A DNA stretch of 64,000 nt, taken from the NCBI RefSeq assembly GCF_963921235.1, contig NC_086107.1, positions 108,564,001-108,628,000 on the forward strand, given 5' to 3'. The stretch is from Mobula hypostoma (Eukaryota). The translations under genes and the position numbers were made by a program. Position 1 is the first letter of the stretch; each line of letters begins with the position of its first letter. The notes under the pieces were generated by a model. The model was not told the DNA's origin. It made no database searches and saw only the letters and a list, made by a program, of their open reading frames with translations. Positions 1 through 64,000 of this stretch are shown in pieces.

Positions 1-216
1 TACCCCTAGACAATGATAGAGCTTGATTAATCCTGTTATCTTAATTCTGTGTACATGTGTGTTTATCATTGCTGAACTGTTGCATTTATTATCCTTTTGC
101 TTAGAGTACTGTGTTGCTTGTTTCTTTAATAAAACTTTCTTAGTTCTAGTAATCCAGACTCCAACTGAGTGATCCATTTCTGCTGGTTTAGCAACCCAGT
201 TACGGGGTACGTAACA
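1..216 (+). mobile_element. 3' part of an LTR (Gypsy-like; solo or 3' LTR), cut by the window edge
   Basis: AATAAA near 128 and terminal ...GTAACA at 211-216; no PBS follows. Confidence 0.55.
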
Positions 217-859
217 ATATAAGCAAAAGCATAATAATATTAAGTTCAAGGGGGACCACGATAGATTTATGTAAGGGAAAGAAAGGAAGCAGTTTGTACG
301 TAAATTATCTTTTAGATTTGGGAAATAGCTAGACCTGTTTCTTCCTGGCCGGACCTCTTGCCAATATAAGCCTCTGATCTCTCAGCAAACTTGAGGATAA
401 ATTCTGACCTTGTCCCAAGCCTCTGTTCTGTAGCCATGAATCCACTGAGACAGCACTGGAATTAATTCCCGATTTGCAATGTGAATTACTCACTTACCCA
501 AATATCTTTCGGTGTTTAGTTAAGCTCTGTAAATAAGCACCATCTGTTGACCATGCAAACTGGCATCGATCAACCTCACCAAAGGTTTGCAATGTTTCAG
601 TGCAGTGTTTGACTGAAACTATGCATAAATGTCAAGAGAAGAGCAAAGCCATGGAAGGGAGAGCATCCCCAAGGTGACGATGTTTAGTGAAGAGATTCAC
701 GAGCTCAGGGTCCAAGTGGTTGAGAGCATGGTCACTTATCACAGAGCAGTTAGATTAAGTAATGATCGTACCACTGGAATTGAAGACTGCAGAGACATCA
801 CAGAGCTTTGGTATTGGGGACAACAATCAGGTTTCCTAAAATCTTCATCAGAGTCAACA

Positions 860-960
860 TAAACTCAGTGACTACTTTATTAGGCACCTTCTGTACCTAA
901 TAAGGTGACCACAAAGTGTCTGTGTTGTAGCCCATCCACTTCAGGGTTCAAGGTGATTCA
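860..960 (-). mobile_element. Degenerate Tc1-type MITE end (same family as 20641-21196)
   Basis: ctcagtgactactttattagg...cctaataaggtgaccac palindrome followed by gtagcccatccacttc, the reverse complement of the family's 3' sequence. Confidence 0.6.
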
Positions 961-1004
961 GATGGAACAGCACTGATCTGAACCATTGTCAATAAGTGCC
1001 TACC

Positions 1005-1620
1005 CCCATCACCTAGGAGATGCTCTCTTCTTGCTGCTTCCATCAGGACGAAGGTACAGGAGCCTCAGACCTGACACCACCAGGTTCAGGAACAGCACTA
1101 CCCCTCAAACATCGGGCTCTTGAACCAAAGGGGATAACTTCACTTACCCCACTACTGAAATGATCCCACAGCCTACGGACTCACTTTCAAGAACTCTTCA
1201 CCTCATGTTCTTAATATTTATTGCTTACCTATTTATTATTATTTATTTCTTTTTGTATTTGTGCAGTTTGTTGTCCTTTTGCACACTGGTTGAACACCTA
1301 GTTGTTGCGGTCTCTCATTGATTCTACTATGGTTATGAATTCTACAATTGATTTATTGAGGATTGTTGTTCCTTTTCACTCCTTGTGACGCATCAGCCGG
1401 CATTTTGCCACTTCCATAGTATTTTGTGAGGCCAAGTTGCTGGCTTGACACTCAACCCAGCACAGTTGGAAAGCATACAAGTTGCCAGCCGGATTTGAAC
1501 CTGGGACCATTCACCTCAAAGTCCAGCAAATTTATGGAGTATACCCGCAAGTAAATGAATCTCAGAGTTGTATATGGTGACATATATGTTCTTTGACAAT
1601 AAATTCACTTTGCGCTTTGA
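1005..1620 (+). mobile_element. Rex1/Babar-like LINE 3' fragment
   Basis: Encodes LLPSGRRYRSL-type ORF2 C-terminus plus a 3' tail shared with many copies in the window. Confidence 0.65.
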
Positions 1621-2050
1621 ACAGACCTCTTGTACAATAAGATGGACCCTTGGCCTCATTACGATCTTTAACTTTACCGTTCACCTGCACTGCACTTTGT
1701 TTGGTAGCTTTTACACTTTATTCAGCATTGTTGTGGTTTGTTCGATGCACTGTGTAAGGATCTGATCTGTATAGAGAGTGAGCAAGACAAGCTTTCTACC
1801 GTATCTTGACACGTCACCAGAATAAACCGAATCCCAATATCAATGTGTTATCGCACGGACTTAACCCCCAGAGTGCTTAGACCATGATTAAATAGCAGAG
1901 CAGAGTCAATGGGCCGAATGGCCTACTTCTGCTCCTATGTCTTATGGTCTAAGATAACAAATAGGGTTCAACCATCTACTCTGTCATTCAACTATGTGCT
2001 GATCCAATTCTTCCAGACATCCCCACTCCCCTGCCTTCTCTCGTTGCAAG

Positions 2051-2175
2051 GACGTGGCGGTGGAACGAACCCAAGTGCTCAACAAGGACACGGAGGCCGA
2101 GTCAGGAGGCGCTACAGTCGTAGCGAGCGTGGAATCGGTGTCCAAGAGAGCCTTTACCAGGAGTCTTGGTTTTAG
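2051..2175 (+). CDS. Candidate terminal coding exon of an unidentified host gene (GRGGGTNPSAQQGHGGRVRRRYSRSERGIGVQESLYQESWF*)
   Basis: Not similar to window repeats, CpG-retaining, pyrimidine tract cccctgccttctctcgttgcaag before it, stop TAG 2173-2175; product not recognised. Confidence 0.3.
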
Positions 2176-2899
2176 TAGCAAATTCAGGAATGATGCTAGA
2201 CTTAGAACTGATAGTCCTAAGAACCATGGGACGAGGTCACTCATACACGAGTCAACCAACAAACTGGCAACTCCTTGTTGTGATCACAGGGTCTTTATCC
2301 TACAGTTTCTGATGGGAAGCAGGTGTGTGTAGTTAGTGGAACCTGGGAATGATTGGAAATTAAATGAGGTGATTGAGGCCCAATTCCTGTGGTAAATAGC
2401 AAGGTGGGGGATTGCAGAAGTGACTATGACACTCCCCATACCCTTTGATGCCCTGCTTCTGATGTTTGGAATGTCAGTAGAGGCCAACATGCATTGAATC
2501 ATACAATGTGAAAAAGGCTCCTCTAGCCCACAGAATCTGTGCCAAACACAAAGCAACAATTTCCAAATCATTTGAACAAATCCCATTACGTAGTCTCTCT
2601 TCGCTCCATTCCCATCTGCTCACCCCGGATTCTGCCACCTGCCCACAATCTCGGCACAATTTACAGCAGCCGAGTGACAAACCAACCTGCGTCCTTTGAG
2701 ATGGGGCAAGCCAGGGCACCCGGGAGGACTCTCACGCTGCCATAGTTAGAACACGCAAACATCACACCATCAGGATCAAACAGAGGACGCTGGAGTCGTG
2801 AGACGGCAGTTCAACCAGTTGCGCCAATGCACAACTCATGTCTCTAGGCCACTGCTTAGAACGCACAACAAATGATGAATTACTATTCAGGAAATTGAT

Positions 2900-3200
2900 A
2901 GTCAATTGGCTGGATCCTTTCCAACGCCTACAAATTACTCCCAGCTTCCTACTTCATCCCTCCCTTCCCCACCCACCCACCCACTTTCCCCCTTACATGG
3001 ACTCACCTATCACCTGCCAGCATACACTCTATTCCCTCCCCCCATTTTCTTATTTTGACTTTGTCCCCCTTCCTTTCCAGTCCTGATGAAAGGTCTCGGC
3101 CTGAAACCGAATCTTGTTTTCCTTCCATAGAGACTGCCTGACTTTGTGAGTTCCTCCAGCATCTTATGTGTTTTGCTCAAGTTTTCCACCCTCTGTAGAA
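2900..3200 (+). mobile_element. Penelope-like element 3' end with degraded hammerhead (3078-3106)
   Basis: Pyrimidine-rich tract, cagtc-CTGATGA-aaggtctcggcct-GAAA, then the family tail ctgcctgac...gagttcctccagca. Confidence 0.7.
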
Positions 3201-3594
3201 TCCCTTGGGAATAAAAGTTATTGCTCTACTAGTATTTTTTTTCCAATTTAAAAGACACTTGGAAAGGCACATGGTTAGGAAAGGTTTAGATAGATATAGG
3301 CAAGTGGGACTAGCTTGGTCGGCCTAGATAAACTGGACTAAACGGCCTCTTTTCATGCTGTATGACTCTAAACTACCAAACTTTTCAATGCTCACAAGGT
3401 GGCCTCCTCACACCGGAGATGAAAATTGCGAATAAGAGGAAGGGTCTGCTGATCACCTCCGCCACTTTGATTCTGTGTCTCACTCCTGCTCAGATCTCTC
3501 GGTATGTGACTTTCTGCACTTCCGCAATAAAACTCAATGAAAGCTCAAGGAGAGCATCACATCTTCTGACCAGGTTTGCTACTGCCCTCCTCTT

Positions 3595-3860
3595 ACCTAC
3601 TTAGTGCCTGTTACGCCACTGGCATTTAGGGCACCAACGAAGGTCCTCCATCAGTAGGATTCTTCATTGCTTTTCTGTAACAATTTTTTTGACCATTCAG
3701 GGTTGTTAGCCCTGCTCACCCCTTGGACCTGGAGGACTAGTGGACCATTCTTAGTCTGGCCTCTACCTTTTGACCTGTTTGAAATGGGTGTCTGTAACAA
3801 AAGCCAAAGCACAAGACCCTTACTTCAGCCCTACGACAAAGTTGTAGCCCTCGTGCCTTC
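3595..3860 (-). mobile_element. Non-autonomous RTE (Expander-like) fragment
   Basis: Reverse complement resembles 24266-24670 including the TAAG-type tail. Confidence 0.55.
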
Positions 3861-4049
3861 CTCACTCAACACTAAATTCACCAATTTGAGATAATCAGCA
3901 ATTCCAGTCTTTTGATTGCAGCCTTTCTTGCAAAGTTGAACTCAGACAATTATTCAGTGCACGTACCCCTTCTGAACTTCTGCTATCATGCATCACCGAT
4001 ATCTCCTTCTGTCCTCCCGATCACAGACCTTCCCTTTCTCTCCTTTCTT

Positions 4050-4432
4050 TCTCTGCATTTTGGGATTTTCTCTTTGGAGCGAGGGAAGATGAGAAGTGAC
4101 TTCATAGTGGTGTACAAGATGATAAGAGACGTAAATCGAGTGGATCAAGTCATTTTCCCAAGGCAGAAATGGTGAGTATGAAGGCCATAATTTTAAAGTG
4201 ATTGGAAGAAAGTATAGGAACACATCAGGGGTAAGTTTTTTACATAGAGAGTAAATGCCAGGGGTGGTGGTAGAGGCAGATGCATTAAGGGCTTTTAAGA
4301 AACTCTTAGAAAGAAAAATGGAGGGCTATGTAAAAGGGAAGAGTTAATGTAACCTTAGAGTAGGTGAAATGATCAGCAGAGCACCGTGGGTCAAGAGGTC
4401 TGTACTGTGCATTAACGTTCTACGTTTTATGT
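4050..4432 (+). mobile_element. CR1/HER1-like LINE 3' fragment
   Basis: FSLERGKMRSDFIVVYKMIR motif and CR1-type tail ending in ttctac/ttctatg-like repeats. Confidence 0.75.
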
Positions 4433-4439
4433 TCTCCTG

Positions 4440-5045
4440 AGCCCTTTTGTTGGACAGGTTCAACCATGGATGTTGCGTGCCAGTTGTCTATGTGATATGA
4501 AAGCTCGTACGAAAGCAAGCCCGGGCAGTACACTACGGAGAGCAACCTGTCGCCCGTGCACCAGGCTCCCCCTTTCCACATAGCTGATAAACATAGAGGA
4601 ACGGCGGAGACCGATACAGTTTGACAACAACGGCTTTGCAGGAGTTACCAGTCAGCATAGAACTCAACGCAGGAATGCCTTAGGGACTCCAGCTCCAGAT
4701 TTTTCCCCCAGGGCTTACTCCAGAAGCCTTCCCCATGAGTGGGTATTGCAGCAAGGCAGCGGAGGACTGAGATCAGACTTTTCCTTCTCCTAGATGAGCT
4801 GCCAACCACAGCTGATGAGTCCCATCTGCCCAAAGCAAATGGTATTAAGGCACCAGTACCCCACCTTGCCCCCTTCTCCTGTCAGTAGCAACGGTTCTGC
4901 TGGGCTCAGTAGCTAAGTCACACATGAAGGCCAGGAGCTGGACTTGGTTGTCAGGGGCTATCTGAGGAATATGCCACTGGGAGCATTTAATAGATAGTGG
5001 GAATTTATCCCACTACCTCCCCCTGGTTATGGCAATCTCAAGGAA
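4440..5045 (-). mobile_element. Non-autonomous RTE-type element (family also at 9297, 37913, 39490)
   Basis: Reverse complement aligns by eye with 9297-9880 and 37913-38490. Confidence 0.65.
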
Positions 5046-5094
5046 TGTTCTATATGTTTTAATACATATTCATCATTTCTAACTTACCCTGGTT

Positions 5095-5737
5095 CTTTTT
5101 AAAAAATATTTTATTTATGATTTTCTACAAACTACAGCAAAGAAAAAAAAATCAATAGTGTAAATAGGAGGATCATTGCAATACAGACAAAAATAGCAAT
5201 AATACATATCTTAACAAATGAGCAAGGCACCCATATTAAAAATGAAAAATTAGAAAGGAAAGCACCCAACCCACCCACTATCTAACTCCAAGCCAACCAT
5301 TCTATTATGTATAAATATTTGAAAGGACATTTGAGATAAACTTCTATCACCCCAGAACCATATATTGTAGTAAAAAGAGAAATGAGTAATAATTTTTTAA
5401 AAATCAGCCTGAATCAAAGAATCAAAGAAAGCTGGAAATGCAGGATCTGACTATCAAGGGAAGGAAAAAAAAAATACACCTGTCGGTGAGAAATATGAAA
5501 ATATTCAAGAAAAGGTCCCCACAGCTTATGGAACTTTATGTCCGAATTAAAAAGTGAATAGTAAATCTTTCCAAGATCTAAACAAAACATAATATCCCTA
5601 AGCCATTGAACATGAGTAGAGGGAACTACATCTCTCCACTTGAGGAGTACTGCTCGTCTAGCTAAAAGAGAGGCAAAAGACAATGTTCGTCGTTTAGCTG
5701 GGATCAACTTATCCCAGTTCTGATGAAAAATTAACAT
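5095..5737 (-). mobile_element. L1-clade (fish-type) LINE 3' fragment
   Basis: ORF 5414-5737 FASLLARRAVLLKW...QWLRDIM...LGKI.Y...FHKLWGPFLEY is a typical L1 ORF2 C-terminus; A-rich tail with AATAAA. Confidence 0.8.
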
Positions 5738-6484
5738 GTTTTCTTTGCTCAGAGAATATGGACATACACTGGAAATGACAGCATTTATTGTCCATCCTTA
5801 ATTGTTAGGTGAAGTGACCAGGCAGATGAAGGGTCAAATACACTGGTGGCTTTGACGTCACGTATAGACCAGACCAGATAAGGAGATCAGACTTCCTTCC
5901 TTGAAGGGTATCAATAAACCAGGTGGGTCTGGTAGACCTTACCAAATTTAAATATGGCAGATGTCACTAAACAAAAATAAGGACAGAGAATGCTGAAAAT
6001 CCTTAGCTCTGACAGAAATTCATCAGACTAAAATGTTAACTCTGTTCCTGTCTCGACAGATGCTGCCTGATCTGCTAAGTATCACCAGCATTCTCTGTTT
6101 TTAGCTTCATGACTCATACAAGTATCTTCTTTTAATTCATTTTTTTTTCAAATGCCATATTTGAATTTAAACTTCCCAGTTTTCACAGCTATAGGTTTTT
6201 ACTCTAACCCACTAATTTCACCTTACAGGAACTATGATTTTTCATTCTAATTTCTGGTTTGATTTGATTATTTGAATTCAAGTTCCTAGATGGCTTTGAG
6301 AGATTTGAACTCTTGTCCCTGGATAAATAGTTCAAACTCTTGCTGAGTCTACTAAATTTAAAATTCAAGATTGCTTAATATCATTTCCAGTCCACAAGTA
6401 TAAAGAAGAATAAAATTATTGTTACTCCATTCCAATACACAGCAAAAAGAAACACAATAAGATAAAGAACATTACCACCATCAT

Positions 6485-6782
6485 AATGTACTGAGTGGGC
6501 ACAGGAGTACATTCAGCCAGAGACTCATTCCACCGAGATACATCACAGAGCGTCATAGGAAGTCATTCCTGCCTGTGGCCATCAAACTTTACAACTCCTC
6601 CCTTGGAGGGTCAGACACCCTGAGCCAATAGGCTGGTCCTGGACTTATTTCATAATTTACTGGCATAACTTACATATTACTATTTAATTATTTATGGTTT
6701 TATTACTATTTAATTATTTATGGTGCAACTGTAACGAAAACCAGTTTCCCTCGGGATCAATAAAGTATGACTATGACTATTT
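6485..6782 (+). mobile_element. Young Rex1-like LINE 3' end
   Basis: Near-identical to 8790-9090; (GACTAT)n tail. Confidence 0.75.
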
Positions 6783-7125
6783 TGAGCCGTGTCATACGAC
6801 ATAGGTCAATCATGGTCTCATGACCATGATTGTTCTTGGCAAATTTTTCTACAGAAGTGGTTTGCCATTGCCTTCTTTTCAAGATGGGTGCCCCCACTCA
6901 TTATCAATACTCATCAATGATTGTCTGACTGGCGTCAGTGATCACATAACTCGGACTTGTGATATACACCAATGGACCATCTGCTACCTGCTCCTGTGGC
7001 ATCACGTGACCCTGATCGGGGGCTAAGTAGGTGCTACACCTTGCCCAAGGGTGACCTGCAGGCTAGCGGAGGGAAGGAGAGGCTTACACCTCCTTTGGTA
7101 GAGGTATATCTCCACCCTGCCACCC
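6783..7125 (-). mobile_element. RTE/BovB-like non-autonomous element (family also at 16460, 22828, 29080, 57980, 61515)
   Basis: Reverse complement has gaaggcaatggcaaaccacttctgtagaaaaatttgccaagaacaatcatgg, resembling BovB-type ends. Confidence 0.6.
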
Positions 7126-7729
7126 ACAAGATAAAGAATTTAATAATAAATAAAACACAATAAATATAAGTGCATAAAGTGACAAGCCGTAGTGCGTTAG
7201 GCCTGTTTCACAAGCACCTGTATTTAGTAACTGGTGTCCTAACTAGAGGTGTTAAATCCTTGTGTTTTCTGTCTAATCTTGTCAAGTTAATTGTGACTGG
7301 ATGGGCTGTCCACATTCTATGATTATTGAATGTGGACTCCTGTTTAGCGCTCATTGCGGGGTCCTTGTGTTGAGAGTGATTTGTCTCGCGGTGTTGCTGG
7401 GTTGAGCCACTGATGTTCTACTGGAATTCCAATGTATAACCTTGTGTTTCTATCTCTACATGGGAGCTGCCGTTTCTCCGCACCCAGGTTCGATTGTTGC
7501 CAGCGTGCACCGTGAGAGTGATGTTGGGTATAGGCCTGCGTGTGCACAAAGTGACTGACGGGAAATGATAAAGTAATGGTGCTGGGGGGGGTGTGGTCTT
7601 TGGAGGGATGAGTTAGTGGGCAGATGTTTTGATCAGCCTTACTGCTTGGGGAAAGTAATTATTTTTGAGTCTGGTGGTCTTAGCGTGGATGCTATGTTTT
7701 CTCTTCCCTGACGGGAGTGGGACAAACAG

Positions 7730-8062
7730 CGACAGAGTACAGCACAGAAACAGGCCCATCAGCTCATCTAGTCTGTGCCAAAAACATTTAAACTGCCTAC
7801 TCCCATTGTCCTGCACCTGGACCATAGCCCTCCTTACCCCTACCATCCATGTACCTTTCCAAACCTCTCTTAAATGTTGAAATTGAGTTCGCATACACCA
7901 CTTGCGCATACAGCTCATCCCACACTTTCATGGCCCTCTGAGTGAAGAAATTTCCCATAAGCATTTCACCTTTCACCCTTAAGCCCTGACCTCTGGTTGT
8001 GGTTTCACCCAGCCTAAGTGGAAAAAGCCTGCTTGCACTTACCCTCATAATTTTGTATACAT
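7730..8062 (-). mobile_element. CR1-like LINE 3' fragment
   Basis: LFPLR...TRGQGLRVKG...FFTQRAMKVW motif. Confidence 0.75.
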
Positions 8063-8619
8063 GAGTCTGCGAGCACAATGTTACCACAGGCTCTGCTTTC
8101 TGCTACACAGATACTGCTTGACATGCTGAGCATTTTCAATACCTTCAGTTTCTATTTGAGACTTCCAGCATCTCTAGGGTTTTGCGTTGTGTTTGAGTTA
8201 TTATCGTTCACTTTACTCGCGAGTCAAACATGAGGGAATCCAATTTTTAAAAGACCAGTAGTTATTAGAAACACAGATGTTTACAACAGTGTAAAAACTA
8301 TTGAACTAATCCAAAAACAATTCCAATTCATCAACCTCAGTCTTTCTCCAGTTGTAATGTTTAATCAATGTTTTTCTGAGGTTGCAGTGGTCAATGCTTC
8401 AACTGTTCACACCAAATACGCACAGCCCTTGGGTAAAATGATTCATCTGAACTCTTCTTCCTTTTCACTCTGTGGCACTTATAACTTGATGATATCCATC
8501 AATACACTCCTTAACCCAATAAAATCACCCTTTGGATTTGTTCTTTTATCTTTTTTATTTAGAGATACAACACGGTAACAGGCCCTTCTGGCCCAATGAG
8601 CCTGCACCGCCCAATGACG

Positions 8620-9093
8620 TGCTGGGGCAGCAGGCTGAGGGTAGCAGACACCAACAGAATCAACAAACTCATTCGTAAGGCCGGTGATGTTGTGGGGATG
8701 GAACTGGACTCTCTGACGGTGGTGTCTGAAAAGAGGATGCTGTCCAAGTTGCATGCCATCTTGGACAATGTCTCCCATCCACTAAATAATGTACTGGTTG
8801 GGCACAGGAGTACATTCAGCCAGAGACTCATTCCACCGAGATGCAACACAGAGCGTCATAGGAAGTCATTCCTGCCTGTGGCCATCAAACTTTACAACTC
8901 CTCCCATGGAGGGTCAGACACCCTGAGCCAATAGGCTGGTCCTGGACTTATTTCATAATTTACTGGCATAATTTACATATTACTATTTAACTATTTATGG
9001 TTCTATTACTATTTATTATTTATGGAGCAACTGTAATGAAAACCAATTTCCCCCAGGATCAATAAAGTATGACTATGACTATGACTGTGACTA
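8620..9093 (+). mobile_element. Rex1/Babar-like LINE 3' fragment inserted in an HE1-type SINE
   Basis: ORF2 C-terminus RINKLIRKAG...ILDNVSHPL...CNTERHRKSFLPVAIKLYN; (GACTAT)n tail; SINE pieces on both sides. Confidence 0.8.
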
Positions 9094-9094
9094 T

Positions 9095-9295
9095 AACGCC
9101 CATGTGACTAATTTACCAACCAACTCACAACTTACTGACTCTAACCTTACACGTTTGGACTGTGGGAGGAAACCAGAGCACCTGGAGAAAACCCACGGGG
9201 TCATGGGGAGAATACAAACTCCTTACGGGCAGTGGCGGGGGGAATTGAACCAGGGTTGCTGGTACTGTAATGGTGTTATACCAACCACTGTGCTG
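9095..9295 (-). mobile_element. HE1-like V-SINE (many other copies, e.g. near 10985, 16760, 26140, 27465, 29400, 38490, 45080)
   Basis: V-domain-like gtgggtttcctccaggtgctctggtttcctcccacagtccaaa on the minus strand. Confidence 0.75.
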
Positions 9296-9296
9296 T

Positions 9297-9880
9297 TTCC
9301 TAACGGTTGTTATGGCCGGGGGTGGTAATGGGACAAGCTCCCACTACCTATTAAATGCTCCCAATGGTGTTCACCTTAAATAGCCTCTGACAGCCAAGTC
9401 CAGCTCCTGGCCTTCACATGTGGCTTTAGCTCCTAAGCCCTGTGGAACCGTTTCTACTGACTGGAGAAGGGGCAAAGGCGGGTCACTGGCGTCATCAAAC
9501 CAGTCACTTCAGGCAGATAGATCTTGTCAGCCATGGTTTGCAACTCATCTAGGAGAAGGAAAATTCTGTTCTCAAGCCTCCACTGCCTTGTGGTTATGCT
9601 CATGAGGAAGCTCCAGGAGTAAACCCCAAGGGAAAAATCCAGAGCTGGAGTCCCAGAGGCAGTCCTACATTGAGTTCAACGCTGACTGGCAACTTCTGCG
9701 ATGCTCCTGGTGCTAAACTGCATTGGTCTCTGCCATTCCTCTGGGTTCATCAGATGCGTGGAGGGGGAGATTGCTACATGGGCAACAGCTTGCTCCTCGT
9801 TTGTATTGAACCTAAATTAGCATATCCAGACAGTTAGAACACAAAAATGATGGTCGACCCTGAGTAAAGGAGGCCTCAGA
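9297..9880 (+). mobile_element. Non-autonomous RTE-type element with structured 5' region
   Basis: Shares sequence with 37913-38490; its 3' part is shared with the tRNA-SINE tails at 36741 and 37484. Confidence 0.65.
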
Positions 9881-10169
9881 ACCACTATGCTACCATGTCA
9901 TCCTTCTTCCCTTTCACTCTGTGAAACTGAGAAGCTGGTGATTTCCAGCAATACTACCTTCAACCCAATAAAATACCCCTTTGGATTCAATCTGCTAAGG
10001 TTTGTCATGATGTTAAAATTCTCTTCAAATTTTCTGGACAAGTTGGGGTAACACAGTAACTCAGCCAGCTGAGGTAACACACGCACACAATTCTAAGTTA
10101 ACAAGTCTTGACTCCCTGATCTGATCTGACTACAGCAGCCTGGGTCACATGTCCGTGGTGCTAAAATAC

Positions 10170-10955
10170 AATCTTGGAACAGAGGCGAATCATCACAAAT
10201 GCTCTCCCACAAACATCGGCAGGAAATGTCCACATTACACGATTTGTACCAGCAGGCCAACCTCCAGAGCACCACATAACATCAAAAGATGTAAGCACTC
10301 TGCAGGTTGCTCGGGATTGGAAAATGGATGTGGAATTGGAAAGAAAGCTTGTGTTTCCCCCAGACACTGCGGCAACAACATTCCAGCCAGACATGGTCCT
10401 GTGGTCCACAACAGCCAAGCTGGCGTATGTTGTGGAATTGACAGTACCATGGGAAGATGGTGTCAAAGAAGCTTATGAGAGGAAAAAGACCAAGTACTCT
10501 GAACTGGCAACTGAAGCTGCCCAGAATGGCTGGAAGACCAAGATTTTCCTTGTAGAAGTGAGATGCAGGGGATTCATTGCTACATCTACAACCAGTCTAT
10601 TGAAGAAGATGGGGGTGAGAGGTCACTCCCTCCAACAAGCAATCAAGTCCTTGTCAAATGCTGCAGAAGAAAGCAGCAATTGGATTTGGATTAAAAGGAA
10701 AGACAACAACTGGGCTGCAAGATGAAGACGGGAGGGTATAGAACTGAGGGGGGTGTATCTGGGACGCCAGGTAGCACCGTTGAGCCCTCTGGAGACGTCA
10801 TGGGCTTATCAACGAAACATCAAAAGAGGAGGGTGCCCACCGGATGACCCCAATGACGTACCTACCCTCCCTCCTTGTCACCACTCCAAACCCACTGCCA
10901 ACATCGAGAGTGCCGACTTACCCTAGGGATTGAAACATCAAGTCCTAGTAGCTCT
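10170..10955 (+). mobile_element. 5'-truncated RLE-encoding non-LTR retrotransposon (HERO/NeSL-like); restriction-like endonuclease ORF 10174-10725
   Basis: PDMVLWS...VVELTVPWE...AYERKKTKY...GWKT..FLVEVRCRGF is the PD-(D/E)xK RLE signature of early-branching LINEs; 183 open codons. Confidence 0.85.
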
Positions 10956-11100
10956 ACTGACATTGACCACATGCCAAGTCATATAACCTCACTACATTGT
11001 TGCTTTCCACTGCAGTCTGGGAGGAGTTTGTACGTTTGTACGTTTTCCCCGTGAACACGTGGGTTTCCCCAGATGCTCTGGTGGTTTCCTCCCATATCCT

Positions 11101-11777
11101 GGGAGGAGAAGATGGCGGCGCGATGCAGCGCACGCAGCCTCTCCAGTGAAATGATATCGTATTTGTTAAATAGGGGGGCGTGCACAATTCTGATTTGATG
11201 GAGACATACGTGAGAAGCACGGAGGAACACCTGGAGAAACTTCTGAAATGCCCGGTTTGCTGCCGCTGCTACTGTGCGATCGAGAATCTCCAGAGGGAAG
11301 GCCCCAAATCGTCGGCTTTGCCTGTTGCTGGCGGCCAGGGCTGGGGTCGAAGCGCTCGGCAGAGATGGTACTCGGTGTTCGGCGTCGGAGAGCTGGTCAG
11401 AGGCTCCAAGTTTTCAGACGACTCAGAGTCGGACTGTGGTCGGGTGCTTCCAGGATGCTGCATCGGCAAGTTTGCAGCGCTGGAAGCTCGTGGCAGGGAG
11501 AGTTTCTTCCTTCTACCATCTGCGTGAGATCATGGGATTTTCAAGAGACTTTGAACTTTTTTTACCGTGCCAATGGCCCGTTCTTCTATCAAGTTACGGT
11601 ATTGCTTGCACTGTTGTAACTATATGTTATAATTATGTGGTTTTTGTCAGTTTTTCCATCTTGGTTTGTCTTGTGTTTCTGTGATATCACACCAGAGGAA
11701 CATTGTATCATTTCTTAATGCATGCATCACTAAATAACAATAAAAGAGGACTGCATGTCCTCATAATCTAATCTAAT
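11101..11777 (+). mobile_element. About 650-bp non-autonomous retroelement with GC-rich 5' end and (TAATC)n tail
   Basis: Three similar copies (11101, 17033, 54008); starts ggagaagatggcggcg; splits an HE1 SINE. Confidence 0.75.
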
Positions 11778-11889
11778 ATTCCAAAGATGTCCCAGTTAGT
11801 GGGTTAATTGGGCAGCACGGGTTCGTTGGGCCAAAGGGCCTGTTACCATGCTGCATCTCTAAAATAAACCAACCTAAACTAATAATGAA

Positions 11890-12160
11890 CACAATAAACT
11901 CTGCAGATGCTGGAAATCCAAAGCAACGCACACAAAGTGCTGGAGGAACTCAGGAGGTCAGGCTGCCATCTATGGAAATGAATAAACAGTCGACGTTTCG
12001 GGCCAAGACCCTTCCTCCAGACTGGAAAGTAAAGGGGAAGGGGCCAGGATAAAAAGGTGGGGCGGGGAAGGGGGCTAGTTGGAAGGTGATAGGTGTAGTC
12101 AGGTGGGTGGGAAAGGTCAAGGACTGAAGAAGAAGGAATCTGATAGGAGAGGAGAGCACA
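11890..12160 (-). mobile_element. Penelope-like 3' end; hammerhead with mutated CUGA core but intact GAAACGUC
   Basis: Reverse complement ccagtctggaggaagggtcttggcccgaaacgtcgactg (about 11987-12025). Confidence 0.75.
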
Positions 12161-12574
12161 TCCTGCCTTGACACTTTTTTACAGGAATTTACAGGAAAAA
12201 AATAAATACAATAAAATGTTATGAAAAGCTAAATACTAACAAACAGCCAATTTGCAAAAGAAGACCTAGATGCCCTTGCTTGAGACTCTCACAATCATGG
12301 ATACATCCTAACGTTTACCCTGTCACTGCTCCTTAGGATCATCACTCATTCTTCTGGACAAAGAATACAGACGAGACCTGCCTAGCCTGTCTTGATTGGA
12401 CAATCCTCTCACCCCAGGACTAGATATTAGAAATAGAAAGGAAAAAAGAAGTGCTGGAAACACTCAACATGTCAAGCAGCATCAGTGGAGGTAGAAACAT
12501 ACTGTGGCTAACGTTTCAGGTCAGAAACCCTTTGTCAGAACTGGAAAAGAGTTTCTCTTTCCAAAGATGTTGCC

Positions 12575-12866
12575 TGACCTACGGGAGTCTCTGGCATTCC
12601 CATTCAGAACAGAGATGCGAAGAATTTTTTTAGCCAGAGGGTGGTGGATCTATGGAATTTGTTGCCACGGGCAGCAGTGGAGGCCAAGTCATTGGGTGTA
12701 TTTAAGGCAGAGATTGATAGGTATCTGAGTAGCCAGGGCATCAAAGGTTATAGTGAGAAGGCGGGGGAGTGGGCTGAAATGGGAGAATGGATCAGTTCAT
12801 GATAAAATGGCAGAGTAGACTTGATGGGCCGAATGGCCGACTTCTGCTCCTTTGTCTTATGGTCTA
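12575..12866 (+). mobile_element. CR1-like 3' fragment
   Basis: PFRTEMRR...RVV.LWN motif; tail cttatggtct. Confidence 0.75.
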
Positions 12867-13074
12867 CTTACAGCTTAAACGTCAGGTTACCAAAGTGGCA
12901 GATGCTTTGATTTGCACCAGTTATTACAAGTTTGAGTTCAATTCCCATATGACAATTAGGGAGATTAAATTTATGTTATTAAATACAAAGGTGCTATCCG
13001 TAATCAATAAGTTTGTGAAACTATAATAAAGTTCATTATTTCCCTTCAGAAAGATAAATGCCCCATGCCACTTA

Positions 13075-14065
13075 ATTTGGCCTGGGTGTCAACATCTCTG
13101 AGGATCTTTCCTGGACTCAAATTATTGATGCAATTACAAAGGAGGCACGGCAGCAGCTACATTTCCTTACGGGTTTGAGGAGATTATTTGGTTTGTCATC
13201 AAAGACACTTGCAAGTTTCTACAGATGTGCCATGGAGAGCATTCTAACTAGCTGCATCACCGTCTGGTTTGATACAGAAGATCGAAATAAGCTGCAGAAA
13301 GTTGTAAACTCAGTCAGCTCCAAGATGGACATTAGCCTCCCCGGCATCAAAAAGGTCGCATTCATCATTTCCCATCATCCATGACATGCCCTGTGCTCAT
13401 TGCTACCATCAGGAGGGAGGTACAGGAGCCTGAAGGCACACACTCAGCGATTCAGGAACATCTTCTTCCCCTCTGCCATCAGATTTCCAAATGGATATTT
13501 AACCCATGAACACTACCTCACTCTTATTTGCTCTTTTTTTGCACTACTTACTTAATTTAACTTCGTTAATATACTTGTTATGCTTTGTAACTTCAAAATA
13601 TTCATCTAATTTAAAGGAAGGCACAGGAGTCCAAGCATGTGGTTCTAACTTCAGTTTACTTTAAGCGAGGCGCACACGTATCATGTGGTAGCGTGATGAG
13701 AAATGCAATTATTTCTACATACAGTATATACAATAATTATTTAAATAGACAAGATAATTAATTAACCAATATATATACAAGATTACTCAAGTATTGAAAT
13801 ATCAAATACACAATATATCTACTTCTTACTGTAATTCACAGTTTTTAATTATTATGTGTTTATTATTACTATTAGGAATTTAAGATGGAGGGTTATATGG
13901 GATGCAGGGGTTGAGGGTCGGCACAACATTGTGGGCCGAAGGGCCTGTACTGTGCTGTACTATTCTATGTTCTATGTTCCATGTATTGCAATATACTGCT
14001 ACCGCATAACAACAAATTTCATGACATATGTCAAAGCTATTAAACTTGATTGTGATTCTGATGTG
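13075..14065 (+). mobile_element. Rex1-like LINE 3' fragment with nested inserts
   Basis: LRRLFG...FYRCAMESILTSCITVW motif and SGRRYRSLKAHT; (ATTCTG)-like tail. Confidence 0.75.
13576..13811 (-). mobile_element. Probable solo LTR
   Basis: Block bounded by TG...CA interrupting the Rex1 tail; no clean TSD seen. Confidence 0.35.
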
Positions 14066-15929
14066 TGACTCCATTTCCACAATGATATCTGCCATCCCAT
14101 AGTTGTCTAGCCAGCCCCTCAGTGCAGGAACAGTTAGCAATGATCACACTATGATGTGGTGTCTAATGCTCTTGCTCTTTGCAGGGACAAAACACCAATG
14201 CCTCTGAACAGAAAATCCTACAAAAGTTAGTGGTACATCCCAACCATTGAGAACGTCTACATGAATTGCTGTCATTGGAAAGCAGCGTCCATCATCAGGG
14301 TCCCCATCACCCAGATCATGCTCTCTTCTCACTGCTGCCATCAGATAGAAGGTACAGGAGCCTCAGGACTCGCACCACCAGGTTCAGGAACAGTTACAGC
14401 CCCTCAACCATCAGGTTCTTGAACAAAATGGGATAACTTCACTTGCACCATCATTGAAACGTTCCCACAACCTATGGACTCACTTTCAAGGACCCTTTAT
14501 CTCAAGTTCTTGTTATTTATCGCTATTTATTTATATTGGCGTTTGGACAGTTTGTTGGCTTCTGCACTCTGGTTGATCTTTTATTGATCCTGTTATAGTT
14601 ACTATTCGAAAGATTTGTTGAGTATACTCACAAGGAAACGAATCTCAGGGTTGTATGTGGTGACATATATGTACTTTGAAAATAAAAATTACTTTTGACC
14701 TGTTCTATTGTCTCGCAGGGCGTCATAAAAACATGATTATTAAGGGCAAAGTGACATTCTGAGTGAGCACTGGACACTACTGCATACATAGGAGTTGCTG
14801 GGATAGGTTGAACATGCAAAGACACCAAACTACAGCAAGATCTCCCAACTACAGTGGGACTTTTCCTCAGCTGATGCAGTAGGTAGATGATAGTGATCCC
14901 CCAATGAATAGTGTGTGAGTATCACAGTCACTTATAGCGCTGATGTCATTGAAGGGGACATCAGCCTAAGGAGTGCGAAACGAGCTGCCAGTGGAAGTGA
15001 TGGATTTGGGTTTGATTGCAACATTTAAGAGAAATTTGGATAAGTACATGGGTGGGGGAGGGTTATGGAGAGCTGTGGTTCAAGTGCCCTTGGGTCAATG
15101 GGACTAGGCAGAATAACATTTCAGCATGGACTAGATGGGCTGAAGGGCTTGTTTCTGTGCTGTATGGCTTAATGGGAATCTGGGAGGGAGGAGAAGGCTG
15201 TGGTGATGGGGTAAATGAAGAGGGGTGGCAATAGACTTGAGTGGAGCATAAATACTAGCTGCACTTTACATGTCATCATAATTGCTAACAGTACCGACTG
15301 AGTAAGAGGGAGAGGGTTTTGATTCATGGTGTGCTATTATAGAATTCCACTGACCTTAACACACTATTAGTGATATTACTTAGACTCTGTTCAATCAACT
15401 GCCTTCAAAATATAACCTGCACCTCAAGGTACTGTACCACAACAGCAATTATAGAAGACAAACACATTGGTTTGAGGCTCAGTTGTTTAGATCAACTTTC
15501 AAATTAACAAGCATCACACAGACCTCCAGAATATAAATCCTGTTACAAAGCCACTGAGGGACCTCCAGGGCAACTCTCATAAATACCCCATCACACGCCA
15601 AGCCCTTGGCTCTGCCTTTACTCTCTCTGCATACAGCGATAACAATTAGCTTTATCGGTCTCACGGACATCGAAACACAAAGGGAAATGCATCATATGGC
15701 ATCGCTGGCAAACGCAGTCCGAGGACTGCCTTGGGGGAAGCCATGCTTCCGGCGTCATCATAGCGCGCCCGCGCCTCACGAACCCTAACCGTAACAACAC
15801 CTCTTTGGAATGTGGGTGGAGTTTTGTAGTACTGTAGACACACACACACCCTTTTAGCAATACCTTCTCCCCCTCTGACATTAGACTTCTGAATGGACAA
15901 AGAACCCACAAGCACAATGTATTTATTGA

Positions 15930-16455
15930 ACAAATTAGACCACTACCAGTAGTACTACAGTACTATAATACTGTGTATTAGTTACCTAATAGTTATCATC
16001 TGAGGAATTGATCCAGTGCACATAACGAACAACATCAGCACAGACAGCTAGTGCTGATAATGGACGGCCTTCATACAATGCTATCGACGATTGCATCCTC
16101 CAAATCTTCATTTTCATTGTAACATTAAAGATGATTGCTGACACCTCCAAACACTTCATATTTTCTAACTTGCTGAAGTAGTGAAATGGTTTAATTTTCA
16201 CTCCTGGCCATTTCTTGCATCACCAAGCCTGAATGCTTGAAACTGCAGTGAGCAAAACGGTTCTGAATTGTCTTCCTGCTTATTCCTTCCCAACTATCAG
16301 TGACAAAAATCAGAAATTTTTGAACACAAGCCCACGTAACTGGCAGACTTTACGCATGCCGTGGCGTGTAACAGCCACACAAGTGCATGCGACTGACGTT
16401 AGTTAGAACCTGTTTGGCCAGTGCCCTGCCCCTTTCAAATGGCATAGTATTGCAA
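15930..16455 (-). mobile_element. pogo/Tigger-like DNA transposon remnant
   Basis: Minus strand reads ...CYNENEDLEDAIVDSIV, an acidic Tigger-type transposase C-terminus. Confidence 0.5.
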
Positions 16456-17032
16456 ATTGGGTGGAGGAGTGGATAGAAATCTCTGGCAAAGGTGTTCCTT
16501 CCCTCCGCTAGCCTGCAGGTCACGCTTGGGCAAGATGTAGTCCCTGCTTAGCCTCCCAATCAGGGTCACGTGAAACCGTGGTAGATGGTCGTATGGGCAG
16601 CCGGTGCAGATCACAAGTCCTGGTTATGCAACCACTGATGCCAGGCAGACAATCTCTGAAGAGCACTGATAATGGCTGGGGTCACCTGTCTTGTAAAGAC
16701 ACTGCCCAGATGAAGGCAATGGCAAACCACTTCCGTAGAAAAGTTTGTGATACAACGTGGAATAGGCCCTTCCAGCACTGTGAGCCCTTTGTGCCATACC
16801 ATCCAGCAATCCCCTGACTTAACTCTAGTCTAATCATGGGACAACTTACAATGACCAATTAACCTACTAACCGTGGACTGTGGAAGGAAACCGGATCACC
16901 CAGAGGAAATCCACGCAGTCACAGGGAGAACATACAATCGCCCTGCAGACAGCAACAGGAATTGAACCCAAGTGACCTGCACTGTAAGGTTATATATATA
17001 CACACACACAGTATATTTCTTATTGTATAACC

Positions 17033-17645
17033 GGCAGGAGGAGAGAGAGCAGCGCACTACACGTGCGCAACCCTCCAGTGAAAAATGATATCGTATCCAT
17101 TAATTAGGGGCCGTGGACAATTCTGATTTGATGGAGAGGGACGTGAAAGTACAGAGGAACATCTGGAGAAATTTCTGAAATGCTTGTTCACTGCTGTCGT
17201 TACTGCGTGGTCGGGAATCTTTCGGAGGGTAGGCCTCAAAATCCCCGGCTTTGCCTGCTGTTGGCGGCCGAGATTGTGGCGGAATCATTCGGACAGAGAT
17301 GGCTGTCAGTACTGGGTGTCGGAGAGCTGATAAGAGCTCGAAGTTTTCGGATGACTCAGTGTCGGACTGTGGCAGGGTGAGTTCTTCCTTCTCCCGTCTG
17401 CATGAGATGTGGGACATTTGAGAGACTTTGAACTTTTACTGTGCTCATGGACTTCTTCATCAAGTTACGGTATTGTTGCACTGTTGTAACTATATGTTAT
17501 AATTATGTGGTTTTGTCAGTTTTTCCATTTTGGTTTGTCTTGTGTTTCTGTGATATCACACCGGAGGAACATTGTATCATTTCTTAATGCATGCTTTACT
17601 AAATGACAATAAAAGAGGACTGCGTGTCTTCATAATCTAAAAAAA
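17033..17645 (+). mobile_element. Second copy of the (TAATC)-tailed non-autonomous element
   Basis: Aligns with 11101-11777 with an internal deletion. Confidence 0.75.
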
Positions 17646-18549
17646 AGTATATATTTCTTATTGTAATGTTTAGTAACTTTTATGCATTACGTTGTACTGC
17701 TGTTGCAAAACAACTAAGTTCACAACATGTCAGTGATTAAAAAATATGATTCTGATTCTAATTCTGGTACTTTACCACCACATTTTACTTTTCGCATGTA
17801 CCTCTGGCATTGCTGTCAACACGCCAGAATCACCTCGGACTAGGATCTGAGTCTGGAGGAGTGGGAAACTATTATTTACCCATTCAGGATGAGAACTGTA
17901 GAAGGGCTAAAAAGTCTCAGTGCATTGTAAGGAGGCAGCGAATTCTGCTGCAGGCCTCTGGGTGATGCTCTACCTATGACTAGATTAACTCACCACCCAC
18001 ACTCTCTCTCTCTCTGTGCCCTAAAGTCGCTTGTTAAGAGCGAAGAACAAAGAAACTGCTTGCCTTACAGCAGCCCAGTAGCTGATCCTCAGTACTGAAA
18101 TTGTCAAAGAATCACAGGTTCCTGTACCTGAGGGCATGGGGGTAAGGGAGAAATTGTAGTCCCTACAAAATCAGGTAAAGATAAAGAGTCAGGGCCAGTA
18201 ATGGTCAAAGTGCAGGATGGTACGGGAACACCAATGCCCAGGAACAGACAGGACGCAGGAAGTGGTGGACACAACCCAATCCATCACAGGCAACGCCTTC
18301 CTGCTTCCTTTGAGTACATTTGTATGGAGTCCTGCCACAGCATCCTTCATCGAAGACCCCATCATCCAGGCCATGCTCTCTCCTCACTACTACTATGGAG
18401 TGGGAAGTACAGAAACCTCAAGTCCCACACCATCAGGACCAGGAACAGTTATCACCATACACCCATCAGCGTGGATAGCACTCACCTCAACTCTGAACTG
18501 ATTCTATGATCTACAGACTCTTTACAACTCATGCTCTCAGTTTTTTTTT

Positions 18550-19100
18550 TACAGTCCTGTTGAAGGGCCCTAAATGTCGACTCTTACTCCTCTCCATAGA
18601 TGCTGCTCGACATGCTGATTTCCTCCAGCTGGTCTGATCCTTTTACCTCTTCTACCTATCACTTCCCCCTGGGTCCCCTCCTCCTTCCCTTTCTTCCATG
18701 GTCCAGCCTCCTCTCCTGTCAGATTCCTTCTTCTCTCGACCTTCACCATTCCTATCCACCTTCAACTATCACATTCCGACTACCCTCCTTCCCTCCCCAC
18801 TATCTTTTTATTCTGGCATCTTCTCCCTTCCTTCCCAGTCCTGACGAAGGGTCTCGGCCCAAAACGCCAACTGTTTATTCATTTCCACAGGTGCTGCCTG
18901 ACCTGCCAAGTGCCCCCAGCATTTTATGTGTGCTGTTCTGGATTTCCAACCATCTGCAGAATTTCTTGTGTCTACGAAGAACAGACTCTTTACAACTCAC
19001 GTTCTCAGATTTTGTTTCAGTCCTGATGAAGGGCCCGAAATCTTGGCTGCTATTCATTTCCACAGATGCTGTTCTGGATTTCCAGCATCTGCAGAAGCTC
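18550..19100 (+). mobile_element. Three tandem PLE hammerhead/tail units inside a Rex1-like fragment
   Basis: cagtcctg.tgaaggg motifs near 18552, 18836 and 19018, each followed by the PLE tail. Confidence 0.65.
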
Positions 19101-19215
19101 TTATCTTTATTTTTCTTTATTTGCTAGTTTGTCTTCTTTGGCACATTGATTGTTTGTCGGTCTTTGTCTAGGTATAGTTTTTTTGTAAATACCATTGTAT
19201 TCCTTTATTCTTCAT

Positions 19216-19990
19216 GTCAAGTCAAGTCAAGTCACTTTTTATTGTCATTTCGACCATAACTGCTGGTACAGTACACAGTAAAAATGAGACAACGTTTTTC
19301 AGGACCATGGTGCTACATGAAACAATACAAAAACTACACTAGACTACAGACCTACCCAGGACTGCATAAAGTGCACAAAACAGTGCAGGCATTACAATAA
19401 ATAATAAACAAGACAATAGGCACAGTAGAGGGCAGTAGGTTGGTGTCAGTCCAGGCTCTGGGTATTGAGGAGTCTGATGGCGTGGGTGAAGAAACTGTTA
19501 CACAGTCTGGTCGAGAGAGCCCAAATGCTTCGGTGCCTTTTGCCAGATGGCAGGAGGGAGAAGAGTTTGTATGAGGGGTGCGTAGGTTCCTTCATAATGC
19601 TGTTGGCTTTACAGATGCAGCGTGTGGTGTAAATGTCTGTAATGGTGGGAACAGAGACCCCGATGATCTTCTCAGCTGACCTCACTATCCGCTGCAGTGT
19701 CTTGCGATCTGAGATGGTGCAATTTCCAAACCAGGCAGTGATGCAGCTGCTCAGGATGCTCTCAATACAACCTCTGTAGAACGTGGTGAGGATGGGGGGG
19801 TGGGAGATGGACTTTTCTCAGCCTTCGCAGAAAGTAGAGATGCTGCTGGGCTTTCTTTGCTATGGAGCTGGTGTTGAAGGACCAGGTGAGATTCTCCACC
19901 AGGTGAACACCAAGAAATTTGGTGCTCTTAACGATCTCTACAGAGGAGTCATCGATGTTCAGCAAAGAGTGGTCTCTCCATGTCCTCCTG
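19216..19990 (-). mobile_element. Rex1-like LINE 3' fragment
   Basis: KFLGVHL...AKKAQQHLYFLRRLRK and FSLLPSGKRHRSI motifs; (CTTGA)n tail. Confidence 0.8.
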
Positions 19991-20640
19991 AAGTTAATTG
20001 TCTGCAAGACAATGACTCTGAAGACAATATATAGTAACATATATGTGCTTTTATAATGAATTTACATTGAACTTTAAACTTTGACAATGTAAAATGGTGA
20101 GCTTAGTCATAAAGTCCAAGACAGGGTGTTCAGCTCTTCTTGTTCGTATCATTTATTACACAGCCACCTACACTAATTCACACTTCCATCAAATTCCATC
20201 TCCCTCCACCTCAATTTACCCGCCGCTCACAATTTTCAACAGCTAATTAACCTACCAACCAGTACATTGTGTCCTATAAGAGGAAACTGGAACACGTTGT
20301 CACCAGGAGTACGTGCAAACTCCACGGAGACGACGCTTGAAGTCAGGATCGAACTTGGGCTGTGAGGCAGCAGTACCATTCAACCAGTCTAGCTACATCG
20401 GAAGCCTGGACATCGACAAGAAATCCTTTTGGTAATAGGATGGAAAGATTTGATCAAGCAAAGAGCATTATTGAAGTAGGGAGCGAGGACAAAGACGTTC
20501 AGAGTGAGGACACAGGAAGGAGATCTAGTGCCAGTCACTAATGTGATGTTGGCAAACTTACAAGGAATGAAAATTTCCCATTTAATGAATGAATTACAAA
20601 GTCATGTCAACCTAACCCCACCTGAGAAGGTGAAAATTTA

Positions 20641-21196
20641 CTCTCAGTGGCCACTTGTTAGATACACCTTACACCTGCTCGTTAATGCAAATATCTAATC
20701 AGCCAATCATGTGGCAGCAACTCCTTGCATAAAAGCCTGCAGACATGGTCAAGAGGTTCAGACCAAACACCAAAATGGGGAAGAAATGTGATCTAAGTGA
20801 CTTTGGCCATGGAATGATTGTTGGTGCCAGATGGGGTGGTTTGAGTATCTCAGAAACTGCAGATCTCCTGGGATTTTCACACACAACAGTCTCTAGAGTT
20901 TACAGAGAATGGTGTGGAAAACATAAGACATCCAGTGAGCAGCAGTTCTGTGAGCAAAAATGCTTTGTTAATGAGAGAGGTCAGAGGAGAATGGCCAGAC
21001 TGGTTCAAGCCGAAAGGAAGGTGATAGTAACTCAAACTACCACAAGTTACAACAGTGGTATGCAGGAGAGCATCTTTGAACATACAACACATCGAAGCTT
21101 GAAGTGGATGGGCTACAGCAGCAGAAGACCATGAACGTACACTCAGTGGCCACTTTATTTTGTACAGGAGGTACCAAATAAAGTGGCCACTGAGTG
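20641..21196 (+). mobile_element. Internally deleted Tc1 transposon carrying the transposase N-terminus (ORF 20745-21134)
   Basis: TA-flanked TIRs c(t/a)ctcagtggccact...agtggccactgagtg; MGKKCDLSDF.HGMIVGAR..GLSISETADLLGFSHTTVSRVYREW HTH region; no DDE domain. Confidence 0.85.
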
Positions 21197-22827
21197 TACT
21201 TTTGGAGTCTAAAATGAGGGGAGAGGCAGTTAATGATCTAGTAGTCTTGAAAGTCTGTACAGACAATGCAATTTCTCTGAATTGCAAGCTGCATAAGTGG
21301 GAGGTGTGAGGACCAATGGATGAGGACGTCAAGTCTGGACTGCACCTAATACATGAATGGGTATGCAGAGAGCTTTACCTTTGGAACGAGGAAGGTATTT
21401 CAGCGGGGACAGTATGTCCGAGTGAACACAAAGAACAAAGCAAAGCCAAAATCAATGTCATTAAGACAAAGTCATCCTGGTGCTGAATGCAGGATGTTTC
21501 TCTTGCCTTTGAATCTAGATCTTAGATTTTTAAAAAGGGACAGACATTTATAACTGAGCTGAAGAGAAATTTCTTTATGTAGACAGTGACAAGTTTTTGG
21601 GATTCTTCATCCTAGAGCATGTTGGAAACTCAGTCAAGAAGTTCAATGTAGAGACTGATAGACTGACCAACTTCTGTTAATCTCTCCCAGTGCAGAGATA
21701 TTGAGGGAAAAAAGTAGATAAGAAATGGTATAAATATAATAATAACTTTGGATCAGGAAGGATTAGTTCCCCTGTTGAAGTCAGCTTGTAATAAAGAGTA
21801 AGTTGGTTCTGAAGTTTAACTCCGGACTCTTGCGTGAATTCTTTCCATCTACAATGAAGGCAATGCAGGAAAAGGCATTGGGATTGAAGATCAGCCATGA
21901 TCTTCTTGAGGAGCAAATGTTCCTAATTGCTCAATTGTTCAACTTAATATCAGAGAATGCATACAGTATACAACCCGAAATTCTTACTCTTCACAGACAT
22001 CTGTGAAACAGAAGAAAAACCTCAAAGAATGAATGACAGAAAGCATTCGAAGCCCAAAGACTCCTCCCCCTCCCACGCACAAGCAGCTCTCCCCTCCTCC
22101 TAATCCCACTTGCTCCAGCAAAAGCATCAAGCTGCCCACCACCCACCATGCAAGCAATAGCAAGCCCTAAGAGACCATGATCTAGAGACCATCAAAAACT
22201 ACTGTCCATCCCAACACTTCAACACTTCAGACAGCCTCTCTCTCTCACTCGCGATGGAGAGAGGGAGATTTCGCTCCTGCCCCAACTAGAGGGGGAACAA
22301 ACAGCTCGCTGTTTCGATGATGCAATCTGCCACGTCACCAAATTCCCCCTTGTGGTTGTGTTCAAGCAGCACCTCAGCAGAAGGCAAGGAATTGGAGGAG
22401 AAAATCAGCGAAAGAGCTTCACACAACGCCGAGGTGGATGAGTAATGCAAGAAGTAGGTTTCATATCAACACATGATACCGGTGCTGATCAAAAACCTTG
22501 GCAAGTTTAGAAGTAAAGATTAATAATCAAGGTATCAATGTGAATATATTTCCAGCTGCAGAGTGGTTCACAGTAGGATGGGAAAGAGGTGTTGAATTGG
22601 GGTGTAGAATTGTTAATTTCTTGTAGTTTAACTTTTTTATACTTGTTTATATTTTCATATAATAAGCTATAGATTATTGTTCAGTGAGTTTTCCAGTGGT
22701 TACAGTTGCTTCTGTACTTTTATGGAAACTTCTTGGTTTCAGTGACAAGTGTCACATTACTTGAATCTGGCTATTTTATTAGTTAAATGTAATCAATGGA
22801 AGTTCTGTTATCTCTAGAGAGGGAGAG

Positions 22828-23217
22828 GGGTGGAGATACAGAACGTCTTTACTAAAGGAGGTGTAAGGCGTTCCTTCCCTCCGCTAGCCTGTAGGTCGCC
22901 CTTGGGCGAGGTGTAGCACCTGTTTAGCCCACTTTCCCCCACTGATCAGGGTCACATAAAGCCACAGGAGCAGGTGGCGGATGACCCTATGAGCAAGTTG
23001 ATGCCTATCACAAGTCCTGGTTATGCAACCACTGACGCCAGGCGGACAATCTCTGAAGAGTATCCATAATGGCTGGGGTCACCCATCTTGTAAAGACACT
23101 GCCAAGAAGAAGGCAATGGCAAACCACTACTGTAGAAAAATTTGCCAAGAACAATCATGGTTATGGATAGACAATGATTGTCCATGTCGTACAACACAGC
23201 GCATACTGATGATAATG
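22828..23217 (+). mobile_element. RTE/BovB-like non-autonomous element
   Basis: Near full-length member of the family at 6783; (GAT)-type tail. Confidence 0.65.
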
Positions 23218-24265
23218 TTATCTCTTAGTCTCTCTGGTCTGGTATGAGAAGGCCACATTATTCTTTAGTCTCTCTTGATGTTATTTCTCGTTCCATTTCA
23301 TTGCCTTTGTAACACTTTACGAAATAATTCTGATCTACAAGCCTCATGTCTCTTCTGAAGAATCTTTGACAGCAAAAACATCAAGGTCCAAGAGAAATAA
23401 TCAGAAGATCAGTAAGATTCCATTAGCCAACGAAACAACAGAACTGCAAAGGCATGTTGGTGAGATCTCGGGAAAACAGGACAAACAGAAAATATAGTGC
23501 TCAAAGTCAAAGTTATCATCAAATTTCGTAGATATCACCATATACCACCTTGGGATTTATTTTCTTGCAGGCATTTAACAGAAAATAAAAAAATACAACT
23601 GAATTTATGAAAGGCTATATATATAAAGACTGACAAACAACCAATGTTCAAAAGAAGACAAACTGCCCAAATAAAAAAAATAATAACACAGAGAACACGA
23701 GTTGTAGAGTCCTTGAAATTGAGTCTGTAGGCTGTGGGATCAATTCAGTGTTAAGGTGAGTGAAGTTATCCACGGTGGTTCGGACACTTGATGGTTGAAG
23801 TGTAATGACTGTTTCTGAACCTAATAGTGTGGGGTTCCTATATTGCTCCAAAAGTGTTCAATATAAGGTCCGGAAATAGCACTTCTTCTTCCAAATGAGC
23901 ATATCACAGCCCTCAGTACTCAAAAAAAATCAGTTCATAATCAAAGTATGTATATGCTACCACATACTACCTCAAAATTCATTTTCTTGCAGGTTTTTAC
24001 TGGAAAATAAAGAAATACAATAGGATTTATGGAAACTATACATAAACAAACACAGGCAGACAACCAATGTGCAAACGAAGACTGACTGTGCAAATTAAAT
24101 AAATAATTAATACCAAGACGATGAGTTGTAAAATCCTAGACAGTGAGTGTGTAGGTTGTGGAGTCAGTTCAGTGTTGAGGGGAGTGAAGTTATCCACACG
24201 GGTTCAGGAGCCTAATGGTAACAAAGGTGATAACTGTGGCTGGCTGTAATTGTAACAGACTGTAA

Positions 24266-24670
24266 CTGCAGCACCTACAACCTCGTCGTAGGGTTTGGAG
24301 GCTTGCGTGCCTCAAAGACCAGGAGAGCTACTGTGGCTGGACTCAGGGCTTTATGCTTTGGCTCTTGGTAGGGTCAGCCATGGCAAACAGATCAAAGGGT
24401 AGAGGCCAGACTAAGAGTAGTCCATCAGTCTTCCAGGTTTGGGCATTCAGCTCAGGGCTAACAACCCTGACTGGTCAAACAAAACTGTTACAGAAACAGC
24501 AATGAAAATATCCCACATCTGAGTCTCCGTCTGTGATTTGCACCACTCATAGCAGTGAAAACTGAGAGGAAGCTACTGACGTGATGCAGACCTGAACACT
24601 GCCAGAGATGGAAGATCTTCACTGCTCCCCTAAACGTCAACGGCGTGACGGGCAGTAAGTAAGTAAGTAA
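24266..24670 (+). mobile_element. Non-autonomous RTE (Expander-like) with (TAAG)n tail and 20-bp TSD
   Basis: gtaattgtaacagactgtaa at 24246-24265 and 24671-24690. Confidence 0.7.
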
Positions 24671-24939
24671 GTAATTGTAACAGACTGTAATTGTAACAGG
24701 CTGTAATTCTAAAAGGCTGTAATTGTAACTTTATAAAGTGCAAAAGGCCAGGCTATTGATTATGTGACTCTGCTCGGGTTGAAAGTGTTGAGAATGAGTG
24801 ATGGAAACATAATTAGTAGGAATACATTACAACTACATTTAAAGAAGCTTTAAATGTAGTTGTAATGTGCTCACACTAAATATGGAAATGGCCAATCATT
24901 CTTCAACCTAAATAATCCAGACACCATTACCCTGAATTA

Positions 24940-25330
24940 TCCATACAATTAGGATGACATTCTAATTGTGACGGTGATGGAAACCTTCCTGTACTTGAGG
25001 AAGTGTTTAGAAAACTGTATCAGTATAGTGGCAGCTTTAAAAGAAGTCATTGTGATGTCATGCAAAAGGAAGTGATTTATTTAGGTCTGAGAGCGGATAC
25101 GAAGAGCAGAAAAGAGAAAACAGGGGTAATCGCCAGTGCCAGAAAACCTGAGAGCGCTATGGAGTCGTGGTTAGTATGTTCGAGCACCTTGCCAGGTTTC
25201 CACTTGGTCGTCCACCTGACTAACTCCACATTGTCAGCGGTTAAAGGAAGGTGAGACCTGGCAGAGGGTGAAGAACTGTTTGGGCAATTCACCCTGCAGA
25301 AAAAGAGACTCAATGGCAGTTCCCATACTA
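24940..25330 (+). mobile_element. Decayed Gypsy pol fragment (RT C-terminal part)
   Basis: DDILI...LEEVFRKL...KRSHC.VMQKEVIYLG motif with frameshifts. Confidence 0.55.
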
Positions 25331-26347
25331 GCTAAAGGGTCCACTCCATCATGATACTAGCCTCTGTAATATCCAGGTCATCTTCAAGGAGAGATGCCTC
25401 AAGAAGGCCTCGTCCATCATTGAGGACCCCCACCACCCAGGTCATGCCTTGTTCTCGTTGCTACCATCAGGAAGGAGGTACAGAAGCCTGAAGGCACACA
25501 CTCAACGATTCAGGAACAAGATTCAAGATTCAAGATTCAAAAAACTTTATTGTCATTCTAACCATACATCAGCTCTGCAGGGCAGAATGAGACAGTGCTT
25601 CTCAGGGGCTGTGCAATCACGCAACACTAAATAATAAACGTAACAATAAGTAGTAAAACACAACAGCCACATGTCAGTTAAAATCAGTTATAAGTGTCCA
25701 GTGCAAGTTAAGAGTGTCCAAAAGCAGAGTCAGGTGGAGCAGCTATTTAGCAGTCTGACTGCCTGTGGGAGGAAGCTGTTTAGTAGCCTTGTGGTTTTAG
25801 TTTTGATGCTCCTGTAACGTTTGCCTGATGGCAGAAGAAGAAACAGTTCATGGAGAGGGTGTGAGGGGTCTTTAATGATGTACCGTGTCTTCTGGAGGCA
25901 TCGACTGCTTCCCCTCTGCCATCCGGTTTCTGAATGGCGTTGAATCTACGAATTCTACCTCACTACTTTTCAATTTTTTTTGCACAAATTATTTAAGTTT
26001 AATATATATACTTACTGTAATTTAAGTTTTTTTTTCTATTACTATATATTGCATTGTAGTGCCCACACAAAGATAACAAACGCTATGACATATGCGGGTG
26101 ATGTTTGACCTGATTCTGATTGCGACGAGACTTGATCATGATCTCTGGTGCTGTCAGTGTGGAGTTTGCACGTTTTCCCTCTGACCAGGCAGGCTTCCTC
26201 TAGAAACTCCTGTCTCCTCCCACATCCCAAAGATGTGCTTCTAGTTTGATCGGTCACCGCAAATGACCCCCCCCCCCACCTGGTGTAGTTTCATGACAAG
26301 GAGAATCGAAGGAGAGCATTTGTATGAAAAAGTAAATGAATACATGA

Positions 26348-27129
26348 CACGGGACCAAAAATTTTTTGGGCAGTGTCGCTTCCTCAGAATTGTTTTGTTC
26401 ATGTTATACCACTTGAAGCTGAACACAAATATAATTTCAGACTACTTGTATCACGTAGGAATTTGGAGAAACAAGAAACTAAGTTTTATTGAATATAATG
26501 TGTTTAATTGCATAATGGTGCCGATGTTTTGCAATAGTTCAACCAAGCTAAAATGTTTTGTTGATGACTTTCATTTGTACTCAGTGTCTGAGGCTTCTCG
26601 CTTAAGTGTCCAACAATAATCAGCCAGCATTGATGGATTCCAGTTGCCCTGATACCGTTTCTCCATGACCGCAATGTCCTGGTGAAATCTTTCACCGTGC
26701 TCGTCACTGACACTGCCAAGATTTGCAGGGAAGAAGTCTAAATGGGAATGCAGAAAGTGAACCTTCAGTGACATGTTGTACTTCATGGTTTTGTGTGCTT
26801 GAAGCATGTTGTCAACCAGCTGCACGAAGTTTGGTGCTCTGTAGTTGCCAAGAAAATGTTCAACAACATCCTTGAATGCTTTTCATGCAATTTTCTCCTG
26901 TCCAAAAGGTCATTGATGACCTATTTGATTTGTGGGCCAACAAAAATGCCTTCCTTAATCTTGTCATCAGTTACTCTGATTTGAATAATGAATTGAAATT
27001 ACAAATATTGGCGATTTGAAAAAATAGTGCATGATAGGGAAATTTCATGATGATTTTCATGATCGGCAGCCCAAAGTCCATAAGATAAACCCAAAAGTAT
27101 TCAGGAAGCAAAATCTTTGTTGACCAGTG
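26348..27129 (-). mobile_element. Internally deleted Chapaev3-like (CMC) DNA transposon
   Basis: ORF 26571-26825 MSLKVHFLHSHLDFFP.NLG.VSDEHGERFHQDI..MEKRYQG.W..SMLADYCW; CAC...GTG termini with imperfect TIRs. Confidence 0.75.
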
Positions 27130-27214
27130 TTATAGGAGTGCAGGGTAATAAGAAGAGGAGTGAACAAACTTATAGGATTTATGATCTCGTTCTTTTCTGG
27201 CATATATGACAAAT

Positions 27215-27460
27215 AAACTCTTCTTGGTCTTCCAGCTGGGTACAGGTATTGATTACAACCAATGCTTCATTGACAAACTTTGCCATTTTCTTCATGGGTA
27301 ATGCCTAGGCAGGTCTAGTCTGATGGAATTTATACCTCATCGTCCGTGGTTATTCCCCATCCAATCAGGTTTTCGCTCTCGCATCTTGTTTACAATCGAA
27401 TTCCAGTTCTTACTTGCAGTGAGACCTTCATCTTTGTTAAAATTTTGATAGGATTGTTTT
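27215..27460 (-). mobile_element. Second PLE family (Poseidon-like) 3' end with decayed hammerhead
   Basis: NFNKDEGLTASKNWNSIV resembles a GIY-YIG C-terminus (N.N.D.G..L...W); followed by a degenerate tgaagaa...gaagca core. Confidence 0.45.
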
Positions 27461-27832
27461 TCTGGGAGCCGGCATGCTTTATAGCGCCAGCGATTGGGGT
27501 TTAATTGCTGTGGCTGTCTGTAAGGAGTTTGCCTGCTTCCTCCTGTGACTCTATGGGTTTCCTCCGGGTGCTCCGGTTTCCTCCCACAGTCCAAAGACAT
27601 ATGGGTTAGGGTTAGTCAGTTGTGGGCATGCTATGTTGGAACAAAAAACATGGTGACCCTTGCGGGCTGCCCCGAGCACATCTTTGTGTTGAGTTGTTCT
27701 TTGATGCAAGTGACTCATTTCACTGTACGCTTTACACGTGACAAGTAAATTTAATCTTCAATCCCCAGTATAGGTTAATGATATGAAATATCAAAGGATA
27801 GCTGATGTGAGAATAAATTGTCGAAGGGCAGG

Positions 27833-28170
27833 GAAATAATAGAAAGGAAAGAGGAACTTTTTCCCAGGGATGAAATGGCTAGCATGAGAGGGCACAGTTT
27901 TAAGGTGCTTGGAAGTAGGTACAGAGGAGATGTCAGGGGTAAGTTTTTTACGCAGAGAGTGGTGAGTGCGTGGAATGGGCTGCTGGCGATGATGGTGGAG
28001 GCGAATACGATAGGGTCTTTTAAGAGACTCCTGGACAGGTACATGGAGCTCAGAAAAATAGAGGGCTATGGGTAACCCTGGGTCATTTCTAAGATAAGGA
28101 CATGTTCGGCACAGCTTTGTGGGCCGAAGGGCCTGCATTGTGCTGTAGGTTTTCTATGTTTCTATGTTTC
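27833..28170 (+). mobile_element. CR1/HER1-like 3' fragment
   Basis: LFPR...RGHSFKV.G.RYRGDVRGKFFTQRVVSAWN; (TTTCTATG)n tail. Confidence 0.8.
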
Positions 28171-28249
28171 TAACTGATGTGATTGCGTTTCTGGGAGCTG
28201 GTTTAGAACTGCTTTCTCTGCGTCCTTATCATTAATACAAGATTCCTGA

Positions 28250-28416
28250 TCAAGATTTGCAAGGAAGAAGTCTAAATGGGGAAGGCAGAAAGTGAGTCTT
28301 TAGTAGCATGGCCAACAAAAGTGCCTTCCTTAATCTTGTCATCAGCTATTCTGACTTGAATTATGAATTGAAATTACAAATATAGGAGATATTTGTTATT
28401 TCAATTCATAATTCAA
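28250..28416 (-). mobile_element. Second, more decayed Chapaev3-like fragment ending in a fold-back
   Basis: Matches 26720-27010 by eye. Confidence 0.6.
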
Positions 28417-30345
28417 CCTTGCTTGTGAAGTTTCCCACAATGGAGATAGGTTCCATGCCACGGACAATACCTGTGACATCTTCTATCACCGTCTAACTTG
28501 TCCTCCTTCTCCTCCTCCAAACTTATTATTCTGGCATCTTCCCCCTTTCTTTCCAGTCTTGATGAAGGATCTTAGTCCAAAACGTTGACCGCCTACTCGC
28601 TTCCATGGATGCTGCCTGACCTGCTGTGTTCCTCCAGCATTTTGCGTGTGTTGATTTGTGGGAAGCATATTGCTTATGTGGAACACGTACAGAGTGAAAG
28701 ATAATCCACACTGATTGCTTAACTCTGCTGCAGGTTGCACAGCAGAGGGGAAAAATTGTCTTGAAGTTTGAAGATGTTTCTCTTATGGTCAACAGGTGGT
28801 AGGTCTGATGGAAGGTCACACTGTTACATTAAACGATATATGATACTCTAATAATGCCTGTTAAATCTGCCCCTTCAATCTAACTCATGCCAACAGGGAC
28901 ACTGTGAATACAAGATATCCAATTGATCGTTCACCCAGAGATAGGAAGAAATTTCTTAACCCAGAATCTGACAGTTCTTTAGAATTCCTTAAGACCCAGA
29001 TGCAGACTGCCTCCAAGACAGAGATGGATAAATTTTAGTATATTAAGAGAACTGAGCAGAGTAAAGCGGGGTTGAAGTTACGTCATTACCAAAGGCGCAC
29101 CTCCCTCCGCTAGTCTGCAAGGTCTAGCACCTGCTTAGCCCCGCGATCAGGGTCCCGTGAAGCCATGGAGCAGGTGACGGATGGTCATATGAGCAGCTGG
29201 TGCATATCACAAGTCTTGGTTTTGTGACCACTGATGCCAGGCGGACAATCTCTGAAGAGTATCGATAATGGCTGGGGTCACCCATCTTGTAAAGACACTG
29301 CCCAGGAGAACAGGGCTTGTGATGTGCATCACCTGCTCATACAACCAGAAGAAGGCAATGGAAAACCACTTTAATTGTATTTATTTATTTACTTGTTGAG
29401 AAGCCACACTGCCCAATTTAATCCCCTGATTTAACCCTAGCCTAATCATGGGAAAATTTTACAATGACCAATTAATCTACCAACCAGTATGCCTTAGGAC
29501 TGTGGGTGGAAACCGGAGCACCTGGAGGAAACCCATGTGATCATGGGGTGAACGTACAAACTCCTTACGGGCAGCAGCGGGAAATAAACCAGAGTTGCCT
29601 GCACTGTGGAGCGTTGTGCTAACCACTTTGCTACTGTGCCACCTCTACTTCTGTAGAAAAATTCGTCAAGAACAATCATGGTCTTGGATAGGCCACAATC
29701 CCCAATGGCATATAATGGTGATGAAAACTATTGGTGCTGAATTAAGGAATAAATCAAGATCCTATCAAATCATGGATTGTTTATGAGGGGCTGAATGGCC
29801 TCTTCCTACTTCCCTTTCTTCTAATTTCTTTGAAGGACTGCTGCCCCTTTAAGGGGTATGTAACACTTCAGGCTGCTGCATTGTGCGTTGGAAGTTCCAG
29901 AGGCAGGCTGCAGGAACAACTGAACAAACACAAGAGATTCTGCAGATGCTGGAAATCCAGAACAACACACACAAAATGCTGGAGGAACTCAGCAGGAATT
30001 CGGGCGGAGGCTCTGATGAAAGGTCTCAGACTGCAGTGTCGGCTGTTTGTTCCTATCCACAGATGCTGCCTGACCTGCTGAGTTACTCCGGCATTTTGTG
30101 CTTGTCCACACAAACACACACACTTTGCTTGAGGTCGCTGTGTGTGCTTCATGTGCGTTGGCGAGTGCAGACTACAAGGTGCCGGTGTAGCTGTGAGACA
30201 CAGGCGGTGTGCTGAGGGCAAGACAAGTCCAGATCCACTCACACCATTCCCAGAGCAGGACTGGTACGCACCTTCCAAGCACATGATGCCTCTCGGCATG
30301 GTGAGGGGAATCACTGTGGGGGAGGGACGACAGCTGAATTTATTT

Positions 30346-30565
30346 GCACAAAATAATCTGCAGATGCCGGGGTCAAAGCAACACTCACAACACGCTGGAG
30401 GAACTCAGCAGGTTGGGCAGCATCCGTGGGAAAGATCGGTCGACGTTTCGGGCCGGAACTCTTCGTCAGGACAGACTTGACGAAGGGTTCCGGCCTGAAA
30501 CATCGACCGATCTTTTCCACGGATGCTGCCCGACCTGCTGAGTTCCTCCAGCGTGTTTTGAGTGT
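30346..30565. mobile_element. 220-bp palindromic PLE-derived element with two inverted hammerheads and a 14-bp TSD
   Basis: TSD agctgaatttattt at 30332-30345 and 30566-30579; about 90-bp inverted arms. Confidence 0.85.
30439..30472 (-). ncRNA. Minimal type-I hammerhead ribozyme motif (near intact)
   Basis: Reverse complement gtc-CTGACGA-a-gagttccggccc-GAAA-cgTC-gac; one stem II mismatch. Confidence 0.65.
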
Positions 30566-30869
30566 AGCTGAATTTATTTTCTCCTTTCTTTTCCTTACTG
30601 GGGTTGAGTTCAGCAAATATGAACTACCCTCCTTACCACACATATTCTGTATCTCACCCATATTCTGTATCGCCCACACTCTTTACCCTCATCCATGTTC
30701 TGCACCTTGGGGAATGGCAGGGTGGGGATCACGTGCAGATAGAAAGGATTAGTTGAATTGACATTATGCTTGGCACAACTTTGTGGACCGAAGAACCTGT
30801 TCCTTTCCTGTACTGTTGTACGTTCCATGGGGAATCACAGCCCAGAGCGCCATGATAGAGTTGCCCTAC

Positions 30870-31050
30870 TCTTCAGAAACGGCGCCAAGCAATCTTCCAC
30901 CTGAGAAAGCAGCTCTGAACACCTCATATGCTCGACAAGCACATCTGACAGTGCACTCCTCCCTCAGGACAGTCAGTTCCATGCCCCAGTGTCTGGAGCA
31001 GGATTCGAACCCCTGACGGATGAAAGTGCTATACAATGACGCAGGCTGGC
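30870..31050 (-). mobile_element. DeuSINE-like remnant
   Basis: Minus strand B-box ggttcgaatcc followed by ctgagggaggagtgcactgtcaga, a Deu-domain-like core. Confidence 0.5.
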
Positions 31051-31449
31051 ACAATCAGATCACGCTGCTGATGTTATGTTTCTTGTTGCATTAGCAGGGG
31101 GAAGCTGGCCCACACTGAGAACCTTTTGCTGACACTTGCCCAGTAGGACCTGTCACCATGGGTATCCATTCCCCTTCTCGGTGAACAGGAATCTCTCTGA
31201 CAGGATTTTATCTGCACTCGAGTGCTTACTTGGAGCGAGTAGGCTCTGAGGCACTCGAGCATGTTCTGGCTTCTTTCACTTCTCTCCAGTCCTGTGCTCC
31301 TCTCATCCCGATGAATAATTCCCTGCCCTGCTTTATTCTCCAGTCAGAGTTCTCTTCTCTCTTCAGTTATCATTAGAAATGAAACCAGAGTCCAGCAGAG
31401 TATCACTGACTGGTGACAGCGAGGAGATCGACAGATTGCTGTTCTCTAT

Positions 31450-31681
31450 CTGCACACAACTGCGTCACACTCACACACTCACAATTACTCAGATTCTCAC
31501 ACACATTCACAATTACTCACATATGTACTGACCCACACACACACACTCATGCACACACATACGCTCACGCACACAATTATTCAAATACTCTATCACACAC
31601 ACACACTTATGCACTCACAATTTCTCAGATCCTCACACACACTCATGCACTCACACACTCACACACACAATTATTGACATA

Positions 31682-31713
<32 letters not shown>

Positions 31714-31815
31714 TATGTGCTCACAATTATTCACATACCCACACATACTCACAATTTTTCATATATTTACACACAATTATTCACAGGTGTACACATGGAC
31801 ACTCACAATCACTTG

Positions 31816-31862
<47 letters not shown>

Positions 31863-32075
31863 ACCCACTAGCCACATGTCCTCATGCACATAGGCACACA
31901 GAAATTCCACACAGTTATCACTTACACCTAAACACTCACATATACCTGCAAATGTAAATAAAACATGCATAAACACACACATGCACTAAACCCGGAAACA
32001 TACATGTGCATTACATGACTACACACATGCGCGTGTACACACACAGAACAGACACACGCATAAACATGTGTGTGC
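31450..32075. repeat. Degenerate and pure (CA)n low-complexity tract
   Basis: Pure CA runs near 31688-31711 and 31818-31859 inside CA-rich sequence. Confidence 0.95.
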
Positions 32076-32261
32076 ACTGTCCAATCATCCTTCACCCAAG
32101 AATTCCCCTTCCCAACTTGTAAGTTGGAGATTTAGACTCAGAGACGAATAGCAATCACAGTGCCAGGCACTATTGTAGGTAGGAGGCAGGTATGACGAAG
32201 GGAACACTTTCAGTACGTTGGATGAACTCAGCAGGTCGGGCAGCATCAGTTAGAAACAATG

Positions 32262-32297
32262 AGTCGAAGTTTCGGGCTGGAACCCTTCGTCAGGACT
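32262..32297 (-). ncRNA. Minimal hammerhead motif with a stem III palindrome mutation
   Basis: Reverse complement agtc-CTGACGA-agggttccagccc-GAAA-ctTC-gact. Confidence 0.6.
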
Positions 32298-32785
32298 GAA
32301 GAATGAAAGATGGGGAAGGATTTGAAGAATGCTTGTAGCGTCAGTTGATAGACCAGTAATTTGAAAGACAAAGGGGTGGGGGAGGGGAAGCATTGACGTC
32401 ATAGCCCTGAAAACAATGGGTGGTAGAAGAAGGAGGCAGAACCATGAGGGAGCTGGGGGAGGGGGTAGAGTGAAATAGGGATAGAGGAAGGGAGGGGGAG
32501 GGAATTACCGGAAGTTGGAGAATTCTATGTCCATACCAAGGGGCTGGAGACTACCTAGACGGTATATGAGGTGTTGCTCCTCCAACCTGAGTTTAGCCTC
32601 ATCATGGCAGTAGAGGAGGCCATGTATGGACATAGAATTGGTTCCACCTCCTTCTTCTACTACCCATTGTTTTCGGGGCTATGACATCAATGCTTCCCCT
32701 CCCCCACCCCTTTATCTTTCAAATTACTGGTCTTTCAACTGACGCTACAAGCATTCTTCAAATTCTTCCCCATCTTTCATTCTTC

Positions 32786-32821
32786 AGTCCTGACGAAGGG
32801 TTCCGACCCGAAACGTCGACT
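32786..32821 (+). ncRNA. Intact minimal type-I hammerhead ribozyme motif; predicted cleavage after C32817
   Basis: Stem I agtc/gact, CTGACGA, extra A, stem II gggt-tccg-accc, GAAA, ACGT palindrome, GTC cleavage triplet. Confidence 0.8.
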
Positions 32822-33764
32822 CAGCGTTTCTGACTGATGTTGCCCGACCTGCTGAGTTCATCCAGCGTACTGAAAGTGTTGCTTTGATCTTTTACAGCAT
32901 CTGCAGATTATTTTGTGTTTAAGGTATGATGAAGGGCCTTGGCCTGAAATGTTAACTCTTTACTCTTTTCCATAGATGCTGCCTGACCTTCTGAGCTCCT
33001 CCAGCATTTTGTGTGTGTTGCTTTGAACGTCCAGCATCTGCAGATTCTCCTGTACTTTTGAGGAGGCAGGCATTGTTGTAGAGGGGCTTCATGATACGAA
33101 AACTCCTTCTCTCCTGCCTACACTCAGTAATGAGCTCAATATGAAGATACGAGTTGTGGAAACGCCAATGCCCTTGAATGGAAGATGCTACAAAATTTAA
33201 TGGATGTTGTCCAGCCCATCAGAGGTAAAGCCTTCCCACAACTGAGCACATCTGTAGGAAGCGCTGTCGCAGGAAAGCAGCACCTATCATCAAGGAACAC
33301 CATCTTCTCACTGCTGCCATCAGGAAGGAGATACAGGAGCTTCAGGTGGTGCACCACCAGGAACAGTTATTACCCCTCAGCCATCAGAATCCTGAACCAG
33401 AGGGGATAATTTCTCGGACCCCAACACTGAACTGTTCCAACAACCCACTTTCAAGGACTGTTTGTCACATGCTTTGAATACTACTGCTTATTTATTATTG
33501 TTATCGTTTTGTTTGTTTTATTTTGCTTTTTGTACTTGTCTTTTGCACTGTGAATGCCTGCAAGAAAAGGGATCTCAGAGATGTATATGGTCACATATAT
33601 GTACTTTGATAATAGATTTACTTTGGACTTTGATGACATCAGAGCGATGAGGTCGATCGACTTCTCCACTGTGATCCCGGGTAGGGGTAGCATGATGCAA
33701 ATCCTAGCACACAACACCAGTTTCTCTTGCACAGTCCTGGTTACTTCCTTGATATAGGGAGGGG

Positions 33765-34060
33765 AGAGAAGTTTGTGGGTTCAAGTCCCACTCCAAAATC
33801 TGATCACGAAAGTCTGGGTGGGCACTTCAGTACAGCAGTGAGTGAGTGACACACTGCCACAGGAATCCCGGATCAGGAGAGGTTATTATGAAGAGGATGA
33901 CATATATTCTCCCTGGTCTCTACCCCAACACAAATTCTCCATCTCACATCACTGAAAATTAATGACCTGGTCAATATCACAATGGTTTCTACGGGAGCTC
34001 GCTGTGTACCGTTTGCTCAACTACATCACTCCCTGGCTTTGAGATGCTTTAAAAAGACTA
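33765..34060 (+). mobile_element. DeuSINE-like (AmnSINE/SacSINE-type) remnant
   Basis: B-box ggttcaagtcc, decayed cagt..tgag.gagtg.cactg core, ttctccctgg and tggtca.tatcaca.tg.t...tgggagct.gctgtg segments. Confidence 0.5.
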
Positions 34061-35764
34061 AGTAAATTTATTATCAAAGTACATGTATATCACCGTATAC
34101 AACCTTGAGATTCATTTTTTGTGGGCATTTAAGGCAAAATAAAGAAATACAATAGGATTTATGAAAAGAAACTATAAATAACAAATACTGAAACAACCAA
34201 TGTGCAAAAAGAGACAAATTGTGCAAAAAATACTGAGAACATGAGTTGTAGAGTCCTTGATAGTGAGTTAGTAGCATGTGGAATCAGTTCAGAGTTGAGG
34301 TGAGTGAAGTTATCCATACTTGTTCAGGAGCCTGATGGTTGAAGGGTAATAATTGTTCCTGAACCTGGTGGCGTTGGACCTGAGAGTCCAGTATCTACTT
34401 CCCTATAGTAGTAGTGAAAAGAGGGCATAGCTTGTTGGTGAGGGTCTTTAATGATGGATGTCACTACGGAAATTAATATCGTTCACCTACACCCCTAACC
34501 ATTCACATACACTGAATACTGGAAGTGCTTTAGACTTGGGAATCAGTTAATCAGAATCAAGTTTTATATCACTGGTATATGTCATGAAATTTGTTAACAT
34601 TGCAGCAACAGAACAATGCAATACATAATAATAGAGAGAAAAAATATATATATTAAGTTGTTAAATTAATTAAGTAATGCAATAAAATTGAAATTAAAAG
34701 GTAGTGATAGAATTCATGGGTTCAATGTCCATTCAGAATTCGGATGGCAGAGGGGAAGAAGCTGTTCCTGAATCGTTGAGAGTGTGCCTTCAGGCTTCTG
34801 TACCTCCTCCCTGATGGTAGCAATGAGAAGAGGGCATGACCTGGGTGATGAGGGTCCTTCATGATGGATGCAGCTCCTCGAAGATGTCCTGGATACCACG
34901 GAGGCTAGCGCCCATGATGGAGCTGACTAAGTTTACAACTCTCTGCAGCTGACTTCGAGCCTGTGCGGTAGCCCCCCTCTCCTCCCCCCACCCGCCTTAC
35001 CAGACCGGTGATGCTACTAGTTAGAATGCTCTTCTTCATGGTACGAATATTTTTGGTGACATACCAAATCTCCTCAAACACCTAATGAAATATAGCCGCA
35101 GTCTTGCCTGCTTTATGACTGCATCCACGTGGTGGGTCCAAGTTAGGTCCTCAGAGAACAAGCAACCTTATCACAGACCCCACTGGACTGAACACTCTGA
35201 ACAAGGAACGTTTCCGACCCCTCCCCACTTCCATCCCTTAGCTAAAAGGATGATACAACAATGAGCCTGGGAGTTTCAGGAGAATTGGAGCTCCGCAGGA
35301 AACAAAGTGGGTGAGTGGGTGTGATGCAGGAGTCTTTAATTATCTTGGGCTGTTGTAACTCTTGAGCACTGGATGTCAAAAAGAAATTGGTTTTTACTTC
35401 CATCTTCACTAAATCCTGTTACAAATCCCAAATTAATCCACTTATGCACTTAACAAAATGACCCAGACTTGCGTTTCCACAAAGAATATTAACTTCACCG
35501 AGAAACCTTTCATTCTTTGTGGGAAATATGAATTTGTGTGTGTTCAGAAAATATTATCACTGTCAGGGTTCTATAGTTCACTGGGAACTAAGCCAGGAGA
35601 CTGGCTTCTGTTTAAAGATATGAAATAGATTGACAAGGTGGCAATGTCAATGTTGGATTATATCGACAGTTCTTACATCCTCAACCCTCTCATTGCTCCT
35701 AAAATGAATTCAGGTAACTTATTCAGTGTGTTGGAATCTTATGTTTCTGGAGACAGAGGATAAT

Positions 35765-36410
35765 CATCGAATCATAGAGCATTACAGCATAGAAATAGAT
35801 CCTTCAGCCTATCTAATCTGTGTCAGACTATTATTCCGCCTCATCTCTTCAGCTTATACCCGGACCATAGCCCCCTCCGCCCTTCCCATCTATATATCTA
35901 TCCAAACTTCTGTTAAATGTTGAATTCAAATCAACATCTAACACTCTCACCATCCCCTGAGTGAAGAAGATCTCCCCCTGTTTCCCCTTAAACATTTCAC
36001 CTTTCACTGTTAGCCTATAACCTCTCATACCAACCTCAGCAAACCTCTATGGGAAAAAAAACTTCCTTGCATTTACCCTCTCTATACCCCACATAATTTT
36101 TTATACCTCTAAGAAATCTCCACCCATCCCCTTGCACTCCAGGGAATTAAGTCCAATAAAGTTCAGCCTTTCCCGATAACTCAAGTCCTCAAGTCCCAGC
36201 CATATTGCTGTAAATTTTCTTCGTACTATTTCAATTTTATTTCCTGTTAGATGATGACCCAGATCTGTGCACAATACTCCAACTTTTGCTTCACCAACGT
36301 CTTATACCACTTCAACATCCCAACTCCTGTGCTCAGTACTTTGATTTATGAAGGTCAACATGCCAGAAGCTCTCTCTGTACAATCCTATCTACTTGTATT
36401 GCCACTTCCA
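35765..36410 (-). mobile_element. CR1-like fragment
   Basis: Reverse complement of CR1 ORF2 end and tail seen elsewhere in the window. Confidence 0.65.
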
Positions 36411-36740
36411 TGTAGAAGTTATGTGAATCGCCTGTAGGATACGCTCACTGTGCATTGTATTATACGGAATCATATAATATTAAATGGCCTCTCAAAGTCC
36501 AACCCTACATCGCCGTTGTGAGAGGTGGAAACAGGTAAGGCTGGCCAACAGGCCTCTGGTGAAGCTGTTTAGGCCAATCCCCTCGTCAGAAGATATAATG
36601 GATTTCAAAAACATTGATGAACTCCAACCAGAACATCAACTTCAGAGGACAATGGAGGTGGGAGGTCATCAATGGCCCTAGCTCCACTGGCAGCTAAAGG
36701 CCCAGGTAAGTCCATGTGATATATAATATATATTGTATAC

Positions 36741-37047
36741 AGTGGCAAAGTGGTTAAGGCATTGGACTAGCGACCTGAAGGTCGTGAGTTCGAGCCCCAG
36801 CCGAGGGAACGTGTTGTGTCCTTGAGCAAGGCAACTTAATCACACATTGCTCTGCGACGACACTGGTGCCAAGCTGTATGGGTCCTAATGCCCTTCCCTT
36901 GGACAACATCGGTGGCGTGGAGAGGGGAGACTTGCAGCATGGGCAACTACCGATCTTCCATACAACCTTGCCCAGGCCTGCGCCCTGGAGAGTGAAGACT
37001 TTCCAGGCACAGATCCATGGTCTTGCAAGACTAACGGATGCCTTTAC
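36741..37047 (+). mobile_element. tRNA-derived SINE with RTE-type 3' tail
   Basis: A-box tggcaaagtgg, B-box gttcgagcc; tail shared with 38290-38490. Confidence 0.8.
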
Positions 37048-37483
37048 TTGTATATCATTATGATATGATATACGCACTCGGTATATCACAGACAATATGA
37101 AAACACTGAATACAGAAAGATTGGTTACAGAGGAATGCTCTTTCTACATTGTCCTGTCAAACACTCACTGTATGGGTCAGGTACAGAGCAGAGCTCTTTC
37201 TATGCTGTCCCATCAAACACCTTTAAAGAAGGGTCAGCACAGCTTAGGTACAGAGTAAACCATCAAGGTGGTTAAGTCCCCAGGGACTGATGGGAACTAT
37301 CCCGGGATTCTGAGCGAAGCAAGGGACAAGACTGCTGGGGCGGAAAAGTGATTAGCACAGCAACAGGATGGTGCCAGCAATCGGGTTCAGTTCTGCCGTT
37401 GTCTGTAAGGAGATTGCAAGTTCTCTCCATGACTGTGTGGGCCATCTCTGGGTGCTCCAGTTTTCACCCACGTATTAACCATG

Positions 37484-37790
37484 CATGGCCAAGTGGTTAA
37501 GGCGTTCGTCTAGTGATCTGAAGGTCGCTAGTTCGAGCCTTGGCTGAGGCAGCGTGTTGTGTCCTTGAGCAAGGCACTTAACCAGACATTGCTCTGTGAC
37601 GATACTGATGCCAGGCTGTATCGGCCCTAGTGCCCTTCCCTTAGACAACATCGGTGGCGTGGAGAGGGGAGACTTGCATTTGGTCTTCCATACAACCTTG
37701 CCCAGGCCTACGCTCTGGAAACTTTCCAAGGTGCAAATCCATGGTCTCATGAGACTAACGGATGCCTATATATATATATATATATATATT
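37484..37790 (+). mobile_element. tRNA-derived SINE with RTE-type tail and (TA)n end
   Basis: A-box tggccaagtgg, B-box gttcgagcc; paralogous to 36741. Confidence 0.8.
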
Positions 37791-37912
37791 TATTTATTTA
37801 TTTTGTCATGCTCAGTGATCAACTGAACTTCAAAGTAGCAACCGGGCAACCAATATTCTAAAATATTTCAAATATTTAATTTTTCATTTATTGAGAGATA
37901 CAGTGCGCAGGT

Positions 37913-38490
37913 TCCTAAGGTTGTCATAGCTGGGGGTGCTAGTGGGGATAAGCTCCCACTACCTATAAAGTGCTCCAAATGGCGTGCGACTCTAACAGCC
38001 TCTGACAACCAAGTCCAACTCTCGGCCTTCACGTGAGGCTTAGCTACTAGGCCCGGTGTAACTGTTTCTACTGACAAGAGAAGGGGCAGAGGCGGACCAC
38101 TGGCGCCTCAAAACCAGTTGCTTCCGGCAGGTGGGGCCCGCCTGGGAGAAGGAAAACTCTGCTTTTAAACCTCCACTGCCTTGTGGCCATACCCACCCAT
38201 GGGAAAGGCTTCGGGAGTAAACCCCGAGGAAGAAATCCGGGGCCGGGGTCCTTAAGGCAGTTTGATGGTGTTTACAACTTCACTCTGGCAACCTCTGCGA
38301 CGACACTGGTGACAAGCTGTATTGGCATTTGCCCTTCCCTTGGACTACATCAGTGATGTGGAGAGGGGGAGCCCGCTACATGGGCAACAGCCAGTTCTTC
38401 AAATCTTCCCGCCCGGGCTTGCGCCCTGGAGAGGACACAGTCCACCAGAGGCGCAAACCCATGATCCCCCGGGATCGACGGCTGCCTACT
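37913..38490 (+). mobile_element. Non-autonomous RTE-type element (best-preserved copy)
   Basis: Aligns with the copies at 9297 and 4440; retains CpGs. Confidence 0.7.
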
Positions 38491-38745
38491 TCTACAGTGC
38501 GGAACAAACCCTTCTGGCACCACCCAGCAACATACCTATTTAACGCTACCTAATCGCAGGACGATTTACAATGAACCATTAACCTGCTAACCAGTGCCTC
38601 TTTGGAATGTGGGAGGAAACCAGAGCACCTGGAGGAAACCCACACGTTCACTGGAATGAAGTACGTGCTTCTTAGGCACAGGGCCGGAATTGAACTCAGA
38701 ACTCCGACGCCCCGAGCAGCAATAACGTCATGATAACCTCTACGC

Positions 38746-39161
38746 CAGTGATTCTCAACCATTTTTTGGCCACAGCCCCCTTAGGAGGTTCCAAGACCCC
38801 CTTTTCTAACAAGGATACAACACCAATAGATAGGCAGAAAATCATGTATTATTGAACACCAAGAAAACTTGAACATTCCGACACACTGGACAAAACTTAA
38901 AAAAGACTGTATGAAATGAAACATTTATCAGGCCTAATGTGATCCTTGAGCTTGGTGCTTTTCTGCAACTTTCATGATATCGAGCTCCAAATTAGACAAT
39001 GACAGTCAGAGGTCACAACTTGTTGCGATATCAATTGTATTTGGGTATTTCATCAGCTCAGTTACCAAGACCCCCAGAAACCCTTGGGGCTCCCCATCTC
39101 ACAGTTTCCAGTTGATGGCCCCCTTCGAATGTGCCAATATGGCCCCCATTGAGAATGGCTG
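38746..39161 (-). mobile_element. hAT (Charlie/Buster-type) MITE inserted in an HE1 SINE
   Basis: TIRs cagtgattctcaa/ttgagaatggctg; 8-bp TSD ctctac(g/a)c; minus strand DL.LSLSNLELDIMKVAEKHQAQGSH* transposase end. Confidence 0.85.
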
Positions 39162-40446
39162 CTCTACACTACCGTGACAACACTTTACAAAGCTGTGCAG
39201 GCTAGTGGATTAATTGGTCTCACGGATGCAAGCTCTTCAGCCCTGAATGGCCTGTTAGTGTAGTGTGTTTGTAAATAAAAATAAGATTAACAACTATCTC
39301 TATATTATCTTTAGCCACAGATGAGATGTCAGAAGTCAGGAGAATAGACAATGTTATTCCTTTGTTTAAGAAAAACAATGGGAAACCAGGAAATTATAGG
39401 CCAGTGAACCTAAGATCTGTGGTAGGAAAACGCTTGGAGAAGATTCTTAAGGACCAGATTAAGTCATATATTATGGATGCCATCATGGCTTTCTGGGCAG
39501 CGGGGGCTCATTGGCTGCGGCAGGCAGCTCATCTAGGAGAAGAAAGACTGATTTCAAACCTCAGCTGCCTTGTGGCTATGGGGAAGGCTTCAGGAGTAAA
39601 CCTTGAGGAAAAATCTGGAGGTGGAATTCTAAAGACAGTCTTACACTGAGTTCAACATTGACTGGTAACTCCTACGATGCCGCTGGTACCAAGCCGTATC
39701 GGTCTCTGTTGATCACTTGGATTCATTAGCGGCGTGGAGGGTAGAGAAAGCCTTCTACATGGGCAACAGCTTGTTCTCCATATCGTACTGCCCCTGCTTG
39801 CATATTGACTTTGACAGCAAGGATACAACATCCATGGTAAACTTCGACCAACGGAGGGCCGTTATACATCCTGGCTTTGTTGTCGAGAGATCTACCTCAA
39901 AATTTGATTGAGTTTTGTAAGGAAGTGAAGCAGATGATTGACAAAGGTAGTGCATTAAAGTGCTGTCTTCGTAGACTTCAGTAAAGCATTTGAACACATC
40001 TCTTATGGTAGGACGGCCTAGAAGATTAAGCCACATGGGATCCAAGGTGAGTTGATAAACTGGAAAGAAAATTGGCTTGGTCATAGATTCAATTCAAATC
40101 AAGTTTGATTGTCATTCAACCATAGATGAATACACATGAATACAGCCAAACAGGACAGTGTTACTCTGGGGTCAAGGTACAAAACGTAGAACCAATAATC
40201 ACACACAGCACAAACCAGACATAGCACATATAAGATAGAAAGATACAGACACGCAATAAAAGAGTCCAAACTTAAGCCATCCAATGACACAGATGACCAC
40301 AACAGAGCTTATACAATAGATGACAGAGAATAGGGGTAGAGAGCTGTTTCTCTGAGTGTTGGTCTCTGACCAGTAGTATCCCGCAAAGATTACTATTAGG
40401 ATCTTGGCAGTACACAATTGGTCACAGACCCACAGTCATCTTAGAT

Positions 40447-40970
40447 ACACTCAGGGTCCACTTTGTTCGGTACACCTGCTCCTTAATACAAACATCTAAT
40501 CAGCCAATCATGTGGCAGCAACTCAATGCATAAAAGCATGCAGACATGGTCAAAAGGTTCAGTTGTTGTTCAGACCAAACATCAGGATGGGGGATAAAAA
40601 GTGATGTAGGTGATTTTGACCATGGAATGATTGTTGGTGCCAGATTGGATGGTTTGAGTATCTCAGAAACAGCTGATCTCCGGGGATTTTCAGACACAGC
40701 AGTCTCTGGAGTTTACAAGAGAATGGTGTGAGAAATGAAAAGCATCCAGTGAGCAGCAGTTCTTTGGGCAAAAATGCCTTGTTAATGAGAGACGTCAGAG
40801 GGGATTGGTCAGATTGGTTTAAGCTGACAGGAAGGCAACGGCAACTCAAATAACCACACATTATAACAGTGGTGCGCAGAAGAGCATCCTTGTGGGCACA
40901 ACATATCGAACCTTGAAGTGGATGGGCTACAGCAGCAGAAGACCACGGACATTCTCTCAGTGGTCAGTTT
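40447..40970 (+). mobile_element. Tc1 deletion derivative (family of 20641)
   Basis: Same TIR and frameshifted HTH coding sequence. Confidence 0.8.
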
Positions 40971-41727
40971 ATGAGATATCTACCCAAGGTGGCAGCTGTG
41001 TGTATTTTCTATGTTCTAAGTTTCAGTCTACACCACCCAGCCAGACTTGCTCTCTTCTCCCATTTCCCATTGAGCAGGAGATACAAAAGCCTGAAAGAAC
41101 ATAGCACCACTCTCAAGGACAGCTTCTATCCCACTGTTATCAGACTCTGGTACAATACAATGGACTCTTGACATCACAATCTAGCTCGCTATGATCTTGT
41201 TCTTACTCTTTTGGTAATGTTTAAACTTTATTCTGCATTGTTACTGTTTTATCCTGTTCTACCTCAATGCACTGTGTCATGATCTAATCTGTATGAACCG
41301 TATGCAGGACAAGTTTTTCACTGTATCTTGGTGCATATGGCAACAATAAACCAAAACTATAACTAACATCTGTCAGCAATGCCATGTCAGTAGTAACAGA
41401 TATGATAGTCTAAGAGGATCTTAGCCACGTGAACAGGCAGGGAAAGGGGGGATATGGATGACATGCAGGAGATGGGGTTAGTTTAAACAGGCAAGAACTT
41501 TGTGGGTTGAGGAGCCTGACCCTGTGTTGTAATGTTTATGTTCTCTGTTCTAAAGCTTCCCCCCAGAACAGGGGCAGCACAGGTCCGACGCAGGGCAAAG
41601 CTCTGGATCACACACTCCCAGGGCAGGGGTAACTTCTTCTACAAAAGGATTTAGATACAAAGTGAATCTCCCCTTGCACTGTCCCATCAAATACTCCAGT
41701 CTAGAATAAGCACAATTTAAATGTATA

Positions 41728-42010
41728 GCTAGCACCATGGTAGTGTAGCGATTAGCGCGGACACTGTTACAGCACGGGGTGTTCTGGAGTTCAGAGTTCA
41801 AATCCAGCTCCGTTCTGTAAGGTGTTTTGGTAGCTCCTCCCAGAGGAATGCTTGGGTCTTACCCAGTTGCTCCGGTTTCTTGGGAAAGAAAGCAACCCAG
41901 TAGGTTAATTGGTCACTGTAGATGTTTTGCTGATTAGGTAAGGGTTAATAGGGGTCTGGGCCATGTGGCTTCGAGGGGTGGGAGGGCCTATTCTGCACCA
42001 CATCGCTAAC
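41728..42010 (+). mobile_element. HE1-like tRNA-derived V-SINE
   Basis: A-box-like tggtagtgtagcg, B-box gagttcaaatcc, decayed V-domain. Confidence 0.65.
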
Positions 42011-42442
42011 ATAAAAAATTTTTAAAAATACATCTCCCTCGACACCGTCCCAACAAATAACCCTGCGGCTGGGACAAGTGCATTTAAACAACAGGTGAAG
42101 CTACTCTGTCATGTCTCATTGATCCTTCCCAAGGCAGAATTATACACACAAAAAATAAAATTTGTCACCAGGGCCCAGGTCATTACACCAAACGGGTGAG
42201 TGTGATGTCTTTTCTTCACAGGCCTTGGGACGACAAGTTGTGACGAGATGCAGACTCCTATCACGACAGTGGAGCTGAAACCATCAAACTGTGAGGGAAA
42301 AATTCCCAGAAGCCAATTATACCGTTGAAATGTGTCAACACATGGCAGCCAGGCTCTGCGCAGTGTCAGTCCCATAGACAGCGCACAGACCGACATCTGC
42401 AGAGAGAACCAATCCCTGTCTTCTCCCCGTGGCACCTGAATG

Positions 42443-44877
42443 AGTGTCTCACTGTCAGAGGGACAGTACTGAGGGAGTGTCTCACTGTCAGAGGGACAGT
42501 ACTGAGGAAGTGTCTCACTGTCAGAGGGACAGTACTGAAGGAGTATCACACTGTCAGAGGGACAGTACTGAGGGAGTATCTCACTGTCAGAGGGACAGTA
42601 CTGAAGGAGTATCACACTGTCAGAGGGACAGTACTGAGGGAGTATCTCACTGTCGGAGGGACAGTACTGAGGGAGTGTCTCACTGTCGGAGGGACAGTAC
42701 TGAGGGAGTGTCACACTGTCGGAGGGACAGTACTGAGGGAGTGTCTCACTGTCGGAGGGACAGTACTGAGGGAGTTTCTCACTGTCGGAGGGACAGTACT
42801 GAGGGAGTGTCTCACTGTCAGAGGGACGGTACTGAGGGAGTGCCGCACTGTCAGAGGGACAATACTGAGGGAGTGTCTCACTGTCAGAGGGACAGTACTG
42901 AGGGAGTGCCACACTGTCAGAGGGACAGTACTGAGGGAGTGTCTCACTGTCAGAGGGACGGTACTGAGGGAGTGCCGCACTGTCAGAGGGACAGTACTGA
43001 GGGAGTGTCTCACTGTCGGAGGGACAGTACTGAGGGAGTGTCTCACTGTCAGAGGGACAGTACCGAGGGAGTGCCACACTGTCAGAGGGACGGTACTGAG
43101 GGACTGTCTCACTGTCAGAGGGACAGTACCGAGGGAGTGCCACACTGTCAGAGGGACAGTACTGAGGGAGTGTCACACTGTCAGAGGGACGGTACTGAGG
43201 GAGTGTAACACTGTAAGAGGGACAGTACCGACGGAGTGTCTCACTGTCGGAGGGACAGTACCAAGGGAGTGTCACACTGTCAGAGGGACAGTACTGAGGG
43301 AGTGTCTCACTGTCAGAGGGACAGTACTGAGGGAGTGTCACACTGTCAGAGGAACAGTACCGAGGGAGTGTTACACTGTCAGAGGGACAGTACTGACGGA
43401 GTGCCACACTGTCAGAGGGACGGTACCGAGGGAGTGTCACACTGTCGGAGGGACGGTACTGAGGGAGTGTCTCACTGTCGGAGGGACGGTACTGACAGAG
43501 TGTCTCACTGTGGGAGGGACAGTACTGAGGGAGTGTCACACTGTCGGAGGGACAGTACTGAGGGAGTGTCACACTGTCAGAGGGACGGTACTGAGGGAGT
43601 GTCTCACTGTCAGAGGGACGGTACCGAGGGAGTGTAACACTGTCAGAGGGACGGTACCGAGGGAGTGTCTCACTGTCGGAGGGACAGTACCGAGGGAGTG
43701 TCTCACTGTCGGAGGGACAGTACCGAGGGAGTGTCACACTGTCGGAGGGACAGTACAGAGGGAGTGTCTCACTATCGGAGGGACAGTACGGAGGGAGTGC
43801 CTCACTGTCAGAGGGACAGTACCGAGGGAGTGTCTCACTGTCGTAGGGACAGTACTGAGGGAGTGTCTCACTGTCAGAGGGACAGTACGGAGGGAGTGTC
43901 TCACTGTCGTAGGGGCAGTACGGAGGGAGTGTCTCACTATCAGAGGGACAGTACGGAGGGAGTGTCTCACTGTCAGAGGGACGGTACTGAGGGAATGTCA
44001 CACTGTCAGAGGGACGATACTGAGGGAGTGTCACACTGTCAGAGGGACAGTACTGAGGGAGTGTCTCACTGTCAGAGGGACAGCACCGAGGGAGTGTCAC
44101 ACTGTCGGAGGGACGGTACTGAGGGAGTGTCTCACTGTCAGAGGGACGGTACGGAGGGAGTGTCACACTGTCAGAGGGACGGTACTGAGGGAGTGTCACA
44201 CTGTCAGAGGGACAGTACTGAGGGAGTGTCTCACTGTCGGAGGGACGGTACTGAGGGAGTGTCTCACTGTCAGAGGGATGGTACCGAGGGAGTGTCTCAC
44301 TGTCAGAGGGACAGTAGCGAGGGAGTGTCTCACTGTCAGAGGGACAGTACCGAGGGAGTGTCTCACTGTCAGAGTGACAGTACCGAGGGAGTGTCTCACT
44401 GTTGGAGGGACAGTACTGAGGGAGTGATGCACTGTCAGAGGGACGGTACTGAGGGAGTGCCTCACTGTCAGAGGGACAGTACTGAGGGAGTGTCTCACTG
44501 TCGGAGGGACAGTACTGAGGGAGTGTCTCACTGTCGGAGGGACAGTACTGAGGGAGTGTCGCACTGTCAGAGGGACAGTACCGAGGGAATGTCACACTGT
44601 CAGAGGGACAGTACTGAGGGAGTGTCTCACTGTCGGAGGTACAGTACTGAGGGAGTGTCTCACTGTTGGAGGGACAGTACTGAGGGAGTGCCTCACTGTC
44701 GGAGGGACAGCACTGAGGGAGTGTCACACTGTCAGAGGGACAGTACTGACGGAGTGTCTCACTGTCAGAGGGACGGTACTGAGGGAGTGTCTCACTGTCA
44801 GAGGGACAGTACTGAGGGAGTGTCTCACTGTCATAGGGACAGCACTGAGGGAGTGTCACACTGTCAGAGGGACAGTA
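42443..44877. repeat. 33-bp minisatellite, about 74 units (consensus ctcactgtcagagggacagtactgagggagtgt)
   Basis: Directly visible; 11-aa periodicity in all overlapping ORFs. Confidence 0.97.
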
Positions 44878-45364
44878 TTCTCCTTCCTTACTCCCTTACC
44901 TTTTTATTGTGGCATCTTTCCATTCGTAAAGAAGGCTCTCAATCCGAAACGTCAACCTGCTGAGTTCCTCCAGCAACTTGTGTGTGTTGCTTTGGATTTT
45001 CAGCATCTGCAGAACCTCTCATGTTTCTGTTTTTTTTAAATTTTTTGTTTTATTTGATTTTGATTTTATTTCATTTGGAGGTGCAGCATGACTCAGGCCA
45101 TTTGGGCCCAACGACTCACTTAGCTTAAGCACAGGACAATTTCAATGACCAATTACCCTACGATACGTTATGCCTTTGGACTGTCGGAGGAAACCAGAGC
45201 ACCCAGAGGAAACCCACACTGCCATGGGGAGATCTACAAGCTTCTTGTAGACGTCACCAGAGATGAACTCTGAACTCCGGCACCCCCATCTGTAATACGG
45301 TTGCGCTAACTGCCACGCTAATGTGGTGCCCTTTTCTCTCTTTTGAACAAGTTTTCCACTTTGT

Positions 45365-45865
45365 CGGTCAGTCAGTCAGTCAGTCGGTGCCATCCCAAAT
45401 CCAGGGTGGGCGGCCATGCACCTCCATCTTCCTCGATCTTGCGACAGCACCGAGTACAGCTCACCTTCAGTTTGTTCTCGCTGGCCGCCTTGGCACCGCC
45501 CACCGCCGCCCCCGCCGAACTTGAGCCCCAGGCCGTGTCGGCCTCCAGCCGCGGCTGCTTCTTCGAGCTCGGCCCTTCCTTAGGCGGAGGCCTTGGGCAG
45601 GTCCAGGCACACGGTGCAGCGCCCAGGTTCATCGTTTACACATAGCATACGATTTGTAGATACGTGGTGAGGCTTTACTCTCTTCCACGGAAGATGGCCG
45701 TTGGCTCACAAGAAGCTCATCCGCCCTTTGTCAGGTCTTGTTTTTTTTAGTCCTGCTGGGTGTCCTCACACCCTCCTCACCAGACTAAGTCCGGTGGGGG
45801 AGCCGGCCCAAGTTGCCGACCACTCGACCATGGCCCCCGGCCGAGCGCCGGGCGCCCACCCCCCA
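45365..45865 (-). pseudogene. GC/CpG-rich insertion, probably a retrocopied gene fragment of unknown parent
   Basis: Flanked by ccactttgt (45356-45364 and 45866-45874); (GACT)n at the minus-strand 3' end; disrupted coding-like PPKEGPSSKKQPRLEA...AASENKLK. Confidence 0.5.
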
Positions 45866-46082
45866 CCACTTTGTATCAATGCACACAAAATGCTGGAGGA
45901 ACTCAGCATCTATGGAGGTAAACAAATATTTGATGTACTGTATAAGGTCAAGACCCTTCATCAGAGCTGTGTGTGTTGATCCAGATTTCCATCATCTGCA
46001 CTCTCTCTTTTGCTTTCACTTTGTACCTCTCCCACTCTCTGCCACCCACACCTACCTCACTCTTCATCCCCCACCCCCCAGG

Positions 46083-46672
46083 AGATTCAGTTGTTGTTCA
46101 GACCAAACCTCAGAATGGGGAAGAAATGTGATCTAAGTGACTTTGACCGTGGAATGATTGATGGTGCCAGACGGCTGATTTTCTTGGATTTTCGTGCTCA
46201 ACAGTCTCTAGAGTTTTACAGAGAATGGTGCAAAAAACACCCAGTGTGTGGCAGTACTGTGGGTGAAAATGACTTGTTGATGAGAGAGGTCAGGTGAGAA
46301 TGGTCAGACTGGTTCAAGCTGACAGGAAGGCGACAGTAACTCAAATAACTACTCGTTACAACAGTGGTGTGCAGAAGAGCATCTCTGAATGCACAATACA
46401 TCAAACCTTGAAGTCTTTATGTATATTTAAGGCAGAGGTTGATAGAATCTTGACTGGACAAGGCATGAAGGGATACGGGGAAAAAACAGGAGATTGGGGC
46501 TGAGAGGAAAATTGGATCAGCCAATATGAAATGGCAGAACAGAGGCGATGGGCCAAATGGCCTAATTCTGCTCCTATAGCTTATGGTCTTATGGATGAGC
46601 CACAGCAGCAGAAGGCCACTAACATATACTGAGTGGCCACTCTACTAGCTACAGGAGGTACCTACTGAGTGT
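46083..46672 (+). mobile_element. Tc1 deletion derivative interrupted by a CR1 tail (about 46415-46592)
   Basis: MGKKCDLSDFDRGMI motif; Tc1 sequence resumes after cttatggtcttatgg. Confidence 0.75.
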
Positions 46673-47134
46673 GTTTGAAAAACCTTCATTGCAACACCTC
46701 CATTGCAAGTAGATATAGTGACCAGACCTGTGCATAATATTCCAAATGCTTTCTCACCCAAATGATTAGAACAAGTAGCCTCTATTCCTGTATTTAAAAT
46801 TTGTTGCAATTAAGGTCAACATACCATTTGCCTTCCAGGTTTCTAGTTGTCCCTGTAGGTTTATCTTCAGTGAATTAGTATAAGTGCACTGAGGTACTGG
46901 TGAACACCAACACTTCTCAAATTAAAATCCAAGTGGATGACCTCAAGTTTTCCCACGTTATATCCCATTTGCTATTTTCTTGTACATCGTTTACTGTCTA
47001 TATTGACCTTAAACCTTTCTGCATCCTTCTGATAGCTCCCCAGCTAGTCTGGATGAGTGCAAATGGTCAAAGGAACGATGTGAGTCGGGCTCATCTCCAT
47101 CCTTCCTCATCCACTCACTCCAACACCAGCTGCA

Positions 47135-47307
47135 GAGAGAGACTGGGAGTGAGGGAGAGGGAAGGAGAGAGGGAGTGGGTGAGAGGGAGAGAGAGAGAGA
47201 TAGGAGAGAGGAAGGAGAGAGAGAGACAGGTAGGAGAGGAAGGAGAGGGAGATAGGTAGGAGAGGGAGAAAGGAAAAGACCTTGAGAAAATGCACGTGTG
47301 CATGTGA

Positions 47308-47352
<45 letters not shown>

Positions 47353-47465
47353 TGAGTGAGAGAGAGTGAGAGTGAAAGAGAGAGAGTGAGAGAAAGACAA
47401 AGACAGGGACCGAGACAGAGCTAGAGAAAGAAAGTGAGAAATAAGTTAAGGAAGCAGAGAGGAGA
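47135..47465. repeat. GA-rich tract plus (TG)n microsatellite (about 47309-47350)
   Basis: Directly visible. Confidence 0.95.
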
Positions 47466-49681
47466 GGTTGTCATTCAGTGTAAGAAGTGATAATATATCA
47501 CCACTCTGTACCTCAGCCTTTCAATATACATTCTACCGATCATTAGTTAAACCAGAATATGGTATCTGCAGCACAGACAGGCCAGGCTCCATGCCGGGCA
47601 GAGGGCTTAATTTCGGGTCACCTTGTGCCTGTTGAGATGATGACGGGGACATCAGAGCTCATTCGCCTCAAAATGAGCAGCCAGAACCAAATATTCAGGG
47701 TTTGACAGAAAGTGCAGAACATTGGGAGGGATGCAGGAACCTGGGTTGGAGGTGGATCAAGAGGCAAGTGAGGCTTTGGACCTTCCCCACCACAAATTAA
47801 TGACCCTTCCCTAAATACATCACTTCTACCTCATCCCCAACATGAATTACTCCATCTTTTCCCCTCTCAAACACAAGTTCATCTTCACTCTTGCTGGCAA
47901 CAACCCACCTCATTTAAAGCACACCTTCAGTTAAAAGCTTGGAGCATGAGCAATGGGGCCTGGGACAGGATCGAAGTTTCAGTATCTATGTTAACTCAAA
48001 TTGAATGTTTCTTCTATTCTGCCCCTTTTATTTTAACTGCTTCATTTCCAGTAGCATTTATTGCCTACCCATTAACCCCCTTGAGAAGGTGACGGTGAAA
48101 CTCCATCTGGAACCATTGCAGTCCATCTGGGGCAAACATTTCCACTAAGTTGCTGGAGGGTGCATTCCAGGATTTAGGTTCAGTGGCAATGACAGGCCAG
48201 TGGTATACTTGATAAGGAACCAGAGGTATATTCAATGTTGGACTAATGGTATATCCAATGAGGGACCACTGATAACATATTCAACAACAGACTAGTGGCA
48301 CATTCCCCCAGATCTCCTTAATCACTCCTCCATTCAGCTGAGGAGATCCCATTCCTTCCACAAGCCTCTCCTCTTCAAAGGTTTCAGGATAGGTTGCTTA
48401 ATGTCAGCCTGACCGCACACTTATGAACTGCAAACGGTGACTGGTGTTCTGCCCTCCGGGCAATTCATTTATGTCTTTTTCTATGTGATTAAATACATTC
48501 AGTTTTTATTTTAGTGAGCGGTTGCTGGTTTGCATTAGGCCACTTCCTGTGCTGTCAGGAAGTAGTAAGCAGGAAAGCACATTGGCTCACAAGAGTTCAG
48601 AGATTTACGTCAGGAACGAAAGAAGCTTCTATCTAAAGCCATCCTGTTGTTTCCCCAGCAGAAGCATTGCCTGTAAATTGACGTTATATTGCTTAGAAGT
48701 TAATCTAACGGTATCAATAAGATTTTGCTGAAATAGAATGCTGTTTTTGAGTTTATTAGACACTAACCTATACGCTAATGGTTTGCACATACTAGATACC
48801 TGTAGTACTTACCTGTTGGAATCCTATAATGTTTGCATACTGAAAACTTAATTAAATTCTTACTTATCTGTGTGTATTTACTTGTGTGAATGGAACAACA
48901 CAGTAATTACACAGCACTTTGCTGTTTTTCAGTTTCACTCCTTTTTCACTTTATCGTGCCTGAGTCTGCAATTATACCCAAGGCGCTCGGAGGCTATACC
49001 CCGACTCTCATGTCATTTTTGAATGGAGTTTGCCTGACTGTCTAGTCAATGTTACAACACCTCAGCGCGGGCGGTACGACTGGCGTGTTAAAGTTATAGA
49101 ACTCAGAATTAAAACTGGTTAATTTTTTTGGTTCATCTTGTCACGCGAAAGTGACAAAAGAATGGGTGGGTGGTTGGGGACACAGCAAACAGAGAATAAA
49201 CCTCCTCAGGACGGAACTGGTGCAGAGGAGCCAGCAGATGTTTCTATGTTGTAAACGCAAGAGATTCTGCAGATGCAGGAAATCTTTAGCAACACACGCA
49301 AAATGCTGGAGGAACTCAACAAGTTAGGCAGCATCTGTGGAGAGGAGTTAATAGTTGACAGTTCTGGCCAAGATCCTTCATCAGAATTGGAAAGGAGAAA
49401 GGGGGGAAGAAGCCAGAATAAGATGCTGAGGGGAGGGGAAGGAGCACAAGTGGGCAGATGAGGGATGAGGGGTGGGGCAGAGGGGGATAAAGTAAGAAGC
49501 AGGGAGGTACTAGGTGGAAGAGCTAAAGGGCTGAATAAGAATGATTCTAATAGGAGAGGACTGTGGACTATGGAAGAAAGGAGGAGGGGAACCAGAGGGA
49601 GGTCACAATGTCCTGTGGCCCTAACCTAATCATTCAAGGCACGAGAATGGATTAGCATGCCGTGTGTGGGCACTTGCTGTA

Positions 49682-49999
49682 CGAGGGGTGATTGATAAGT
49701 TTGTGGCCTAAGGTAGAAGGAGATGAGTTATTAACTTCCAACTTTCTGCATAGTCACTCAAAGAGTTGAACTGCATGTGCATGTAATGAGAGTTGTATAA
49801 CTCATCTTCTACCTTAGGCCACGAGCTTATCAATCACCCCTGCTGTGGACACTTTCTGGAGGTCCAAGATCCGTATGCTCCACGACCGCTGGACTAAGTG
49901 TGTAAATGTAGGAGGGGACTATGTTGAAAAATAAATGTGCTAGGTTTTCTAAAATTGACTCCTTCTGCCTTAGGCCACGAGCTTATCAATCTCCCCTCA
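49682..49999 (+). mobile_element. Non-autonomous mariner element
   Basis: TA-flanked TIR cgaggggtgattgataag...; 49869-49934 encodes IRMLHDRWTKCVNVGGDYVEK*, the mariner transposase C-terminus. Confidence 0.85.
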
Positions 50000-51630
50000 T
50001 ATATTACTATGCTCTACACATTACAACAAAGGCTGTGTGTATATTAATTGACATGGATAACAGAAAACAGTCATAATCAATGGGTCATGTTCTGACGAGC
50101 ATTTGGAGACCGGTGGGATGTCACAGGCATCGTCGCTGGGAATTCATTTGGTTATCTCTTTAGCCATGTACAAAGTGCTAGAGAAACTCAACAGGTCAGG
50201 CAGCATCTATGAAGGAGAATGAGCCATCGATGTAAATGGAGAATCAATGGTGATGACTTGGATGGCGGATGCTGTAGGCAGACTTGCCAATGCTACAAAG
50301 TCAGGAAGACCAAAAAAGAAGTTGACAGATGATGCACAATGTGAGAAAATGAGAAGGAGAAATGCAGGGGCAGATTATTATTTACGCAGAGTGAGATCAC
50401 AAAATCTTACAGTACAGGGAGATCCCGGAGCAGGATAAACAAAGTGCAGCAGCTAAGTAGGAAGCCTAAATGGGTGTTACACTTATTGTGAGAGATGTGG
50501 AGTATAAAAGCAGGGGAATATTTGCAATTTCATGTAGTGTGTGCAGTTTTGGCTTACATACTGAAGGAAGGATGTAGTCACTTCACAGCCAGTGTGAAGA
50601 AGGTTCACCAGCTCATTTCCAGAGATGAAGGGATTGACCTAAAGAGTAAGTTTTTCTGGTTTGGCTGATAGTCATTGGAATTTTGAAGAATGAGAGGTGA
50701 TTTTATGGAAATTGATGATAATGGATGCTGAGAAAATGTTTCACTTCAATGAAGTATCTCGAAAAAGACTCTGGTTTCAGCCCATATTCCAAAGATGTAT
50801 GGGTTAGTAGTTTAATTGGTCACATGGGTGTAATTGGGCGGTATGGGCTTGTTGGCTCTGTTACTAGAGCTCTCTAAATCTAAATTTAAGTTTACTGTTC
50901 CTGTTCCTGAATCTTCACTACCTGAAGACGTGCAGTGCTGTACAATTCTGTACCCTTCCTTTTAAGTATTTACATTTTGTATAGATTGATTCACCTCAGT
51001 TTGTTGTGTCATGGGTCTGGAGCTTCTCTGGGACAATCTTACCCCTGTTACCTCCCCAGTGATCCAATCCAACTTGGAACTCCAAGACCCAAGAGGTTCT
51101 GCAGACGCTGAATTAATCAGAGTAATACCTACAAAATGCTGGAGGAACTCAACAAGTCAGGCAGCATCTAAGGAATGGAATAAAGAGTCGATGTTTTGGG
51201 CTGAAGCCATTCATCAGAAATCTGAGAACAATTGGGCCAACCACAAAGAAACAGGACTAAGTTTCACACAGGTGATCCAGAACAGTAAAGATAAGTATAA
51301 CACAGGAGAAAAGTACAGGAAAAAGAGATATATAGGTTTAGTATTTGTTAGGTCACATTCTGGAGTTAGGGGATAGAACAAATATCAATCTCAACAGCAA
51401 CTAACCTTCAGATCTGAATATGGATTGTAGATTAAATTTAAAATGCAGCTCAGAACAGGAAACATCCAGTTGACTGAGATGTCTGCATATGCATGAATAC
51501 AATCAACACCCTACGTCATGCATACAACTCAGAGATCTCAGTAATTAACACTTATTTTGGGTGTGTTGGTGGAAAAATCAGGCATTTGAAAAAAATTACA
51601 TATAATTCAAAAGAAGCATCATGAGAGCAT

Positions 51631-51826
51631 TGTAACTATAGAAATTGTCCTGTTACATTTGTTCTTTAGCATATAAAAATGTGCTGTAATGTCAGATCGG
51701 AGAGTCTAGTCTCTGTCTCTCTCGTGACTCCAAAGGATGCCAGCTTGTGTGTGTCCCAAATAAAGACATTTATGACTTTTATATCTATCAGCTGTGTTTC
51801 TCTAATGATTTTGTTCACAGTTACCA
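51631..51826 (+). mobile_element. Probable short solo LTR
   Basis: tgtaact...agttacca terminal inverted repeats, TATAAAA and AATAAA inside; TSD unclear. Confidence 0.45.
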
Positions 51827-54007
51827 TATCAGAATTCCAAGAACAATTGGGCCAACCCCAAAAAGATGGGACTCGATATTCACACAGGTGATCCAGAACA
51901 ACAAAGAAAAGCATAACACAGGGGAGAAAAACAAGAAAAAGAGATGTATAGGTTTAGCATTCAGTGTAAAATAAATAGTACTTAATCAGAGGATGTGACA
52001 CAGAAAAACAGGAGCTAAGCATCAGCCTGCCATGTACAATTTTTTAAACTATCATTTCTGTATAAAAGGTAGAGGCAAATTTGCTACTTCAAACTGTCAG
52101 GATCTGTGGAAAATGTCAAGTGAAATCAGCAACAGAAACACTTGGAGCTGCAGGTAATTTACAAGTCACGTAGGAGAGACAGATCTAAATTGAAACAAAG
52201 CATGAAGTGGCAAAACGCCCGAGCATTTCTCTGATGCGGACTGAACTGTGGGAGCAAGATGCAAATGTGCTCCCTTATCTCCCAGTTCAGCCGAATTCAA
52301 ATGTGACCTTCTGTGTTGAACAGGAGGGAAGCACTCCAGCTTTGGAACGACCTGTGCTGGCAGACAGAATTATACACTTTGGAAATAGTGAGATGAGGCT
52401 TTATCGAGGCACACAGAGTCAGGGAGTCGATTCCTATTGGAGGCTCGTCAGAGAGAGTAATATCAGCCCTGGTGAGGAGAGTTCCTTTCTCTCTTTCTTT
52501 TAATCCATTGAGAGTGCACTTAAGTTAGGAAGAGTAATGTGATACTCTTTGTGTTTGCCTCATTCTTCTTTGATCAGCCTGGCTCAGTGGGCTTAAATTT
52601 AACTATGTGGGAGTTGGCTAAAAGAAGTTGGAGAAGTTGTTGAAATATGGTCTTCCTGTTCTCAATGTCCACTCACACCTGCTGTATTATCCTCTGCAAC
52701 ACAAGAGAATTTCAAGTTCTTAGGTATCAATATCTCTGAGGATCTATTTTGGGACCAACATATTGATGTAGCTACAAAGAAGGCAGGATAGCAGCTATAT
52801 TTCATTAGGAGTTTCAGGAGATTTGGTATGTCACCAAAGATACTCGCAAGTTTCTATAGGTGTACTGTGGAGAGCATTCTAACTGGTTGTGTGACAGTCT
52901 GGTATAGTGGTGGGGGGGGGGCTACTGAATAGGATTGAAGTAAACTGCAGAGAGTTGTAAACTTAGCTCCATCACGGGCATAAGCCTCCATAGTATCCAG
53001 GACACCTTCGAAGAGCAATGCTTCAGAAAGATAGCAACCATCATTGAGGACACTACCCCCCCAACCCCTATTACCCAGGACATGCCTTGTTCTCAATGCT
53101 ACCGTCAGGTAGGGGGTACAGGAGCCTGAAGGCACACACTCAATGATTCAGGAACAGCTTCCTCCCCTCTACCATCGATTTCTGAATGGACATTGAACCC
53201 ATGAATACCACCTCACTACTTTTTAATTTCTATTTCTGCCCTACTTAATTAATTCAACTACTTTATATATATATATATTTACTGTAATTCATGTTTTTCT
53301 CTATTATTATGTGTTCCATTGTACTGCTGACACAAAGACATCACATTTTATGACATATGCCAGTGATATTAAACCTGATTCTTGCCAAACAATTGATACT
53401 AGAACGTACAGTCATCAAAGCGATATTTGATTCTGCGCTTCCCGCTCCCTGGATTACAAATCGATATAGGATAGTGTAGGAGGAAGTTTGCTCGGGAGAG
53501 CACGTGCAGAGTTGCCAGTTACCGGCGCCATCTGATCCTATTAGCATGAATTGCCTTCCACCTCGGCCTGGATTTGTGACGTCTCGCAGGACAATGTAGC
53601 CCAGGTTTCTCTCCCTCCCCCCACCCTGCCCCACCCAGAGGAGTGTTGTGCAGAAATTACATCAACCCATCCCATGCACGACTTGAGGTGATAAGTTGCA
53701 CCACAACCACAAGCCTGATTTGTGTCCAGAAGTGTGCATTTGAGTTCCTGCAGTGGTGCAAAACAGACCCACGATGGTTACTACCCCACTTTACTCCAGG
53801 GCAAAGATAAATTTCAGTTCCAAGGACAGAAAAAGGCAGCTTTATGCAATTTTGTGTGTGGGAGGGAGGAAGGGGCTTGTTTTGCTGTTTGTTGTGTTCC
53901 GTGTGTATGTGGGGGGGAGGTGTGGGGTTGTCACAGCATCGAAATAAACTGTCAAATGTTGTGAACTCAGTCAGCTCCAACATGGGCCCTAGCCTCCGTA
54001 GTATCTG

Positions 54008-54698
54008 TAGAGGAGAGGAGAAGAAGGCAGCGTGACACAGCTCGCAGCGGCCACTCCGGTGGTGATGTCTGTTATCTGTCAAGTAGGGTGCCGTGCACAA
54101 TTCTGATTTGATGGAGACGGACGTGAGAGCACGGAGGAACATCTGGTGAAACTTCTGAAATGCCTGCTTCACTGCCGCTGCTACTGTGTAGTCCGGAATC
54201 TCCGGAGGGGAAGGCCCCGAATCCTCGGCTTTGCTTGTTGCTCGGTGGCCGGGGCCGGGGTCGAAGCGCTCAGCAGAGGATGGTGCTCAGTGTCGGAGGG
54301 CTGGTCGGAGGCTCGAAGTTTTCGGACGGACTCAGAGTCGGCTGTGGTCGGGTGCTTTCAGGGTGCTGCATCGGCAAGTTTGCGGCGCTGGAGGTTCATG
54401 TCAGGGAGAGTTTCTCCCTTCAACTGTCTGCGTGAGATGATATAGCTATCGGGACTTTGAGACTTTTTTTTACCGTGCCCATGGTCTGCTCTTTATCAAA
54501 TTACGATATTGCTTTGCACTGTTGTAACTATATGTTATAATTATGTGGTTTTTATCAGTTTTAGTCTTGGTTTGTCCTGTGTTTCTGTGATATCATACTG
54601 GAGGAACATTGTATCATTTCTTAATGCATGCATTTCTAAATGACAATAAATGAGGACTGAGTGTCCTCATAATCCAATCTAATCTAATCTAATCTAAT
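54008..54698 (+). mobile_element. Third copy of the (TAATC)-tailed non-autonomous element, inside a Rex1-like fragment
   Basis: Aligns with 11101; host reads continuously across it (gtagtatc...caggacatcttc). Confidence 0.8.
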
Positions 54699-54911
54699 CC
54701 AGGACATCTTCAAGGGGTGATGCCTCAAAAAAGTAGCATCCATTATTAATGACCCCCAGCACCCTGGACATGCCTTGTTCTCATTGCTACCATCAGCGAG
54801 GAGGTACAGGAGCCTGAAGACACACTCTCAACAATTCAGGAACAGCTTCTTCCCCTCTGCCACTTGATTTCTGAATGGAACATTGAACCCATGAACACTA
54901 CCTCACTACTA

Positions 54912-55962
54912 CTTTTGCCAGGTGGATTCAGAATTGGCTTGCCTGCAGAAGGCAGAGGGAGTACATTCAGATTGGAGGATTGTGATTAGTGGTATCCCAC
55001 AAGGATCTGTTCTGGGACCTCTACTTTATTAACGACCTGGATGTGGGGGGTAGAAGGATGGGTTGGCATGTTTGCAGACGACACAAAGGTTGGTGGTGTT
55101 GTGGATAGTGTAGAGGATTGTTGAAGTTTGCAGAGAGACATTGATAGGATGCAGAAGTGGGCTGAGAAGTGGCAGATGGAGTTCAACCCGGTGAAGTGTG
55201 AGGTGGTACACTTTGGAAGGACAAACTCCAAGGCAGAGTACAAAGTAAATGGCAGGATACTTGGTAGTGTGGAGGAGCAGAGGGATCTGGGGGTACATGT
55301 CCACAGATCCCTGAAAGTTGCCTCACAGGTAGATAGGGTAGTTAAGGAAGCTTATGGGGTGTTAGCTTTCATAAGTCGAGGGATAGAGTTTAAGAGTCGC
55401 GATGTAACGATGCAGCTCTATAAAACTCTGGTTAGGCCACACTTGAGTACTGTGTCCAGTTCTGGTCGCCTCACTATAGGAAGGATGTGGAAGTATTGGA
55501 AAGGGTACAGAGGAGATTTACCAGGATGCTGCCTGGTTTAGAGAGTATGGATTATGATCAGAGATTAAGGGAGCTAGGACTTTACTCTTTGGAGAGAAGG
55601 AGGATGAGAGGAGACATGATAGAGGTGTACAAGATAATAAGAGGATTAGATAGAGTGGATAGCCAGCGCCTCTTCCCCAGGGCCCCACTGCTCAATACAA
55701 GAGGACATGACTTTAAGGTAAGGGGTGGGAAGTTCAAAGGGGATATTAGAGGAAGGTTTTTCACTCAGAGAGTGGTTGGTGCGTGGAATGCACTGCCTGA
55801 GTCAGTGGTGGAGGCAGATACACTAGTGAAGTTTAAGAGACTACTAGACAGGTATATGGAGGAATTTAAGGTGGGGGGTTATATGGGAGGCAGAGTTTAA
55901 GGGTCGGCACAACATTGTGGGCCGAAGGGCCTGTACTGTGCTGTACTATTCTATGTCTATGT
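54912..55962 (+). mobile_element. Young CR1/HER1-like LINE, about 1 kb 3' fragment with RT C-terminus
   Basis: SGIPQGSVLGP, FADDTK, WAEKWQMEFNPVKC, LYKTLVRPHL, LERVQRRFTRML, FFTQRVVGAWNALP; few frameshifts. Confidence 0.9.
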
Positions 55963-56409
55963 CCACTACTTATTTAACTATGATACATATCCTTACTGCA
56001 ATTCACAGTTATGTATTGCAACGCACGGCTGCCACATATCAACAAATTTCCCGACATATGCCAGTGATATCAAACCTCATTCTGATTCTGATACTGCTCT
56101 GCTAAGCATTGTGGGAACGCGCTGTTGGCACCGGGATGCATGGTGACACTTATGGGCTGCCCCCAGTACATCCTTATGTTGTGTTGGCTGTGATGCAAGC
56201 AAGGCATTTCACCGCATGTTTCCATGTACATGTGATTAATAAATCTGAATAAGACTCTGGATCACTCCAAAATATTTCCTTGGTATAAACGGCTTCACTT
56301 GCTGAGGAATTTCAAACCGACCTCAACATTGTGCCCTACTTTTGATCTTATGACCTTATAAGGATTGTCATTGGTGAGGTATTTGTGGGTGGTTGTGTCC
56401 AGGACACGG

Positions 56410-57035
56410 CCCATAAAGCCATACGACAAAGGAGCAGAATTGGCCATTTGGCCCATTGAGTATTCTCCACCATTTCGTCATGGTTGATCCATTTTACCTC
56501 TCAGCCCCAATCTCCTGTCTTCTCCCCACATCCCTTCATGCCCTGAAGAATCTATCAACCTCTGCTTTAACTATGCTCAATGACTTGGCCTCCATAGCAA
56601 CCTGTGGCAATGAATTCAACAGATTCACCACTCTCGAGCTAAAGGAATTCTTCCTCATCTCTGATCTAAAAGGATGCCCCTCTCTTCTGAGGCTGCATCC
56701 TCTGGTCCTAGACTCAACAACCATAGGAAACGTGTTCTCCACATCCACTCTATCGCGGCCTTTCGACATCCAATAGGTTTCATTGAGGTACCATTCATTC
56801 TTCTGAATTCCAGTGAGTACAAGGCCAGAGCCAACAAATGCTCCTCATATAACAAGCCTTTCAATCCTGGAATGATTTTCATGAACATCCTTTGAACCTT
56901 CTCCAGTTTCAGCACATCCTTTCTTAGATAAGGGACCCAAAACTGTTCACAACACTCCAAGTGAGGCCTTACCAGTGTCTTATAAAGCCTCAACATAACA
57001 TCCTTGCTTCTATATTCTAGTCCTCTCGAAATGAA
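56410..57035 (-). mobile_element. CR1-like 3' fragment
   Basis: MLRLYKTLVRPHLECCEQFW...RVVNLLNSLP motifs. Confidence 0.85.
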
Positions 57036-58814
57036 TGGAGGAACTCCTATCCTGAGGAACTCCTACAGTAATGTCCCAGGACTAGGATGATTCATGGCCA
57101 ATAATCACAAGCATCTTTCTTTACATGAGATATGACTCCAGCCATTGGGGTATCTTTCCTTTGATGTTTGGTGACTCCAACTTTCCAGGATCCTTGATGT
57201 CAACTCAGTCAAATAACGTCTTGATGTCAAGTGTAGTCACTTTCATCTCATCTCTGAATTCAGCTCTGCTGTCTGTGTTTAGATCCAGGCTGTGGTAATA
57301 ACACAGATGGCTATTTTGGCCCATCAAGCTGATGCTATGTCACAGTGCAATCCCATTTATACTAAGCCCCTACCAAGTTTTCCTGGAATCCATTCTCCCC
57401 ACATCTGCACCAACTCTACCCTGCTATAAATTCATCAAGTGATAGATACAGCATGGAAACAGGTTCTTCAGCCCATCTAGCCCATGCTGGCGATCAATTT
57501 TATCCAAATCCTACCCCAACCCCTTTTACTCTCCTTATTTTTCCATCACTTTCCTCTGCACTCACCAGAGATCATTTACAGTAGCCATTTAACTCACCAA
57601 CCGGCACATTTTTAGAGGAAACCTTGGAGGGAATAGGGGAGAAAATGCCACACCGATAGCACTAGAGGTCAGTATTGAGCCTGGCACCCTGGGTTTATGC
57701 GGCACTGTCTCTACCAGTTGCACCACAGTGCCACCCTGTGAGTGCCCTGGATGAGAAACGGCTCTGTTGAAGGAGACTGAGATTCTGGCATTGCAGGTTT
57801 GAAGATTCGAACATGGAGGTTTGACCAGTACCTGGAGTTAAAGTTTGGTGTCGACCACCTCCTTGGGCCGAAGGTCTTCTACCATTAAAGAACAATTCCA
57901 ATTGTATTCATGTGCGGTCAATAAACTGACAGCTCCTCTTACCCTTCATGAACAGTTCGTTGGACATGTAACATGTTGTATGAAGTAGGTGATCATGGTC
58001 TTTCCATGACTATAACTGTTCTTTGCAAATTTTTCTACAGAAGTGGTGGCTTGTCATTGCCATCTCCTGGGCAGTGTCTTTACAAGACGGGTGACCCCCA
58101 GCCATTATCAGTACTCTTCAAAGATTACCTGCTTGGATGAAAGGTCAGTGGTCAGTGGTTGCATAACCAGCTGCTCGTAGGACCATCCACCACCAGCTCC
58201 CACGGCTTCACGTGACCCTGACCTGGGTGCTAAGCATGTGCCACACCTTGCCCAAGGAGGGAAGGAACACCTAGCACCTCCTTTGGTAGAGACGTATCTC
58301 CACCCATAAGAACAGTACATCCGAATGATAGGAGGCATAGATAGAGTGGACAGCCAGTACATCTTTTCCAAGGGCACAGATAACAAAATCAAAGGGGCAT
58401 AGGGTGAATGGAGGAAGGTATAGGGAGGATGTCAGAGGTTGGGTTTTATACGCAGAGCGTGAGTGCATGGAACGCCCTGCTAGGGTTGGTGGTAGAGGCG
58501 GAGACATTAGGGAGATTTAAGAGACTCTTAGATAAATACATGGATGAAATATAAGAGCAGGGCTATATGGAAGGGGAGGGTTAGATTTGATATTGGAGTA
58601 GGTTAAAAGGTCAGCACAACATTGTGGTCTGAAGGGCCTGTACTATGCTGTACTGTTCTATATTCTATATTCCATGAATACCTTCCACACTCTGAATATA
58701 CCGATGATAAATATGGTTCCAGACAGCTCAGTTCAATAACTCTGAGTATCTCATGCCCACTTAACCATCAACATGGCTCCGCAATGTGACAAATCACCAA
58801 AGGTTCAGGTACAG

Positions 58815-59350
58815 GAGGCCTCCCCTCCTGGCGATGAGGCCACACTCAGGTTGGAGAAGCAACATCTCACATTCCATCTGGGTCGCCCCCCCACAACCTG
58901 ATGGCATGAATATCGATTTCTTGAACTTCTGGTAATTGTGCTCCACCCCCATCACCATTCCCCATTCTTGTTTACCCCTCACACCTTCTCTTCTTACCCG
59001 CCTATCACCCAGTCTCTGGTGCTCCTCCCCCTTCCCTTTCTTCCATGGTCTTCTGTCCTCTCCTATCAGATTCCACCTTCTCCAGACCTTTATCTCTTCC
59101 ACCAATCAACTTCCCAGCTTTTTACGGCACGCCTCCCCCTCTCCCGGTTTCACCTATCACCTGCTACCTTGTACTTCTTCCTCCCCTCCCCCGACCTTCT
59201 AATTCTGACTTCTTCCCCCTTCCTTTCCAGTCCTGATGAAAGATCTCGGCCCGAAAGGTCGACTGTTTATTCCCATCCATAGATGCTGCCTGACCTGCTG
59301 AGCTCCTCCAGCACGTTGTGTGTATTGCTGTAGATTTCCAGCATCTACAC
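58815..59350 (+). mobile_element. Penelope-like (Neptune-type) 3' fragment: GIY-YIG end, 3' UTR, hammerhead, tail
   Basis: DEATLRLEKQHLTFHLG..QPDGMNIDF; hammerhead at 59228-59265. Confidence 0.85.
59228..59265 (+). ncRNA. Minimal hammerhead motif with weakened stems II and III
   Basis: cagtc-CTGATGA-aagatctcggccc-GAAA-ggTC-gactg; 5-bp stem I. Confidence 0.55.
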
Positions 59351-62300
59351 ACCCCCTTGTGTCCGGCACAGGAAGAGTTAACCTCCAATTTGAGTCTATC
59401 TCTGGGGCAGAAAATTTCATAGATTCTCCTGGAGAGAAGAAATTCTTGCTTGCTTCCATTTGTAAAGGGCTGTCCCTTATCCCAAAACTACCAGGCTTCT
59501 TCGAGATACCTGGAAGGTTGAGGCAAGGGCACTGGAGGTGGTGGTGGTGTTGGTAGTGGAATGGCAGGACATTAGGCAGAGGGACAGACACTGTTCAAGG
59601 CACTGCAACAAAGCCTCAACTTAACTGAACCTGCTAAAGGTTACAGCATCAGAGCTCCCATAGAGCTGGGAATCAAAAATAGAATGCCTGAGCAAATCAT
59701 GTGGGGGTGGATCATATCACATCCATTAAATATCACTCTAAATTTATTAAAGAGGGACTGTCACCAAGTTCCAATTGGAAGAGCAAAGTGTTCCTTCTCC
59801 CAATTGAAACCAGGTGCTAGTTCAGTCACCGCATGTCACAATGACATCACTCTGTCTTACGCCAATAAACAGAACTTGTTAAAAATAACCTGACCAAAAT
59901 TAAAAATCTACAGAATTCATTTGACCTCTGCAAGGAAGCATGAGCACATTTTCCATTTTTTAAAAATTTCCATAAGTTTACATAAAAGAGCTGGATTTAT
60001 TTTTATAGAAGAGACTGTTACTCAACAACATTCTGAATTTGGAAAAGTGTGGACTGATTAGGAAAGCCAGCCGGCTTTGTGAGGGGGAGGTCTTGTCTCG
60101 CAAATTTGTTAGTGCTTTTTGAGGAAGATGATTGAGGGTAGGGCATGAGATGCTGTCCTCATGGACTTCACAACAGATCCTCGTGGTGAGCTGTTCCAGA
60201 AGATTGCAGACACAGCATACCCCGCAAACCACCTTTTCCAAAAGCTCCCTTCTCGAAAACGCAATAGCGTTATTGATATAAAAGAGTTCCCGACCGCCCC
60301 CCCACCCCCAACCAGCCCAGGCAGTTAATATGAACAACCATTCTCGTTAGCTCCCCCAGTGAGAGGGAAGTGGAAAGATGTGGACTTTGTGTGAGCAGAA
60401 GAGATTAGTTTAGGTGGCCATTTGATTACTAATTTAATTGGTTCAGCACAACATTGTGGGCCGAACTATTCCTGTACTATACTGTCCTGTGTAATAAATC
60501 AAACTGACTAAACCAAGCCATGCCAAACCAAACTTTATGCTTAATGTGAGGACACTTCTTTTGTCTTCCCTGCAGTTCCTGAGGACGATTAGGATATACC
60601 TGCATTACAGGTGTAACACAGGTACAACTACAATATTCATAGTCTGCTCTCATTCCCTCACAGAGACCTCCCATTAACCACTTCCAGGCCACAGCCCAAG
60701 AGCGTCTCCAAGAACATGCCTCCTCCTTCAGGCACAGTCTTCACCAGCCCTTCCAGGTTCCTTTGAATAATCCCTCTCATCATCATTTCACTCAGTAGCA
60801 TCCCTTCCCAATAGCTGAAAGAGTGTTACTTGCCCACCGGTAGGTCTAAGATCATGTAAGATGAATAGCAGTGGAACTTCAGGGAGCCAGGAATGAATTA
60901 GGGGAATTCAACCTCAGCCCAGCTTTACATTAGGAAGTCGACAGTTGAAATGCTTTCTTTCTATGTAAGAAACATTAATCTAAAATGCCTTTGAATGTTA
61001 AAGAGTCTACAGCAATTTCAAAGTAGGAGAGGGAGTCAGTCATCCAACACTTCAAACTGGCACACTATTCATCAAGATCATAGCTTAACTACCTTGGGGC
61101 CATTTTCCAATGCTGATCTTACTATTAAACTCACTGGTTATGATTGATGTTCAATAAAATTTGGCCAAACACAACACATATCATCACACTAACAATTGGA
61201 TTTTGATGTTTAGTGTTGACCCCCATTAAAGTCTTCAGTAGCTGGGGAAATATAATCAACAGCCAGCACAGAAAAGGAATAAAAACTCGGCAGCCACTTT
61301 GTTAGATACTGTGCACCTGTTCACCAGCTCATTAATGCAAATATCTAATCAGCCAATCGCGCGGCAGCAACTCAGCGAATAAAAGCATGCAGTTATGGTC
61401 AAGAGGTTCAGTTGTTGTTGAATGTTCTCTCACTCCAACACAACAGAGGCAGCCTCACTTCAAATTTACCTAGAGATTACTCTGTATATATCGCCTGGTA
61501 CCACATAGTCATGGGTGGGTGGTGCGGTGGAGATATGGATCTACCAAAGGAGGTGTAAGGCACTCTTTCCCTGCAAGTCACCCTTGGGAAAGGTCTAGCA
61601 TCTGCTTAGCCACCCGGTCAGGGCCACGTGAAACCACGGGAGCAGGTGGTGGATATCACGAGTCCTGGTTATGCGACCACTGACGCCAGGCAGAAAATCT
61701 CTGAAGTGTATTGACAACGGCTGGAGTCACCCGTCTTGTAAAGACACTGCCAGAAGAAGGCAATGGCAAACTATTTCTGTAGAAAAATTTGACAAGAACA
61801 ATCATGATCAAAGACCACGATCACCTACATCATACGATACAGCACAGAGCGAACAAACAAAGCAAAGGCAATCTATCTTGCTCTCCACAGACTCATACAG
61901 TCAGAGAGACATACAACACAAAAAGGCCCCCTTGACCCATCTAATCTGCGCTGGATTATCATTCAACCTAATTCCATCGACTTGCACCAGGACCATAGAC
62001 CGCAATACCTCTCCCATCCATGTACTTATCCAAACTTCTCTTAAATGTTAAAATCAGACTCTCATTCACCACTTCTGCTGACAGCTTGTTCCACACTCTC
62101 ACCACCTTCCGAGTGAAGAAGATCCCCCTCATGTTCCCCTTAAACATTTCACCTTTCACCCTTAACCCTTGACCCCTTAGCTCTAGTCTTACCCAACCTC
62201 AGTGGAACAAGCCTGCTTGCGTTTACCCGGTCTATTCCCCTCATGTGGGGAATCCAATGGTGTACACTGAAGCACTTTTCATGGACAACCTCACCTAGGC

Positions 62301-62804
62301 ACGATGTGGCTGAGTGACTCAACAGCCCTTAATCCAACGTTGTCCCATGTTGTCACCTCCTCCTTTCTGACGTAGACTTCCTTTGGGAATGGTTGACATT
62401 GGATTGGGTTTGTGTTGGCAATAACTCCTGTCTGATTTGGCTCTGTTTGGGGAATTTCCCAGAGACGTGTCTCACTACAATTGGATCCAACTCAAAACTG
62501 AATCAAGGCATAATTGCCATTTTGGCTTTCACCATTGCCAGTAGTGTTAGTCCATAAAGCCCTAAGACCACTCCCATCAAGGAAGAGGCAGGATCACCAG
62601 ACTCAGAAACAATTACATCCCGTGTCATCAGGCTGATCAACACATCCACCCATTAACTCACCTCACCACACCTCCCACCGCCAATACTTCCTCATTTCCT
62701 GTCAGAGTTATCTCCTGTACAGATATTCCCGATAAAGTGTCACTTTATGTACATACATCCAGTCTAAATACATAAGCATGTATCAGTTAAGTTAATCAGT
62801 CTGA

Positions 62805-63675
62805 GTAACTTTGAGTCCCATTCCCATTCCAACACGTCGGTTCACGGTCTCCTCTTGTGCCAAGATGAAGCCACCCCCGGGTTGGAGGAGCAACACCTTA
62901 TTATCCATCTGGGTAGCCTCCAACCCGATGCCATAAATATCGATTTCTCCTTTGAGTAAAAAGAATTCCCTCCCCCCTCCCCTCTTCTATTCCCCATTCT
63001 GAGAATCTTATCTCTTTTCACCTGCCTATCACCTTCCCCTGGATCCCCTCCTCATTCCCTTTCCCTTATGATCCACTGCCCCCCTCCTATCATATTCTTT
63101 CTTCTTTCCTACTCACCTGGCTTCACCCATCACCTGTCTTCCTTCTCCTGCGCGTCCCCCCCCCCCCGCCACACCTTTTTATTCTGGCCTTTCCTTTCCA
63201 GTCCTGAAAAAGTGTCTCAGGCTGAAATGTCAACTGTTTATTCATTTCCATAGATGCTGCCTGACCTGCTGAGCAATGTTCCCTCTGAGGTGTGCGTGTG
63301 CGCACCTTTTGCTACTAGCGCACAAAGGAACTTAAGCTCCGCACAAAAGGTTGTCAGCCTCTACCTCGTTGGCACGTTGAGTATACTTCACGATCGTACA
63401 CAATCACATTTCCTGTTCCAGTCTCTGATGCGGACGGTGTTGACAGCGTGGAGTTTGTGATGATTTGTCTGCAGATTTTTAGAACCGGCTTACTTATACT
63501 GCTTTTATAAGAAATGATTCAGAGCGCACATGTTGTTACTGGGCAAAAAAATTGCACAGCACAAGATTTTTGTGCACACTGGTCATTACAAATTAGAGGG
63601 AACATTGCTGCTGAGTTTTTCCAGCATTTTGTGGGTGTTGCTCTGGTTTTCCAGCATATGCAGAATTTCTTGAGT
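62805..63675 (+). mobile_element. Penelope-like 3' fragment split by a hAT MITE
   Basis: SVHGLLLCQDEATPGLEEQHLIIHLGSLQPDAINIDF; decayed hammerhead near 63199-63236. Confidence 0.8.
63274..63607. mobile_element. hAT (Tip100-like) MITE
   Basis: TIRs caatgttccctct/agagggaacattg; perfect 8-bp TSD ctgctgag (63266-63273 and 63608-63615). Confidence 0.9.
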
Positions 63676-64000
63676 ATATAAGTATATAAGCTAATCATAT
63701 GGATTTATATTTATAGTGTTTTCTTATTGTGCCTTTATGCCTATGGTTTTTTTTATGCTGGATAAGATCTGGAGTTACTACCATTTCAGTCTCCTTTACA
63801 CTTGTGTGCTGAAGAATCACAATAAATAATCTTGAATTGTCAATCTTGAATAAGACATAGGAGCAGAATTAGGCCATTCAGCCCTCTCAATCATGGGTAA
63901 TATACCATCCCTCTCAACGAATTCTCCTTCCTTCTCCCTGTAACCCTTGGTGTTCTTTGTTAGAGTAAGTTTTTTTGGGGTAGATGATTTGTTTACACTT

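Follow-up and report, generated by a model that had tools for sequence, protein, structure and literature searches.

A short palindrome in the genome of Mobula hypostoma, which carries hammerhead motifs on both strands and is flanked by a direct duplication, raises the question of whether it is a small mobile element in its own right or was formed when a Penelope-like element (PLE) inserted at this site. We examined it in the 64,000-nt stretch of contig NC_086107.1 that surrounds it (referred to as the window), and all positions given below are those of the window.

The insert occupies 30346-30565, that is, 220 bases between two identical 14-mers. The first-pass annotation had described a palindrome of about 220 bp at 30332..30579, with a hammerhead and a tail in each arm. 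The palindrome itself was confirmed: the inverted arms at 30377-30468 and 30478-30569 are 92 nt long and 92% complementary, and 34 of 39 mirrored positions match around an axis at base 30473, against 13 at most around any other axis. The description of the arms was incorrect, however; a PLE-type tail is present only on the left arm, where 30346-30380 has no mirror copy over 35 bases (31 if the mirror is extended into the right duplication), and the insert is asymmetric. Either strand folded in silico into a single long hairpin with a 5-base loop (-183 kcal/mol for the plus strand and -169.3 for the minus strand), far past the shuffled controls (z of approximately -22.6 and -22.7, with none of 200 shuffles equally stable). 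The two arms differ at 8 of 96 sites, and three of these eight differences are CpG transitions. The features of the locus are as follows:

30332..30345 (no strand): left 14-bp target-site duplication; it is rich in A+T, and ATT words occupy the end next to the insert.
30346..30380 (minus strand): PLE "tail", the 35 unmirrored bases, with the putative outer reverse-transcription start; comparable tails are described in the available portions of PMC8557442, PMC3846280, and PMC11167929.
30381..30472 (minus strand): tailed arm, a 5'-truncated PLE end that begins 3 bases ahead of hammerhead C3 and extends to the boundary of the tail.
30439..30472 (minus strand): minimal type I hammerhead motif with a complete core, C3 at 30469, and the GUC ending at 30442; the motif is as in the accessible part of PMC4209133.
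30469..30477 (no strand): head-to-head junction around the axis at 30473; its centre is one base, with two changes acquired later, or else 30473-30477 is a 5-base filler.
30474..30565 (plus strand): inverted arm without a tail, whose end lies 88 bases past C3 (90 in the sister insertion described below), with the putative inner reverse-transcription start.
30474..30507 (plus strand): broken hammerhead motif, changed at 30475, 30477, 30496, and 30502.
30566..30579 (no strand): right target-site duplication, the same as the left one here, with one change (30578) in a related species.

The perfect 14-bp duplication reported earlier was also substantiated. The 14-mer is exact and occurs only at these two positions within the window, and our duplication finder gave a score of 14 at the insert, whereas among 137 random spans of similar size 133 scored 0 and four scored 7. 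No other exact 14-mer repeats spaced 224-244 apart were found outside one tandem array, three repeat-rich stretches having been set aside. Contigs from a DNA run of the same species, which may be the source of the assembly, pass from each flank into the insert without differences at a depth of 16-18; the insert is therefore not an assembly artefact. Of the four sequencing runs compared, the two DNA runs with coverage of the flanks, from this species and from a related one, carry the insertion and show no empty site; a third DNA run matched in repeats, and a presumed RNA run matched outside the unique flanks. Both junctions are present in the contigs of the related species. The latter differ from the window at 8 of 298 letters on the left and 8 of 262 on the right (16 of 560 in total, approximately 2.9%). 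The two arms of the insert are 1.8 to 2.9 times as divergent from each other as the two species are, which suggests that the insertion is old.

A profile search recovered 26 pieces of this repeat in the 64 kb. Upstream, the longer copies continue across a pyrimidine-rich stretch and reach the end of a reading frame, and the arms of the insert match the end of those longer copies that bear the C-terminal end of the PLE frame. A Pfam search with the 43-residue C-terminus gave no hits. Its nearest named Atlas cluster was GIY-YIG (score 0.82, the family being assigned to 15% of the members), and the ten best named hits all belonged to one family or clan; the GIY-YIG label is a lead only. No full reverse transcriptase frame was found in the window. 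The 3' ends of the 26 copies cluster in two ranges relative to C3, +122 to +131 (15 copies) and +65 to +99 (11 copies), as measured with a profile that was built from the longer copies and ends at +131; the arms of the insert end at +123 (tailed) and +88 (tail-less). The repeat is very abundant in this genome: in the same-species run, the summed depth on the arms, which is not a copy number, reached up to 4.5 million, compared with 16-18 on the flanks. Stop-free frames cross the insert at 30311-30682 (minus strand) and 30357-30752 (plus strand), and the earlier statement that it holds no coding sequence was not confirmed as written. The hammerhead strand of the insert's subfamily is stop-free through motif and tail (30311-30682, minus strand), whereas most other copies have acquired stops via CpG decay; this stretch is perhaps the start of a PLE reading frame.

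Insertions of this form have been reported for other PLEs. The accessible portion of PMC8557442 describes an inverted, 5'-truncated copy beside a PLE insertion and a tail of 30-40 bp that is often found at one end only. In the available text of PMC3846280, a 31-bp tail is present on one inverted repeat, duplications measure 8-10 bp, the head-to-head arrangement is the commonest, and self-priming is proposed; inverted Penelope ends of variable size in Drosophila virilis are described in PMC2377424, again as far as its available text extends. The insert has arms homologous to the PLE end that are head-to-head and 5'-truncated, a one-sided tail in the 30-40 bp range, and a single enclosing duplication. 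A tailed arm joined to an inverted tail-less arm within one duplication is the published PLE layout, and the insert is therefore very probably an ordinary by-product of PLE insertion. Pen2a_Av of Adineta vaga (PMC3846280), Penelope of D. virilis (PMC2377424), and the scheme in PMC8557442, in the sections available, all share with it inverted 5'-truncated copies, a one-sided tail, and one enclosing duplication; the tail is 31 bp long in Pen2a_Av and 31-35 in the insert. The insert differs from the rotifer and Drosophila cases in that both of its arms are about 90 bases long with no reading frame between them, and its duplication is 14 bp rather than the 8-10 bp of the rotifer.

Biochemical data on PAc, Poseidon of Anolis carolinensis, are also relevant to the two ends of the insert. 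According to the accessible part of PMC11167929, both strands of the target are cleaved and extended in vitro by the PLE protein, with a preference for ATT, and reverse transcription begins at two start sites whose spacing equals the tail. The insert resembles this system in having two ends a tail apart, approximately 90-130 bases downstream of the hammerhead, and an A+T-rich target with ATT words. However, the start site of PAc is AC-rich, whereas the boundary in the insert is GU-rich on the hammerhead strand, and the head-to-head joint was not reconstituted in the work covered by that part of the paper.

A second inverted PLE insertion of the same subfamily, overlooked in the first-pass annotation, lies at 32203-32921, 1.6 kb from the insert. 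Its arms are 77-81% alike to those of the insert, while most other copies in the window show 60-72%. Together with its 15-bp duplication, which carries one change, it spans 32188-32936; the arms of 247 nt begin at about -150 and -345 and include the C-terminal end of the PLE reading frame. Measured from C3, its tailed arm ends at +131 and its tail-less arm at +90, and the sister insertion and the insert thus have the same two ends but different centres. Each sister arm contains sequence that is absent from the other; therefore, neither arose from the other by fold-back, and two primings are needed. The sister insertion also contains an intact minimal hammerhead at 32790-32817, and it lies within the hammerhead core of a solo copy that is older and has its own duplication of 10-13 bp (32181-32193 and 33061-33073). 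A 16-base inverted match to sequence farther upstream in the sister (32521-32536 and 32624-32639) coincides exactly with the end of its junction, as if the cDNA end might have briefly folded back before joining.

The hammerhead motifs of the insert are not equivalent. Our core descriptor had two matches in the window, and within the insert it matched only the minus-strand hammerhead at 30469-30442; a search of the 64-kb window with Rfam at the gathering score gave no matches. The minus-strand motif has a complete core, a stem II mismatch at 30460, an extra base after A9, and a palindromic ACGU replacing stem III. In the plus-strand motif, the changes affect stem I (30475), C3 (30477), C11.1 (30496), and the cleavage triplet (30502, GUC to AUC). 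The claim that a transcript of either strand holds one sense ribozyme is wrong for the plus strand. When the intact core and G10.1-C11.1 pair of the minimal hammerhead (min-HHR) are considered, both are found in the minus arm, apart from the mismatch at 30460, and not in the plus arm. The right-arm hammerhead is incomplete under both readings of the junction; with the 5-base filler the right arm would start just after C3.

In the available text of PMC4209133, minimal hammerheads of metazoan PLEs need dimers and show low activity, and paired opposite-strand minimal hammerheads lie 100-700 bp apart. The insert shares with these min-HHRs the core boxes, the extra base between A9 and G10.1, the G10.1-C11.1 pair, the palindromic 15.2-16.2, and the close opposite-strand pairing; however, both of its motifs are damaged, the plus-strand one badly, and the two are only about 10 bases apart. 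Its layout offers no second hammerhead on the same strand, and the hairpin would bury the motif, whose local fold is worth just a few kcal/mol. A read-through transcript is predicted to form a hairpin of 92 bp in which the ribozyme is buried, and the idea that such a transcript might be an siRNA or ADAR substrate is only structural.

A self-propagating family would consist of many copies that share one centre but have different duplications. Six inverted insertions were identified in the window (near 5950-6105, 12450-12582, 29926-30105, the insert at 30346-30565, 32203-32921, and 45876-46009), and they have six different centres. A duplication was detectable in four of the six (14 bp, 15 bp, and twice 9 bp; the 9-mer at 29924 has low complexity), and the duplication finder detected none near 5950-6106, 12450-12590, or 51087-51222. 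The similar palindromes noted earlier near 5975-6105, 29930-30100, and 45890-46000 do exist, but they have other junctions and unequal arms; the palindrome that was compared in detail (30010-30105) is just 66-67% like the arms of the insert. The pair at 12450-12582, absent from the earlier note, is a decayed head-to-head pair whose plus arm breaks off beside a LINE-like stretch, and at 45867-46025 the tailed arm consists of little beyond the tail (+81 to +125) and the duplication is 9-11 bp.

The 19-mer at the centre of the insert occurs once in the 64-kb window. Among the contig joints over 30116-30805, we examined the best 15 of 171 joints and the best-supported 12 of 96 spelled-out joints; this survey does not list centres identical to that of the insert as joints. 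The 12 spelled-out joints included 10 head-to-head joints of this species, all of which differ and have a depth of 13.7-17.7, compared with 16-18 on the unique flank. The best 15 of the 171 joints had a depth of at most 48.5 in this species' run, with one or two contigs each, and in 13 of these 15 the sequence between the two sides is not resolved, so that they could be same-centre palindromes with diverged middles. A third organism showed one head-to-head joint, from 30434 to 30514, at a depth of 89.3, several times the single-copy level, possibly from local amplification. A contig of single-copy depth in the related species spans the centre of the insert with seven differences and six gap letters, and represents either the orthologue or a second locus. 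In the same-species run, neither A>T at 30475 nor T>C at 30477 reached 3%, which is a weak bound at the very high local depth. The contig comparison showed no rare change common to both arms of the insert, and exact-pattern scans of viral contigs, metagenome contigs, and prokaryote genomes found nothing. Our literature search, which did not extend to subscription papers or Repbase entries, found no published report of such palindromes in cartilaginous fishes. A clonal palindromic family is thus unsupported. The first-pass annotation had left two options, and the one-sided tail, the sister insertion, and the diverse junctions favour a recurring product of PLE inverted-end formation, while the self-propagating, MITE-shaped element has no support among the insertions and joints examined.

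The positions at which the copies start provide a lead. Eight of the 26 copies start between -11 and +1 from C3, where approximately one would be expected from the rate just downstream (P of about 1e-5 by Poisson and 2e-4 by binomial, for a range picked post hoc in a small sample, with the profile built from the longer copies). Two of the eight are the insert's own arms, and for six the start is set by a duplication or an inverted partner as well as by the alignment. The cleavage site was rejected as a turning point; only 1 of the 26 copies starts within 4 bases of it (near +28). In the longer copies, a pyrimidine tract and CAG immediately precede the hammerhead motif, and a 4-base inverted match straddles its 5' edge. 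The word before C3 resembles an initiator. Candidate causes of the edge starts include RNA initiation at this initiator-like word, an intron end, a stall, and short inverted matches; in D. virilis the intron ends at helix I according to the accessible part of PMC4209133. Because arms stop preferentially at the hammerhead 5' edge, a shared centre alone is no proof of a replicating family, and look-alike centres with different duplications can recur without a replicating palindrome. Such independent recurrence weakens the test suggested earlier, in which many identical junctions with different duplications would indicate a family, unless private changes are compared too.

These results suggest that the insert is very probably a single old head-to-head insertion by an endonuclease-bearing PLE, and that the palindrome was made at insertion and is not itself a mobile unit. 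The GIY-YIG endonuclease would have cut the A+T-rich target with a stagger of 14 bases, judging from the duplication, and both free 3' ends would then have primed reverse transcription on PLE RNA, as suggested by the two ends of the insert and the in vitro start sites of the anole PLE. One priming would have taken place at the outer start, giving the tailed arm, and the other about 35 bases further in, giving the tail-less arm. From the geometry, the tailed cDNA was probably primed by the 3' end of the top strand that follows the left 14-mer, and the tail-less cDNA by the 3' end of the bottom strand that precedes the right 14-mer. Both cDNAs may have stopped early at the hammerhead 5' edge and been joined head to head, whereupon repair would have filled in the duplication. 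The insert has decayed since then at the DNA level.

A fold-back origin is unlikely, although it would account for several features. One PLE cDNA would prime itself at a short inverted match beside the hammerhead, and the second arm, copied from the first, would be trimmed by the endonuclease. The tail-less arm is indeed nearly all contained in the tailed arm, and the arm length is compatible with this origin for the insert alone; the 4-base match at the hammerhead edge and the 16-base match at the sister junction could serve as priming sites, and the available parts of PMC3846280 and PMC8557442 propose self-priming and endonuclease resolution of the tail, respectively. However, folding back over a loop of a single base is impossible, and the 5-base filler reading would have to hold; the arms of the sister insertion and of that at 45876-46009 each have sequence that the other lacks, and the tail-less end coincides with the second start site demonstrated in vitro in the accessible text of PMC11167929. 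Two separate insertions, or a later central deletion in a longer inverted insertion, would be surprising. Copies are dense (26 in 64 kb) with one nested in another at 32188-33073, and long palindromes can lose their centres; nevertheless, a single duplication encloses both arms, both belong to one subfamily (90% alike), and a deletion is not expected to stop at the very landmark where 8 of 26 copies start.

It is very improbable that the palindrome is a self-propagating non-autonomous element, transcribed as a complete hairpin that PLE proteins insert anew. It does possess the cis end, the tail, that PLE proteins use, trans mobilisation by terminal repeats has been published (PMC3846280, in its available portion), and both arms end at the same landmark. 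On the other hand, its centre recurs neither in the window nor among the six inverted insertions, the joints examined (10 spelled out in this species) are diverse and of single-copy depth, and the changes at 30475 and 30477 stay below 3% in this species' run, weak as that bound is. Moreover, a hairpin copied anew would not be expected to terminate precisely at the inner start site a second time, and comparison of the two arms revealed no A-to-G run between them. Movement of a MITE by a transposase at the DNA level is extremely improbable. MITEs and retrozymes, like the insert, are short, hairpin-forming, and duplication-flanked and lack a recognised gene, and the insert also has inverted repeats. 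Its repeats are not terminal, however, as the left terminal 31-35 bases are unmirrored; its ends are the two PLE ends found throughout the window, and 14 bp is longer than the duplications known for common cut-and-paste superfamilies. The insert further departs from MITEs and retrozymes in that its ribozyme motifs are on opposite strands rather than in tandem and there is no sign of a clonal family.

A variant of the PLE insertion that we consider doubtful, although worth stating, is that the hammerhead 5' edge represents a genuine end of the RNA or a hard stop. An RNA of about 130 bases comprising hammerhead and tail would then move in trans as SINEs do, its two run-off cDNAs, primed from both target strands, would be joined head to head, and near-identical double-hammerhead palindromes would be rebuilt independently many times, giving a pseudo-family by convergence. 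This candidate RNA might begin at the initiator-like word or be bounded by the splice-acceptor-like pyrimidine tract and CAG. If this were true, the convergent pseudo-family would record the in vivo use of both PLE start sites in one event.

As a single old PLE insertion, the insert is a small, clear-cut example of an insertion pattern already in print and, as it stands, matters little. Short two-armed insertions are abundant here, however, and are fossils of a PLE integration step that is still unsolved; the arm starts and ends of such insertions across the genome could decide between two primings and fold-back, and whether the hammerhead 5' edge is an RNA end. If a clonal palindromic family did exist, it would represent a non-autonomous retroelement of an unusual type and would supply long double-stranded RNA from dispersed loci.

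No host gene around the insert was established by Pfam, Atlas, structure, and homologue searches of candidate exons. An open, single-copy frame at 30171-30300 (plus strand) has a GT donor at its end, 31 bases short of the left duplication; over 129 bases of it, no difference between the two species is listed in a table that covers all but 8 of its rows (P of about 0.02), and four differences occur in the next 16 bases. As a candidate exon it was unsupported, with no homologue (in a weak search), solved structure, or Pfam or Atlas hit, and a minus-strand candidate exon at 30313-30243 was rejected since its acceptor is lost in the related species. Elsewhere in the window, 42109-44895 is a long tandem array with a 33-base period that is stop-free in several frames. 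Short near-perfect palindromes unrelated to the PLE end are present at 21134-21202, 24808-24884, 28356-28416, and 49680-50001, and the one at 21134-21202 adjoins a Tc1-like transposase remnant (20733-21134, with weak HTH hits).

Follow-up and report, generated by a model that had tools for sequence, protein, structure and literature searches.

Minimal hammerhead ribozymes (min-HHR) have been described in the pseudo-LTRs (pLTRs) of metazoan Penelope-like elements (PLEs) by Cervera and De la Pena (2014; PMC4209133), where most motifs are solo truncated copies and opposite-strand pairs. The S. mansoni motif reported there showed no cleavage as a monomer and low cleavage as a dimer. A second system is PAc, the Poseidon element of Anolis carolinensis (Frangieh et al. 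2024, PMC11167929). According to that study the PAc ribozyme cleaves only with protein, RNA ends at its cut position were not observed, and unprocessed RNA is the main insertion substrate; the tail of the element is explained by two internal reverse-transcription start sites. Among PLE proteins, a CX2-5CxxC linker is given as the mark of Neptune and Nematis (PMC8557442). Hammerhead retrozymes are reported from one chondrichthyan genome in a preprint (10.64898/2026.07.22.740005), which may cover the ray family described here. No shark or ray report of PLE minimal hammerheads was found in the literature searched, with subscription journals, Repbase and Dfam lying outside the search.

An intact motif at 32786-32821

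The window is the whole stretch of Mobula hypostoma DNA that was analysed, 64,000 nucleotides in length. Its 36 nt at 32786-32821 (+) read AGUC CUGACGA A GGGU UCCG ACCC GAAA CG UC GACU and divide as follows.

32786-32789 (+): 5' strand of stem I
32790-32796 (+): core CUGACGA
32797 (+): extra A after A9
32798-32809 (+): stem II with UCCG loop
32810-32813 (+): GAAA
32814-32815 (+): CG palindrome
32816 (+): U16.1
32817 (+): C17, with the predicted cut 3' of it
32818-32821 (+): 3' strand of stem I

Judged by its sequence, this is an intact minimal type I hammerhead motif of Penelope-like element ends. All core bases (11/11), C17 and the ACGU palindrome are present, and stems I and II have 4 bp each. 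Stem I is open-ended and stem II closed by its loop, with G10.1-C11.1 and an extra base after A9. Only C15.2-G16.2 lies between A15.1 and U16.1, and helix III has no loop. The motif agrees with the >80% consensus in Fig. S3 of PMC4209133. The original prediction had named a minimal type I hammerhead of PLE ends whose palindromic stem III remnant needs a second copy, which fits the account in that paper; the position of the predicted cut, 3' of C32817, and the 2-nt gap from A15.1 to U16.1 likewise agree with the sequence.

Rfam gave no match at the gathering threshold in the 64-kb window. The pattern CTGANGAN{12,16}GAAACGTC matched twice, at 32790-32817 (+) and 30442-30469 (-), compared with 0.00 matches in 100 shuffles.

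Copies of the family in the window

An iterated nhmmer profile (E<=1e-3) identified 25 fragments in the 64-kb window, while the same profile gave no match at E<=1 in the reversed window. Merged into 18 clusters, they span 4,946 bp, about 7.7% of the window, and contain every one of the motif sites listed beforehand (20/20). The copies come from this one window and were gathered with a profile that includes the core. The ribozyme alignment consists of 19 copies and omits the one at 44919 as well as five tail-only or too decayed fragments. Within it only 32786+ combines all the features given above (1/19), which bears out the earlier view of this copy as intact and most others as decayed. The ACGU palindrome is kept in 32786+, 30474-, 12023-, 12542- and 28555+. 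The core and ACGU are both present in 30474-, the stem II of which has a mismatch, and 32297- carries G16.2>U. The catalytic half is retained with at least 3 stem II pairs in 4/19 copies, and the U16.1-H17 cleavage strand in 17/19. Copies in the window include the following.

2984-3209 (+): truncated copy that keeps the catalytic half and stem II but has lost the cleavage-site strand
6005-6131 (+): old divergent copy with its 5' start at the core
11889-12165 (-): truncated copy with mutations at C3 and U4 and an intact substrate half
12418-12607: old divergent inverted pair
18549-19132 (+): three same-strand copies (18553, 18837, 19019) at a spacing of 284 and 182 nt, all broken
28468-28678 (+): truncated decayed copy
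29928-30132: inverted insertion with a tail-only arm (-) and a decayed ribozyme arm (+) starting at the core
44919-45023 (+): heavily decayed copy with an internal deletion
45868-45968 (-): short decayed copy
49255-49597 (-): decayed truncated copy that includes 213 nt of UTR
51086-51221 (-): short decayed copy with its 5' start at the core

No clear target duplication was found at the inverted pair near 12.5 kb. The copies at 18553 and 19019 have in common a stem II deletion and ~50 nt of flank; here a duplicated unit (18513-18608 and 18981-19074), made up of the end of another repeat and the stem II-deleted ribozyme, flanks the longer copy. An extrapolation to the genome from 1-2 intact copies per 64 kb gave 0.4-113 per Mb, a range too wide to be of use, and was dropped.

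Other repeats are also present in the window. A 33-bp tandem repeat at 42442-44877 (73.8 copies, 91% matches), in which open frames reach 928 aa (-) and 710 aa (+), is probably a minisatellite. Remnants of other mobile elements occur at 10165-10722, 19449-20061, 20733-21131, 39275-39646, 55125-55897 and 56655-57059. These remnants include RT fragments and a helix-turn-helix transposase-like frame, duplicated near 40471-40972, and one of their frames resembles a LINE restriction-like endonuclease.

The carrier element and its protein

Three loci extend into an endonuclease C-terminus, at 32508-32633 (-), 58783-58929 (+) and 62807-62950 (+), in agreement with the original prediction of three loci tied to a GIY-YIG C-terminus. 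At all three the ribozyme sits in the pLTR, downstream of the PLE ORF.

32508-32633 (-): last 42 codons of the PLE ORF, the GIY-YIG endonuclease C-terminus, 93% identical to the C-terminus of homolog P0003
58783-59365 (+): older truncated copy with a frameshifted endonuclease remnant (58783-58929) and a decayed ribozyme at 59229
62807-63285 (+): older truncated copy that begins in the endonuclease C-terminus (62807-62950) and whose ribozyme, at 63200, is decayed

The 42-residue peptide matched 8 proteins among 14 candidates at 79-95% identity, all 8 from Hypanus, Hemitrygon or Mobula, which makes a stingray-group ray the likely source of the window. The stingray homologs P0003, P0005 and P0006 each have the CX2-5CxxC linker as well as an RT motif, and match GIY-YIG weakly in Pfam (E 0.0005-0.002), under the curated cut-off. 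Homologs with this domain order are 76-93% identical over the peptide of the window. Thirty longer homologs of 803-999 aa are 40-52% identical, with the linker detected by regex in 27/30, and no homolog of at least 801 aa exceeds 52% identity. The window contributes only the last 40-50 codons of the ORF, the linker being known from the homologs. Because no full-length family member was seen, the clade assignment rests on the linker, which Nematis shares, and not on a tree; so placed, the carrier would be a Neptune-type Penelope-like retrotransposon.

Five of the eight matched proteins (P0001, P0002, P0003, P0007, P0008) are stingray gene models with isoforms that include the endonuclease end of the element. 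The models are those of ATP synthase c, VKORC1L1, DIPK1C, ABHD14A and ULK1, and the inclusion reflects either exonisation or an annotation artefact. A weak match to the endonuclease region of P0005 at 3463-3552 (E 0.012) is perhaps a remnant of an older PLE subfamily.

In metagenome loci from other organisms, neither the UTR nor the tail of the ray family had a DNA match among the matches listed (121 of ~5,400 stretches), and a PLE ORF match was present in 6/131 loci among the matches listed. In one of them, L031, the ORF is 47% identical to P0006, and a ribozyme follows 139 nt after it, with an inverted second ribozyme upstream. The metagenome contig concerned (L030/L031, 1060-3609) holds a near-complete Neptune-type element with its ribozyme downstream and the inverted one upstream.

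Structure of the insertions

The flagged copy is the inverted arm of a single insertion, 32203-32921.

32188-32202 (+): left target-site duplication, 15 bp, with 1 mismatch to the right one
32203-32633 (-): main 5'-truncated copy, with endonuclease C-terminus, UTR, ribozyme (32262-32297, the copy with G16.2>U) and a short downstream segment
32639-32921 (+): inverted 5'-truncated arm, with 147 nt of UTR, ribozyme and downstream segment
32881-32921 (+): 41-nt tail, absent from the minus arm
32922-32936 (+): right target-site duplication; overlaps an older family copy at its 5' edge
32926-33052 (+): older decayed copy (C3>A, AUGU, U17, A1.1), hit by the younger element at its 5' edge

The arms (32639-32921 (+) and 32203-32444 (-)) are identical at 226 of 242 nt and differ at 16. 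As the target duplication overlaps the 5' edge of the older copy, what looks like a tandem at 32925 is the target of a nested insertion. The pair at 32786-32919 was considered as a tandem dimer and rejected, being a nested insertion into a broken copy. The younger element landed inside the 5' edge of the older copy's ribozyme; from this one case, a preference for inserting into its own pLTR is possible.

A second head-to-head insertion shows the same arrangement.

30346-30565: second head-to-head insertion, both arms starting at the ribozyme 5' edge

Its left arm (-) has an intact core and a 35-nt extra tail, and a perfect 14-bp target duplication (30332-30345 and 30566-30579) encloses it. An inverted arm, a one-sided tail and a target duplication were thus seen together in 2 insertions. 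Microsatellite targeting was seen at neither of the two insertions examined.

At the inversion junction of the first insertion (32626-32640 / 32519-32533), 14 nt of the element's endonuclease end are repeated in inverted orientation. This suggests a microhomology-driven template switch, in which a few templated bases may have been copied before a jump to the UTR. The segment that follows the ribozyme (32836-32920 and equivalent tails) contains a pyrimidine tract ending in CAG or TAG and then, in some copies, an ATG-led frame of ~23 codons. It could be a splice acceptor or an ORF start; the ATG-led frame had no match among 38 proteins.

Decay and covariation

Four CpGs fall on functional positions of the motif: C7-G8, C11.1-G12, C15.2-G16.2 and C17-G1.1. 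Across the 19 copies, differences occupy 54/151 CpG cells compared with 13/170 cells of the other core (Fisher p=4e-10), a count that assumes C as the ancestral N7 and becomes 39/113 for CpG when the N7-G8 pair is left out. Non-CpG stem bases differ in 44/241 cells. In the tail, with two copies omitted, 56/532 cells differ, and core and tail compare at p=0.30, a comparison in which the tail rate is raised by subfamily differences. CpG observed/expected for the window is 0.36. Because decay concentrates at CpG and conservation of the core does not exceed that of the tail, there is no sign of selection on the inserted copies, although 19 copies give little power.

Covariation of the stems was weak in the 15/19 copies scored, which exclude four that are truncated at the 5' end or have indels in stem II. 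The score of 0.273 compared with 0.200 was reached by 4/500 shuffles, and CpG decay or junction bases can mimic it; unconstrained alignments can also attain the level found in the window. The apparent C2.2-G1.2 compensation in 30008+ was discounted, since the start of this copy lies near C3 and junction sequence may have supplied the two bases. Metagenome motifs from other organisms comprise 73 distinct sequences among the matches listed, and in these the free stem I is paired at 171/219 positions compared with 105.5 after shuffling; 0/2000 shuffles reach this level, though the rows are related and one family is dominant. Ten pattern matches in viral contigs, with stem I in 0/8 distinct ones, were taken as chance.

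Origin of the copies

The 5' ends of the copies range from +1 to -449 relative to the motif. They extend 81-449 nt upstream, into the UTR and ORF of the element, in 9/19 copies and start <=13 nt upstream of C3 in the other 10/19, which cluster within about 14 nt; the interval from about -14 to -80 holds no start among the 19. For six more fragments, the start is downstream or obscured by decay. The short copies hold the whole motif, so their template RNA was uncut at C17.

On this evidence the copies look like decaying 5'-truncated PLE ends, neither a SINE nor a host regulator. We consider it highly probable that they are the 5'-truncated, often inverted pLTR ends of a Neptune-type PLE, that each carries a minimal type I hammerhead, and that they decay neutrally. 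The ribozyme would likely have weak activity on the RNA of the element itself, either as a dimer or assisted by protein. By analogy with PAc (PMC11167929), the element's protein would nick both DNA strands, and reverse transcription would begin at two internal sites ~35-41 nt apart, downstream of the ribozyme. These two starts would yield arms with and without the tail. Copies starting just upstream of C3 may reflect run-off of the cDNA at the 5' end of an uncleaved transcript, or a template switch; for the clustered 5' ends, run-off and stalling or template switching at the hairpin are equally open. Host CpG methylation and deamination would then disable the genomic copies, because all four CpG pairs fall on functional positions, and the copy at 32786 would be intact because it is young.

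Another reading is that the motif has lost cleavage even where the element is active, and acts in the pLTR as a structural or protein-binding signal. That the short copies carry the entire uncut ribozyme is in keeping with this, as is the report that catalytic mutants leave PAc insertion in vitro unchanged (PMC11167929); Naiad PLEs, moreover, are described as thriving without the motif (PMC8557442). The predicted monomer also hides the core, with G5-G8 paired to C15.2-C17. Monomer folding of 5 stretches gave z-scores of -1.2 to +1.0 and no stability signal. For 32786, models that omit tertiary contacts and were run with no positive control place the double-hammerhead fold at -14.1 kcal/mol compared with a dimer minimum of -29.7. 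The active dimer is so far above this minimum that folding does not predict activity. Against a purely structural role, distant PLE families retain the catalytic core (PMC4209133), the PAc ribozyme does cleave with protein (PMC11167929), and stem I of the metagenome motifs, for the matches listed and with their related rows, is paired well beyond the shuffled level. We regard a non-cleaving motif as unlikely.

The short copies could instead form a non-autonomous SINE-like or retrozyme-like unit of ~130-150 nt, consisting of ribozyme and tail, with its own defined 5' end and mobilised in trans by the Neptune protein. The original prediction had likewise proposed a SINE-like family; its short ORF-less copies do exist, in the ten that start close to C3 with none in the gap upstream, and to that extent part of the idea survives, but a SINE-like family is not supported. 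In A. vaga, pLTR sequence is reported to be enough in cis for trans mobilisation (PMC3846280), and retrozymes are described as PLE derivatives, including in one chondrichthyan genome (10.64898/2026.07.22.740005). However, the starts are scattered over ~14 nt and not at one base. With the common 5' end spread in this way and the other nine copies running 81-449 nt upstream, the family does not qualify as a SINE, and truncated-PLE arms, duplications and tails account for its members. Short and long arms also lie under one target duplication in single insertions. Tandem units each with a complete ribozyme, by which non-LTR retrozymes are recognised, do not occur in the window: TRF found no tandem array of ribozyme units, and the sole same-strand cluster (18553-19019) is broken. 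A separate mobile unit therefore appears distinctly unlikely, and truncated ends of the Neptune-type PLE are preferred.

It had also been suggested that the copies cleave host transcripts that read through two of them. This was not upheld, since the downstream copy at 133 nt is an older broken target and the near-intact copies lie on the opposite strand; no competent same-strand tandem partner was found for 32786+. A variant would have dispersed copies cut host read-through or intronic RNA jointly, one giving the catalytic half and another, even if decayed, the cleavage strand. The numbers of catalytic halves (4/19) and U16.1-H17 strands (17/19) would allow this, and under a lenient pairing rule 4/9 same-strand partners of 32786+ are acceptable, of which the closest is at a distance of 2,778 nt. 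Yet the nearest pair, with 30008+, is predicted at -6.1 kcal/mol compared with a cofold minimum of -22.0, and in the copy at 133 nt the 2.1-1.1 pair does not form. Half-sites kilobases apart could pair on paper, but the pairing is predicted to be unstable. Pfam revealed no host coding exon in the non-repeat frames of at least 50 aa that it covered (144/223), with which an intron remains compatible; the single match among those 144 frames was to a model that we take to match LINE remnants. With no host exon found and no excess conservation of the core, cleavage of host transcripts finds no support here. The PAc ribozyme, for its part, requires its protein and leaves no RNA ends at its site (PMC11167929). 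The copies probably do not cut host RNA, and cutting by split halves is very improbable. Equally remote is the broader form of the idea, in which ray pre-mRNAs carry split hammerheads, a young copy cutting a decayed one kilobases away with the aid of protein or a chaperone, as a genome-wide intronic or read-through cutter held in check by CpG deamination; if true, it would matter much more.

Comparison with known systems

The literature already describes the motif, its dimer logic and how common it is in truncated solo copies and in opposite-strand pairs (PMC4209133), and the main gain is the extension of PLE minimal hammerheads to rays, at high density; no cartilaginous fish was found in the motif list of Fig. 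S3 of that paper. Like the min-HHR described there, the ray motif is of type I, with a CUGANGA core, one extra base after A9 and G10.1-C11.1, and it shares the palindromic 15.2-16.2 without loop 3 and the U-rich 5' flank. The copies are likewise mostly solo and truncated, with opposite-strand pairs 100-700 bp apart. Stem II has 4 bp in the ray and 7-8 bp in S. mansoni, whereas the Neptune example from Acropora digitifera has the 4-bp stem II and 4-nt loop of the ray motif (PMC4209133). The CpGs on functional positions suggest a simple reason for some of the 'extreme variability' that the same paper found puzzling at the DNA level in these motifs.

As in the Neptune EN+ PLEs (PMC8557442), the close homologs carry an RT followed by the CX2-5CxxC linker, with GIY-YIG at the C-terminus. 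The insertions resemble the layout described in PMC3846280, with 5' truncation, an inverted adjacent pLTR, a 30-40 bp tail at one end, a target duplication and nesting in a Penelope copy, but the ray target duplications are 14-15 bp and those in A. vaga 8-10 bp. With the non-LTR retrozymes (10.64898/2026.07.22.740005; PMC7229834) the family shares a type I hammerhead, an origin in the PLE pLTR and short non-coding units. Retrozymes are described, however, as tandem repeats with complete ribozymes in consecutive units (10.64898/2026.07.22.740005), and none of these occur in the ray window.

The ray element is like PAc (PMC11167929) in that the ribozyme lies in the pLTR, two 3' ends differ by the tail, and uncleaved RNA appears to be the template. 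Unlike the ray element, PAc belongs to the Poseidon clade and is without the linker. The 5' ends clustered upstream of the core provide genomic support for an uncleaved insertion template in a Neptune-type element, for which the in vitro precedent is Poseidon.
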